Part shown: positions 1-64,000 of the stretch, in pieces
Position numbering within the stretch: the first letter of the stretch is position 1
How the letters are laid out: every line of letters starts with the position of its first letter
Origin: Mobula hypostoma
Lineage: Eukaryota
Assembly: GCF_963921235.1 (NCBI RefSeq)
Contig: NC_086097.1
Location: 102,240,001-102,304,000 of the forward strand
Reading direction: 5' to 3'
DNA: 64,000 nt
Notes under the pieces: model-generated
Told to the model about the DNA's origin: nothing
Databases searched by the model: none
Seen by the model: the letters and a program-made list of their open reading frames with translations, nothing else
Program-made: the position numbers and the translations under genes

Positions 1-3000
1 TCCATAAGGCAAACAGAAAGCAGATGATGTATGGATGCCAAACACAACAGTTGGAGCTTTGTGTGTTGAAAAGTGGAGGGCCAGCACTTTTTGAACGTGG
101 TTTTGAAAACTCCAATGAGACTGGTACTCAATCAAAGCTCTCAATGTGAGATCAATAGGCAACAGCAGCCTAAATGGTAGCACTCAACAGAGACAGGCAC
201 AGCCGCTTAATGCTAAAGAGGTGTTTGAGAAAGGGAAAAAATATGGTAAATTCAAAGGCACGAAGGCCAGAATTGAACAGCAACACCAAGATTTCATAAA
301 GCACATCCAGTAGCTTGCAAACTCCATCCTAAAATGGATGCCGAACTGCAGAGCTTGGGGGCGTCTGGAATTCCTTCCAAGGTTGAGTTGGACGATTAAG
401 CCATGCCCATTGTCCTGGTGATCAAGGAGGGAAGATCTGAGCCGTTGGGATGCTGGGATTTCAAAGTGACCATCAATCCAGTGGCTACATACTGTGCAGT
501 ATACCCTGTCACAAATAGAAGGCTTTTTCTTTGCATCTTTGGCAGGTGGGGAGGGATTTTCAAAGACTGCCTATTTGCAAATGGAGACCAAGGAGTCAAA
601 CAAAGTTTCTCACAATCAACACTCACAAGGGACTGTTCCAGTAGAATTATCTCATCTTTGGCATTGCATCAGCTCCAGCAATTTGGCAAAGAGCAATGGA
701 CCAAGAGCTCCAAGATATCCCAGGAACACAGTGTTGCCAGTCACAATGCTGTCATCAAGGTAAGAATGGTAAAGAGCGCCTCCAAACCCTTGGAGAAGTG
801 TTAACCCAGCAGAGTGAGTATGGGCTGTGTGCAGAGAGAAATGGGTTTTTCAAGAATGAAATTTCATTGTGGACATGTCATTGACAAGCAGGGCTTACGT
901 AAGTCACAAGAGAAGACTGAAGCAGTGCTACAGGCACCCAAACCAGAAAATGTGTCACAACCCAAGTCATACTTGGGCCTCGTAAACTAGTACCACCAGT
1001 TTCTCCCAAAAATTACTACAGAACTGGGATTAACATACAAGGAGCATTTGACAGCTTTGGGCCTATACTCACTGGAGTTTAGAAGAATCCAGGGGGATCT
1101 CATTGAAACCTACCAAAAGTTGAAAGGACTGAATAGGGTGGATATAGAGAGGATGTTTCCTATGATGGGGATATCCAGAACTAGAGGGCACAGCCTCAAA
1201 GTTGAGGGATGACCTTTCAGAACAAAGACAAGAAGGTTTTTTTTTTATATATATATAAGTAGTGTGGTATATCTGGGCTACTCTGCCACAGACTGCGGTA
1301 GAGGCCAAGTCCCTGCATATATTTAAGGTGGAAATTGATTGTTTCCTGATCAGTCAGGACATCAAAGGATATGGTGAGGCAGGTGTATGGGGTTGAGTGG
1401 GATCCAGGATCAGACATGATAGAATGGTGGAGCAGTATCGATGGACTGAATGGCCTCATTCTGCTCCTATGTCCTATGGCACTCATTGAACACAGGAGCA
1501 AAGGGAGCATGGTCAGAAAGATGTGAAAAAGTATTAAAGGAAGCAAAGACTAATAACATCTGATGGTCTGCTCACCCATTAACCCATCCCTGCCCATCAG
1601 ACTGGCATGCAATGTGTCGCCTTATGGCATTGGAGCCGTTTTGTCACACATTATGAAAGATGGATCTGTGTTCGCTTTAACGTCACTGAGCGCAGAATGC
1701 AACTAAGCACAGATCAACCGAGAGGCCCTTAGTCTAGTATGGGCAATAAAGAAGTTCCACCACTACCTCTATGGATAAAAGTTTACATTAGTGACAGATC
1801 ACCAACCAGTGTCCAGTTCTCAATCCCAGGAAGGGAATTCCAGTGATGACATCTACCCGGTTACAACATTGGGCATTGTTCCTAGGAGCCACTCTTATGA
1901 CCTAAGCAACACAGCAATGGTGATGGCTTGTCATGTCTTCCACTACTGGCAACTGAAGAAAAGTCTTCATACTGTGACCCAGCAGGAGTGTTCCACACCG
2001 CATTGGTGGACCCGTTGCCGGTAACAAATTGCGAAATACAAAGGGAAACACAGAATGACCGGCATTGTCAAAAGTCTATGAAATCACCATGCAAGGATGG
2101 CCAGTCATGGTAGCTCGATGTGTACGGAGTTCTCAGATGAGACCAGCTGTCGGTTATGACAAAGAACCCTGATGTGTGGATTGTGTTGTGGTTCCCCCTA
2201 GACTGTGCACCGGACTGTTAGAAAATCTGCACAAAGGATACCTGGGTACAGTCAATACTCTCGCCCAGAGCTACGTGTGGTGACCGGGAATAGATAAACA
2301 GATTGAAAACTTGGCCAAAAGCTGTCCAGGATGCCAAAAAATTCAAAATGCACCTACAGACACTTACACCCATGGGAGTGGCCATCTTCACCATAGCAAA
2401 GAGTACATGTTGATTTTGCTGGGCCATTCATGGACTCCATGATCCTGATTGCTGTGGATGCTCATTCGAAGTGGTCGGCGGTCATACCAATGAAGTCAAC
2501 CATGTCAGCAAAGTCTGTCTCAGCTCTGAGGACCATCTTTGCCAGAAATGGCCTACCAGAACAAATTGTGAATGACAACAGACCACAATACACATCAGAA
2601 GAATTCCAAATGTTCATGAAAAATGGCATCAGACATTTCAGGTCAGTTCCTTGCCACTCGGCAATGAATGGGTTAGCTGAAAGGTTTATCCAACCTTCAA
2701 GAAGTCCATTAAAGTGGTGGACAATGAGGACATTTCTCTACGGCACAAGGTGGACAACTTTCTGTGTATCTGTTGACGCGATGACAAATCAAACAACTGC
2801 AATACTGTCCATGAACAGGAATCTGAGCCCTCACAGGGACCTCCTGAAACCAGATCTGCAGAATAAACAGTTCAGCCGGTTGCCAAGTGACGCAGCAAGG
2901 AGCTTCGAGATTGGACAGGTAGTCCTAGCACGTGATTACCGAGAAGACAAGAGGCCACCCTGTAGGATATCTACAAGAACTGGGCCACCGATGTACAGAG

Positions 3001-3400
3001 TGGATATTGGAGATCAGACATGGAGACCGGATACTGGATGCTCAGCCAAAGAACACACCTGATTCGACTGCACCCAACAAGTCAGACACCTTACAGCCTC
3101 TCAGTGATGTCACTGACAGCAACGTGACACTAGAGACTGAGAATCTTGTCTCAGACAAGATGCCTACCAAACCCGATGCCACTCCACAAGCCCAGAGGCA
3201 CTATCCTAAAAGAAACAGAGCACCATCCAAAAGACTGAATCTTTAGAACTGGGAAGTTAATTATGGACTGTTATTGTGAAATATGGAATGGGTTTACAAA
3301 AGGGAAATTGAATGTTTTGTACACTGTTTTATGTTGATTAATCCAAAGAGGAATAAGTGTAATGTATGGATCTATTTCTTTTGGAGCAATATGCATTTAT
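1..3400 (+). mobile_element. Degenerate Ty3/Gypsy LTR retrotransposon internal region (RT - RNase H - integrase), 5' part outside the window
   Basis: Frameshifted pol fragments: PRFHKAHPV...PIVLVIK...CWDFKVTINP (RT start), LAC..SPYGIGAVLSH-like RNase H at ~1600-1800, integrase ORF 2430-3062 (LIAVDAHSKW...LRTIFARNGLPEQIVNDNRPQYTSEEF...NGLAERF); purine tract then TGTAAT at ~3345-3363 (possible 3' LTR start). Confidence 0.9.
1024..1480 (+). mobile_element. CR1-type LINE 3' fragment inserted in the Gypsy element
   Basis: Typical CR1 ORF2 end (GLYSLEFRRIQGDLIETY) and 3' terminus (gaatggcctcattctgctcctatgtcctatgg); Gypsy sequence resumes after it. Confidence 0.85.
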
Positions 3401-4411
3401 CTGTGCACAAACACAGCACTGACCTATAGACTTTATGCCTAGAGAATTCAAGTGCTCTTCCTGATTCATGTTAAATCCTAGCAGCAACCATGCTACCTGT
3501 GAGTCAGTATGTTCCAGGTCCTCACCACATTTTGGATAAAAATGGTTTCCCCTCAGATCACCTACAAATGTTTTACCATGTCCCCTAAATCTAATGTCCT
3601 ACAGATTTATTAGTTGCATCCTCAACTTTGCCCTGCCACTTTCACTGACCGGCACACACATACCAAATCCATCTGCTTCTACACCATTTCCAGAATAGCA
3701 TTCTCTATTTTGAATTATTTCTCCTCTTTCTTCCTACAAAAAGACACAACCTCACTTCCTCTGCATTAAATTTCATCTGCTACCCCTAGTGCTCATTGTC
3801 CAATACTACACAATTTAAACTTCAGATTAAAATGCCACATTCTCCTGATCCAAACTTCTCAGCTCCTCTATGAAATGGACCAGTTCAATCCAATCTGAAA
3901 ACTTTTTGTGATCAAGTAATAGAATACTGACCAGTCTCCTGCCTCTCCTCACTTCATGACAATTAATTAAATATTGCTCAACTTTGGGATTGTGTATTTT
4001 TCAAAGCAGCAACCATTTTCAAATAATTGAACAAGTAATGTGCTAACAGTGTGTTTAAAAATGGAATATTATCACGTTAAGGACTCAAAGCTCAACCTAC
4101 AAGTCTTGAGGTCAATAAACCACAGAGTGAAGTAAGTTGCACATAAACAACAGAAAAATACACTGTTCATTTTGTGGTGTTATGTCCTAGTTCTCAGTCT
4201 CATTCTGAGCACATAATGCACAAATTCCTCCATGGGACCTGATGTTATATGATGCAAATACTACACCAAACCAACTCAAGATAACATATCACTTGCAAAA
4301 TTTGTCATTTTCTCCTACATCATGGACAATAAAGGCAAGGCTAGCATTTAATGTCCAGCTCCAACAGTCCTTGTGATTGACAACTTTTAGTGTCACACTT
4401 GCACGCAGGTG

Positions 4412-4915
4412 CAGAAGGTACCTAATAAAGTGGCCACTGAGTGTATTTCTGTATGTTCGTGGTCTTCTGCTGCTAAAGCCCACCCACTTCGAGGTTCAAC
4501 ATGCTGTGCATTCAGAGATGCTCTTCTGCACACCACTGTTAGTTGTTCACCTTCCTGTAGCTTGACCCAGTCTGGCCATTCTCCTCTGATCTCTCTCATT
4601 AATAAGGTGTTTTCACCCACAGAACTGCCACTCACTGGATGTTTTCACACCATTCTCTGCAAACTCTAGAGACAGTTGTACATGAAAATCCCAAGACATC
4701 AGCCGTTTCTGAGATATTCAGACCACCCCATCTGGCACCAACAATCACTGCACAGTCAAAGTTATTTGTATTGCATTTCTTCCCCATTCTGATGTTTAGT
4801 CTGAACAACTGAACCTCTTGACCATATCTGCATGCTTTTATGCACTGATTGGCTGATTAGAGATACCTGCATTAATGAGCAGGTGATCAGGTGTACCTAA
4901 TACAATGGCCAATGT
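4412..4915. mobile_element. Tc1/mariner-derived non-autonomous remnant
   Basis: Terminal motif gtacctaataaagtggccactgagtgta at 4418-4445 and a degenerate copy at ~4890-4915; the same motif recurs at ~25288-25340. Confidence 0.65.
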
Positions 4916-7900
4916 TCTTCTGCTGCTACCCCTCCTGGTCAGTTGGTAACATCCTTACCCAAGTCAGGAGATCCTAGTTTACATCTTCACTAACCTCCAC
5001 TGCCCAGCTATGATAAAAGACAGTGGGAAAGAGTCATCCTTTCAATTAAGTTATTAAATCAAGGCCAAAGCAGCTTCTTGTACCGAACTGTTTAGATCTA
5101 CATCCCTACTGGCACCTCAGAAAGGGAACAGTGTGAGACTAACTGATAGTAGCCTCTCAGCGATCAACAAATCCAAAACTGATTAATCGCTTATTCATTT
5201 CATTAAAGGTTGTGAGGCCTTGCAGTGCAGAGAGATCCTCACATGACCACCTTTTAAACTGGTGAATTTATGTAAAATCATGGAGGTTTTAAAAAAAGAC
5301 AAACCATCATTCCACATTAGCTGTGCACTCTCAGCCTAGACTTCCCCACTATAGGAAATAGCCTCATGAGCTAAGAAATAAAGCAAGTGGGTCAGGAGAG
5401 ATATCAGAAATGAGTAAAAACTACAACTCTACCCAGAAACACTGCTGATTCTCTCAATTCTGAAACTGATATAAATCCATTGAGTAAAGTTAAAAAAAAA
5501 GGTTGAGGGCTATAAAGCAAATAAATCATAGATTACTTCCAGCAGCTTCTCCGGAAATAATGATGCCAGCAACCCCAAGGATCTTTTTTCACCTGAGGCC
5601 AGTATGACACGAAGTTAGAAACGCAGTAGCTACTCCAGATGAGGGCATCAGACATTTAACTCCTTCAGTGCTGAGACCATACATCACATCTCATGAGGAT
5701 TTTCTGATACACCACATCTTGATCTTTGATTATTAATGAAAGTTCAGCACAAATCCCCAAATGCAGTGTACTGTGCGAACAATTCTACAACCAATTTCTG
5801 ACATTCACAGAAACAGGTGCAACTTACAGAAAGGCTCTTTCTATCATCGACTCTTGGAATTGCAGAACTCAGGTGGAAGGCTGGGGTTTAAACCTTGAAT
5901 CAGAAGGTTGTAGGTCAAGTCTAGACTCAACCAGTCACAAAAGTTGTACCACTTAGAAAAAGGAACCTACATTTCTATATAGCACTTTTCTAAATCTTAA
6001 ACCACATGAAAGCATTTCACAGCCAAGGGCCTCCTTCTGAAATTTAGTAAATGTAGAAATAACTATGTACACAGCTAGCTCCCATACAGCAATACGATAG
6101 CTAAAAGATCTGTGGTACTGGCTGAGGGGAAATGTTGGCCTGTAGACTGGGGGGGGGGGGTTTCACTCTTATGACTCATAATAGTGAGTAGCAGACAAAG
6201 CCAGACCAGAGTTTAGACTAACACCTTGCTAGAAGACGGACAACACTCAATGCTATGTAGCAATTCCTTGGTTGAGTGGAGTAGAGAAGAGTCTAACAAC
6301 AAAATAAATATGCCCTGGACTAACTGTGTAAAGGGTCAGAGCCACAAGGAGTCACCCTCATCTGATAGAGGTGAAAGAGTTTCTTCTCACAATGTTTGAA
6401 GCTCTTGACCACAGAGAGTCATGGAAGTGCAATTACTGAATATATTCAAGGCACAGGCTGAGAGATACCTCCAACTGTGAGGGAGTTGAGGGGTACAGGA
6501 GAGTGCAGGAGTAGTGCTGGGACCATAATTCAATCAGTTATAAAATTCCTTGATGGCAGAGCATGTTCAAGGGGAAGTCTAGTACAAACCCCCAAACCTG
6601 TTGTACCGTGTGAGCAAAGATCCTGAAAACAACTCCTGACACTCCTTGTGCTCCTCTTTTCAATAGTTAGTTTATAAGCAAAGGAGAGAGCTGAGGTGGC
6701 ACACTGGATAACTTAGGTTAGACTTCCGCAGTTTCTATGCACTGAGCTGTCAGACATTTCGCCTTCCAGCCCAGCAGGACAAGGGTCAGGCACAGATCCA
6801 GATCAACTCCAGTTGCCGCTTCCACTCCTAAAGTCAAACTTTCTGACACACACAGAATACTGTGTACTGTTTTCGGGATAATATTACTTGGGATGAGTAT
6901 ATTTTCAGGAAAGAACAAATAGGCTCCTCTCTCTTTTCTGCAGAGAAACCCAAGACCAGCCTGATAGCAAACTGTGAGATACAGTAATTAAGGGTTCTGA
7001 TATGGCTGTCAGAGGAAAGATATTCAAAACTCTGAAGGGTCCAAATATGCACAGAATAGTTCCACAAGGAGATTTTGAAAGAAACTTATATATCCCAATC
7101 AAAAGATTGTGGAATAAAGCAGCACACAGTAAATCTGGTGTGTTCTGTCTTGAAACAACTGAATCTGCCTCCTGTACCCTTTCAGACTGACATTCCACAT
7201 CTGAGCAGACTACATGAAATTTCCTTCACAATACCCTTCCTTATCTATGTACATTCACTTCAATGCCAAGCCACATCGGATATATTTCACAAGGGGCTCG
7301 TACATCCTGCTTTGGACCCGAGCTGCATTCAACAGTCAGAGCTACAGAACAAGCAGGGGTTTCATAGTTAACATAAGCAGAAAAGAACTCCGCTTGTATT
7401 GATTGCAAACAGACATCTGGCTGCAGTACCGCGATGTTGGAGATTCCAGAGTTTAGTTAAAATGGCAGAGCAAACCCCTATCTATTCTGTACGTTGGCAG
7501 AGGATCCTTGCGATGGGTACTCGCGCCTCATACGTCCCATTACAGGACAGCCATTCCCCGCCCCGCAGCGTCTGGATATTACCATGCATGTTTCAATTCC
7601 AGGACGGGGAGCCCCTAACTGTTGGCATATTTTTTGGGGAAGTCTGCAATGCAAGATGACAACAGCACTGGAGTAAATAATTCTTGATCAAGATCCATCC
7701 CAATACGGGAGGACATTGTAAATCAAAGAACAAGTTCCCCAAGGCGGAGGCTTGCCCCGCAGTTCCGACTCAAATCAAGCAAAATTCCGACCGCACCACA
7801 AAAAGCAATCGTGTTCAAATAGATTTAACATCTACACCGACCACCGAGAACTCTTGCTGCACTGTCGGGACTCTTCCTTTTTGCATTGCAACGCACGAAA

Positions 7901-8500
7901 CCACTTCCTCCTCCTTCCCCAAAGAAATCTCAATACCGCGTTCAACTCGAAAGCAGCCACTCATACACCAACCCGAAACACGCTGAGCTTGTACGTTGTC
8001 GTCTCGACCAGCCCAGCTCTGAGTGGGGTTTTAAAGAGGGATCCAGCGGCCTGAGTGCGGGAGAAGCAAAGGTACCGTGTACCCTGCACATCTCCAGACG
8101 ACTAAAGTCGACACTCACGGCTGAGGCCAGCTGGTCAGGTGGAATCGGGGTCGTAATCGCCTGAAAGTGTGGCCGCATCCTCAACACCACGGTGCCAACT
8201 TGTATTATAAGCGAAGATCACAATGCATACTCAAAGCGATTTTGCACTGCAATACTGTACACTAAAAATACGCGAGCCGCTGCTCTAAGTATCAATGCAT
8301 TTAACTTTGCTTTTCTCTTTCAACAATCCACGAAGGTGAGGCCAGTCTATGGATGATGATACCTGTGCAGTTTCCTCGTCCCACAAGGTTGAAAAGAGCT
8401 TGGAAATGCACCCACGTCCCCAGCTATTCGCTGCATCCGCTCTTACCATCGCAATGCTGTGGTGAGCTTGCATTTGGCAGGCTGAGTCATAAGAGTTTAC

Positions 8501-8700
8501 CTCATCGAGGGCTGAGCGAACATTGTTGCACATTTTCCCGAGGGGGGGGAGCGGTATGACAATTGCACATCATCTGTGCACAACACAATCCGGCGTTCGT
8601 CCTCTGCTTCCCGCCTCCGCCTCCTCCACCCCCGCCCCCGATATTTTGCACGCTGTTCTTTTGCGAAAAAAACCTGCAAATTCTCCACAACTTTAAAAAA
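8501..8700 (-). other. Candidate non-coding 5' exon of the divergent gene
   Basis: GC-rich (GGAGGC)n-like segment ending at minus-strand donor GAG|GTAAAC (intron would start at 8500); 5' boundary is a guess. Confidence 0.35.
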
Positions 8701-9427
8701 AAGCTTTGTGATGATCCACGACTACTTCCTGCTGCCGTCAGAAAATGGCACAAGGCCCTTTTAAATCCCGTAAACAGGCCGGGACTTTCCGTTTCATGAC
8801 TTACACGGGTTCTACTGAAGCAACTCCCTGCACGAGCGAATCTAGGGGGTTCTTCAAGCCAGGGCGAAGTGTTGAAAGGGAAGGTGCGCAGTTTAACAAT
8901 TAAATTGCAATTATTTTTACATAAAACGTAATCTCAAAAATGTCCACATTATGCAACACGGCCCTTTGCAAACAACCTTCGATCTAGCCAGTATATTTTT
9001 AGAATTGAAACTAGCTAGATTAAGGGAGTGGGGGGGGGGAAGGAGAGAAGAGATTAGAAATTATCGATGATGAAAGATCCAGCAATTATTTCACCAACCC
9101 AGTCACTCCCGTCACCCCAACCGAAACAATCCCAGTTTATTCCTGCAGACTCGGGTCACCTGCTCACGTCAGTTTCAGATCTCGTGAACTGGACAGAGAA
9201 AAACGATCGACACGATCCATGCCAGCGAAAATTGGCAATATTCCGCCGGGCTCCGCGTCCACATTCGAACACACAGTTGGGAAAAAAAGACTTCCGCCAA
9301 CTTACACAATCGCAGGCGCCAGCGATCCCTGCAAATCGCCTGAAGTTTCACAATCCAGAACTTTGCCTGCAAAGGGTGTCCGCTCACTTCCTAGTTAAGA
9401 AACTGCGTCTTCTTAAAAGTTATGCGG

Positions 9428-9435
9428 TGACGTCA
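9428..9435. promoter_or_regulatory. Full palindromic CRE (TGACGTCA)
   Basis: Exact TGACGTCA in the CpG-rich block; ETS-like CACTTCCT ~40 bp upstream; TCACGTGA E-box at 10200-10207. Confidence 0.5.
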
Positions 9436-10559
9436 GAGCAAGAGCCAGGCTGCTGCGGAACAACACTATCATAAATGTCATTTCTTGCTCTTTATTTTTG
9501 CTCCCTTTTATTTAGTGCATCGTGTTTTCTTTTGCTCTATATTACACAACGCCCTTCCCTCGCCACGGAAAATAAAGAACTATTTTCTGGTAGTGCACTG
9601 GCCCACGCAGGCTTGTCTCGAGGGAATTACTGATGCGCTTTCACAACTTGGACTTGCCTACGATTCATTCGGGCTGACTTGGTAAACTTGTTGCATTGGA
9701 GTGTGATTGCCCCGTGACCCGCTTCAGAGCGCTGATTCTTTCACTGCACGGCGTTGCACTGTAAATCGTAGCTTTAAAATGTACGGAGTACGTAACATTT
9801 TGCATAAGTGTTAACTGGAAAAGAGTGTTTAAACTAGCGCATAATAAATTGTGGAAACATAGCCCTGGTTAGGTTAGGGAAATATATAAAAACAATTGAT
9901 GAAGTGATCAACTTGGGTTAAATAGAGGGTCGGTGGGTGAGGAAACAGCCCAATGATGTCCTTGTAAATACTCTTGCAGACACCTCTCTGCTACACTGAG
10001 GAAGCAAATTATGATGTTTTTCTAACCCTTTCCTCTTCACAAGCATTGAAACCACCGGATCCTTATCTTTAACTTTAAAATCATAGTTTATGTTTGGTTT
10101 CAGTTGATCCCGCAAAGGTCCGAGCACTAGACACGCTTCGCCGTGGGAGTTGTGCTCAGTCGATACAGTACTTCCAAGGCGAAATATTACAAAATGCGCT
10201 CACGTGACATGTTAATGGCGCTGCTTATTGTAGGACGTTTCTGTTATATCTGAATACACACAGATGCAAGTGGTTGTGTTGCCAAATGAAAAGGCTCCAC
10301 CAGCGTGGGATTACATTAACAAGTGAGAGAATATTTTTTGCGCTTGCGTGCGCCTCCTTACTGGCTGTCCATCAAAGAGTATTTATTTTAAAAAAGAATA
10401 ACAAACAGAGGACTTTGGTGGGTCAAAATCCTTTGAGCTAACTGCACTATGGCATTCAGAGTGGTTTAAATGGCCAGTTCATCGTCACCTTCTGAACGGC
10501 AGTAAGGGATGGCCAATAAACGCTGTGACACCCGTGTCCTAAAGAAGTAAAGAATCATC

Positions 10560-12860
10560 AGAAAGATTAAGGTAGTTGTGAGTAGATTGAGAAAGGTGAA
10601 CCCACAAAAAGTATCTGGTCCAGAAGGTGTACCTGGCCAAATACTGAAGACATGTGCTGATCAACTGGCTGGAGTGTTTCTGGAGATCTTCAACCTCTTG
10701 GCCTCTGCATTATGAGGTACTATGCTCTCATACTGGCCCCCATGAAGAAGGTTCTATGACTATAGTCCAGTAGCACTTAATGAAGTGCTTTGAGAGGTTG
10801 GATATGAAGCATATCAACTCCTGCCTGAGCAGTGACTTGGATCCGCTCCAATTTGTCTACCAGCACAACAGGTCAACAGCAGATGCCATTTCATTGGCTC
10901 TTCACTCAGTTCTGGAACATCTGGGCAGTAAAGATCCATACATTAGAATGCTCTTCATTGACTATAGATCAGCATTCAACACTATCAACTGCACAAACCT
11001 AATCAATAAGCTCGAAGTCTTAGTCCTCGATACCTCCTCACACAACTGGATCCTCGATTTTCTCTCTTGCAGGCTCCAATCAGTGCATCTCCTCCACAAT
11101 CACCACCAGCACAGGTGTACCACAAGGCTGTATGCTTAGCGCCCTGATCTAGTCACTTTATACTTCTGACTGTGAGCTAAGCACAGCTCCAATGGCATGT
11201 TTAAGTTTGCTGATGACACCACTGTCGTTGGCTGAAACAAAGGTGGTGAAGAATCAGCATATAGAAAGAAGATTGAAAATCTGGTTGAATGATGCCATAA
11301 CAACAACATCTCATTCAACGTCAAAGAACTGATTATTAACTACAGGAGAAAGAAACCAGGTGTCCAAAAGGTAATCCTCATTAGGGGATCGGAGGAGGAG
11401 TGGGTCAGTAACTTTAAATTCCTTGGCATTATCATATCAGAGGATCTGTTGTGGAACCAGCATGTGTAGATTCGGCATATCACCTAAAAACTTTGAAAAA
11501 TTTCCATAGAAGCACAGTGGAGAGTATCTTGACTGGCTGTGTCACAGCCTCGCATGGAAACACGAAAGCACAGTGGAGAGTATCTTGACTGGCCGTGTCA
11601 CAGCCTCGCATGGAAACACGAAAGCACAGGAATTCTTGACTGGCCGTGTCACAGCCTCGCATGGAAACACGAAAGCACAGGAATTCTTGACTGGCCGTGT
11701 CACAGCCTCGCATGGAAACACGAAAGCACAGGAATTCTTGACTGGCCGTGTCACAGCCTCGCATGGAAACACGAAAGCACAGTGGAGAGTATCTTGACTG
11801 GCCGTGTCACAGCCTCGCATGGAAACACGAAAGCACAGGAATTCTTGACTGGCCGTGTCACAGCCTCGCATGGAAACACGAAAGCACAGTGGAGAGTATC
11901 TTGACTGGCCGTGTCACAGCCTCGCATGGAAACACGAAAGCACAGGAATTCTTGACTGGCCGTGTCACAGCCTCGCATGGAAACACGAAAGCACAGGAAT
12001 TCTTGACTGGCCGTGTCACAGCCTCGCATGGAAACACGAAAGCACAGTGGAGAGTATCTTGACTGGCCGTGTCACAGCCTCGCATGGAAACACGAAAGCA
12101 CAGGAATTCTTGACTGGCTGTGTCACAGCCTCGCATGGAAACACGAAAGCACAGGAATTCTTGACTGGCCGTGTCACAGCCTCGCATGGAAACACGAAAG
12201 CACAGGAATTCTTGACTGGCCGTGTCACAGCCTCGCATGGAAACACGAAAGCACAGGAATTCTTGACTGGCCGTGTCACAGCCTCGCATGGAAACACGAA
12301 AGCACAGGAATTCTTGACTGGCTGTGTCACAGCCTCGCATGGAAACACGAAAGCACAGTGGAGAGTATCTTGACTGGCCGTGTCACAGCCTCGCATGGAA
12401 ACACGAAAGCACAGGAATGGAAAAGCCTACAAAAAGTAGTGGATACAGCCCAGATAATCACAAGCAAAGCCCTCCCCACCATTAAGCAAATCTACAAGGA
12501 GCACTGCCACAAGAAAGCAACGTCTACCGTCAAGAACCCCTTCCATCCAGGGCATATTCACGTCTCACTGCTGCCATCAGGAAGCATGTCCTAGGTCCCA
12601 CACCACCAGGTTCAGGAATGGTAAGCTTCTGAACCAGCATGGGTAACTTCACTCAACTCAACAACCTATGGACTCACTTTCAAGGACTCTACAGTTCATG
12701 TTCCCAGTATCATTTATTTATTATTCATTCACTCATTATATGTTTATTTGTATTTGCAGAGTTTGTCAGTTGTTCTTTGTGTGTAGTTTTCCATCGGTTT
12801 TATTGTATCACCTGTGAGAGAGTGAATCTCAGGGTGCACACACTTCATTAATTAATGTAG
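10560..12860 (+). mobile_element. Rex1/Babar-type LINE, 5'-truncated, with internal tandem array
   Basis: RT motifs MKCFERL...[23 protein letters not shown]...[64 protein letters not shown]-rich 3' UTR. Confidence 0.9.
11510..12418 (+). repeat. Minisatellite: 17 copies of a LINE-derived core, with 51-bp and 56-bp periods
   Basis: Core tcttgactggc(c/t)gtgtcacagcctcgcatggaaacacgaaagcacag joined by gaat (51-bp, 11 junctions) or tggagagta (56-bp, 5 junctions); 11x51+5x56=841 equals the first-to-last core distance. Confidence 0.97.
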
Positions 12861-13299
12861 TGTGAACTGACCAGTTAGTGTCTCTGTACTGCATCTGGAG
12901 ACTCCCTTGTCCTAGGCAGGCCCAGTGGGACAAGTTGTGATTGTAAGGGAATGTTGTGCAATTACCCCAAACATCTTTGCCTTTCCATCTGCAGAATTCC
13001 TAATCTTTGCCTTTCCGCTGTGTTTGGATTCATTTCCAGAAGATTTCTCACACTACTTCAGCCACCCTGTTAGGCCAGGCAATCTCTTTCATATCCCCAG
13101 TTTTAGCAACCAATCAACCAGCAGTTCCAATTTATGCTAGTACAACATTTTAATGCCTCCTCATATTTTCAGCCACCCCATTGTTTACATAGACTTCCAT
13201 CTCAATTGTCTACAATTTCATCTTTCCTGGAGGTTGAAGGATATTCTGCTAAGATGATAAGTTTTTGCTTGCAACAGAGCCTTCTGAGAAACTGCAGTG

Positions 13300-14320
13300 T
13301 ACAGGAAGTTAGGATGGCGGGGGGGGGCAGAAAATGGCTGCCTGGTATGACAAGGAGATTGGATGTTTCATAACAGAGAAAAGTCTGTTGTGAGATATCT
13401 GTGGGTCAAGGAGATAATATACAGTGGAATAGAGAGATGGGATGATGAGGGAAAGGGAGGAAACATCTGAGAAGTCAGGGACATGACCGGAATATTGGGA
13501 TAAAGAAGTGAGATGCTGTGGGAAAGATGGGAAGCCATGTAACATAGAGGCAACTTGCTGAGAGATTGGGAGGAGTTACTCTAGGACCATGAGACTGTGG
13601 TGCATGCTTCGGTGCAGGTAATGTGTAAATGGAAATGAACAGTACTGTGGGCCAATGAGTTGACATTGTTGTTGAAGCATCAGACTGGGGGGAAAGGTAC
13701 TGTGGAGCATGGATGTGAGATGTTCTGGGATGGGGAAATGAGATCAGCAGTGAAATGGAGATGGACATGGAAAGGGGATGAGCGGAACAGGGAGGTGGCA
13801 TTCCATAACACAGAGAGCTAGGCTACTATGTGTCAGGGTGGTGGTGTTCCATAGGACAAGGAGAATGGGTGACAGGGCCATAACATGCTGTAGGACAAGA
13901 AGAGGATATTATTAAAATAAATACTGTAGAGTGGGGCAGGAAGATGGCATGAAGTAGGACAGTGAAATAGTATGCTATGAGTCAGCGAGAACATTTTCAA
14001 TAGAGCTGTGGCATGTTGTGGAAAGTGAGAACAAAGTGACCCTCAGGGAGATGAAGATGAAATACTATCTGACTTGGAGATCAGATTTTGTGGGACACGG
14101 AGAAAGGGTACACTGGGATAGGGAGCAATAATGCTGTGGGAGAGTTGAGAGTCTGTGGGAAAGGGAAATGGGGTTAAGTGGGATAGAGAGATGACAGTGT
14201 GAGATGGTAAGATGACTTTCTGTAGGACAGTGAGATGGAGTGTTGTAAGAGACAGATGTGATTCTATAGATCAGGGAATTAATATGCTATGGAGCAGGGA
14301 TATGATATTCTTTGTTACAG
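13300..14320 (+). repeat. Old degenerate purine-rich tandem repeat (recurring tgtgggac...gagatg motif)
   Basis: Strong G/A skew with repeated gctgtggga/ggacaaggagatg words; the same motif reappears at ~17395-17490 and ~18270-18410. Confidence 0.5.
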
Positions 14321-14334
14321 GGAAGGTGTCATGC

Positions 14335-14764
14335 AAGATTCCCAGAAGTTAATTCACAGGGTGAGTCTATGATAAAGAAGGCAAATGCAATGTTGCCACT
14401 TATTTCAAGGAGAATAGAATATAAAAGCAAGAAGATAATGCTGAGTCTTTATAAGACTAGTCAGGCCGTACTTGGAGTATTGTCAAAGGTTTGGGCCCCA
14501 TATCTCAGAAAAGATGTGTTGTCACTGAGAGAGTCCAGAAGAAGTTCACAAGGATGATTCTGGCAATTAAGGGGTTAACATATGAGGAGCAACTGGCAGC
14601 TTTGGGCCTGTGCTCACTGGAATTTAGAAGAATGTGTGGGGATCTCATTTAAACCTACTGAATGTTGAAAGAACTAAATAGGGTGGATGTGGAGAGGATG
14701 TTTCCTAAGGTGGGGGGTATCCAGAACTAGAGGGCACAGCCTCAAAATTGAGGGACAACCTTTT
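14335..14764 (+). mobile_element. CR1 LINE fragment
   Basis: KKANAMLPLISRRIEYKSKKIMLSLYKT...VWAPYLRKDV..., SRTRGHSLKIEG. Confidence 0.85.
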
Positions 14765-15705
14765 AAAACAAAAGAACACTCCAAGCAACTCCACAGAAAG
14801 GTTATTGAAAAGCAGCAGTTGGGAGTTGGATACAAGAAAATTTCCAGGTCACTGAATATCCCTTGGAGTACAGTTAAGTGAATCATCAAGAAATGGAAAG
14901 ACTATGGCACAGCTGTAAATCTGGGCAGAGCAGGCCTTCCTCAAAAACTGAGTGGCCAGGCAAGAAGGGGCCTAGTAGGGGAGGCCGCCAATAGACCTGC
15001 AACAACTCTGGAGGAAATGGGGGACAAAACACTATCCCTACCCTGAAGCATATTGGTGGTTACATCAGGCAGTGGGAATGCTTCACTGCGGCAGGCCCTG
15101 GAAGGCTTGTGAAGGTAGATGGTAAAATGAATGCAGGGAAAACCTGATGCAGTCTGCAAGAGAACTGCGACTTAGGATAAGATTTGTTTTCTAGCAAGAC
15201 AATGACCCAAGAATAAAGCCAAAGCTACACGGGAATGGCTTAAAAACAACAAAGTTAATGTCCTGGAGTGGCCAAGTCAAAGTCCAGACCTCAATCCAAT
15301 TGAGAATTTGTGGCTGGAGCTGAAAAGGCTGTTCACTCACGATTCCTGTGCAATCTGACAGAGCTTTAAATGTTTTGTAAAGACGAATGGGGTAAAATTG
15401 CAGTGCCCAGGTATGCAAAATTTATAGAGACCTATCCACACAGACTGGAGGCTGTAGTTGCTGCCAAAGGTGCAGCTACTAAATACTGACTTGAAGGGGG
15501 TGTGTAATTATGCAATCAATTACTTTGTGTTTAATAATTGTAATAAATTTAGACCAATTTGTTTTCACTTTGACACAAAAGAATCTTTTCTGTTGATCAG
15601 TGTCAAAAAATCCAAATTAAATCCAAAGTGATTCAAGGTTGTAAAAACAATAAAACATGAAAACTTCCAAGTGGGGGAGGGGGTGAATACTTTTTATAGG
15701 CACTG
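14765..15705 (+). mobile_element. Tc1-family transposon relic (transposase fragments and right TIR)
   Basis: KTKEHSKQL..KVIEK...GYKKISRSLNIPWSTVK (paired-like HTH), [20 protein letters not shown] (DDE motifs); ends ...gaatactttttataggcactg followed by TA. Confidence 0.92.
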
Positions 15706-17389
15706 TATCTGCCAGGTAAAATATGTCAGACTTAGCAATTCATAATTTGTTCTCCAAGCTGCTTATCACTTAAAAATGCTACAATACTATCCTAAAGTGC
15801 ACCAAAGCACAAAGACAATTACCTTTTGATAACATTCAGAACTTTGTATGCATTAGCCATTCAAAATCTTATTCATTTTCCTCACAAGATTGCCAAAGAT
15901 GATTTTGAAGTGTACTTGATTTGATGAAGTTAACAGCCATTATTACAGCAGCATTATGAAGTTGTTGTGCAAATATTCTCCCAATTTTTTTGTCACCAAA
16001 CGCAGACGGTGGATAACAGAGTGTATGCAAAAAGCAGCAGGCATAGTATTTTTTAAAATAAGCAATGAATCCTCTGTATCTTTCTACCATCAAAGCAGCC
16101 TCAGTTGCACAAGCCATTATATTTTCCAGCGGAATATTGTTTTTCCAAGAAATGGCTCTTGACTTCAAAAATTGTTTCACCTTTGGTATGTGTCTTAAGC
16201 TTTCAGGCAAAAAGCATTTCCTCACTGGCCTGATCATCATTCGTTATCACATAATATGGTTTCATTGATTTGCAGGACAAAATCCTTAACTCACAGTTAT
16301 ATAACTAGCTGTTTTTCCACATCATCTGACATTTCATCAATCCACCTTGATGCTGATGAATTTCTCATGGGGATTGCTTGAATAGTTTCATATGTATAAC
16401 AGTAGAAATTGTAACAGAAATTGCAGCCAGAATCAATAATTCACCTATATTATGTGGCTTGCCTGTTTTTACAATTAAGTTTGAAATTGAGATGAGATTT
16501 ATATATAAAAACAGTAACAACAATACAATTGTATGAGTAGGCTCTATAGAAAATTAGTAAATGTCAAAGAATTATAACAAGCATGTGAAAAAGTATCAGT
16601 ATTGAATATACTCTACATGTAAAAATAAAACTAGCTTTTTGGCAGTTCTTTTTAATAATTTAATTTTTAGGTGAATGTTTTTTTAAATGCTATTATTGCA
16701 AATTCCATGTGGCAACAAAGAGTGTGTACTCAACAAGAAAAGCAAATTGGATTTCTTTCAAAACATGAGAAGTATCAGGGATTTAATGAAAGTTGTGGTG
16801 GTAGATAGAGATGGAATGTTAGGCTTCTGGTGTTCTTGCCTCTCTGCAGTTTGGCCATTTCTGGCAGATGACCCCCACTGCAGTAACTGCAGCCTTCATG
16901 TCACGTTTTGTGAGTATTATAACACGCACAGGTCGGTGGATGGCAAACAGAACCAGCCTCCTGCTACATACTCACTGACTGGCCCAGCTGCAGACAGCCC
17001 CACCCAATGTGCAGTCGGTAATTTTGGGGGTGGATGTGGAGCAATTAGTGGGCCGCCCTGCAGGGTGTGATTGGTGATTTGTGTGTGGTCAAGCAGGAAT
17101 AGAGATAACGATTGACATGCTGAACGCTGCCACACACACACACATCATCTATCATATTTTCCCATTCATTTCATTCAGAGTTCCGATTAAATTACATATA
17201 ATAATAACTTTTTTACTTATATCCATATTTTAGTAATATTTCATTAAAATGGTAAACTTGTAATGGCCCATTCAGAAACCCTTGTGGCCACCAGTTTCTT
17301 GTCATTATTTCTTGTGTCCCTTTTGAAATCTGGCAGGGCTTCTGGAGCCCCTGGGGTGGGGGATGCATATGATCCAATTGAGAACCACT
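15706..17389 (-). mobile_element. hAT (Charlie/Buster-type) transposon relic, 5' half
   Basis: Minus-strand transposase fragments (NIPLENIMACAT.AALMVERYRGFIAYFKK, HC.IHR.HLV-like, KSDIFYLAD) and a CAGTGGTTCTCAA TIR at 17389-17377; truncated at the Tc1 end. Confidence 0.8.
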
Positions 17390-17499
17390 GACCTAGTGGC
17401 ATAAGGAGATGGGTAGCTGTGGGACACAGAGATGAAATACTGTCATTACAAGCTATGGGACAAGGTGATGAAAAGTTGTAGGACAACATGAATAAATAT

Positions 17500-18255
17500 T
17501 AGAGACATACAGCACCTAAACAGGGCTTCTGGCCCACCAGATTGATACCTACTATTGTGTACCCATCTGTACTAACCCAATTTACTATCACTCTATAAAC
17601 CTTGACAATACAAATGTTTGTCTAGATATCTCTTAAATGTTGAGTGAGTACCTGTCTCCATCATCAACTCAGTGCACTCCTGACTCAAACCATCCCCCCG
17701 GCAAAAGAGTCCTTCCTAAGATCGACTCTAAGTGTCTTACCCCTTACCCTGGAACCGATACCTTTTAGTTTCAAATAGCTCTGCTGCGGGAAAAGAAGCT
17801 TTCTGCTCTCTACATTACCTTTGCCCTCATAATCTTTGTCCACTCATTCTCCTCTCCTCCAAGGAAAATTAACTTAGCCCGTCCATTCTCTCCTCAGAAC
17901 TGAAATGCTCCATCCTGGTCAATGATTGCTGTCCTCTGCAGTGCAGCTATGCTCCTAGAACGTAGAGACAGAAATGCACACAGTACTCCAATAATGTTTT
18001 ATAAAGTTACATATAATTTCCCTTCTCTTGTATACTGTTCCCTGGCTATCAAGGGATGTATAGTATCTCCTTTGCCTTCTCCATCATTTTATCAGGGATC
18101 TTTGGATTTGTGCACCAATTTCCTCTATTCCTTGATACTTCCCAAGGCCTTTCCATTCATATACATGTCGTACTAGTCTTCCCAAGATGCATCACCCCAC
18201 ACCCAATAAAACTAAATTTCACCTTCCATTGCTCTGACTATCTTACCAACCAATC
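17500..18255 (-). mobile_element. CR1 LINE fragment, old
   Basis: Reverse-strand CR1 ORF2/3' end words (gagtactgtgtgcatttctg; gggtaaggggtaagacacttagagt; ctggtgggccagaagccctgtt). Confidence 0.65.
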
Positions 18256-18424
18256 GTTATTATCCATGCTGAGAGACAAGGAGATGAGATGTCACCAGAG
18301 AGGGAGATAAGATATTGTGACCTTGGGACATAGGACGTGGGAAGGGATGACCTGTGGGGAACAGGAAGATGGGTGATTGTTGTGGGAGAGATAAGGATAA
18401 GACATGAGACTGGCCAGCTTGTAA

Positions 18425-19605
18425 GTACGGCTGGCTACACAGGTTGATAGGGTGGTTAAGAAGGCCAAGGAATTGAGTTCAAAAGTCAGCAAGTTATGTT
18501 GCAGATGTATAAAACTCTAGTCAGGTTGCATCTGGAGTATTTAATACAACTATGGTCACCCCTTTCTAGGAAGGATGTTGAGGCTTGGGAGAGGCTGCAT
18601 AAGAGGTTTACCAGGATGCTGCTTGGATTAGAAGCCATGTGCTATTATGAGAGGCTGGACAAACTTGCACTGTTGTCTTTGGAGTGCTAGAGGCCGAGCA
18701 GAGAACTGATAGAGGTTTATAGGAATACGAGAAGCATGGACAGAGTAGACAGACAGTATCTATTTTCCCAGGGTTGAAATGTCTAACACCAGACGGCATA
18801 CATTTATGGTGAGGGGAGATCATTTCACAGGAGTTATGAGGGGCAAGTTTTTTACACAGAGTGGCGGATGTCTGCAATATGCTGCCTGGGGTTGGTGTTA
18901 GGCAGATACATTCGGTGCTGTACTGTTGTATGCTCTGAGTATCTTATAGCAGGGTTCTCCCATAATTGTAAGGCATGACACTAAAATAAGAGTGTTGACA
19001 GTGAAGGTGTTGTCAGGAGCTATAGACTGATCTTGATCAACTGACTACATGGGCTGAGGAAAAACTATGGCGTTTAATTTGGGTAAGTGTAGGGTGTGGT
19101 ATTTTGCAGGACCTTCACAGGAACCACTGAGCCCTGGGGAGTGTTGCAGGGCGGAGGAATCTAGGAGCAAAAGTACATGGTCCCCTGAAAGTGTGTCGTA
19201 GGTAGACAGGATAGTGAAGCACTGAGTACAGATGTTGCAGTTGTACAAAATGTTGTTGAGGTCACTTTTGGTTGTCCTGTTATAGGAAAGGTGCAATTAA
19301 GCTAGAAAGAGTTCAGGGGAAATTTATGAGGATGTTATCAGGACTTATGGGCCAGAGTTATGGAGAGGTCTTAGTGTGCATTCTTTTTCCCAAGGTGGGA
19401 GAATCAAGTACTAGCGGGTGTAGGTTTAAGGTGAGAAGGGAAAGACTTAACAGGAAATTGAGGGGCACCTTGTTTGTCCAGAGGGAGGTCAGTATATGGA
19501 ATATGCCACCAGAGGAAGTGGCTGAGGCAGGTACACTAACAATATTTAGAAGGTATTTGGACAGATACATAGCTAGGAAAAGTTTAGAGGGATATGGGCC
19601 AAACA
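18425..19605 (+). mobile_element. Two CR1 LINE fragments (~18425-18915 and ~18990-19605)
   Basis: MLQMYKTLVRLHLEY..QLWSP..RKDVEAWERLHKRFTRML; CYRKGAIKLERVQGKFMRML...VSIWN.PEEVAEAGTLTIFRRYLDRY. Confidence 0.85.
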
Positions 19606-20653
19606 CAGAGCTTGCAATTACATAAATGCTTGGAAACAATTGCCTTTTATCTACATCTAACAAATTACATTGATAAAATGTAAAACATGCAGTGGGTATC
19701 TGAAAAAGAAATGTTACGCTTAGTGTTGGTTGATACCTGATGTGATGATGGAGGCAGAAAATCTCTCAATATTTATAAAGTATTCAGATGAGCACTTGAG
19801 CATAGAAGGCCACAAGCTGAGTGATGGAAACTAAGATTAGCCTAAGCAGGTACTTGATAGCTGACATAGACAGTGGACTGAAGGACCAGTCTGCACAGTG
19901 ACATCAGCTTCAGGTTGATTCAAGAAGTGAAGTTATGAGGCCAAGTTGCATTTACAATGCCTTTGTTCCCTGAAGCGAGCGGATTAAGAGATGGTTAAGA
20001 TAATAAGTATGTAATGGGCAAATGGAGACAGATTATTTCCTCTTTTGGGGTAATGTGAAACTAACAAATAGAATAGGATCTGGACCACACTTTTCAGGGT
20101 GATATCCAAAACACGTGAAGGTTGGGGCAAATCTAGAGTATAGTTGAGGCTGTAGCTGGCAATCAAATGAAATTTTAAAACTGAGATTGTTCTTTTTCAT
20201 AGTTAGGGGAAAGTGGTAATAGTTGTGAAAACCCAAAAGTGTGAAGAAAGATATAGATCAGACAGGGTGTAATTGATTGACAGGACTGTCATGAGGTCTG
20301 ATTATGTTCTGAAGTCTGGATTAGTCATAGATCTTGCGATAGTCATTCATTGTTTCGAGGAAAGGCTTCATATTTACAGGATAAGAGTACGGTGGTTCAA
20401 TACCTGAAATCCCAAACCCCAGGGTGGGGTACACGTATTGTGACAGGAGCCTCGTAATTCTGAGCAAAGGTGTGAAAAAACGGTATTAGATTGGTCTCAT
20501 CTTTCACACATAAAAAAGGAATATTGAGCATAATTGATGTGATTAGATCTATTTATCATAGAGGATTCTGTATTTATTGAAAGGGATAAAAGAGAGAGGG
20601 AGATTTGTTCTAAAGTACATATAGCAATGAGTATATTTCCTTACCCAAATACA

Positions 20654-20910
20654 GGCATAGTGATTAGCACAACACTATTACAGCTCGGGGCATTAGGGTT
20701 TGGGGTTCAATTCTGGTGCTGTCTATGAGTAGTTCATGCGTTCTCCCCATGGCCTTGTGGATTTCCTCCAGGTTCTCCGGTTTCCTCCCACAGTCCGAAA
20801 ATGTACTGGTTAGTAAGCTAATTAGTCATTGTAAATTGTCCCGTGATTAGGCTAGGAGGGTTGCTGGGTGACCTAGCTCATAGTTCCACGCTAAATACAA
20901 TAAAATAAAG
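20654..20910 (+). mobile_element. tRNA-derived V-SINE (HE1-like)
   Basis: tRNA-like head (agtgattagcac...ggttcaattc) and V-domain (gttctccccatggc..gtggatttcctccaggttctccggtttcctcccacagtcc), ending aataaaataaa. Confidence 0.8.
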
Positions 20911-21354
20911 CCTTCATCCACTGTGTCAATTGCATAACTTTTGCAAAAGTGCAAGGGGATGGAAATTTTATCAGTTGTCTGCAGTGTCTGAGTGGGTGGT
21001 GCACTTGTCAAGTCTGTGTGTAAAAACTTCTGCTCCAGAAGTGAGAATAAACCCCAGGGCTGAATATCTAGTGTACTTCTGTAGCAGCGCAGGTCTGCTA
21101 GAAGTACTTCAAAGTAAATGCACGTCTTCTAGTGATTGGTGTTTCTACACTCGGGTAATCAGATTTCCCCTCAGCTTCTGACACTCCAATGAAAACAATC
21201 TAAGTTTCTCCAGCCTCTCATGATAGCACATATACACTAATCCAGGCAGCATCCTGGTAAACCTCTTCTGCAACTCCCTCCAAAGCTTTTATACAGCTCC
21301 AAATCAATTTACCGATACTTATACGCAATGCGTCGTCAAATGAATGGAAGCACA

Positions 21355-21565
21355 CTATATGCCTTCTTTGCTTTCTCCCTCCCCCCCCCCACCTTTTAAC
21401 TCCACTCCTCGTCCTTTTTTCTGCAGGTGTCCTACTGAAAGGTCTCGGCCCAAGATGTCGACTGTACTCTTTTCGATAGGTGCTGCCTGGCCTGCTGAGT
21501 TCCTGCAGCATTTTGTGTGTGTTGCTCGGATATATAGCATCTGCAGATTTTCTCTTGTTTGTGAT
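21355..21565 (+). mobile_element. Penelope-like pseudo-LTR fragment with degenerate hammerhead motif
   Basis: gtcctactgaaaggtctcggcccaagatgtcgactg...tgctgcctggcctgctgagttcctgcagcattttgtgtgtg, homologous to the pLTR at 41130-41260. Confidence 0.75.
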
Positions 21566-21669
21566 AATGGATTATCTACATGCATGATTGCTTTCAGGAA
21601 TTCTTTTGCTGTATATACAGAGTTTTTGTGTGTTCCTGATACATGGACCCAGGGCTCGCAATAACATCC

Positions 21670-24112
21670 TCAGTGCTCTTTCTGCACTTCGAGTGATTGC
21701 GGGCCTGGTCTCTGGAAGCCAAGGAGGGAGTAATTATGAGGAGAACTGCAGAAATTGAAGAGGTAGAACATTGCTCATCACCAATAACAACGAGATGGCC
21801 TACGGAAAGGGGGTGGGAGAGCTCAAGGCCTGGTGCCAGGGAGGTAACCTCCACCTCAATGTCATCAAGACAATGCAGGTAGTTATCAACCTTCAGGAGA
21901 ACTCACAGCACTTTAGATCGGCAGCACAGCAGTGGAAACTGCCGGGAGTGCAGAGCTGACACAATCTCTCGTAGTCCTAGACCATATTATACACAATCAG
22001 GAGAGCTCTACTTCCTGAGGTGGCTGAAGAGAGCTGGACTCTGCACACCTCTGTACTTACATCCTTCAACAGATACGAGGTAAAGAACATCCTAACAAGC
22101 TGCATCACTGCATGATACGGAAACTGCACTGCGGCGGACAGGAAGGCCCTACAGCAGTAGTCAAAACTGCCCAAAACATCGTCGGCACCAGCCTACTCAC
22201 CATCAAGGACACCTATACGGAAGGATGCCAGAAACAGCTGAGTAACATCATGAAGAACCCAACCCACCCTGCTGATGGACTGTATGTCCCACTCCCATCA
22301 GTGAGGAGGCTATGTAGCATCCACACCAGACTCAAAAACAGTAAGGCTGATTAACACCTCCACCCACTAAACTTACCCTCCACACTCCCAACCACCACTA
22401 CTGTAGCTTACCGTCTCAGTGCATGCCCTTGTTGAAGAGGTCAAGGTAGCCAAGGTAAGATCAGTCTTGATGCTTCGAGACTCAAAAGACCCTGTCATCA
22501 AGGACACCCAGCCGGATGTGAGATCAGGCAGGAAGTGGTCAGCCCGTGTAGCAGTTGATGAGGCAGAGTCTAGATTGAAGCAGAAGGAGACAGTTGGAGC
22601 TACCCAGCTAGGTTTCCAGGGACTTGGATGGACAACCCACAAGCGGTGGTCATCTTTTACAGGTAAGGAGCGCCGTGAGCTTGTAACACAAGAAATACGA
22701 GAGGTAGAAGAGGAGAGGAGGTTATCTAAAACAGCTGGCCTGGCCAGACAAGGGGCTTGGACCTGGTGGGAAAGTGTTGAACAACAACATCTATCTTGGG
22801 ATGTTCTGTGGCAGATGGAACCGCTCCGCATTTCTTTTCTATGCAGAGCAGCGTACGATCTGCTCCCAATACCTGCCAACCTCAGCACCTGGTATGAAGA
22901 TAAGACAGACAGGTGTGCTGCTTGTGGCGAGAAGGGAACACTTCAACATATTTTGAGTGCATGCAGAGTCAATCTTTCCAGCAGCATGTACACTTGGAGA
23001 CATTACAACGTTCTCAAAGTTGTAACAGAAGCGGTTGAGCAGAGAATACTGCAGCACAACTTATCTCATGCCCCTTGCTGCACAGAACATCGCATATTGA
23101 TTGTGAAAGAAGGTTCCAAGTAAAGGGTGCACAGCGCAGGCTCACGATCAAGCTTACTTTCTTCAGCCAATGATTGGTGTGTCAAGGCCGACCTGGATGG
23201 GAAAGGCAGTTTCCCAGAGCAAATAGTTTTCACCACATTACGTCCAGATATAATCATATGGTCTGACACCAGTAGAGAAGTGGTTATTGGTGAACTCACA
23301 GTCCCCTGGGAAGACAACATTGATGAAGCCCATGAGCGCAAGTTAACCAAATATGCAGAATTAAGATCAGAGTGCAGAGACAGAGGGTGGAAGGGCTCAT
23401 GCTATCCATTCGAAGTAGGCTGCTGTGGCTTTATTGCGTTCACTTTCCAGAAGTGGCTGCATGACCTTGGCTTCAATAGAAGAGAGATCAAGTCAACTAG
23501 CAGGTCTGTAGCTGAGGTAGCAGAGAAAGGATCAGCATGGTGTACCTTTACTCTGGATACCAAGTATGTCCAGAGGGGCAGATAGTCAGACAGTGTATAC
23601 ATATCTCGCAAATCCTTCAGTGGTTGCATAGACACCTGAAGAGCAGACTATCTGTTGGATGGAAGTGACCAACAACTCTGATAGAAGCAGATGCCAAGTT
23701 TTTAAGCTCACCAGTGGGAGGTGGTGCTTTAGTACTGCTGGCCCACCACCTCGAGGGAGTCTTGATCATAAGCGGGCCGAAACTCCTGAAGACAGGTGTC
23801 ATATCAACTGGTGATCCCACTGGTGATAGCACAGGACAGTTAACATCTTAGTCCACATGTGTTTTTTAACCCAAAATTCCCTGTCTGCCACTTTATGTAG
23901 AGACAATCCTGTGCCCAGCATCACTTCATGTATACAAGCAATCTACGTATATACACTACCTTATGTAGTTATGTTTATTGTGTTTCTTTTTTATTATTCT
24001 GTTCTTCATTGAGTTTTTTTGGTGCTGCATTGGGTGCGGAGTAACAATTATTTCATTCTCCTTTACACTTGTGTACTGGAAATGACATGAAGCAATATTG
24101 AATCTTGAATTG
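21670..24112 (+). mobile_element. Rex1/Babar LINE 3' portion, split by the HERO insertion (21670-22402 and ~23873-24112)
   Basis: NILTSCITA*YGNCTAADRKALQ..VKTAQNIVGTSLLTIKDTY...NPTHPADGLYVPLPSVRR; the 3' UTR resumes after 23873 and ends in a (ttgaatc)n tail. Confidence 0.8.
22403..23872 (+). mobile_element. HERO-clade (R2-group, restriction-like endonuclease) non-LTR retrotransposon, 5'-truncated
   Basis: ORFs 22419-23123 and 23127-23585 share a frame, separated by one TAA; C-X2-C-X7-H-X4-C knuckle (CAACGEKGTLQHILSAC), YTWRH..VL, RLE motif RPDI...ELTVPWE...ERKLTKY, EVGC.GF; upstream SGRKW/GLG/QGAWT motifs typical of HERO. Confidence 0.85.
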
Positions 24113-24299
24113 AATCGCCCGTTGATTTGGTTCAAAGATTAGGATGATCTGAAGGGGTACATGTGCGTCATATCAGAAGCATATCAGGTAAAGGGGGACT
24201 TATCAGGCTTTCATTCCCATTGTGCGATGAAATAATGTAATAGAATGGGAAAAACTGACCTAAGGAAGAGACAGACTCAAGAAATACTTAGAGTCCAAA

Positions 24300-25105
24300 T
24301 GTTAACCCGCATCCGCCACTTCTGCTGGCAACTCAGTCTACACTATCACCGCCCTCTAAGTGAAGAAGTTCACCATTAAATATTCCACCTTTCACCCTAG
24401 TCTCACCCAATGTGAGGAAAACGATCCGGGATGGATTTACCTCATCTATACCCTTCATACTTTTGTATACCTCTATAAGGTCTCCCGTTGTTGTCTTACT
24501 CTCCAGGCAATAAAGTTCTAATCTATTCAACTTATTCCTATATCTCTGCTCTTCAAGTCCTGCTGGCATCCTTGTGAATTTCCTCTGTACTCTTTCAACC
24601 TTATTTATATCTTTTCTGTAGGTAGGCGACCAGAACTGCACACAGTACTCCAAATTTGGCCTCACCATGTCCTATACAACATCAACATAACATTTTACTC
24701 CTGTACAAGATACTTTAATTTATAAAGGCCAATGTGGCAAAAGCTCACTTTATGACCCTATCAAACTGTGATGCCACTTTCAAGAAATTATGGGTTGATA
24801 TTCTCAGATCCCTTTGTTGTATCAAACACTTCAATGGCCTACCACTCGCTCCCTCAGTCCTACCTTGATGTGCCCTGCCAAAGTGCAACACCTCATACTT
24901 GTCTGAGTTTAGATCAGAGATGTGGAGCGATTTCTTTACCAGAGGGTGGTGAATCTGTGGCTATGGATATATTTGAAACAGGTTAGTAAATGTATCAAAG
25001 GTTATGGGGAAAAAGCAGGAGACTGGGTTGAGAGGGATAATAATCTAGCCTTGATCAAATGGGCTGAATGGCTTAATTGTGAACCTATTGCTTATGGTTT
25101 GTAAG
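24300..25105. mobile_element. CR1 fragments: minus strand ~24300-24900, plus-strand 3' end ~24910-25105
   Basis: MVRPNLEYCVQFWSPTYRKDINKVERVQRKFTRM (minus); FYQRVVNLW and 3' end cctattgcttatggt (plus). Confidence 0.85.
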
Positions 25106-26139
25106 CACAATGGCTATCCAGTGTTAACTGCAGTCAACACAAGTTATTATAGAGAAGGTAGTTTATTATCCCAAATTCATCTGGTCAATGCAAGTCTTCA
25201 AAATGCACATAAGCCTTCTTTCACCTGACTTCAGTCAACTCTGCTGGTATCACTGCTTTTTAATCTGATTTAAGACAAAAATATCTTGTACCTAATGAAG
25301 TGGCCACTGCTTGTATGTTTGTAGTCTTCTGCTGCTATAGTCTCTAAGCACCTAAGCTTCTCGTGCAGTCTCATTGTGGATTTGGCTATTCCAGTTCAGG
25401 ATCTGATCATGGTAACTCCCAGGATATAGTTTGTGGGGAATTCGGTGATGCTAATGCTACTGAATGTCACCGGGTAATTGCTGGATTTTTTTTCCAGTTG
25501 GATGTTGTCATTGCCTGCCTGGTGTGGCCCCAGTATTACTTGTACATATTCCCTTTTGTCATTTGCTTTCTGTTGCCTTCCATCCCTTTCACAAATTTTG
25601 CTTTCTGTTCCTTCTCCCACCTTGCTTCTCTTCAGCTTTGTCTAATTTACAACTTTACCCAGTTCTGTTGAGAAGCATTGACCAGGAATATGAACTGCTT
25701 CTCTCTCCACAGAAGCTGCCTGACCCGTGGAGCATTTCCACCACCTTCTGTCTTTGATTCAGGTTTACAGCATTTTAAGTACTTTATTAACATGCCTCAG
25801 AGCACCATGTAGAAATGCAAGAAGTCAGCTCTGCCATCTATGAAGACAACGAAACTGTGCAATGAAGAATGGGTAATAAAAGTCGGCCTTGCCAGCAAGC
25901 CCTTATGTCTCACGAGGTAACCACCTGAGATTTTGAAAGAGATTAGTTGATAGATAAATAAAAGGCAGGACAATAGGCAGAACCAGCTTAGTTACCGCAT
26001 TGGAAATTTAAGTACCCAACACAGGTGTCAATGAATAGGCTCTAACTCCGCTGCTTTGAGAACATTCCCTGATTGAACTAAGCGATTCTCCTTTGATGAT
26101 GATGATGACTATCACCCTGACCCTAACCTTAACCCTGAC

Positions 26140-26700
26140 TCATGCCCGTCGCCCCGACCCCCTCCAAGGCTGCCTCTGTCCGAGCCGCCCCTTTACGCAC
26201 GTCCACGCGCGAGCGGGACCGGCCCCTTTAAGGAGCAGCGCTCGCGTTCTTTGACCCTATCGGGAAGCGGAGAGGACGGTGTGGCGGACGGTCAGAGCGA
26301 TCAGGTTTGTTTCAGTTCTGGTCTCCAAACGCTTCCGGGGTGGTGGTCGCTGCCAGTGGCAGAGAACGGCCATAGCAGCGGAGCGGAGCTGGGCTGGGCT
26401 GGCAGTGGTATGCAAGGGGTGCACTTTGAGCGGAGGGAAGGAGGTGGTATCGGCGGGCCCCGGTGGCTGGGATGGGAGCAAAGGGTGCGATGTGTCGGCG
26501 GAGCTGGATGGAGTCGCGGGGGGTTGAATGGAAGGTGTCAGCGGGCTCGGGTGGGGTTGGGGGAGTGAGTGAATGAATGGGAGGCTACGGGGGTGTCCTT
26601 ATCAGTGAGCTGCAGAAGTGGGAGGTGTTGCGGGAGCGGATCCATCTGAAAAGTCCTTACAAGTTGATTTCCCTTCCTCGGCAATCCCGCGTGGTTTATA
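26140..26700 (+). promoter_or_regulatory. PTGR2: CpG island: PTGR2 promoter and probable non-coding exon 1 (ending ~26304)
   Basis: Dense CpG/GC block with CGCGCG, CCCTTTAAGG and ETS-like CGGGAAG; donor CAG|GTTTGT at 26304/26305; lies ~7.5 kb upstream of the ATG-containing exon. Confidence 0.7.
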
Positions 26701-27609
26701 GTGACTGATGGTGTGGGAGCTGCTGGTTCTTCCACTGATCGGACAGTTGGTAGACTGGGTGGCTGGACTGTTTGTGAGACATGCAGAAATCTCAAGATTC
26801 CTGTAGGCTTGTGAAACTATGGGCTTGGGATTCCCAGATGTCGTGAGAATGTTCCATTCATTTTCTGAGCAGGTTTGACTGTGTACTTAAATTTTACTCT
26901 GATCTGCCGGTAGTGCGTTCCTGTGACATGTAATTGCCTATGAAAAGCTTTGTGACCAGGCATGCTGAGGCAGTTTTCCACAACCCCACTAAAGACCAGC
27001 TGGCTAATCGAGATTCTTGTGTGTGTGGGGGGAATATGACCAGGCTTCAGTCCTTTATGATTACTTTTATCAGCTGCTCTGGATTCCAAGTTCCTTGCTT
27101 CATTGAAGACTAGATGGCCAGTATAGAGCTGGGTTACCAGGAAATAGATTGACTGTAAAATAATGGGAGCTACTTGAACATTTGAAATCTGATATGCTTC
27201 AAATCTACTCTCTGGAGTTGTTGCTTTAATGTCCATTTCATAGAGTCATATAGCATTAGAAACAAGATACTCATTGTGGCTGTTTCAGCTGTCAAGTAAC
27301 TACCTATAGCAGCTCTTGCTCTTCTATGCCATGGTCTTTCCAGTGTTCATTTAAATAGTACTACATTCTGTGAGTACCCCTGCCTCCACATCTGTCAGCT
27401 AGTGATTCCATCCACCCTCAAGGTAGAAAAGAAACCTTAATCTGTTCAAAATTGCCTCCCACTTTTTTAACCCATATCCTATGGTTACAGACATTTCTCC
27501 ATAGGGGAAGAGGTTTCTCACTATCTATTCCATCTACACCCATCGAAATGTAATGTACCCACCCCCTTTCCCCCTACCCCACCCCACAGTAAAAGAAAAC
27601 AAAGGTCCC

Positions 27610-28950
27610 GTGCAACACACACAGCAGGTCAGGCTATGGACAAGAGTAAACAGTCGATCTTTCAGGCCGAGTCCCTCCAACAAGATTGGGGGAAGAAAGG
27701 ATGAAGTCAGAATAAAAAGGTGGAGGGAGGAGAGGAAGTGAGGTAGGTGACACTAGCTGGGGGAGGAGGAGAGGGGGTGGGGGTGAAGTAAAGAGCTGGG
27801 AAATTGATTGGTGAAAGAGATGAAGGGCTGCTGAAGGGGAAAGGTTAGAAGACCATTAGAAGAAAGGGAAGGGAGAGGAGCCCCAGCGGGAGGAGATGGG
27901 TAGGTAAGGAGACAAGGTGAGAGAGGGAAACAGGAACGGTGAAAGAGCAGGGAGGGGACAATTACTGGAAGCTTGAGACATCGATGTTCATGCCATCAGG
28001 TTGGAGGCTACCCAGGCGAAATGCATGGTGCTACTCCTCTGACCTGAGTGTGGCCTCATTGCAGCAGGAGAGGAGGTTGTGGACTGTATGGGAATGGGAA
28101 GCAGAATTCAAATAGGGACCCACCAGGAGATCCTGCTTTTTCTGGTGGACAAAGGGTAGGTGCTTGGTGAAGCTAACTCCCAGTCTACGTTGGGTCTTAC
28201 TAATATACATGCAGGAGGCCATACTGGACACAGTAGATGGCCCCAAAAGACTCTCAGGTGAAGAGCTGCCTCACCTGGAAGGATTGTTTGGGGTCCTGAA
28301 TGGTAGTGAGGGAGGAGATGTAGGGGCAGGTGTAGCACTTGCAAGGATAAGTGCCAGGAGGGAGATTGGTGAGGAGGGTCAAATGGAGAAGGGAGTCGCG
28401 TAGGGAACGATCCCTGTGGAAAATGGGAGGGGGAGGGGAAGATGTGCTTGGTGGTGGGATCCTGTTGGAGATGACAGAATTATGTGCTAGATGCGGAGGC
28501 TTTGGGGGGGGGCGGGTGGTAGGTGAGGACGAGAGGAACCCTATTCCTGGTGGAGTGGTGGGAGAATGGGGTGAGGGCTGATGTGGACAAAATGGAAGAG
28601 ATATGGGTGAGGGCAGCATTAATGGAGGGAGGGAAGCCCCTTTCTTTGAAGAAAGAGGACATCTCATTAGTCCTGGAATGTAAATGAAATGAAAAGCCTC
28701 AACCTGAGAGCAGATGTGATGGAGACAGAGGAACTGAGAGAAGGGGATGGCTTTTTTCTCAAACAAGTAACAGGGTGGGAAGAGGTATAGTCCAGGTAGC
28801 TGTGGGAATCAGTGGGTTTATAAAAACATATCAGTAGATAAGCTGTCTCCAGATATTTGGAGAGATCGAGAAAGGGGAGGGAGGAGTCGGAAATAGACCA
28901 GATAAATTTGAGAGCAGGGTGGAAGTTGGAGGTAAGGTTGATGAGCTCAG
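27610..28950 (-). mobile_element. Penelope-like element relic (RT C-terminus, GIY-YIG endonuclease, pLTR)
   Basis: AIPFSQFLCLHHICS, MSSFFKERGFPP, RVPLVLTYHP, PGTYPCK/CYTCPY, YISKTQRRLG..F.KHL, HLNS.SHSH, EEQH-like end; pLTR with degenerate hammerhead at ~27650-27690. Confidence 0.9.
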
Positions 28951-31684
28951 TCTATGCAATTTCCCTGATAACTGAATTGTTCCATCTAAGGCAACACTTC
29001 AAATCTCTTTTGCATTTTCTGGTATTACTGTGACCTTCCTATAACATGGTGGCTAGAACTGCACACGATAAACTAGCTATGATCTAACCAATGTTCTGTA
29101 TAATTGTAGGGTAGTGATGAGGATTTGTCTGGAATTTGTGTGTTGAGGAAATTACTTTCAAAGACTGAAAGAAGTCATTCATTTTGGTGAGGATGTTAGG
29201 CTGGAGGACCTGTTCCATTGCTGTATAACTTAAAATACTTTTTTCTTGCCTCCGGCTTCTTTGATGGAGTTCATCACCGGTTCTTCTCTCTTAATGGCCT
29301 TGCAAATTATTTCACCAAATATAAATTTCAGGAAGGTACTAAATTTTAGACCTTTTTTAATTATCTGGAATGGAGCAAAAATTGTTTTGTAAATACTTCT
29401 CTGGTTATTCTCTTGTGACAGGAACCAGTTTCTCTCAATGTTCTCCAGCAGACCCCACTTTAATTTGTAGAATTGTTAAGGCATATTCAACCCACTGAGT
29501 CTGTACCTGCTCGTTGTACAGCAATTAGATCATTGTCTTCCCACAGTTTCTCTATCTAATCCCTTTCCAACTCCATTTTAAAGGCCCGGATTTGTACCCA
29601 CCAGCCAACCAGGCAATGAAATCCAGATGCTAACTACCCTCTACCTAACCCCAGTCCAAAATCGCTTTTGTTTTGCTTTGGTCAAGGCCCCTCCCAGTTC
29701 ATTATATGACATTCAATTGACATGGGGTGAGCATAACAAATTTCCGTGATCAAAGAATATTAGGATTTTGGTAAAAAACTAATTGAATATTTTTGTCATT
29801 CTTCCTGGGTGTTCTTTTTAAACCTCTAGAGGTTTCATACTGAACCAGTAAAAGTGACGTGACATTTAATCAATGTTTAACCAAAGTCTGAAGGTTGTTC
29901 AGATACAGAAAATTGTTGTTTTTTCAGTTTGGATGAAACGAATTGGGAGGAGCTCTGAACGGAGTGTAAAGTCTTCATTGACTGCTTGGGCTGAGTAGCT
30001 TCTGTTATGCACTGATTAAAATCAGAATAATGACACAACAGGCCAGTCAGATTCTCTCACCAACTTACTACATTTTTTTCAATTATTTGTCTAGTACCTG
30101 TTTGAAAGCTCTTGTTGAATCACTTTTCATGCTCTCTTAAATAAAACTTTTTTTTTCTTTGAGTCACTCTTGGTTCTTGTGCTGATGAATTGAAGTCGGT
30201 GCCTTTCAGCCACACCTCATTTGCTCCATTTCCAGTCTGTATTTCCTGTACCACTTGTATCTGGTGCATAGTGACTCAGTTTCAGCTTCCCCTGGAGAAA
30301 TGATATGCTGTACAGGCTGAAATCTAGAGCAAAAAAAAATGCCTATTTAATAAAAAAAACAAATTTCTGTTGAATAGGCAACATCTATAATTAATATTTC
30401 TGTTGAATAACATCTGATGACATCAATGAGCTGAAATGTTGGTCGTTATTTTAACACAGATGTGGATATTTCCTAAGAAATGAGAGTAGGAGTTGGGACA
30501 CATCGCACTACCACCCAGCAAGGTCTTGGCTGATCTTGTATCTTGGTATCATTTTCCTTGTCCTCCCAATTTAGCATCATCTACGCCATCATAATTGCAG
30601 GAGGAGCAATGATGGTGACTTGCTGTGGGTAACAAAACAATGACAGATACCTTTAAGGCCCAAGTACCCAATACACACGCCTAATTTAAGATAAATGCTC
30701 TGTAATGTTTTAACCAGCATTAAAATGTGTTAATAAATGCATTTAAAAGATCTAAGGATTGTGGTTGAAGAGTCGCCCTATAACACATTGTTCATATAAT
30801 ATGAATTGGTTTCTTGAAGTGTCAAGTGGCTCCTGGATGTTTGCCTATTTCAACTGGTGGTTTAATGGGGAGCAGTTGATTTACACAGCTGTACCTTCTG
30901 ACTTCAAAACCATGTGTCAGTGTATTTAATGACAGTAATTTGAACCCCCACCCCTTGTTATTTTGTCATCGTCCCCCTTCCTTTCCAATCCATAAGAAGG
31001 GTCTTTTGCCTGAAACTTTCTTTGACTTGTATTCATTTTTATGGCTGCTGCCTGACCTGCAGATTTCCTCCAGAATTTTGTATGTGTTATTTGAACTGTA
31101 TTTTTGTGGTTCAGTTGTTCTGATCAACTATACACCTTCTGACTATTGCAAGCTCCTCCCTACAAATGCCTAAATGGAAGTCAAATTGAGTAACAACACA
31201 ATTAGAAAAATTATCATAGGAATTTCCATTTTTGTAGTAATCTTGAAGAAGAGATAAGCAAGTATGTAGCAAATTTAAAAATAACTTTGTGTGACATTAT
31301 TGGTGTTTTTCTTTCCTCCCCCCCCCCCCCAATAGACAGATGACAGGTCATTTGGGTTGAAGGGAGATAATGTAGACAGTGGTGATTAATGAGAGCAGCT
31401 GGTCTGTCTTTGCGTTTGTGAAGGAGGAGGCTGCAAGGGAGAGGAAGGTTTGGAGTAAAGTTGGTTTCTTCTGCTGGCTTGGCTATTGTGAAACATATTG
31501 TTTTGTGGAGATGTGATAACTTTAAATCCTTGTGCAAAGAATAAGGAATTAAAGCCTTTTCAGCATCCTTTTTGACTTGAGTGCCATGCTTGAGGACTGG
31601 TTAACTAGTGCTTTCAATGCCAGACTGGAAATTGAGACTCTTTCTTGTTTATGGCTGATTCTCAGGCTCAACATCAATTCTAAA

Positions 31685-32373
31685 CAACACACATCAAAGT
31701 TGCTGGTGAACGCAGCAGGCCAGGCAGCATCTCTAGGAAGAGGTACAGTTGACGTTTCAGGCCGAGACCCTTCATCAGGAGTAACTGAAGGAAGAGCTAG
31801 TAAGAGATTTGAAAGTGGGAGGGGGAGAGGGAGATACAAAATGATAGGAGAAGACAGGAGGGGGAGGGATGGAGCCAAGAGTTGGACAGGTGATTGGCAA
31901 AAGGGGATACGAGAGGATCATGGGACAGGAGGTCTGGGGAGAAAGACAAGGTGGGGGGAGAACAGAGGATGGGCAAGGGGTATAGTCAGAGGGACAGAGG
32001 GAGAAAAAGGAGAGTGAGAGAAAGAATGTGTGTATAAAAATAAATAACGGATGGGGTACGAGGGGGAGGTGGGGCATTAGTGGAAGTTAGAGAAGTCGAT
32101 GTTCATGCCATCAGGTTGGAAACTACCCAGACGGAATATAAGGTGTTGTTCCTCCAACCTGATTGTGGCTTCATCTTTACAGTAGAGGAGGCCGTGGATA
32201 GACATGTCAGAATGGGAATGGGATGTGGAATTAAAATGTGTGGCCACTGGGAGCTCCTGCTTTCTCTGGCAGACAGCGTAGGTGTTCAGCAAAGCGGTCT
32301 CCCAGTCTGCGTTGGGTCTCGCCAATATATAGAAGGCCACATCGGGAGCACCGGACGCAGTATATCACCCCCG
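31685..32373 (-). mobile_element. Young Penelope-like element 3' fragment (GIY-YIG C-terminus and pLTR) with 15-bp TSD
   Basis: ELPVATHFNSTSHSHSDMSIHGLLYCKDEATIRLEEQHLIFRLGSFQPDGMNIDFSNF; flanked by aacatcaattctaaa (31670-31684) and aatatcaattctaaa (32374-32388). Confidence 0.92.
31747..31782 (-). ncRNA. Minimal type I hammerhead motif, core intact but stem I mutated
   Basis: Minus strand ACUC-CUGAUGA-AGGGUCUCGGCCU-GAAA-CGUC-AACU; stem I has 2 of 4 pairs broken. Confidence 0.6.
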
Positions 32374-33883
32374 AATATCAATTCTAAATGGGCTTTTAAA
32401 TAATTCTGCAACTTCATCCTGAACTATATCAGATTATCCTCAGAATAACCTGTGCCAGTTTAATGGTTAGGGATATTTCTCTGCTTAAAGGTAAAAATCT
32501 TGTGAAGCTATGGCCACTTCCAGAGAATATTCAGCCCAGTGGCTGGTGTTATTTCATCCTGAGATTTTGTGTTGGTTATGCACCCGGTAGTGATATAATT
32601 TTTCCAGAGTTTCTGTACATCGAGGGCAGCATCAGTACCCACAGCCTGATGAATGCGTAGAGAAGTATACTTTAAATCATAGGCCTTATGTGCACACCCT
32701 GGTCGCAAAGCTGGATGAGAGGGGTGGACTGGGAGGAAAAAGCACTTCCTGGACATTTGGGTTTTTGGATGGCCAGGAGCAGTATCTAATATTATTCTCA
32801 CCTTGATTCATCACACCGATATTTCTATACCCCTTGTGAGAGGACGTAGTCTGCTGTGGCACAGGTTTGTGCCCCTTTAAGGCAAGAGGATTCTTTGAAA
32901 AATGATGACAGAGGCTTTTCTATGTGGCCAGCAGTATGAAAGCCTGAAGCCTTTTGTACGTTATTACTTCCACCATGTTTTGTTGGCAGCCCTTATCCAC
33001 TGATGCTGCCTCTCCTTGTAAGCTCACATCTACTGCCTCCTTTGCAGCCTCAAAAGGTCGACCGCTCCTCTCCTCAGCATACCTGGCTGGCTGAGATCCT
33101 CCAGCGTTTTGTACATGTTACTCAAGATTTCCAGCATCTGAGTTTGTGTACCTGTAACAGAAATGCTTCAGGCTGTAAATGTTTTTTGTTTTGGGCCATC
33201 CCTATGCTTCCTGTCTTCTATTTGAATACATGTTGTTTTTCCTGAATCTTGGTTTGAATTCATTAGAGCCAGCAGGGACATTTTTTTTCATTCGTTCCCT
33301 CTTGAATCTCTTTTGCATGCTAATTTTAAACTTTTAGGATCACTAAAAACTAACATTTCTTTTGCTTTGGATCTTATGAATTATTAGCCGTACAGCTTCC
33401 TGACTGCTGTCCATTGTTTCTAAAACTTTCACTTTTTGTACTAATGTCATCACTTTGCCTTTTTGGTGTTTCACTAGTTGAATTATGCTATGGTGCTTTA
33501 ATGGTGAGTTAAAATTTAAATGCTAAACGTGGAACTTGAAGTAGCATATAATGTGTAGTAACATAGAGAATGTGTAGTAACATAGAGCATGTGTGGAACA
33601 GGATGGAATACTAATAACACTTTGCTCCCACTCTTGTGTGGAGGCATTTCAAATCTTATTTCACTGATTGTATTGGGGCGGTGGTTCATCTTGAAGGGCA
33701 GGGGAAGGATTTGATGGCATTTGGGTTTGCTAGTCCACAGAATTACAAATAACAGATACTGAATGTACTCTGCTTTTTAAACTTTAAAGTATTTTTGTTG
33801 CGAATGATCATTTCATAGACATTTCCATATTAAAAGGGAATCTCATTCCTTCTAGGTCAGTTTTCGTTTCATTCTCTTCACAA

Positions 33884-33923
33884 ATGGTGTCGATTCAGCA
33901 AGTTGTATTGAGCTCTCGACTGG
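33884..33923 (+). CDS. PTGR2: Prostaglandin reductase 2, first coding exon (exon starts ~33856)
   Basis: MVSIQQVVLSSRL-G matches the PTGR2 N-terminus (MIVQRVVLNSRPG); acceptor ttctag| at 33855, phase-1 donor G|GTGAGT. Confidence 0.9.
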
Positions 33924-34039
33924 GTGAGTGCCATTTCAGCCATACTATTTTACTTTGGCGTTAAGTCCAAATGAAGGGTGAGGTCTTTGCTTCGCAGGTT
34001 AAGCAGAAAATTGAAACCGATCTAGAGAAGATCAGATAC

Positions 34040-34430
34040 TGAAAGAGTTAGGTTTAAGGAGGAGTTGGACAGAGATAGCGCTCAGTACTTGGTGTCGGAG
34101 AGCTGATCAGAGCTCGAAGTTTTCTGATGACTCAGAGTCAGACTGTGGTCGGCATGGCAGGGAGAGTTTTTCTTCCTTCTCCCGTCTGCGTGAGATATGG
34201 GACATTTGAGAAGCTTTGAACTTTTACTGTGCTCGTGGACTTCTTCATCAAGTTATGGTATTGTTGCACAGTTGTAACTATATGTTATAATTATGTGGTT
34301 TTGTCAGTTTTTTCAGTCTTGGTCTGTCCTGTGTTTTGTGATATCACACCGGAGAAAATATTGTATCATTTCTTAATGCATTCATTACTAAATGACAATA
34401 AAAGAGGACTATGTGTCTTCATAATCAAAA
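34040..34430 (+). mobile_element. Non-LTR retroelement 3' UTR fragment or SINE
   Basis: T-rich 3' UTR ending aaatgacaataaaagagg...ataatc, similar in style to Rex1-type tails; family not resolved. Confidence 0.45.
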
Positions 34431-35119
34431 AGTCTAGAGAATGAATTCCCAAGTTTTAAGATTCAGCAAATGAAGGCATAGCTACCAATGACAAGATGTA
34501 AAGAAATTTCTGATTGTAGTTGTAGAGGAGGTGACAGGAAGTGGCAGAGGGATTTGTAGATGTTGGAAAGAATTTTAAAATGGAGGCATTTGTAAAATGG
34601 GTCAATGAACATGAGTTCAATCTACTTGGTGCAGGGAAGTAGTTAAGATTTCAGATTTTGAGAGCAGAGATTCTGAGAAGACTGAAGATGGACGAGGCCT
34701 CTATACACAAGGAGATGGAAAGAACTTCATTTAACAGCATTCAGTTGGATTTTCTTTGCAGTTTTGAGCTTCCGGTTTTAATGTTGATAGTGTATTTTTT
34801 TAATTGTTAGGGCTTTCCAGTTTTCAATTCACAGCTTCAATAGATATTTTGTGATGGTTAAATTAGAATACATAAGCTAAGGCCTGTTGAAGTGGGAGGA
34901 TTTCAGTAAGGGGTAGCATGGCTTAGATTTTTCTTTTCCATGCCTCAGTGGAACAGCAGCAGATTCTCCTGGTAATTCATGCCTTGTCATTCCCTTGTAC
35001 CTGATGGTTACAGTATTTTCCTGTGTCATAAAGTGACTTGCTGCACTTTCAGATTGTTAATGTGTAATGAGGTTGTGAGTGATTGCAGTTTGTTGCCTCG
35101 TTGCAAGCTGTTATCTTTG

Positions 35120-35485
35120 ACAAAGTGGGCAGCACTCTTCTGAGTCAAAGGGTCATGGGTACAATTCCCAGTCTGGAATCTTGAGCACAAAATGAAAGTT
35201 ATTTCTTCCACTGAGCACTGAAGGAATATTGCACTGTCAGAGCGAGTGCCTATTAAGAGTGGCATTTTTGACTGGGAGAGTAAATCAAGCTCCGTAGCTC
35301 CTAGAGGATGTAAGGTCTTCTAGTTATTGTTCTGGTGCCCTGTTCAATTCTTATGCCTTATTAAACCATTAAAATAGAGAATCAACTTGTATTATTACTG
35401 TTTGTAGACTGTGCATGCAAATTAGTATATATATTTCTTAATTGCCACACTTTGGGATCTCCTGAAATTCACTAATAAATCTTTC
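35120..35485 (+). mobile_element. Old tRNA-derived SINE, probably Deu-domain type
   Basis: Head (gtgggcagcactcttctgagtcaaagggtcatgggt..aattcc) and central gcactg.agga.tattgcactgtc.gag...ggatgtaa words; similar relics at ~4935-5275, ~21000-21180, ~59510-59860 and ~60625-60800. Confidence 0.5.
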
Positions 35486-35499
35486 AGTTGTGCCACCAT

Positions 35500-37400
35500 A
35501 TAATGTGTGTTGAAGACAGTGGCTTGCAGTCAGTGAACTGTGCTCTGTGGTCATTGGACTTGAAGCAGGACACCCTGAGGCCCTTTTCATCACTGGTGAT
35601 TTCAGTCAGGCCAATTTCAAGTATATTACCAAAATACTTCCGGGAAGTCTCTTGTCCCAAAAGGGGCCCAAACATGCGTGAATCTGTGGAATTCATTGTC
35701 ACAGATGGCTCTGGAGGCCAAGTCATTGATATATTTAAAGAGGAGGTTGATGGGTTCTTGATTAGTCAGGGCATCAAAGGTTTCATGAAGAAGGCAGGAA
35801 ATCGGGTTCAAGGGGGTTAATAAATCAGCCATGATGGGATGGCAGAGCAGGTTTGAGGGGCTGAGTGGTCTCGTTCTGCTCCTATGTCCTGTGGTATGAA
35901 TCAGACCACCAGGCTGTGCTCCTTCACTCTGCACACAAACAGAAGTTGAGACACGAGAATCTAATACAGAAAATTATAGTGCTGGTTTGAGGAAATAGAT
36001 CAGCTTCTGGTGACTGCTTTGAGTCAGTAGACTGATCCACATTCAAAACCAGTTTAGATGAGTATGTCACAATCACCACAGACTTTGTCAGTAAGTGTGT
36101 TGAGGATTATGTACCAAAGAGGACAATTTGGGTGTTCCCAAATTGGGAACCATGAATGATCGGGGAGACCCACTTCCTACTGGGATTTAAAACTGAATGA
36201 ACAGGGGGACCCACTTCCTACTGGGATTTAAAACTGAATGAACAGGGGGACCCACTTCCTACTGGGATTTAAAACTGAATGAACAGGGGGACCCACTTCC
36301 TACTGGGATTTAAAACTGAACGGGGAGACAAACTTCCTACTGGAATTTGAAACTGATGTTGAAATTGGGTGACCCTGACCTATGCAAGAAATTAGAATAT
36401 GACCACTGAAAAGCCATCAGGGATGCCAAGAGTCAGTATGTCCAAAGTAAATTCCTAGTAGTGGCAGGGTTTATTTGCAATTACAGGCTACAAAACAAAG
36501 TTGGGCAGCATCACTGCTGGTGAGCGCAACACGTTCTGTGCACAGAATGGATTGGAATGTCACCACCAGCCGCGACTGTCTGATACGCAGCTCAGCCCAC
36601 CATCATGGAGAGTGAATCCGCAGAAAGCATTTGGCCCAGACACTGTCCCTGGTCACGTCCTTTCATCCTTTACAGATTAGCTGGTGGAGGGTATTTGCAG
36701 ACTTTAAATCTCTCCCACCTTCAAGTTGAGTTTCGTACCTGCTTTAAGCAGACCACTATCACTCCAGTACGCGTGAAACAAGTAACGTTCTTCATGACTA
36801 CTGCCTGGTTGCTCTGATATCCATCATCGTGAAGTGCTTTGAGATGTTTGTCATGGTACAGATTAACTCTGACATCCCACACAGCTTTACTGTGAAACAG
36901 GGCCAAATCTCTAGCCCTGAAGCATCTGGACAGTAAATGTATCCATGTTAGACCATTGTTTATTGACCACAGCTTGGCCTTCAATACTATCATTCCAAGC
37001 AAACTCATCTCTAAATGCCCAGATCTGGACTCGGCTCCTCCTTTGTCACTGGGTCCGCAGCTTCCTGATCAATAGACTGCAACTAGCAAGGAGCAACACC
37101 TTTGCTCTGATTATTCTCAATATTGGTGCCCCACAGGCTGCTCCCTATACACTCACAACTGACCAGGTTCTTCTCCAATTGCATCTACAAGTTTGTGGAT
37201 GATCCCACTGTAGTGGACATTTCTCATGTAACGTCAAGTTTGGTACAGAAAGGAGAGAACCTAGGACATGGGGTCATGACAACAACTTTTCCCTCAATGT
37301 CACCAAAGCAAAAGAGTTGGCCGCCTGCTTCACAAAGGGTGAAGCAGTGCACATGCATGCTGTTGCAGGGTTTGTGGACTGGCCAAGGGGACAGAAGACA
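35500..37400 (+). mobile_element. Degenerate Rex1/Babar LINE with nested CR1 3' end (~35680-35897) and internal tandem repeat
   Basis: IITGDF.QAN-like endonuclease end, [49 protein letters not shown]. Confidence 0.8.
36163..36357 (+). repeat. 41-bp tandem repeat, 4 copies plus a diverged fifth
   Basis: cacttcctactgggatttaaaactgaatgaacagggggacc with starts at 36171, 36212, 36253 and 36294, then a diverged copy at 36331. Confidence 0.95.
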
Positions 37401-40095
37401 CCATCTACAGGTGAGTTTTGACATTCTTCAACAAAGGAAGACAAACATCAAAACATTCAAGTTGCACATATGCTCCTTTAAAAGACGATGCTGGTGGTGC
37501 TTTACAGGCGGCAAACTAAAGTACTAACTATGCTATTAATTACACTTTTTCTGAGCTGCAATTCTCAGCCTGTAACTCGCCCTTCGGGAGTTATGCTGTT
37601 GAACCGTCAGTACAACCTGGCACTTCTGTGGTATCCTGAGGAATCCAGTGAACTGGACTCTTGAGAATGTAGGTACAGCCTCGGCGGGCATTGCTGGAGC
37701 AGACCTGAGCCTGGATCGAAGTGGCAGGGCCCAGGCCCAGGCCCGAGAGAGGAAAAACAAACCGATGTTTAACCATTGCAAGAGCAGAGATGGGGCCGGA
37801 TCAAAATGGCTGGGCCTGGGCGTGGAAAACAAATCAATGTTTGGCCAATTTAAATGCTGAGCCAGATTTAAAAAGGTCAAAGCATCAAGGCTGAGAGCAA
37901 AGGATGAACCTGTGTTTAGCTGGCTACTCTGTGAGGTTTACTTGCCTCAGAACTGAACTGACTCGGCAGCTGTGGCCTGCAACCATCAGCAGTAGTCTGA
38001 CCAGTGCACTGGCTCATGGTTGTGGCTTGCACCATAGGACTTCTGGACTGGTTTCTTTCACCTCAGTGCTGAACTGGCTCTGTGGCTGTCGACTTGCTTT
38101 TGGGGGCCTTGTTCACGTTCTGTGTTTTGTTTGTTTACCTTTTATTGTTTGCACGATTCTCTTTTTGCATGTTGGGTGTTTGGTCCTTGTGTGGGTTTTT
38201 TTTAATGGTATTTCTTCATTTTGTGGCTGCCTACAAGAAGACAAATTGTAAGGTTGTATATGGTCTACATACTTGTACTCATCTAAGTGTGTGCCTGAGA
38301 CCTCCATCTGCAACACACTTCCAAACTTACTGCGGTGTGGTTCACGCAGATATTGACCCAGCGAGACCACCACACATGCTACATTTATATGGTAGCAGTA
38401 CTTTCTTGCTAGAAGCTAGTATCATGGCACTAGAGTCAGTCAGTGGAAGGGCTGCAGCGTTCTTCAGATAGGCTAGTTGATAACTAATGTGGCAGCAGTG
38501 ACTTTCAATTGGCAGATAGTGTTAACTTTCGCACTACATTCCACCCCTCTAAAAGCTGTGACACTGACACCTGGCCTTTAGGCTAGTATAACCCATGTGG
38601 TTGCCCCATTATGACATGGAACTATAATACCCAATACCCAGTAGACTCCCCAGTGTAACACAGTAGTCCACCAACCTAGTGCCCCATTGTCTTGACATTT
38701 AGCTGATGCATATGCAAATGTATCATGGTCACCATTTTGTAAAGGTGTGCTTTGAACTTCAATTTACTGCTTGCAATTTACAATTTGCATTAAAATCTGA
38801 AGACTAGTTCTTGTCTGACTTAATATCTGTTATATTCACATGACTTCAGAATACTTCCAAACATGCCATCCCTCCTCTTGGCCCCTGGACAGAAATCTGT
38901 GCCAGGAAGGGCAAACCTGTAGGAAGATGTAATTAAGTAGGGTAGTGAAAGTGCCCTTCACTTCAGATCACTTGCTCAATTTCTAACCTATCACGTCCCA
39001 ATATCTATCTACACTATCTGTCATCCCTAATTGGCTATCTACAAGACTAAGCAGTAATGGCATTAAAACATTCCAGAAATTTGATCATGTCTTGGGCACT
39101 TCTGTCTTCTCTATTTCAACCAGTCTTTAAAACGCAACTTTATCATCTGTGTGCTTGTTGCCTCCTTCCCTACTGACCTATTACACTTCGATCACATCCT
39201 TAACTTTACGCCTTCAATCTCTGATAGCTAAAACTGTCAGTAGTTACTTTGTGGGCAGGGGTATCAGCAAGGTAACTTTGTTTCATGTTTGCATTCCATG
39301 CAATAACAGGAGGTTATCAGAATAATCAGACAACCAGCCTCTGCCCCTTTGATCTAAATGCGTGTTTGGGGTGGTCCCTGTTTGAGAGACTGCAAGGACC
39401 TCACCCCAATGGCACTGTACCCAGACTGTCCTTTTGATCAGGGGTCCCCAACCTTTTTTGCACTGCAGACTGGTTTAATATTGACAATATTCTTGCGGAC
39501 TGCGGGGGGGGGGGGGGTGTTGATCAATACCGGAATATAGGTGATAAGTCAACTATAAATCATTTATAAGTGTCTAATACACTTGTTACATGTTCAAGGA
39601 GATTTTTTTTGTGAGAATGCTGTAATGGTCTTTTGGAGGTCACCTGATGTGATTTTCCCATCGATGTGAGGTCACGTGATGATGTGCCCCGTGACTATAT
39701 AAGGGTCGACTCAGGTGACGCAGTGGGTTTTGAGTTTGTAGATTTCCAGGTAGAACGTGTTGTGCCTCCGTTTCTGTTGCATGTTTGTTTTTGTGACGCA
39801 GTTTCATTTTTAAAACGGAAGGTGCGTTCTCTTACAAGATATGGTATTTGGACTGGGAATTTGTGGCTGGAAGTGCCAATTTACTCAATTCCGACAGTTT
39901 TGAAGGGAGAGTGAAGAATTCATCGAAGTGAAGGATCGAGAGCAGTCGGCATCGTTTGGCAGTTTAATAAAGAATCGACCTTATTGAGTCTTCGTTGGAG
40001 AGAACCTGCATCGAGATAACTCTTGTAAAAGGGCAACATACATCAAAGTTGCTGGTGAACGCAGCAGGCCAGGCAGCAACTATAGGAAGAGGCGC

Positions 40096-40131
40096 AGTCG
40101 ACGTTTCAGGCCGAGACCCTTCGTCAGGACT
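40096..40131 (-). ncRNA. Minimal type I hammerhead ribozyme (Penelope pLTR)
   Basis: Minus strand AGUC-CUGACGA-AGGGUCUCGGCCU-GAAA-CGUC^GACU: conserved core, 4-bp stem I, short stem II, palindromic ACGU stem III, GUC cleavage triplet. Confidence 0.85.
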
Positions 40132-41133
40132 AACTGAAGGAAGAGTGAGTAAGGGATTTGAAAGCTGGAGGGGGAGGGGGAGATGCAAAATGATAGGAGA
40201 AGACAGGAGGGGGAGGGATAGAGCCGAGAGCTGGACAGGTGATAGGCAAAAGGGGATACGAGAGGATCATGGGACAGGAGGCCTAGGGAGAAAGACGGGG
40301 GGGGGGTGACCCAGAGGATGGGCAAGAGGTATATTCAGAGGGACAGAGGGAGAAAAAGGAGAGTGAGAGAAAGAATGTGTGCATAAAAATGAGTAACAGC
40401 TGGGGTACGAGGGGGAGGTGGGGCCTAGCGGAAGTTAGAGAAGTCAATGTTCATGCCATCAGGTTGGAGGCTACCCAGACGGAATATAAGGTGTTGTTCC
40501 TCCAACCTGAGTGTGGCCTCATCTTTACAGTAGAGGAGGCCGTGGATAGACATGTCAGAATGGGAATGGGATGTGGAATTAAAATGTGTGGCCACTGGGA
40601 GATCCTGCTTTCTCTGGCGGACAGAGCGCAGACAGAGCTCTGTCCGCCAGAGAAAGCAGGATCTCCCAGTGGCCACACATTTTAATTCCACATCCCATTC
40701 CCATTCTGACATGTCTATCCACGGCCTCCTCTACTGTAAAGATGAGGCCACACTCAGGTTGGAGGAACAACACCTTATATTCTGTCTGGGTAGCCTCCAA
40801 CCTGATGGCATGAACATTGACTTCTCTAACTTCCGCTAGGCCCCACCTCCCCCTCGTACCCCAGCTGTTACTCATTTTTATGCACACATTCTTTCTCTCA
40901 CTCTCCTTTTTCTCCCTCTGTCCCTCTGAATATGCCTCTTGCCCATCCTCTGGGTCACCCCCCCCCCCGTCTTTCTCCCTAGGCCTCCTGTCCCATGATC
41001 CTCTCGTATCCCCTTTTGCCTATCACCTGTCCAGCTCTCGGCTCTATCCCTCCCCCTCCTGTCTTCTCCTATCATTTTGCATCTCCCCCTCCCCCTCCAG
41101 CTTTCAAATCCCTTACTCACTCTTTCTTCAGTT

Positions 41134-41169
41134 AGTCCTGACGAAGGGTCTCGGCCTGAAACGTCGACT
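41134..41169 (+). ncRNA. Minimal type I hammerhead ribozyme (Penelope pLTR), sense to PTGR2
   Basis: AGUC-CUGACGA-AGGGUCUCGGCCU-GAAA-CGUC^GACU; predicted cleavage after C41165. Confidence 0.85.
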
Positions 41170-44100
41170 GCGCCTCTTCCTATAGATGCTGCTTGGCCTG
41201 CTGCGTTCACCAGCAACTTTGATGTATGTTGCTTGAATTTCCAGCATCTGCAGAATTCCTGTTGTTCTTGTAAAAGGGCAATGAGTTCATGCAAAAAGGT
41301 GCTCTCTCTAAAAGGAATTTAAGGTCAGTCAATTTAAAGTGTTTAATTTCGGCATCGGGAATCCTGTGGACAGAACCAGCAGTAAAAGTGCTTCGGTGAA
41401 GAAATTTTTCTCCAGAGAAGTCTCTCCCAATTGAATGCGTAAAACTGTTGGACTTTCGAAGTTACCGCTTTAAGAACTCTATCTGACTGTATCGCTTTAA
41501 GAACTGTTTTCAGCATTTAACGCTTTCAGAACCAGAGCCGAGTGGCGAGTCTCCGGTTAAAGTTTTCCTTTGTTTTTTTTTTCCTTATCGTTTATACGTG
41601 TTTAATAAATGTTTGGTTGTTTTTATATATCCTGTCTCGATTAATATTCATTGTTGCCGGTTACGTAACACACTCAATTTTGTTTCTAAAAGGGTTTATC
41701 TAACGAATTTAATATTAAATACAGCGCATATTTTCCTCGCATGGATATAGTGATAAGTCAATTATAAGTCACTTATAGGTCAATAGCATCATTAACATTT
41801 TAAGTAACGTTTTGATATTAAACACAGCGCATATTTTCCTTGTCTGAACATACAAAATCATTGCAACACACCAATATCGCTGAATCAATGGGAGCCCTGG
41901 GCTTGTTTCCCTGCAACAAGACAGTCCCATCGAGTGGTGATGGGAGACAGCGATACTCAGAGGGGGTTCCTTATGTCCAGTGTATTCCACAATTTAGTTT
42001 TCGTTGCATTCATTGCAGAAAACCCTGCTTCGCAGAGATATGATGTTGGAAATGGAAGCAACATTTTCAGTGCTTTTGTGGCTTTCTCAGGATATTCAGC
42101 CTTGACTTTGATCCAGAATGCCAGCAGAGATGTTATGTCAAACATACTTTTCAGCCCACCGTCATTTGCAAGCTCGAGGAGTTGATCTTCTTCCCTCGCT
42201 GACATGGATGATTCACCTGGGACATTCACAAATGGGTCATGGACCCATTCCTTTGCACGTCTTGGGTCATTTGCGGTTGGGAAGTAATGCTCGAATTCTG
42301 TCGAGAGTGAAGATAGGTGATCGAGCACCAGCTGTGAGAAAGACGGTGCAGCCTCAGTCTCTCCCAACATCCCAGCTAATGTTGGGAACATGTCAAATAT
42401 GCCCCTGTCCACTCGCCGTCCCCACAGTTCCAGTTTAGCTTTGAAAGCAGACACTATCTGCCAATTTGAAGACAATTATCATTCTCCTCTGAAGTGACAA
42501 ATTGAGTTCATTGAGCAGGTTGAAGATGTCACACAGATAAGTGAGTTCTGCTATCCACTCCTCATCACTGAAGTTTGCTGCCAGTGGTGACTTTTTTCCT
42601 GTAAGAGATCTCTGTAGCTGCTCTCTTAACTCAAAAACTCTGGCCAGGGCTCTCCCCCTTGATAGCCACCTGACTTCAGTGTGTAAGAGAAGGCGTTAAT
42701 GCTCTGCATCCATTTCCTCACAAAGCTGCTCAAACAGACGTGAGTTAAGGGCTTTTGTTTTGATGTGATTTATAACTTCAACAACGTTGAAGCTTCTCCC
42801 AACAGTTCATGGCACATGTCCTTGGCAGCAGGCAGAATCAATTCTTCACCAACAGTGAAAGGCTTCTTAGCCTTAGCAACACGGCCAGTCACTAAGTACG
42901 ATGCTCTCAGAGCAGCAGCATTTGTGGAGGTGGTGTCTCCCAGCACTTGCTTCTGTTCCGTTTGCTCAAAAAAAACTCAAACGGGTTTGTCTTTAAGTGC
43001 AGGGTGCTTGGACCCAAGGTGCTGAAGCAGTTTTGAGGGCTTCATTGCCTCATTAGACAGCTTGTCTCCACATATCACACACAGGGGGCTTGGAGCGTGC
43101 GAGTCACCGGTCACAATAAAGCCATATTTTATGTACAACTTGTCATATTTTCTGTTGAAGGAAGCTGTCTTTTTTTTTGCAGTCTCTGCCTCAGCTGTCT
43201 CTGCGTTACCTTCATCGTTAGGCCTTTTATGTCCCCTACCATCTCTTCCAAAGAAACTCTCAAGCGAAGTTTGTTGTTTTTTTTTTGACTCATCAAGTAT
43301 TTGTAGGTTAATGACTGACTGATGACCTCGAAAGGCTAATGACTTCCTGTGCATTCAAGTTCAACAGTGGGCGTGACAGAATGAGGAAAGGTGCAGCTGA
43401 CTCGTATCATTTCATGTATCGTTTCATATCGCCAAATCATATCGTTTCCTCGCTTTTCACATGCTCTGCAGCCCAGTACCGGTCCACGGCCTGGTGGTTG
43501 GGGACCACAGCTTTTAATCGCTGGCCTCAGACTGCTGAAGTGAGGGGTTAAAGTTATTAGTGAACTCTCCAGCCAGTTGATCAGTGTAGGTTACACTTGC
43601 ATTCTAGTAGACAGGAATGACCTAAATCCTGACTACTTGCATTTTGAGACACCTGCTGTGACTGTCTTGACCTTACAAAGTTCTTTCCGAAAGAACTAAA
43701 GCTCAATCAGTTGACAATACTCATATTTTATAAACTGTCTGAAACACTATTGTTAAGAAAAGCCATGTTTCAGTTCACTCCCCAAATGTTCCAATTTCCC
43801 TTCAGAAACAAACAAATCACCAATTTCCCTAATTGTCAATGTCTTTCAGAAAAGAGGGCATCCCATATCTGTAACAGAAGCGTAGATTTCCGTCATCTTG
43901 ACCTGCATTTCACATGGCTAGTACAGAATCTGGGTCTCAAATCAATTCCATATAAAGAAACAAACTAAAAACACAGACAAAACAAAATCCATCCTTCCTT
44001 CAGGGCCTTTGCAAGTTACTGGAAGCCCTAAACAAATAAGTTTATTTCCACAGTGAAGGAGAAAACATATGACAGCCTACTGTCACCGTTACTGAGCTGA

Positions 44101-44229
44101 ACTCATATGTGGCCACACATCAGCAACATTTGGAACATATAAACCAGTCACACCTCAAACCATTTCAGAAAATGACTTGCTCTTGAGGGTTAACTCATTA
44201 CCAAACTATTAGGCATCTGTTTTGTTGTA

Positions 44230-45120
44230 AACAAGCACCCGTCCACAGTCACAGTCTGTCCATGATCCCCTGGTGGATCTGCTCCATCATTTTACCTGTG
44301 ACCAAAGCCCTCAAACAAAGGATCTTAGTCCCTTCCTCTTCCAAGCCTTCCAGGACTTTAAATTCAATAAGGGAGGGATACCTAACTTTAACCTCTGCCA
44401 CTTAATCCCATATTTATCATCCCCTCGGGAAGCGGGTGGCATTCTCAGTGCACTGTTTATCGGGTGATGGGGCGACAGCTTCCCCAGGGCACCCACCTCT
44501 CCGTTAGATAAGATAAATCTAGCCCCCTCCACATGCCACATCCTCAATAGCCATGTGGTCAGCCAGTTACTCCCTCGGCTTTTGTCCATATCTATCTCAA
44601 TTCCACCAGTTCTGTAACAGAAACACTCATTGTTGCCATCTTAAAGAGGCCCATTATGCTGTCTACCCCATCTTGTCCTGCGGAGGTGGGACGGGCCATG
44701 GGCCAAAACCCCCTCCCCTCCCCAACCGGGTATAAGACTGCATGGTCACTGGTCTAACCTCGAGTGGCTCTGCCGCATAAGGGGCAAGGGCAATCACTTT
44801 GCGGGAATTACAGACTCTCCTCTAACCTCTCTTCCCTGTCCTCCATCCACACGTCAGGATCATCTTCCTGCAGCATCAGGGCTCGGGCCTTAACGGGGTC
44901 CAGTTGTCAAGCAGGCTATTTGGTACCCTTGTCGTCCAGTTCTTTAGTCTGGGTCTGCTGACCGGGCAGCCGCCCCTGTGGTAATACTGCACTGATTCAA
45001 CACCTCCACCTCATTCTTTCTTGTTCCTTCTGCAAAATCATCTCATACTGTTGCTTTATGATAGTCACCGGAAGCTGTAAATCTCCCTCATGGCTTCTCT
45101 TGCTAAATGGGAGCCCTATC
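44230..45120 (-). mobile_element. Degenerate gag fragment resembling class III (ERV-L-like) endogenous retrovirus
   Basis: Hand translation across frameshifts: QLDPVKARALMLQEDDPDVWMED ... SVTELVELR/DRYGQKPRE*L/TTWLLRMWHVEGARFILSNGEVGALGKLS..., resembling ERV-L/Fv1-type gag motifs (VKVRALIGKEWDP..W; EL....Y.QK.GE...W.LR.WD.G...I.L...E...G.LS). Confidence 0.6.
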
Positions 45121-46619
45121 TTCAGGTTCAACTTCAAATCTAATTATCATTGAACCACTCATGGGTATAGCCAAACAAAACAGTGTTCCTGCAGGGCCAA
45201 AGTGCAAACCACATTACCAACAGCACACAAAATACTGAACTCAGTATGGATTCCAGTGTGCCCACAGAGGCTTCTACTGTCCCCCACACCACCTCCAGCA
45301 TCTCCTCCCCTGGGCCACTGCAATAGGTGACCCTGCTGTAAGGGCCTAGGCCTCACTATAACTGAGGCCACACAGCTTTCCCCCATCAGTCTTTCCAGTG
45401 AACCAGTGATCTGCATTTCTGCTGTTTTATATTACATGTGTCCAGCAGGGCTTGCGATCACAATAAAAACATCCAAGGCAATCACCCACATTGCACACCA
45501 TTCAACAATACAACAGCAGTACAGCTCCATCACTATTTAGCAACTCACTGATGGGATAGTCCTGTAATGTTCTTGGTATCTAGCAGTGCCTAGCAGTGGC
45601 TTGTGATAATTTTTTAAAAAAACATACAGGATGAACAAATACACCTTTGACTGGACCCGGAATGGCTGCTGTGTCTAAACTCGCAGCCATTTTGTTCAGC
45701 ACAGACACAATATGGTGCCCCATTTTCACTCCGTGGGAGTCCAGCTTGTTTGACCAGTCCACTGTCATGCTGTGGTTTGCCAGCAGGTTGGCAAGACTTG
45801 TGAATCCTGCACTGTTACCAGTCTACCCTGGGACTTGGCATTCCTCACAGAGGGCGTTCTTGTTCTTATTCCTGCTTTTCAACATTTTAAGCAGTTTTGT
45901 CTTCTGTTCCATTACAAAATCGTTGCCAACTATGCCAATCATTTGCAAATTAGGTAAATAGGACAGAAGATGCCAATTATGAGTAAGTTTTAACTATTTA
46001 TCAACAAACAAAGACAAACACTAAAACATAATTACACAGATATTCATCCAAGTGTGCACACACTTCCAAACTTTACACAGCACTGTTCGCTCAACCCAAA
46101 GTCTGAGAGTGGCCGAGCGAGAGCACCATGTGTGCTACATTCACTGGGGAATAAAATTGCTTTGTGAGCTAACATAGATTTGACAGGCCAGAATGACCTA
46201 TGTTGTCAGGATGTATAAAATGGTTGTAACATTCAAGAGGGCATTCAGCAGTCAACAAGTGAGAAATTATTAAATAAATACTGTTCTGGCACAAGATAGG
46301 TTTTGAAAGGATGGTTGTTTCAGAACAAATTTATTCACCTTTGCCTTAAATGGGAAGAGATTTTACAGAAGACTACATTTTTGAAGTTCTTTTTTAAAAC
46401 ACCGGATTGCAGTGGAGTTTGAATGATTGGATGTCTTGAATGCCAGGATAGCCAGACTTTTTTTTCTTGTCTGCAGGGGAAGCTGGGGTTATGAGGAATA
46501 GGCAGGAAAATGGAACTGGGGAAAAGATGTAGTCTTCGTAATCTCAATAGTGGAGCATGCTCAAGGGAACCTGAAATGTCCTTGTTACTTGTTCTCTCAC
46601 TTGAGGTTCCTTGCCACTG

Positions 46620-47190
46620 TTATAACCAGGAGAGGTAGTGGGGACAAGCTCCTGTTACATTTTTCACAATGGCATGTGTTTCAAATAGACTCTAACGACC
46701 AAGTCCAGCTCCTGGCTTTCACATGTGGCTTAGCTACTAAGCTGGGCAGAACTGTTTCTACTGAGAGAAGGGGCAAAGGCCCTTACAACCAGTCGCTTCA
46801 GGCAGATGGGGCTCATCAGTTGAGATTGGCAGCTCAGCCAAGAGAAGGAAAACTCTGATCTCAAATCTGTTGCCTTATGGCTATACCCACTCATGGGGAA
46901 GGCTTCAGGAATAAACTGTGAGGAGCTGGGGTCCCTAAGGCAGTCCTACGTTGAGTTCAGTGCTGACTGGCAATTTCTGCAAAGCCACTGGTGCCAAGCT
47001 GTTGGTCTCTGCTGTTCCTTTGGATTCTTCAGCTGCGCAGAGAGGGAGAGCCTGCTGCATGGACAACAGCTTGCTCTCCTTTTCATGCTGCCCTGGCTTG
47101 CTTAGACAGCTGGGACGCAGCATCCGTGGTTGACCCTGATCAGTGGGGGTAACAGCAGTGATAGACTGGTGACACATGCCACTAAGTCAT
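46620..47190 (+). mobile_element. Interspersed repeat resembling an RTE-type LINE 5' region or derived SINE
   Basis: Words such as ggcagctc...gagaaggaaaactctgatctcaaa and catggggaaggcttc; an RTE-like 5' UTR word (ggttgagcatggagctagcagccccatccc.taaa) also occurs at 63950-64000. Confidence 0.4.
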
Positions 47191-47709
47191 AATTACACTG
47201 TACTCTATTAATTCACTGCTCTGATCCATCTGTTTAGGCTACTTTCACTCTATAATGAGACCCATTGCAAGCTTGAAGCTATTTGGCCCAATTTGTTTCA
47301 GATATTTCCTTGTCCTGTCTATCACTTCCATCTTCTCACTAAATTGAAATTAATTTTTTTCTCTTAGTTCTGACAAAGACTTCTCAGTCTGAATGTTTTA
47401 TGCAGAAACAAAGCTGCTGCAGCCAACACATTGTTACTAGTGCAACTATTGTATGCAAGCAGACAGCTGTCTTGTGTGTATTGGTATACCTGGTGTGCAT
47501 ACAGGTTGTGGCCACCCAGCTGGATAAAATCCTCTGTCACCATGATCATAACCCCAGCAGAGGGAGCTATCAGGTTACAAAGAAAGCCTTCTCCAGTCCT
47601 TTGGTCTGACTTTACTGCATCCTGTTAAATTAAATTAAGAACTGTCCTCATTTGAACCTCAGAGCACACTAATGTACACTTAAAATGTTTTTATTTATTG
47701 ATTGAGATA

Positions 47710-48150
47710 CAGTGCAGAAATGGCTGAGATACTGGCTGCATCACCATCTGCATAGGATCAAAGTGAGCTGCTCCATCGTGGATACTATCCTCCATAGTAT
47801 CCATGACATCTTCAAGGAGCAATGCTTTGAAAAGGTGGTGTCCATAATTGGGGATCCCCATTACCCAGGTCATGCCTTGACACCGCTGGGAAAGAGGTAC
47901 AGAAGCTTGAAGGCACATAATCAATGATTCAGGAAATGCTTTTTCCCCTCTGCTGTCCGATCTCTGAATGGACATTGAACCCATGAACATTAACTCACTA
48001 TCTTTTTATTACAATTTTTGGACTACTTGTTTTATATATTTTTTACTGTAATCCATGTTTTTTCTATTATGTATTGCACTGCACTGCTGCGGCAAAGTTA
48101 ACAATTGTCATGACTTGCGCCAGTGATATTAAATCCGATTCTGATTCTGA
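47710..48150 (+). mobile_element. Rex1/Babar LINE 3' end
   Basis: SIVDTILHSIHDIFKEQCFEKVVSIIGDPHYPGHAL.PLGKRYRSLK; tail (gattct)n. Confidence 0.85.
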
Positions 48151-48344
48151 GCAGGCCCACCCAGCAACCCCCAATTTTACCTGGGCCAAATAACTGGATA
48201 ATTTATAATTAGCCTACCAGTCTTTGGACTGAGGGAGGAAACCCACGCAGTTACAGGGAGAACATGCAAACTCCTTATGGGCAGCAAGGGGAATTGAACC
48301 CAGGTCACTGGTACTGCAGGGCATAGTGCTAACCACTGTGCTAA
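48151..48344 (-). mobile_element. V-SINE
   Basis: Minus strand tagcacagtggttagcact...gggttcaattcc...ggagtttgcatgttctccctgt..ctgcgtgggtttcctcc...cagtccaaagac. Confidence 0.8.
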
Positions 48345-51300
48345 TGTGCGGACAAAAATCGACACGAGTGTAATTATTTCTAACGTACACTTTATTCCCA
48401 ATGCAAACAAATGGTAATGTCATATGTATATTGTGTGTGTGTGTAAACAAACCTTGCCCCCAAAACATAATAACGTAAAACATAACACTTAACATACATG
48501 GTGAACTTAACCCTTAACAGTCAGGGTGAATTCTGCCTAATGAAATTAAGGAGTCCCTACACCACGCCCTCCCCCCCCGGCCGGCGAATTCACCCTTCCA
48601 GATGAGGTCAAACGAGCAGGGATCCACAAAACTCAGCCAAGCCTACTCCTGCCTTCACGGCAGGTGCTGGGTTCCTCCCCAGTCAATGTACAGTCCATGT
48701 CAGACTGTCTGGAGGTGAGGTGAGGGGCTGGCTCCTCCGTGGGGGCTGTGCCACTTCCACTGGAGAGGCCAGGTCCAAATGGGCAGGCTTGAGACAATCC
48801 ACTGAAACGCTGTCTGGGATACCTCCAAAGTGTAAAAAAAAACAAAACACGTATTCCCCGCAGAATGGGCCGTCATAAGGCGGCCACGGGGGACCCCGAT
48901 GTCCATCATGATGCACAAATGCGTACTTCGCCTCCTGCAGGCCCGGTGACAGGTGTGACAGTGACAGGCCTTGCTGCGTCGTGGGCACTGGAGTGAAAGT
49001 TTTGACGCCGACGGCCGCTGCAAAGCGGACCGTGGTTGTTGGGGGAAACTCCTGGCACCCGCAGGGGTTGCCTGAAAATGAGCTTGGCAGAAGAGGAAAG
49101 GTCTGCCGTGTGAGCTGCCCTTAGGCCCAACGTGACCCATGGCAATCTGTCCACCCAAAAACCATCACTGAGGCATGCACGGAGAGCGGCTTTCATCGAA
49201 TGGTGGAACCGCTGGCACAGACTGTTGGCCTGAGGGTGACAACCCATGACTTGGTGCAGCTTGACCCCCAGATCACGGGCAACCACTGAGGTGTAAACTG
49301 CGTCCCTTGGTCTAAAGAGACATCCGGTGGGATGTCGAACCAAGCAATCCACGAGCCAACGAGTGCTCACGATACCTCTGAGGCTGAAATGGACGACACG
49401 GCACTGCCTCTGGTCAGCGTGTGTCCTTACGATGGTAAGGAGGTGTGTAAACCCGTGGGATGGGGGCAGTGGGGCATTCACGTGGTTGAAATGCCGCTCG
49501 GACTGCGAAAGGAGTTAAAGGAGCCTTGGCGTGTTGATGCACCTTTGCGCATTGACACCCCAAACAAGCACTAGCCCAGTCCCTGACATCCTCCTCAAGC
49601 CCATGCCACACAGACTTTTCTGTCGCCGGTTTCTGTGATGGTCTCTGGCCTGGGTGAGAAAGCCCGTGGCCTGGGTCGCCCTGTTGACACATCACACAGT
49701 AACGAAATGCCACTGTCACTGAAAGCAAATCCCACCAATTTCAACCATCTGTCTGCTGAACAGCGCCTGCACGCTTGGGTCCAAAACCGGGTCTGCCGCC
49801 ATCGGAGTGTAGTCCACACCCAAATGGACAGCACCAGTGAAGGACCGGGAAAGGCAGTCGGCCATGAGGTTACGCTTTTCTGCGACTTTCTGGATGTCCA
49901 TGGTGAACTCTGAAATAGAAGAAAGAATGCTGTCGAGCAGACCAAGATTCAGAGTCCTTAGCTGTGGCAAATGTTAGGAGTTTATCATCCACAAAAGCCA
50001 TAAATGGACAGCCTCCAGGAGAAAATAAAAATGCTGTACTTGCACTCGCAGGGGCGAAGTTGATGGTTAAAAAAGGTGAGAGGCTGCCATTGCCCAGTCA
50101 CACTCACATCTACAGTGACGAAGTGCTTTGAGAGGTTGGTCATGACTAGACAGAACTCCTGCCTCAGCAGGACCTGGACCCATTTCAATTTGTCTATCAC
50201 CACAATAGGTCAGCGGCAGATGCAACCTCAATGGCTCTTCACATGGCCTTAGACCACCTGGACAACACAAACACCTATGTCAGGATGCTGTTCATCGACT
50301 ATAGCTCAGCATTTAACACCATCATTCCCACAATCCTGATTGATAAATTACGGATCCTCTGCAATTGGATCCTCGGCTTCCTAACCGGAAGACCACAATC
50401 TGTGTGGATTGGTGATAACGTCTCCTTCTTGCTGACCAACTGCTCATGTATGGTGCTGACCATGCAATCTGATGTGTCCATGGTGATAGTGATCGCACTG
50501 TGGGAGGGGTGCGCCAACAGCCTGGCATTGGATAATACCTGCTTAATGCCCAAGATCACCTTGAGTCTTTCATCTGTCCAGTCCACGACGTGCTTTTCTG
50601 CTTTGCCCTCAAGGGTTTCAAAGAGCGTGAGCTGAGCCGCTTTGGGGACAATATGGTGATAAAAATCCACCATGCTCAAAAACTCCTGCAGTGACTGGTC
50701 GAGCGAAGTGCTTAATGGCCTCAGCTTTAGCCGGCAGGGGAACTACCCCTGCTGCATTGACACCGTTTCCAAGGATGTTGACCACGGACAGTCCAAGCTG
50801 GCACTTCGCTGGGTTGACAATAAGACTGTGCTGACTAAGGTGTTTGAAAAAGATTCACAAGTGTAAGAGATGTTTGTCCCTAGGAGAGCTGACTACCGAA
50901 CAAACAGGAATGGCAAATCCCTGCGAACACTGTCCAGGAGGTGCTGATAAGTTTGGGATGCAATCTTCAGCCCGAATGGCATTCGAAGGAACTCAGACAA
51001 ACCAAGCACTGATAACAGCGGCTTTAGGAATGTCACTTGGGTGAACAGGGACCTGGTGATAACCGCGAATGGGGTCCACCTTCAAGAAAATAATTTTCCC
51101 TAGCAGGCGGGCAGAGAAGTCCTGGATGTGCGGGATTGGGTATCAGTCAGGGGTCGTGGCGATAATTGCCACAATGATGTCACCTGCCCCCCGGTTTTTG
51201 CACGATGTGGAGAGGGGAAGCCCATGGACTACTGGACTGCCTGGTGATGCCTCAGCACTCCATGGCATCAAACTTTGCCTTAGTGACAGTAAGCTTCTCC

Positions 51301-52445
51301 AGGTCAAGGCGCCTGGCAGGGGCGTGAATGAGAGGGCTGGTGGTGAGGATGTGGTGCTCCACCCCATATTCAGTGGTGGGGGAGGAGAGGGTGGGCTTGG
51401 TCAGGTCCGGAAACTCAGTGAGGAGGCGGACGAAGTCGTCGGAGGTGGAAAGGGTGCTGGACAACTTTGAAGTGCTGGTGGCACTAAGTGTGCCAGAGAG
51501 GGAGTAGAAAGTCTCTTTGTTGACAAGGCGCCCATTCTGGACATCAACGAGTAAGGCTGTTGGTGCGGAGGAAGTTGACCCTCAAAAGGGGCATAAACAC
51601 CACTGCCAACACAAAATTCCAGCAAAACTTCTGCCTGCTGAAGTACAACAACATCTCATGCTTACCAAAAGTCCGGATGGCGCTCCCGTTTGCAGCCTCG
51701 AGAGACGGTCCATATTTCCCAGTTCATTTGTCCAATTTAGATGCGGGCAGGATGGTCACTTGAGCTCTCATATCACAGAGGAAATGGCGCCCGGAAACAG
51801 AGTCTGTAATGAACAACAAACTGCCTGACCTACTGATGCCCTTAGTAGCTAACGGGCGCTGGCCGTTCTGTTTCCCGACTCCTTGAACCCACAGGGTGGG
51901 CAGCACTCCTTAGCTCTCGGCCCAAACCTCGCATGTTAGAAACACGGGCTAGGAGACCGTTGTTGAGCCGCAGCGATTGTCTCGCGTTCAGGTGGTGGTG
52001 CGGCAGCAAAGTCATCCAGCCGTAAGGTTGCACAGGCCCTCTTGGTAATGGAAAACACCTTGTCAGCCTCTTTCGCTAGAGCAGTGAGGTCTTTGAGGGG
52101 ACAGCCAGCCAGAGCCCATCACACCTCGCCTGGTTGTTGTTGCAGGAAAAGCTCTCTGAAGATGAAACACGGCTGAGGTCCACCAAGGGGGGATTGCAGT
52201 CGCCTAAGCGGGCAGTGAGAGAAGCCGACAGGCGTGCTCAGACTTGGAAAGTTCGGAAGTCTCTAGGAGGAGTTGCCTAAGAGCCTCATACTGGCTGTCT
52301 TCTGCAAGGTGCTGTAGGATGCTCATCACCCTGGTCGCCGTAGAGCTGTCTAACGCTGCGACGATGTAGTAATATTCCATGTCAACTTCCGAGATTCCCC
52401 CCACTGCGAACTGGGCCTCTGCCTGAGCGGACCAAACAGCGGCAT
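48345..52445 (-). mobile_element. Ty3/Gypsy LTR retrotransposon relic (gag-PR-RT-RH-IN plus 3' LTR 48561-48345), 5' end lost
   Basis: gag WSAQAEAQF...YYYIVAALD; protease FITDSVSGRHFLCD; VEHHILTT.P.IHAPARRL; RT; TMDTSD RNase H; integrase LPPSHGFTHLLTIV, HPQANSLCQRFHHSMKAALRA..WVDRLPWV.LGLR; G-run PPT then TG...CA LTR with AATAAA. Confidence 0.92.
50088..50437 (+). mobile_element. Rex1/Babar RT fragment inserted in the Gypsy RNase H region
   Basis: PVTLTSTVTKCFERLV...[32 protein letters not shown]...[16 protein letters not shown]. Confidence 0.88.
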
Positions 52446-52581
52446 ATAAATAAATTTTAAAAAATAAACTGGTTAGGTTTTCATGATACTTCTGACAGTT
52501 CATGGCCACTTTTGCTAAGATGAGTTTTATTTTCAGATACCAAAATGAACAAGCTTGCTCTGAAGATGATTGCAGTGATAG

Positions 52582-52779
<198 letters not shown>

Positions 52780-53166
52780 TAAGTTGTAGATAACCCTGGA
52801 TAAGTGCAGACAAATCAAATGAACCATATGCCCATTCATCCCCAGCTCTATGAAATGACTGGTCAGTTCCACTTCACAGATGAGTTGTTTGTTCCTTTTC
52901 AACTTTGCATTCGGTTTCTTTTTAATGCTGTTATTGTACCTGCTGATGTTGTCTCATTAAGGCAGGTTTAAAAGTGAATAAATTCCCAGACCCTGATAGA
53001 GTGCATCTTTGGCTTCTCTGGGAGATGGAGGATATTGCTGGGACCCTGATAGATTCTTAACTGTTTGCTGGACATGGTGAGTTGCCAAATGACAGGAGGG
53101 TGGCTAATGTGACGCCTTTTGTTCAAGAAGGACAGTAGCAATAAACCAGATAATCACATATCCATG

Positions 53167-53653
53167 TGTCAGGATTTTGGGGTCCATCGCCCAGTATGTT
53201 TCTGGTTTCTAAACATTCCAGCCTTGTGTTACTTGTTTGGTTTTTGACCACACTTGTGTCTAGTTATTCTGCTGTGTGAATGGTGCTGTGCTTCGCTCAG
53301 TCTTTGAGCCAACGCTTGATAGTCTTGTAATCCAGTGCTGTATTCCTTCTGAATGTCTTTTGCCCTTGCCTTGCTACTTTTGTATTTGGGACCTGTGGGG
53401 GTTTATTTTAGAACTTTGGATCCAGTCTGTTGTGCATTTGGAACTGCTTGCTTGCCTGCTCCTTTGTGACTTCTGTTTTTTTGTTAGGTTAAACCACTGC
53501 CTGGATTTCTGATTTGGATGTTTGCCTTTGTTTTGGAACTGTGCTGAAAAGGCGAAATATCCAGTAAAGTACCTGTCTGAATATTCATTCCTGCCTCCTG
53601 TGTGATCTCTACACCTGTGTTCATTTCTCACTTGGCCCTTGGGTCATGTGACA
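53167..53653 (+). mobile_element. Probable solo LTR inserted in a CR1 relic
   Basis: TGTCA...TGACA termini, T-rich body, AGTAAA-like signal; no clean TSD found. Confidence 0.5.
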
Positions 53654-53899
53654 GAGTTCTGAACTGCCTTGCTGGACAGTAGACAATAGGTGCAGGAGTA
53701 GCCCATTCGGGACCCAAGTTCAAGCCCAGACAGGTCCGACACTGTCCCAAGTTACTTGGAGGAAAAGAAAATTCAGCGATTGGATTAATCTGCACTGTCA
53801 AGGGCAGAACTAAGATAGTCAGAATGCCATAGTTAATGAAAGATCATGTCTAACAAAGTTGATTATTTTTTTTTTGAAGGGACAACAACCCATGACAGC

Positions 53900-54470
53900 A
53901 TAAACACAAAATGCTGGAGGATCGTAGCAGGTCAGGCAGAATCTATGAAGAGGAATTAACAGTTGATGTTTTAGGCTGAGACTTCATCAGGACTGGAAAG
54001 GAAGGGGAAAGAAGCCAGAATAGAAAATGGGGGAGGGGAGGGGAGGCAAGCTGGCAAGTCACAGGTAAGGGGATGGTAGGTAGGTAGGTGGGGAGGGGGA
54101 ATGAAGTGAGGAGCTGGGAGGTGATAGGTGGAAAAGTAAAAGGCTGAAGAAATGAGCTGAAAGGGGAGGACAGTGGGCTACAGAAGAAAGGGAAGTAGGA
54201 GGTGTAATAGAGGAAGGTGAGGGGAAGGGGTAAGTGGGGAGTGAGAATGGGGAATAGAAAAAGCAAAGGGGGATGGGGGAAGAAATGACCAGAAATTAGA
54301 CAAATTGATGCACATGCCATCAGATTGGAGACTACCTAGACAGAATATGAGGTGTTGCTCCTTGAACCTGAGAGTGACCTCATGCCAGTAGGGGAGGCCA
54401 TGAACTGGCATGTCAGAATGGGAAGTAGAATTAAAATGGATGACCGCTGGGATCTAAAACTGGCTTGGTA
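53900..54470 (-). mobile_element. Older Penelope-like 3' fragment with degenerate hammerhead
   Basis: MPVHGLPYWHEVTLRFKEQHLIFCLGSLQSDGMCINLSNF; pLTR agtcCTGATGAagtctcagcctAAAAcatcaact (GAAA mutated). Confidence 0.85.
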
Positions 54471-55044
54471 AAAGGAGGTGAACTGTACTGGTGGACAATA
54501 CTGATGAGTTAGTGTGATGTACAATTCAGTGATAGATGGAGTTTCAGGGCGTTCTGATCACCACACTACAGGAAGAACAGTATTGCACTGTGGAGGGATC
54601 AGAGCAGGTTCACTTTACTTGGGTTGTAGCATTCAGCTTATGAGAGAAGAATGGATAGGCTGAGTTTATTCTCCTTGGCACATAGGATGCTGAGGGGGGA
54701 ATACTTGAGCGAGGTGTGCAAAATTATGAGAGGAAGCATTGAGACAAATAATAAGAAACCTCTTCCAACAACAGAGGTGCTAATGTACCAAAGGGTATAG
54801 GTTGTGAGAGGGGCAAGAAGTTCAGGAGATACATCAAGAGTTCTTTATCTTCCTCGCCCAAAGAGTGGTTGGAATCTGAAATGCACTACTTGAGAAGGTG
54901 GTGGAGGCTTAAAGACTAAGAACATTTAAGAAATGCACTAAAACTTGTAGTTTTAGTGTGGCTGGATCATCAAATTTGTACAGCAGGGTTACATTCTCTC
55001 TGGTGCCTTGTTCATTTTACCAACTCATCAGTGATGTCTGTGAT

Positions 55045-57065
55045 GATTCATAATCAGGATTATTAACACTGACGTATGTCGTGAAATTTGTTGTCTTGTG
55101 GCAGCACTACAGTGCAAGACACAGAAAATTACTACAGATAGTAAGAAAATAGTGCGAAAGCAAATTAACAACATTGTGATCATTAGCCATTCAGGAATCT
55201 GACGGTAGAGAGGAAGCTGTTGATTATTTTCGGACTCTTGAACTTCCTCCTTGATAGTAATGAGGCAAAGAGGGCACTTCGGATGGTGAGGGTCTTTAAT
55301 GATGGATGCTGCTTTCTTCAGGTATTGCCGCTTGAGAATGTTTTGGACGGTGGGCAGGGTTGTGCCCATGATGAATGTTTTGGACGGTGGGCAGGGTTGT
55401 GCCCATGGTGAATGTTTTGGACGGTGGGCAGGGTTGTGCCCATGGTGAATGTTTTGGACGGTGGGCAGGGTTGTGCCCATGGTGAATGTTTTGGACGGTG
55501 GGCAGGGTTGTGCCCATGGTGAATGTTTTGGACGGTGGGCAGGGTTGTGCCCATGGTGAATGTTTTGGACGGCGGGCAGGTTTGTGCGTATGATGAATGT
55601 TTTGGACGGTGGGCAGGGTTGTGACCATGATGAATGTTTTGGACGGTGGGCAGGGTTGTGACCATGATGAATGTTTTGGACGGTGGGCAGGGTTGTGCCC
55701 ATGGTGAATGTTTTGGACGGTGGGCAGGGTTGTGCCCATGGTGAATGTTTTGGACGGTGGGCAGTGTTGTGCCCATGGTGAATGTTTTGGACGGTGGGCA
55801 GGTTTGTGCCCATGATGAATGTTTTGGACGGTGGGCAGGGTTGTGCCCATGATGAATGTTTTGGACGGTGGGCAGGTTTGTGCCCATGATGAATGTTTTG
55901 GACGGTGGGCAGGTTTGTGCCCATGATGAATGTTTTGGACGGTGGGCAGGGTTGTGCCCATGATGAATGTTTTGGACGGTGGGCAGGGTTGTGACCATGA
56001 TGAATGTTTTGGACGGTGGGCAGGGTTGTGACCATGGTGAATGTTTTGGACGGTGGGCAGGGTTGTGACCATGGTGAATGTTTTGGACGGTGGGCAGGTT
56101 TGTGCCCATGGTGAATGTTTTGGACGGTGGGCAGGGTTGTGCCCATGGTGAATGTTTTGGACGGTGGGCAGGGTTGTGCCCATGGTGAATGTTTTGGACG
56201 GCGGGCAGGGTTGTGCCCATGGTGAATGTTTTGGACGGCGGGCAGGGTTGTGCCCATGGTGAATGTTTTGGACGGCGGGCAGGTTTGTGCCCATGGTGAA
56301 TGTTTTGGACAGCGGGCAGGGTTGTGCCCATGGTGAATGTTTTGGACGGTGGGCAGGTTTGTGCCCATGGTGAATGTTTTGGACGGTGGGCAGGTTTGTG
56401 CCCATGATGAATGTTTTGGACGGTGGGCAGGGTTGTGCCCATGGTGAATGTTTTGGACGGTGGGCAGGTTTGTGCCCATGATGAATGTTTTGGACGGTGG
56501 GCAGGGTTGTGCCCATGGTGAATGTTTTGGACGGTGGGCAGGTTTGTGCCCATGGTGGATGTTTTGGACGGTGGGCAGGGTTGTGCCCATGGTGAATGTT
56601 TTGGACGGTGGGCAGGGTTGTGCCCATGGTGAATGTTTTGGACGGTGGGCAGGGTTGTGCCCATGGTGAATGTTTTGGATGGTGGGCAGGGTTGTGCCCA
56701 TGGTGAATGTTTTGGACGGTGGGCAGGGTTGTGCCCATGGTGAATGTTTTGGACGGTGGGCAGGGTTGTGCCCATGGTGAATGTTTTGAATGGTGGGCAG
56801 GGTTGTGCCCATGATGAATGTTTTGAACGGTGGGCAGTATTGTGACCATGAATGTTTTGGACGGTGGGCAGGGTTGTGCCCACGATGGAGCTGGCTAAGG
56901 CTGCGGCTCTCAACAGTCTCCTCGATCTTGCACATTGGAGCCTCCGTACCAAAGAGCGATGCATCTAGTCAGAATGTACATCTGTAATTTGCTACACATT
57001 TGTGGTGACGTACCAAATCTCCTCAAATTCCTAATGAAGCTACAGCTGCTGGTGTGCCTTGGTGA
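55045..57065 (-). mobile_element. Rex1/Babar LINE 3' fragment containing a large tandem array
   Basis: Minus strand ..LMKF/EEIW..NYRCT, ASSIVGTTLPTVQNI|LKRQYLKKAASIIKDPHHP, then 3' UTR ending cacgacatacgtcagtgttaataatcctgatt. Confidence 0.85.
55336..56886. repeat. Minisatellite: 42 copies of a 37-bp LINE-derived unit
   Basis: gaatgttttggacggtgggcagggttgtgcccatg(g/a)t; the 37-bp period checks at 55336, 55373, 56039, 56779 and 56816; the penultimate unit is 34 bp. Confidence 0.98.
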
Positions 57066-57217
57066 TTGCAATAAAGTGTTGAGGCCAAGGGTAGTGGTGA
57101 ATATGCTTTGTTTTTCTGACTGGAAACCAAAAACAAGAACATAGCAGAAGGATTAGTGCAGGGACCTTTAATATGTAAATTGACTTGGACAAGAATGAAA
57201 GTGATCTGATTAAGTTT

Positions 57218-58037
57218 TGTTACATACCCCGTAACTGGGTTGCCAAACCAGCAGAGGTGGACCACTTAGTTGGAGTCTGGTTTAACAGAAGCTAATAAAG
57301 TTTTATTAAAGAAATCAGTAACACAGTACTCTAATCGTAAGGATGTAAATGCAGCAGGTTAGCAATGATATAACACACATGTACACAGAGCTAGGGTAAT
57401 GGGAATCAACCGAGCGCTGTCGCAGTCTAGGGGTAAAATGATCAGTCTCAAGTGACGCAGAGTTCAGTTCAGCTTAGTACAGTTCGCAGTAATCGCTGTT
57501 GTGCTGTTGGAGAGAGAGAGAGAGAATGCAAATTTCGATTCAAACAGACCTTTGATGTTCTTCGCAGTTAGCTCTCGGGCAGACCCTTTGTTATGTCTTC
57601 TGAGGTCACCGACTGTGACCCCTCTGCTCCGGATATGACCGTTCTTCTGCGGTGAATCCAGCACCCAGGCAAGGGCGGACACACACCCCAGGTTCCCGCC
57701 GATCATACCCTTTCACCCTGTGAGTCTATGGTTGGTTCCCGCGACCAGACCTCCAGACTCCACCAACTTGTGGGGGCACACTGCTCTTCCAGGGTCTCGT
57801 GATCTCGTGGTGTGGCCGTGCCTTAGCGAACCTGTTCTTTTTATCCCCCTGCCGGGGTATCGCCTGTCCATCAAACTTCAAACAGTTCAGGTACAAAGCA
57901 ACCGGTCTGTCAATACTCTTAATTGTTTCTTTTCGGTTATCTGTCTCCTCTCTCATTAACATTTTGAAAGCTTCTTCATTGTCTCCCTTATCTCTCTCAT
58001 CAATATCAATCTTCTGATAACTTGGTTTGTCGTCACA
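57218..58037 (-). mobile_element. Solo LTR (820 bp) inserted in a CR1 relic
   Basis: TG...CA termini (TGTTAC/GTCACA), 4-bp TSD GTTT (57214-57217, 58038-58041); the CR1 KF|ADD-like motif is split across the insertion; orientation inferred from signal positions. Confidence 0.85.
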
Positions 58038-58289
58038 GTTTACAGTTGACATGAAAATTAGTAGAGTTATAGATGGCAGTGAAGATTGTTTTGAGGATAG
58101 AGCTGGTCATGGATCCCTCTGAAACATTGGGCAGATCAGTGGCAGATAGAATTGAATCCAAACAAGTGTGAGGTTATGTATTTTGGGAAGTCAAAGTCTG
58201 GTAGGACGTAAAATATAATTGATGGATTTTGCTGTACAGAGAGCCATACGAGAGCAAGTCTGTGGCTCACTGAAGGGGGTGACACAGGT

Positions 58290-59220
58290 CAGAATCAGAA
58301 TCAGGTTTATAATCACCGGCGTGTGTCATGAAATTTATTAACTTAGCAGTAGCAGTTCAATGCAATACATAATACAGAAGAAAAAAATATATAATAAGTA
58401 AATCAATTACAGTATATATATGTATTGAATAGATTAAAAAATTGTGCAAAAAAAATGTATATTAAAGAAAGTGAGATAGTGTCCAAGGGTTCAATGTCCA
58501 TTTAGGAATCGGATGGCAGAGGGGAAGAAGCTGTTCCTGAATCACTGAGTGTGTGCCTTCAGGCTTCTGTATCTCCTACCTGATGGTAACAGTGAGAAAA
58601 GTAATGCAGCCTGTCAGAATGCTGTCCAGGGTACAACTATAGAAGTTTTTGAGTGTATTTGTTGACATGCCAAATCTCTTCAAACTCCTAATGAAGTATA
58701 GCCGCTGTCTAGCGTTCTTTATGACTACATCGATATGTTGGGACCAGGTTAGATCCTCAGAGAACCAGGAACTTGAAACTGCTCACTCTCTCCACTTCTG
58801 ATCCCCCTATGAGGATTGGTGTGTGTTCCTTCATCTTACCCTTCCTGAAGTCCACAATCAGCTCTTTTGTCTTACTGACATTGAGTGCCAGGTTGTTGCT
58901 GTGGCACCACTCCACTCGTTGGCATATCTCACTCCTGTACACTGTCTCGTCACCACCTGAGATTCACCACCTGAGATTCTACCAACAATGGTTGTATCAT
59001 CAGCAAATTTATAGATGGTATTTGAGCTATGCCTTGCCATACAGTCATGGTATATAGAGAGTAGAACAGTGGGCTAAGCACACACACACACCTGAGGTGC
59101 ACCAGTGTTGATCATCAGCAAGGAGGAGATGTTATCACCAATCCACACAGATTGTGGGCTTCTGGTAGGAAGTCGAGGATCTAATTACAGAGGCCCAGGT
59201 TCTGCAACTTCTCAATCAGG
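58290..59220 (-). mobile_element. Rex1/Babar LINE fragment
   Basis: ARHSSNTIYKFADDTTIVGRIS; YRSEICQRVEWCHSNNLALNVSKTKELIVDFRK...VERVSSFKFL; (gattct)n tail; internal 14-bp duplication caccacctgagatt at ~58951-58978. Confidence 0.9.
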
Positions 59221-60198
59221 TGGCTAGCATAGTGAAGAAAAGCATATTGTAGAAAGTACGAGAGTTGCAGGTGTACAAAGCACTGGAGTATTCTGTATAG
59301 TTCTGGTTGCTATGCTACAGGAAGGATTTGTAACAGTAGAAAGAGTGCCAAAGAGGTTCAGCAGGATGTTTGTGCTTGGTATTTAGGTAGATCCCTATTA
59401 ACAGCCATGTTCTTGCTCTTCTGTACATTCTTATTCTTAAGAGCACAATTTGATGGTTACAATTAATATTCATTTATAAAGGTGTTAGACACAGCATTAG
59501 AGCCATCACCTTGTTAGAGAGTTGTGGCCTCACCCCAGACCAGAGTCTTGAGAACAGCGTCAGGGTGTGTGTTTTAGTGGACAGCAGAGGAAATTCTGCA
59601 CTGTTTAAGCTGCCATTTTCAGAGGGTAGCTACTGAACTAAGCATTCTACTTTGGCTGAAAGTTAAAGATTTGATGGAGTTAAAAGGAATGCAGTATGCT
59701 TTGTGGTGCTCAAACATTTACTTCTCAATAAGTGTCACTTAAACCAACACTCTGGTCATAACTTTTCAGTTTGTGAACATTGCTGGGCTTGCATTGATGA
59801 ATGAAAATAGGACTTGGTTTTTTGAGGATTATCATCAACTGCAAAGGTCTTGAGGGCATGGAGAATGTGCAAGGGTTCTGATCATGAGGACATTAATTTA
59901 AAAGAACAGGGGGCATTCACATACGTCTGAGCATCTCTTCAGAGGAAGGATAATAGAAATCTAGAACACTATACCCTTGTGCTGAGGTTGGGTGTCAAAA
60001 TACAAATTTCAAGACATGTTTGGTGAGAAATAGAGGACTATTTAACTAAAGCAGGTAACGAGGGATAATGCAGACCAACAAAATTGGAATTTAAAGATTG
60101 GATTGCTTCCAAGTTCATTCCCTTTCTTCATTCCAATCTCTGCTGAGTCAATGCAAGACTAATTTTAGTTTCAGATTTGATGGTTGGCTTGGATTTGA

Positions 60199-60579
<381 letters not shown>

Positions 60580-61679
60580 TAATCAATTTCTCTGATGCTT
60601 TGTCAACAGTCAGCGCAAGGCTAACTATGGCTCAATTGGGAGCATCTTAAGTCTGAATTAGAAATCAAAGTTGTGATTTATGAATGAAGTGTTAAGTTGG
60701 ATTCCTGTCAGCTCTCAGAAGCAGGCTGAAGATCTCGTGGCAAGATCTCTAGAAGTTATCCCTCAATTAACATCAGCCTTATATTGAAATGTTTTTCTAA
60801 AATGGAGTGGGGGACATGGCAGACTGTAGTGAAACAGAGCCAGGAATCAGCAATCAAAATGTCCACTGCAGTTAGTGAGGTGGGATGAAAAAGGTAGATG
60901 TTGTGTTCCAGCAGTTTAGACCTTTGAATAAACCCTATCTGGAATACTGTTTAGTTCTGAATGCGATAAAGAAATGGAGATACTTTTGCCTTGTTAGGGC
61001 GTTCGGATTCGCAGCATAGGGAAATCTACAGTAAGGAAACATGGCCTTAGAATTAGAGTCAGGTCTTGTGTGAAGAATAGTGCAAATCTGAAACAGTTGT
61101 AGATATTGGGGAAAATGGAAGAGGAAACAAAACAGTTGATGTTTCGGCACCTTTATTCGGCGTGGACAAAAACAGATCTGGATAAGTCATGCTAATTGGG
61201 TTGAAGTAGAAAGGAGTTGAGTGAAGTAAGAGAAGCAAATTAAAGGGCTTATTCCTGCTTAGATTTTTAATTATTTATTAGAACTAAAATGTTTAAGAAT
61301 AATTTGATAGAGGCCTTCTGGTTAGGGTGGTATTGTGAGATTTTATCCTTTTCAAAGATCAGACTGTTCAGAGGTTTAAGGAGTAGACTGGTTTGTTAGT
61401 ACATAATGGGAAGACATGGTAAACAAATGTGGCATGTAACAGGACTGAGACAGTTTGCTCAAGTCGGATTAGTGAGCAGTGAGATATCCCAGTCCTGCTA
61501 TAGGCAGCGATCATTATCTCGATATAAATCAAGATGCCATGCCAAGCCAGCTCCAGCTCTGAGCTGTTGGTTAGTTGCCTACTTCTATCCCTTTGTGCAT
61601 ATAAATACCCTACTCTGTATTAACTCTCCTCACTAATGGTCCAGTCACAGGCAGATACCATGAAGAAATCCTCCCTCAT

Positions 61680-62680
61680 TTCTTTAGCCAGAGGCTGGTG
61701 AATTCATTACCACAGGTGGCTGTGGAGGCCAGGTCATTGGGTGTATTTAAGGCAGAGATTGATACAGAGCTTGATTGGACACGGCACCGAAGGTTACAAG
61801 GAGAAGGCCAGGGAGTGAGGCTGAGGAGGGGAATAAAAGGATCAGCCATGATTCAATGGTGGAGCAGACTCGATGGGCTAAATAGCATAACTCTGCTCCT
61901 GTTTCTTATGGTTTCCTTAGGGAATGTAGTTGTATACTTTCATCTCTGACTTTACTCAAACTGTACTATGTCTGAATTAGACAGTAAGATAAGACCCTAT
62001 GACATTGGAGGTGACATTTTCTCATGGATTGAGGATCAGATAAAGAGAAAATGAGAATTGGTGTAGATGGGTGGCAGCTGTTATTAATTGGCAATCATAT
62101 GGACAAGTGCTCAAGCCTCAACTATTTACAATCTATATTAAAGACTTGGGTGAAAGAACGGATTATGTGGGAGCCAGGTCTACTTGTGTTTCAATGCAAG
62201 CTGGAAAGTAAGTTGGAGGAAGATAGTTTGTAAGCAAGAATGATGGATTTTCCCAGAGGGCAAAACATTTGAAAAATGAAGAACAAAACAGGGAAATGTA
62301 TAGCAAGTAGCATAAACAAGCAAGTTAACATTCAAATGGGAAAAAACGTAGTGTATTTTTACAGAGGGATTTGACTCTCGCTTAGCTGAAAAACAAAATT
62401 TGTAAGCAGATATAGGGATCAATTGAATAATAGAAAGAGGTTGGAATGTGAAAGTAAGGAAGCATTGCTATAATAGTTTGAATGCTTTTTGTGGTGAGTA
62501 GATTGCACTCATTGTGGTGAATACTGATTGGAGTTTGGTAAGAAATAGGGGTGGTTTTATTAAAGCATGTGTGATTCTAATGGCTGTTTGATTGGAGAGA
62601 TAATGAAAGGATGTTTGTCGGAGCATCTATAACCAGAGGATGGCTTCAGAACTAGAGGTTGTCATTTCAGGTAGTGATGG
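61680..62680 (+). mobile_element. CR1 LINE fragments (3' end ~61680-61915; older degraded piece ~61990-62680)
   Basis: NSLPQVAVEARSLGVFKAEID; 3' end ctctgctcctgtttcttatggt. Confidence 0.75.
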
Positions 62681-63091
62681 GGAAGTTCCAGATTGATTGC
62701 TCTGGTCTTGGGGAGGGCAATTTTATCAGTAAGGTACTGTTTCCTGAAGCTATAGTTTTGCAGTAGTACATTGTATAATGTTTCACCTCAATTTCAGTGA
62801 AGTGAAGAGGATTCTCATTGTTTTTATTTCCAGTCCAATATTATATTCCTTCAATAAAACAAGAGTTTGCATTTTATCACTTCATAATCTTGGGGCATTC
62901 CATTCTGAAGAGTATAAAATCTTTCGCAGACTGTGCTGCAAGATTCACACAGCAATGTGACAATGTTCTATAAACTGGGGAATGTAAATATTCAACCTGC
63001 ATTAGACCACATTCAGCTGTTTCACAGGTGAAGATTACTTCCGTCATTATTGTTCTATTTCATGAGATTTTTTTTCTTTGTTTTCTTGTAG

Positions 63092-63334
<243 letters not shown>

Positions 63335-63564
63335 TAACTTTCATTTCCCCACTGTTGCTTGACCTGCTGAGTGTACCGTTTGTTTTCAGTGATTTAGGTA
63401 CTCAGCACCTACATTTTCTTTTAAGTTTCACCCTCCTGCTGATTGCTTTGTCACCTTTAATTGATCATCCTGTACCTTTTAGATTTACCATCAACAGCAA
63501 CAGCGCCTTTATTTCCTGTGGAGCATGAAGAAAGCTCACCTCTGTCCCAGGATGCTGACAGACT

Positions 63565-63747
63565 TTTACCGCTGTACCATGGACCATAGGGTCATTAGGA
63601 TTTTCCTGGCAAGGTATGGAAGTAGATTTCCAGGCTTTTCTTCCGCGCAGTTACTGCTGCTGCCCAGGTTGGGACCCGGCTGGGTTTGAACTTGGGACCA
63701 TCTGCCTCGAGGTCCAGTGCTGATACTACTACACCACCAGCCGGCCC
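63565..63747 (-). mobile_element. tRNA-derived SINE with RTE-like tail
   Basis: Minus strand gggccggctggtggtgtagtag (A box)...gttcaaaccc (B box)...cttgccaggaaaatcc...ggtccatgg. Confidence 0.65.
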
Positions 63748-64000
63748 AATGATTGAAATGCATTTCTCAATTCTCTATCTGCCTTGATTCATAATCCTTG
63801 ATACTCAACACATTTTTTATCTTAATTATGAAATTTTGAGTTGATCAGTTTTAATGAGATATTCTTTTCTAAGCTTCTTGAGATCTCTGTTCCTGTAAGT
63901 CATTTTCTCTGTCCGACACAGCTCTCCGCCCGAAGCCAGCTGGAAAGGAGGAGGGTTGAGCATGGAGCTAGCAGCCCCATCCCATAAATACCCAGAACTA

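Follow-up and report, generated by a model that had tools for sequence, protein, structure and literature searches.

The 64-kb window analysed here, the whole stretch of Mobula hypostoma DNA to which all positions refer, carries coding exons of PTGR2 on its plus strand, and since these flank a 1.2-kb palindrome, the palindrome is intronic. The first coding exon (33884..33923), forming the upstream border of the intron, has 13 of 13 residues identical to P0002 and a visible donor site; the next (52643..52761), forming the downstream border, and further coding exons at 60208-60399 and 63092-63265 were assigned by their match to PTGR2. The intron spans 18.7 kb. The original prediction of "intron 2" was right as to the intronic position, and its number holds if a possible upstream exon near 26490 (plus strand, weak match) is exon 1. 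The insertion splits a host repeat (39584..41670) that resembles a solo LTR, with TG...CA ends, a 4-bp flanking duplication and boundaries common to 14 other copies, and for which a genome search gave 1,852 candidates. Other copies of this repeat are uninterrupted across the insertion site and carry once the 16-mer that flanks the palindrome on both sides, in 14 of 14 examined (all recovered by alignment, 6 of them by a fixed pattern), which confirms the claimed 16-bp direct repeat as a true target duplication.

The palindrome represents a single insertion of a Penelope-like retrotransposon (PLE) that is young and present in many copies. Its tail-less arm (40033..40627, minus strand, 595 nt) holds the 3' part of the element, from positions -34 to -631 relative to the tail end, and its tailed arm (40637..41232, plus strand, 596 nt) holds the GIY-YIG C-terminal coding part and the pseudo-LTR, at 99.2% to a long family copy. 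The 33-nt tail (41233..41265, plus strand) is present on the right arm only and falls within the opening codons of the frame that belongs to the following unit (putative ATG at 41226-41228). One target duplication surrounds the whole unit, as 16-bp copies on the plus strand at 40021..40036, the last 4 nt of which double as the terminus of the tail-less arm, and at 41266..41281, which overlaps the element's continuation by 1 nt; this supports the single insertion event envisaged at the outset. The arms differ by 5 substitutions and a 1-nt indel in a G/C run and are joined by 9 nt (40628..40636), of which 5 nt prolong the left arm with one mismatch, found in 1 other insertion of about 66, and 4 nt are filler copied from adjacent sequence, so that the excess of the tail-less arm is 1 nt when counted exactly or 5 nt when one mismatch is allowed. 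Arm lengths, spacer, differences and the 4-nt overlap all match what had been claimed, as does the small central palindrome, located here as 14 nt at the junction. The 28-nt junction sequence occurs once genome-wide. In four public contig runs aligned to the centre, the right arm and the right flank, family copies overwhelmed the signal, and neither the junction nor editing was visible.

The proposed Penelope identity was borne out by a longer family copy (L161), whose 770-aa RT/GIY-YIG open frame has the same C-terminus as the last 66 codons in the right arm (40639..40836, plus strand). On its own the 66-codon stretch gave no Pfam match; the L161 frame matched RVT_1 (E = 2.3e-4, residues 261-423) and GIY-YIG (E = 2.5e-3, residues 673-746), both below curated cut-offs, and had 2,336 homologues at E <= 1e-30, mostly RT-bearing among the matches listed. 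One ORF with RT followed by a C-terminal GIY-YIG is the arrangement of endonuclease-bearing PLEs, and pseudo-LTR/tandem organization with an optional 30-40-nt tail and inverted truncated copies inside one target duplication are likewise PLE features. Tandem read-through is seen in L161, which begins in the previous unit's tail and, like L089, crosses the tail into the next unit; L107 contains a piece from beyond the tail. The RT-EN linker of another copy, L169, carries a CX4CxxC motif. In the clade characters given in PMC8557442, a CX2-5CxxC linker motif belongs to Neptune/Nematis and is absent from Penelope/Poseidon, and the ray linker sequence thus points to Neptune/Nematis, not Poseidon.

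Each arm also contains a minimal type I hammerhead motif, with a CUGANGA, GAAA and UH core and helices I and II: in the right arm at 41133..41170 (plus strand; core from 41138, predicted cut after 41165, helices I and II pairing by inspection) and in the left arm at 40095..40132 (minus strand, antisense to PTGR2; core at 40127, limits mirrored from the right arm). The claim of a hammerhead ribozyme near each outer end thus holds for the motifs, but a plus-strand transcript would contain only one in sense, the other being its antisense. Helix III of the right-arm motif is reduced to a palindromic remnant, and the architecture is that of the metazoan PLE hammerheads of Cervera and De la Pena 2014 (PMC4209133), which likewise combine a type I core, a short helix I, an unpaired base before helix II and a palindromic helix III remnant; in contrast to these, helix II of the ray motif has only 4 pairs, two of them wobbles, and its activity is putative. 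A scan of the 64-kb window against Rfam gave 0 matches at the gathering score, hammerheads included, the lowest-energy folds of longer stretches around the motif contained no hammerhead fold (z-scores 0.36, -1.01 and -0.70), and under constraint the hammerhead fold reached -7.0 versus -11.0 kcal/mol. Masking of the ribozyme by a hairpin would matter little, because single minimal hammerheads are reported to be inactive alone (PMC4209133) or protein-dependent (PMC11167929).

The head-to-head layout is not special to PTGR2, and the locus is ordinary for its family. In a position-ordered sample of 85 consecutive family insertions, 37 were head to head, 32 of them with a duplication of at least 11 nt (length 13-17 nt), so that the head-to-head copies with a shared duplication that had been proposed as a check do exist in numbers. 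The 37 comprise 31 tailed/tail-less pairs, 1 tailed/tailed, 1 tail-less/tail-less and 4 with one end elsewhere; where both outer ends are intact, 31 of 33 pairs combine one tailed and one tail-less arm (p = 6.5e-8 against 50%). The preferred outer ends of the family lie near +1 and near -36, either side of the tail, and each is used alone in the lone copies of the sample (23 tailed, 25 tail-less), yet the pairs are almost always mixed. A target duplication of at least 11 nt was present at 12 of the 25 lone tail-less copies. For 28 of all 48 lone copies none of that length was found within 4 kb, and some of these may be halves of larger insertions; when lone copies were screened for concealed inverted stubs, none of at least 11 nt was found, and five matches of 8-10 nt were. 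Both outer junctions show little microhomology (mostly 0-2 nt), which is no help in choosing between the models. For ends near -131, an origin by splicing onto a host exon was dismissed, since in L091 and L134 the target duplication lies immediately next to them. Genome-wide, we estimate a few thousand head-to-head family insertions, about 1,160 (680-1,900) with arms of at least 400 nt and about 580 (95% interval 270-1,200) with such arms and loops of up to 200 nt.

Arm lengths were compared in 47 pairs, obtained by pooling the 85-insertion sample with a score-ranked sample; in a stricter re-run, L112 and L153 were reclassified and L031, L032 and L060 removed as duplicates of L098, L169 and L163. 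The tail-less arm reached further 5' in 25 pairs, by up to 1.9 kb, and the tailed arm in 7, with 15 pairs ending within 20 nt of each other (p = 0.002); three pooled loci had been chosen on their tail-less arms, and the count without them is 22 versus 7. When both arms exceeded 200 nt (22 pairs), the tail-less arm was longer in 16 and the tailed arm in 3. Inner ends fell within 75 nt in 7 of 22 pairs versus 2.2 permuted (p = 0.003), and the 19 near-equal junctions listed all differ from one another. More diverged arms were not more asymmetric (rho 0.10, p = 0.65, n = 23), and L065 (2.0%) and L088 (2.9%), among the most diverged pairs, are still equal-ended. At L062, a tail stub of about 25 nt has no sequence in common with the tail-less arm, inside a 15-bp duplication. 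Both arms of head-to-head insertions belong to the same subfamily; minor alleles occurred in both arms 71 times and in one arm 28 times within insertions, compared with 630 and 3,106 between insertions, and 6 subfamily minor alleles are common to both arms at the PTGR2-intron locus. Non-CpG variant calls differed between arms in 28 of 99 cases, with three such sites at this locus, differences that are probably recurrent mutations, although two templates could also produce them.

We consider it probable that these insertions arise by two target-primed reverse transcriptions, one per strand of a staggered cut, with the products then joined head to head. The sequences suggest that both cut strands prime a copy of the element RNA, rather than one copy folding back. 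Each strand would prime at one of two start sites separated by about 36 nt, on one RNA that a protein dimer may hold; one subunit would start at the inner site and run ahead, the other would start at the tail end and follow by displacing the first copy, and microhomology with short templated fill-in would link the two 3' ends, lone copies representing loss of one of the two products. It is proposed that the tail-less arm is usually longer because the inner-site subunit runs ahead, that arms are equal where both copies stop at the same RNA end or block (here near -631), and that the 9-nt centre reflects microhomology joining with templated fill-in. The 7 of 47 pairs with a longer tailed arm count against two primings with the inner start leading. 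The reading fits in-vitro data on PAc, a Poseidon element from Anolis carolinensis (Frangieh et al. 2024, PMC11167929), which cuts and extends both target strands, has, like the ray element, two start sites that lie early in the ORF on either side of the tail, with a hammerhead just upstream, and is a predicted dimer. PAc belongs to another clade than the ray element with its CX4CxxC linker motif, its start sites show no difference or bias between strands, so that in vitro the one-of-each rule does not recur, and inverted copies are not discussed in that paper.

The snap-back second-strand synthesis of the original prediction, in which a tail-end-primed cDNA folds and copies back to about -36 and unequal arms result from later central deletions, draws on the equal arms and small central palindrome at the PTGR2-intron locus, the alleles common to both arms and the excess of near-equal ends, and if copy-back invariably ended near -36, the 31 of 33 mixed pairs would fit snap-back too. 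In mouse, long palindromes are known to undergo asymmetric deletion at the centre. A deletion starting from a longer tailed arm, however, should not favour the tail-less arm (25 versus 7), asymmetry does not increase with age, and to produce L062, or the tail-less copies that stand alone within clean duplications, a deletion would have to stop precisely at the duplication. The family data speak against snap-back as the general route, because it cannot yield tail-less arms longer than the tailed ones, non-overlapping arms or lone tail-less copies with target duplications; we regard it as unlikely, although it could have acted at the PTGR2-intron locus, where the arms are equal. Self-priming is also how the account of Pen2a_Av in Arkhipova et al. 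2013 (PMC3846280) reads such insertions. Two primings that use separate RNAs from a single source locus, or two different units of a tandem transcript, would accommodate the large arm-length differences, the read-through and beyond-tail sequences and the alleles that differ between arms, but give no reason for one-of-each starts, the tail-less lead or coinciding inner ends, and appear distinctly unlikely. Copying of a ready-made palindrome, or of an antisense self-primed RNA, as a unit has a precedent in the antisense self-priming proposed in PMC3846280 and is very improbable given that the locus junction is unique in the genome and the near-equal junctions all differ. An assembly fold-back artefact, which the unconfirmed junction in the public contigs might suggest, is scarcely credible against six arm differences, a one-sided tail, different flanks, a duplication that fits the empty sites and the same layout at 37 of 85 loci.

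The head-to-head layout itself is already known for PLEs. For endonuclease-bearing PLEs, Craig et al. 2021 (PMC8557442) describe insertions in which a 5'-truncated copy lies next to the element in inverted orientation and a tail of 30-40 bp is found at one end only, and PMC3846280 does so for Pen2a_Av, likewise with one target duplication and a palindromic junction; the PTGR2-intron locus differs from these in that truncation is equal in both arms, so that a near-perfect palindrome of 1.2 kb results. Both accounts attribute the junction to self-priming and the tail to resolution by the endonuclease; the ray counts, in contrast, favour two primings. A two-strand priming model of PLE inversions was not found in the literature covered, which did not extend to the 2005 paper by Evgen'ev and Arkhipova or to Arkhipova 2006, so an earlier statement is possible. 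In twin priming of L1, both target strands prime on one RNA, giving a 5' inversion within one target duplication; with L1 the second priming begins deep inside the element, and there is no overlap between the two parts. The second start of the ray element, in contrast, is fixed about 36 nt from the first, and its arms therefore duplicate the same sequence.

If the intron RNA folds, a 594-pair hairpin of -1,305 kcal/mol is predicted, in agreement with the roughly 600-bp hairpin proposed for PTGR2 pre-mRNA. A selected role for it, as an ADAR or Dicer substrate or a source of family-wide silencing RNA, could call on this predicted structure, on the abundance of family sequence in two probable RNA runs and on the small RNAs from rotifer PLEs described in PMC3846280; since the locus is one of an estimated 1,160 long head-to-head copies, a young repeat nested in another repeat with nothing locus-specific seen, such a role seems highly unlikely. 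We take the palindrome to be, most likely, a neutral by-product lying in a PTGR2 intron.

The locus is useful because it opens up a large young family in which insertion footprints can tell PLE integration models apart, a question called unresolved in the literature; the one-of-each rule and the leading tail-less arm make sharp predictions for the existing in-vitro system. From mammals, long tight inverted repeats are expected to be unstable, and against this expectation they persist by hundreds in the M. hypostoma genome. Whether PLE integration is intrinsically two-ended, a dimer on one RNA priming from both strands, one subunit on each side of the tail and the inner start in the lead, we judge to be evenly balanced. 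If it is, head-to-head palindromes would represent the completed reaction and lone copies one that failed halfway, a single explanation would cover both the inverted pseudo-LTRs and the presence of a tail on one side only, and the family would be a factory that has seeded a vertebrate genome with hundreds of palindromes that are long, tight and persistent.

Self-alignment of the window placed the inverted arms at 40033–40627 (−, tail-less) and 40637–41232 (+, tailed), with five substitutions and one indel between them, in agreement with the original prediction; a further 33 nt extend the right arm to 41265. The direct 16-mer repeat is likewise present, at 40021–40036 and 41266–41281, and the position is intronic as claimed, between the PTGR2 coding exons 33884–33923 and 52643–52761 (both +); one PTGR2 exon is 98% identical to that of Mobula birostris. 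At about 26490–26570, a probable upstream exon weakly matches the N-terminus of a Hemitrygon isoform. The insertion splits a solo-LTR-like repeat (39584–41670, with at least 1,852 candidates), of which all 14 other copies examined are uninterrupted and carry the 16-mer position once; a genome search found the central junction sequence to be unique. The palindrome is real, and an assembly artefact is very unlikely to lie behind it, although reads did not corroborate the junction. The split repeat is itself seemingly nested in another, whose end near 39440 we take to resemble a hAT-type terminus.

Intron RNA of PTGR2 is predicted to be able to form a 594-pair hairpin and, inverted repeats being generally plausible editing substrates, editing is plausible here too. 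A selected host role is nonetheless improbable, given that the locus is one of many and is nested in another repeat. The upstream PTGR2 intron harbours a further member of the same Penelope-like element (PLE) family, a lone and older tail-less copy (31676–32371, −; 92% identity; element −725 to about −34, counting back from the tail end) that seems to have a 12-bp target duplication; pairing between this copy and the right arm in pre-mRNA is possible as well. Older relatives of this family (72–77% identity) occur at 21374–21561, 27967–28942 and 54292–54452, and tandem arrays at 11510–12418 (51/56-nt unit), 36153–36356 (41-nt unit) and 55319–56889 (37-nt unit).

The predicted Penelope identity held: the arms comprise the final 630 nt of a young PLE, and the 770-aa frame of L161, a near-complete copy elsewhere in the genome, encodes an RT and, at its C-terminus, GIY-YIG. 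The linker, as read in copy L169, contains a CX4CxxC motif, which by the criterion of PMC8557442 points to Neptune/Nematis, not Poseidon. Genome searches returned 1,283 candidates for the arm query and 9,681 and 37,744 exact matches for a 51-mer of the element and a tail 23-mer, respectively. A minimal hammerhead motif was found in each arm, as predicted, and only the right one is in sense orientation in PTGR2 RNA; the motifs are of the kind described in PMC4209133, which reports no cleavage from a single motif. Of 110 inner ends across the family, 48 lie within element −150 to −119 (window 41116–41147), at the hammerhead's 5′ half, adjoining a pyrimidine tract with AG, like a 3′ splice site. 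An A-to-G variant at element −334 (window 40935) distinguishes the two arms of five pairs and lies on the + oriented arm in all of them.

The palindrome is a known architecture, not specific to PTGR2, the head-to-head PLE layout being already described in PMC8557442 and PMC3846280. The first 100 matches on contig C1 included 14 close minus-then-plus pairs, versus 0.47 by chance, and 0 plus-then-minus pairs. These matches span 36.5 Mb, the genome-mean density, and gave 85 insertions, all retrieved, comprising 37 head-to-head and 48 lone copies. A search for head-to-head copies with a shared target duplication was proposed with the original prediction; in this sample (L084–L168), 32 of the 37 have one, as do 20 of the 48 lone copies, so that duplications are far commoner in head-to-head insertions. 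Extrapolation, covering solely copies with the exact 51-mer, gives about 3,600 head-to-head insertions (2,800–4,500), 1,160 with arms of at least 400 nt, and, in that class, 190 (53–673) with inner ends at most 20 nt apart. Individual insertions include L169 (G000:C36:137098228-137105228; about 5.9 kb, 2.8-kb arms, 6 differing positions, 13-bp duplication), L065 (equal 2.08-kb arms, 17-nt spacer) and L092, which may enclose other DNA and has an opposite-strand tail match 4.2 kb off.

Outer ends of family copies form two clusters, near +1 (tailed) and near −36 (tail-less). Either kind of end occurs on lone copies (23 tailed, 25 tail-less; duplications of at least 11 nt in 8 and 12), but 31 of 33 complete pairs combine one of each. 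The original prediction invoked snap-back, in which cDNA folds on itself and primes its own second strand; because such a copy of a tailed cDNA cannot exceed its template in length, a longer tail-less arm speaks against it. In the unbiased, position-ordered sample (31 pairs), the tail-less arm was more than 20 nt longer in 13, the tailed arm in 4, and 14 were equal. Pooling these with the window locus and 38 score-ranked loci, mostly picked for long tailed arms, gave 25, 7 and 15 of 47, or 22 versus 7 without three loci picked on tail-less arms. The insertion L062 joins a tail-only stub to a 1.1-kb tail-less arm, with zero sequence in common, within a 15-bp duplication, and tailed arms are only 43–74 nt in L095, L107 and L086. 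Snap-back is thus unlikely as the family-wide route but possible at the PTGR2 locus taken alone, where both arms stop near −631, the left perhaps extending 5 nt further, followed by 4 nt of templated filler. Later deletion as the source of unequal arms is not indicated: asymmetry was unrelated to arm divergence across 23 pairs, and old pairs are still equal-ended. Minor alleles in 28 long pairs occurred on both arms in 71 cases and on one in 28, versus 630 shared and 3,106 one-sided between insertions, which indicates that both arms of a pair derive from one lineage; inner ends also coincide more frequently than in permuted pairs.

According to Frangieh et al. (PMC11167929), the protein of an anole PLE cleaves both strands and extends them, initiating at two internal RNA sites on either side of the tail, and a dimer is predicted for it; inverted copies are not discussed there, and strand bias in start site was not seen. 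Combined with the family counts, this in-vitro behaviour gives as the best model a target-primed synthesis from each of the two strands, each at its own start site, followed by 3′ end joining. Both syntheses would likely proceed on a single RNA, the inner start leading, with the 3′ ends of the two cDNA copies joined afterwards; the dimer, single RNA, strand displacement and joining chemistry are what we infer. At the PTGR2 locus, local fold-back of a few bases during joining would yield the small central palindrome. In L107, the junction includes an inverted 36-nt piece of the sequence downstream of the tail, and the template RNA therefore extends beyond the tail. In the literature searched, two-ended priming of this kind was not found in print. 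The interest of the locus rests on the family-wide insertion footprint, which favours priming from both ends.

What the first reader, a model, noticed from the sequence alone, without database searches (positions are those of the whole stretch)
41134..41169. Intact minimal hammerhead ribozyme in sense orientation within a host pre-mRNA
Seen: AGUC-CUGACGA-[AGGGUCUCGGCCU]-GAAA-CGUC^GACU retains all core nucleotides, a 4-bp stem I and a palindromic ACGU stem III; its exact mirror lies at 40096-40131 on the minus strand. Established: minimal type I hammerheads in Penelope pLTRs typically cleave as dimers via the palindromic stem III. Inference: this lone sense copy may need a partner in trans (another transcript of the family), and hairpin formation with the left arm would switch it off, giving conditional intron cleavage.
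Basis: partly seen in the sequence, partly recalled or inferred. Interest (0 to 1): 0.7.

Follow-up and report, generated by a model that had tools for sequence, protein, structure and literature searches.

The report
Masked Penelope hammerhead in ray intron
A small hammerhead self-cutting RNA motif of a known kind sits in a young, truncated, mirror-image insertion of a Penelope-like jumping gene inside an intron of a ray's PTGR2 gene, where its own mirror copy is predicted to pair with it as it is transcribed, so it is likely a silent passenger rather than a gene switch.

Summary
A minimal type I hammerhead lies at 41133-41170 (+) with an identical mirror on the minus strand. It fits the published min-HHR descriptor (2 hits in 64 kb, 2 hits in 500 shuffles). 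It is the terminal-repeat ribozyme of a young, 5'-truncated Penelope-like (Neptune-type) insertion: two 99% complementary 600-nt arms head to head, a 33-nt one-sided tail and a 16-bp target duplication. It is sense within the 18.7-kb intron after the start-codon exon of a ray PTGR2 gene. All of this is described for Penelope-like elements. The proposed conditional switch is not supported. The antisense arm is transcribed first, and folding predicts over 99% pairing of every ribozyme base with it as soon as the motif emerges. No intact same-sense partner lies in the window. This copy is no better conserved than its flanks. Published min-HHRs do not cut alone, cut slowly as dimers, and in one element need the element's protein. 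Across related families the motif is a conserved island, so it likely serves the retroelement, not the host. No cleavage or expression data could be obtained.

The parts
41133..41170 (+). Minimal type I hammerhead motif (stem I 5 bp with an outer U-G, core, extra A41145, 4-bp stem II with G10.1-U11.1, ACGU palindrome); predicted cut between 41165 and 41166
40095..40132 (-). Identical mirror copy of the hammerhead in the left arm; antisense in the host pre-mRNA, so it is the masking strand
40637..41265 (+). Right arm: 5'-truncated 3' end of a Penelope-like element (endonuclease C-terminus, 3' UTR/pLTR with hammerhead, tail)
40639..40839 (+). Last 66 codons and stop of the GIY-YIG endonuclease ORF; 95% identical to a 422-aa ray protein with a GIY-YIG match and a CX4CxxC linker
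41233..41265 (+). 33-nt 'tail' present on the right arm only
   Evidence: tail described in PMC3846280, PMC8557442, PMC11167929
40033..40627 (-). Left arm: inverted copy of the same piece without the tail; 5 substitutions and 1 one-base indel against the right arm in about 595 nt
40628..40636 (.). 9-nt spacer at the palindrome centre; it repeats the adjacent arm end imperfectly (short templated duplication at the head-to-head junction)
40021..40036 (+). Left copy of the 16-bp target-site duplication (its last 4 bases overlap the left arm end)
41266..41281 (+). Right copy of the 16-bp target-site duplication
39584..41670 (.). Solo-LTR-like element into which the Penelope piece inserted (842 nt net, TG...CA inverted ends, 4-bp flanking duplication); the LTR label is inferred from the ends only
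39439..43510 (-). hAT-like DNA transposon relic holding both (terminal inverted repeats, 8-bp flanks matching at 7 of 8, weak zf-BED match E 0.048); the hAT label is recalled from these features
33856..33923 (+). PTGR2 start-codon exon (ATG 33884); 13 of 13 residues match the named ray protein
33924..52642 (+). PTGR2 intron of 18,719 nt that holds the insertion; the cut site is 11,477 nt before the 3' splice site
52643..52761 (+). Next PTGR2 coding exon (further exons 60208-60399 and 63092-63262)

Best explanation
The motif is the standard minimal hammerhead of a Penelope-like retrotransposon's terminal repeat, carried into a PTGR2 intron by a young, truncated, head-to-head insertion, and it is likely inert there because the upstream mirror arm is predicted to pair with it as it is transcribed. 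Shown: the motif, the palindrome, tail and target duplication, the endonuclease remnant and the host exons. Inferred: (1) the element's RT/endonuclease copied about 630 nt of the element's 3' end and made the inverted second arm during the same insertion, probably by fold-back priming at the centre; (2) in the PTGR2 pre-mRNA the antisense arm is made first, so the sense arm zips into a hairpin of about 595 bp and the hammerhead fold never forms; (3) the intron is spliced out uncut, and whatever effect the insertion has on the host would come from long double-stranded RNA, not from cleavage. The ribozyme's job, if any, lies in the life cycle of full-length elements.
For: Fit to the published descriptor, 2 of 2 sites in the window being this pair. 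Arms 99% complementary with a 9-nt spacer; 16-bp target duplication and one-sided 33-nt tail, as described for these elements. Endonuclease C-terminus 55-95% identical to 12 proteins, the best from rays; 4 of 6 scanned have a GIY-YIG match below the Pfam cut-off and 5 of 6 the CX2-5CxxC linker. Both arms share states that differ from the family majority (e.g. 41039, 41045, 41080, 41172, 41226), so they come from one template. Nascent-RNA ensembles ending at 41170, 41200 or 41265: minimum pairing of ribozyme bases to the left arm 0.99, stem II pair probability about 2e-23; whole hairpin -1332.6 kcal/mol. No same-sense partner: of 9 pLTR relics found in the window only 3 keep the full core (this one, its mirror, and an antisense copy at 31676-31815 that fails the stem test). 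No sign of selection on this copy: 3 of 38 differences in the motif against 42 of 553 elsewhere versus the 92% copy. Family-level conservation: many contigs match only up to 41134 or 41170 and run on unlike (X5 35 and 43, X21 365 and 389, X24 350 and 360).
Against: Masking is an equilibrium prediction; RNA-binding proteins, helicases or editing could change what forms on a nascent transcript. The family is very abundant (5,430 to 70,256 contigs laid per run), so partner RNAs may not be scarce. A related ribozyme is switched on by its element's protein, which a folding model cannot capture. The gene runs past the window end, so more distant same-sense copies are not excluded. No cleavage assay or same-species read data were available.
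Confidence: 0.82

Rival explanations
1. Conditional intron cleavage: when the hairpin does not form, the sense ribozyme pairs in trans with another family transcript, or is folded by the element's protein, cuts the PTGR2 intron and lowers PTGR2 mRNA.
For: Core intact and sense in the intron. Family RNA or DNA is abundant in related rays' contigs. The cut site is 11.5 kb before the next exon, close to the 9.9 kb of the CPEB3 intronic ribozyme that does tune splicing. Protein-assisted cleavage exists for an Anolis element.
Against: The masking arm is upstream and 99% complementary. The model gives the active dimer no advantage over two monomers (+11.6 kcal/mol), although it also disfavours the three what-if variants (+6.6 to +10.1), so this number is not discriminating. 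Published dimers cut weakly at 10 mM Mg2+. The insertion is young and nested in two other mobile elements, with no sign of selection.
Confidence: 0.04
2. The long hairpin, not the ribozyme, is the active thing: the spliced-out or nascent 595-bp double strand is edited by ADAR or diced into small RNAs that silence the family, or it perturbs PTGR2 splicing. This can hold alongside the best explanation.
For: Predicted near-perfect hairpin inside a transcribed gene. Long intronic inverted repeats are classic editing and Dicer substrates (own knowledge, no call). Small-RNA silencing of Penelope families is mentioned for rotifers (figure legend seen).
Against: No read data for this locus. One literature search for editing of Penelope inverted repeats listed 1 paper, whose held text had no relevant passage.
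Confidence: 0.3
3. The copy is dead on its own account: G10.1-U11.1, a weak stem II and a competing pairing of the core with the cleavage triplet would stop it even as an unmasked tandem dimer.
For: The monomer's lowest-energy fold pairs 41140-41143 with 41162-41165; the open hammerhead fold has probability 6.5e-4. G10.1-C11.1 is called highly conserved.
Against: G-U at this pair occurs in 8 of 56 published representatives, and the same core-plus-triplet combination occurs in several. Five of the 7 other relics aligned also have T at this position, and no position from 41127 to 41170 is among the 40 best-supported family differences shown (89 not shown).
Confidence: 0.3
4. The palindrome is an assembly or amplification artefact, so only one arm exists.
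For: Near-perfect inverted duplications can be technical chimeras (own knowledge). No listed contig spans the centre or the right junction (the runs hold at most a third of the stretch's words).
Against: A 16-bp target duplication frames both arms; the arms differ at 6 places, 4 of them where only the right arm departs from the family majority; the one-sided tail is a known biological feature.
Confidence: 0.03

Closest known systems
Minimal hammerheads (min-HHR) of metazoan Penelope-like elements (Cervera and De la Pena 2014, PMC4209133)
   Same: Fits their descriptor exactly; extra base between 9 and 10.1; palindromic 15.2-16.2 without loop; sits in the pLTR after the RT-EN ORF; mostly solitary in truncated copies; opposite-strand pairs 100-700 bp apart were already noted there.
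   Different: G-U instead of G-C at 10.1-11.1 (a minority state in their alignment); short 4-bp stem II; no cartilaginous fish among their 56 representatives; the pair here is about 1 kb apart.
Head-to-head inverted insertions with a one-sided 30-40-bp tail in EN+ Penelope-like elements (Arkhipova et al. 2013, PMC3846280; Craig et al. 2021, PMC8557442)
   Same: 5'-truncated copy with an adjacent inverted 5'-truncated copy, palindromic junction, optional tail, target-site duplication.
   Different: Both arms are truncated within about 2 nt of each other inside the endonuclease coding region, giving a 595-bp perfect hairpin; the 16-bp duplication is longer than the 8-10 bp quoted for rotifer copies.
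PAc (Poseidon element of Anolis) hammerhead (Frangieh et al. 2024, PMC11167929)
   Same: pLTR hammerhead upstream of two alternative 3' ends that define the tail.
   Different: PAc is Poseidon clade and was tested: it cleaves only with the element's protein and cleavage is not needed for insertion in vitro. The element here is Neptune-type by its linker and untested.
Intronic self-cleaving ribozymes with a host role: CPEB3 HDV-like ribozyme (PMC10274809); intronic hammerheads of amniotes (mentioned in PMC6765202)
   Same: Sense orientation in a long intron, about 10 kb before the next exon.
   Different: CPEB3 cuts as a monomer with a 2-3 min half-life and is conserved across mammals; this motif cannot form stem III alone, is young, repeat-borne and masked by its own antisense arm.
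Non-LTR retrozymes (preprint 10.64898/2026.07.22.740005)
   Same: Type I hammerheads related to Penelope pLTRs, reported also in one chondrichthyan genome.
   Different: Retrozymes are non-coding head-to-tail tandem repeats with two or more same-sense ribozymes; this is an inverted pair carrying coding sequence.

Membership tests
min-HHR of Penelope-like elements | CUGANGA(H) and GAAANNUH boxes with stems I and II as in the published descriptor | tested here: met
min-HHR of Penelope-like elements | Unpaired base between positions 9 and 10.1 | tested here: met
   A41145; best parse has 4-bp stem II after it; an alternative parse without the extra base also passes the descriptor
min-HHR of Penelope-like elements | Palindromic 15.1-16.1 segment without a stem III loop | tested here: met
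   41161-41164
min-HHR of Penelope-like elements | G10.1-C11.1 pair (highly conserved, not universal) | tested here: inconclusive
   G-U here; 8 of 56 published representatives have G-U by my count
min-HHR of Penelope-like elements | Location in the pLTR of a Penelope-like element | tested here: met
   about 300 nt after the endonuclease stop, 100 nt before the element's end
min-HHR of Penelope-like elements | Self-cleavage as a dimer or with protein help | not testable with these tools
   needs a bench assay
Rfam hammerhead families | Match to a covariance model | tested here: not met
   no hammerhead match at E<=10; not filed under any Rfam family
EN+ Penelope-like element | C-terminal GIY-YIG endonuclease after an RT | tested here: met
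   fragment is the C-terminus of ray proteins with GIY-YIG matches, E 5e-4 to 2e-3, below the Pfam cut-off; the RT part is absent from this truncated copy
EN+ Penelope-like element | Inverted 5'-truncated copy, one-sided tail, target-site duplication | tested here: met
   definitions
Neptune (or Nematis) clade | [quoted passage not shown] | tested here: met
   in 5 of 6 closest proteins examined; the linker itself is not in the truncated copy
Neptune (or Nematis) clade | Placement in the RT phylogeny | not tested
Non-LTR retrozyme | Head-to-tail tandem units each with a same-sense hammerhead, non-coding | tested here: not met
   inverted pair with coding remnant
Host-exapted intronic ribozyme (CPEB3-like role) | Locus conserved under selection and able to fold on the nascent transcript | tested here: not met
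   no excess conservation; predicted full masking

The most novel reading that the evidence does not exclude
The retrotransposon's own protein binds the emerging sense arm, keeps it from zipping and folds the hammerhead, so that PTGR2 pre-mRNA (and every other gene with a sense copy of this very abundant family) is cut only in cells where the element is active: a transposon-activity-gated knock-down of host genes, with head-to-head palindromes as self-silenced, tolerated insertions.
Probability: 0.04. Interest if true: 0.65.

Novelty: new member of a known kind. Interest (0 to 1): 0.14.

Why it matters
As it stands it is one more copy of a ribozyme class described in 2014, in an insertion shape described in 2013, and the same genome holds many such copies. 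Its modest value: a ray example of a Neptune-type min-HHR (none among the 56 published representatives), and a clean young palindrome whose two arms, tail and junction record how these elements insert. The function of min-HHRs in these elements is still open, and a genome this rich in copies would allow a cheap statistical test (orientation bias of unmasked versus palindrome-masked copies in introns). If cleavage of host introns were shown, it would be a new way for a retrotransposon to tune host genes.

Tried and rejected
Rfam scans at E<=10 of 38000-44000 and of 41105-41200 gave no hammerhead family; the microRNA-like hits at 40586-40681 are just the palindrome centre. No whole genome is held for this window, so genome-wide copy counts and orientation bias could not be computed. 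One pattern scan of metagenome contigs found 0 loci. The run search listed 24 runs, no RNA holder listed, none holding more than 0.32 of the sampled words; 4 of the 24 were laid on 40590-41420. All are contigs, which cannot show RNA ends, strand or level, so the empty table of molecule ends says nothing about cleavage, and the lack of contigs across the centre or the right junction says nothing about the locus. The frequency of T versus C at 41157 in the family could not be read, because 89 difference rows were not shown. The dimer energy calculation is not discriminating. My first, looser descriptor gave the same 2 sites. A motif search for the PTGR2 start exon failed; a donor-site scan and tblastn found it. 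Lunse et al. 2017 (PMC5785218) is not held; only its title was seen in a reference list. Searches for ribozymes of Penelope elements in cartilaginous fish listed 0 papers and 14 papers, 12 shown, none on the subject. PMC2837043, PMC3365414, PMC8782182 and PMC9148063 (passages only) added nothing usable. Considered and dropped: a cis dimer with the mirror copy (wrong strand) or with other relics in the window (cores or stems broken, or antisense); unlocking by A-to-I editing (it would also hit the catalytic adenosines; inference).

Full report
Observation. The motif parses as a minimal type I hammerhead: stem I of 4 bp plus an outer U41133-G41170 wobble, CUGACGA at 41138-41144, an unpaired A41145, a 4-bp stem II (G-U, G-C, G-C, U-G) with a CUCG loop, GAAA at 41158-41161, then C-G-U-C with the predicted cut after C41165. 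The published descriptor for minimal hammerheads (Fig. S7 of PMC4209133), re-implemented in a script, finds these 2 sites and no other in 64 kb on both strands; 500 shuffles gave 2 hits in all. Rfam has no model that reaches it at E<=10. The pair 10.1-11.1 is G-U rather than the G-C that the paper calls highly conserved; by my count from the text of its Fig. S3, 8 of 56 representatives have G-U, so this is a tolerated minority state in sequence, of unknown effect on rate.

The element. Both copies belong to one insertion. 40033-40627 and 40637-41232 are 99% complementary with 9 nt between them; they differ by 5 substitutions and one base in a C run. The right arm runs on for 33 nt (41233-41265) and the whole is framed by a 16-bp duplication at 40021-40036 and 41266-41281. 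The right arm begins with the last 66 codons of an ORF. This peptide matches 12 proteins at 55-95% identity, the best from Mobula and Hypanus. Of 6 of them scanned, 4 have a GIY-YIG match below the Pfam cut-off and 5 carry a CX2-5CxxC linker, the mark of the Neptune and Nematis clades as against Penelope/Poseidon (PMC8557442 passages). An inverted 5'-truncated copy next to the direct one, a palindromic junction, and a 30-40-bp tail on one side only are the described architecture of these elements (PMC3846280 passages; PMC8557442); in an Anolis element the tail corresponds to two start sites of reverse transcription (PMC11167929, parts 1-2 of 4 read). Both arms stop within about 2 nt of each other in element coordinates and the spacer repeats the arm end imperfectly. 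Both also share bases that differ from the family majority. I infer one template and fold-back priming, the self-priming idea of PMC3846280; two primings on two RNAs are not excluded. The insertion sits in an 842-nt solo-LTR-like element (39584-41670), which sits in a hAT-like relic (39439-43510) (labels inferred from the ends), so it is the youngest of three nested layers.

The host gene. A splice-site scan, Pfam and tblastn with a named ray protein place PTGR2 coding exons on + at 33884-33923 (13 of 13 residues identical), 52643-52761, 60208-60399 and 63092-63262. The motif is therefore sense in an 18,719-nt intron, 11,477 nt before its 3' splice site. This rests on homology; no read showed the transcript.

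How it most likely behaves. In the pre-mRNA the antisense arm comes first. Folding 40000-41300 gives one hairpin of -1332.6 kcal/mol. For nascent RNAs ending at 41170, 41200 or 41265, every base of the motif is paired to the left arm with probability 0.99 or more, and an inner stem II pair has probability about 2e-23. The 38 bases bind their mirror at -80 kcal/mol, against -7 for the open hammerhead fold and -11.5 for the modelled dimer. The zipper can follow the polymerase from the centre outwards (inference), so the off state is predicted to be constitutive, not conditional. No partner exists in cis within the window: of 9 pLTR relics found, 3 keep both core boxes, namely this copy, its mirror and an antisense copy at 31676-31815 that does not pass the stem test. 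Even free, such motifs are poor: a Schistosoma min-HHR showed no cleavage alone and low cleavage as dimer or trimer (PMC4209133, parts 1-2 of 4 and the whole supplement text read). The Anolis one cleaves only with its protein, is not needed for insertion in vitro and leaves no read ends at its site. To affect splicing a cut would have to come within about 3 min at 3.5-4.1 kb/min; slow ribozymes are reported to have no effect (PMC10274809 passages, citing earlier work).

Selection acts on the family, not on this copy. Against the 92% copy nearby the motif differs at 3 of 38 places and the rest at 42 of 553. Identity of the two mirror motifs is expected from the arms' overall divergence (about 0.74 by my arithmetic from 5 of 595). 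By contrast, among contigs of 4 of 24 listed runs from related organisms (5,430-70,256 laid per run at 85% likeness), loose ends pile up exactly at the motif's borders in three runs: before 41134 and behind 41170 (X5 35 and 43, X21 365 and 389, X24 350 and 360); the six rows shown for X1 do not include them, and 2,070 rows were not shown. Some contigs in X1, X5 and X21 jump from the ORF end to 41131-41134. The simplest reading is that diverged subfamilies keep the ORF end and the hammerhead while the sequence between them turns over; older relics in the window show the same pyrimidine-rich upstream sequence. Copies truncated just before the motif could add to the 41134 ends.

Against my reading. 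The masking is a thermodynamic prediction that ignores proteins; the family is abundant enough to supply partners; protein-assisted folding is real in a relative; the dimer energies do not discriminate, since three what-if variants are also unfavourable; and I have no cleavage or expression data. The gene continues past the window. The monomer also prefers a fold that pairs the core with the cleavage triplet, which would support a dead copy regardless of masking.

Comparison and novelty. It works like, and by every testable feature is, a min-HHR of an endonuclease-positive Penelope-like element; opposite-strand pairs of such motifs were already reported in 2014. No cartilaginous fish is among the 56 published representatives; two searches for such a report found none on the subject, but a 2026 preprint (part 1 of 5 and passages read) finds hammerhead-bearing retrozymes in one chondrichthyan, and its supplements could not be seen and may hold this family. 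PMC6765202 (passages) summarises the dimer model; the 2017 dimer paper was not available. Earlier notes of this scan describe like copies elsewhere in the same genome and like palindromes in a shark; these are leads, not support. Verdict: real, correctly spotted, a new member of a known kind, probably inert at this site. Interest 0.14.

Noticed in passing
window 31676-32276 (-) with 40640-41234 (+): A 90-93% complementary antisense copy of the same family lies upstream of the PTGR2 start-codon exon, so it and the right arm flank that exon as an inverted pair about 9 kb apart; the nearer, 99% left arm should out-compete it. One stingray isoform lacks this exon's sequence.
   Followed up: partly
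window 39439-43510: Three nested mobile elements: hAT-like relic, solo-LTR-like element, Penelope palindrome, each with its own flanking duplication (8, 4 and 16 bp). The LTR-like part had contig cover in runs X1 and X5 but next to none in X21 and X24.
   Followed up: partly
window 40614-40650: The palindrome centre carries a short imperfect duplication of the arm end, like a templated insertion at a repair or template-switch junction.
   Followed up: partly
window 21396-21557, 25654-25775, 27619-27704, 30986-31095, 33051-33141, 53896-53995: Six older pLTR relics of the family with broken hammerhead cores; longer coding relics at 27965-28951 and 54223-54453.
   Followed up: partly
window 26001-26500 and 7501-10500: Two CpG-rich stretches: the first likely the PTGR2 promoter and first exon, the second likely the promoter of a neighbouring gene; not identified.
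   Followed up: no
P0030, P0032, P0034, P0037: Several annotated ray proteins named after ordinary genes contain this element's endonuclease C-terminus, suggesting exonised or mis-annotated family pieces.
   Followed up: no
window 11480-12594, 36153-36357, 55028-56968: Minisatellite-like tandem arrays giving long repetitive open frames.
   Followed up: no
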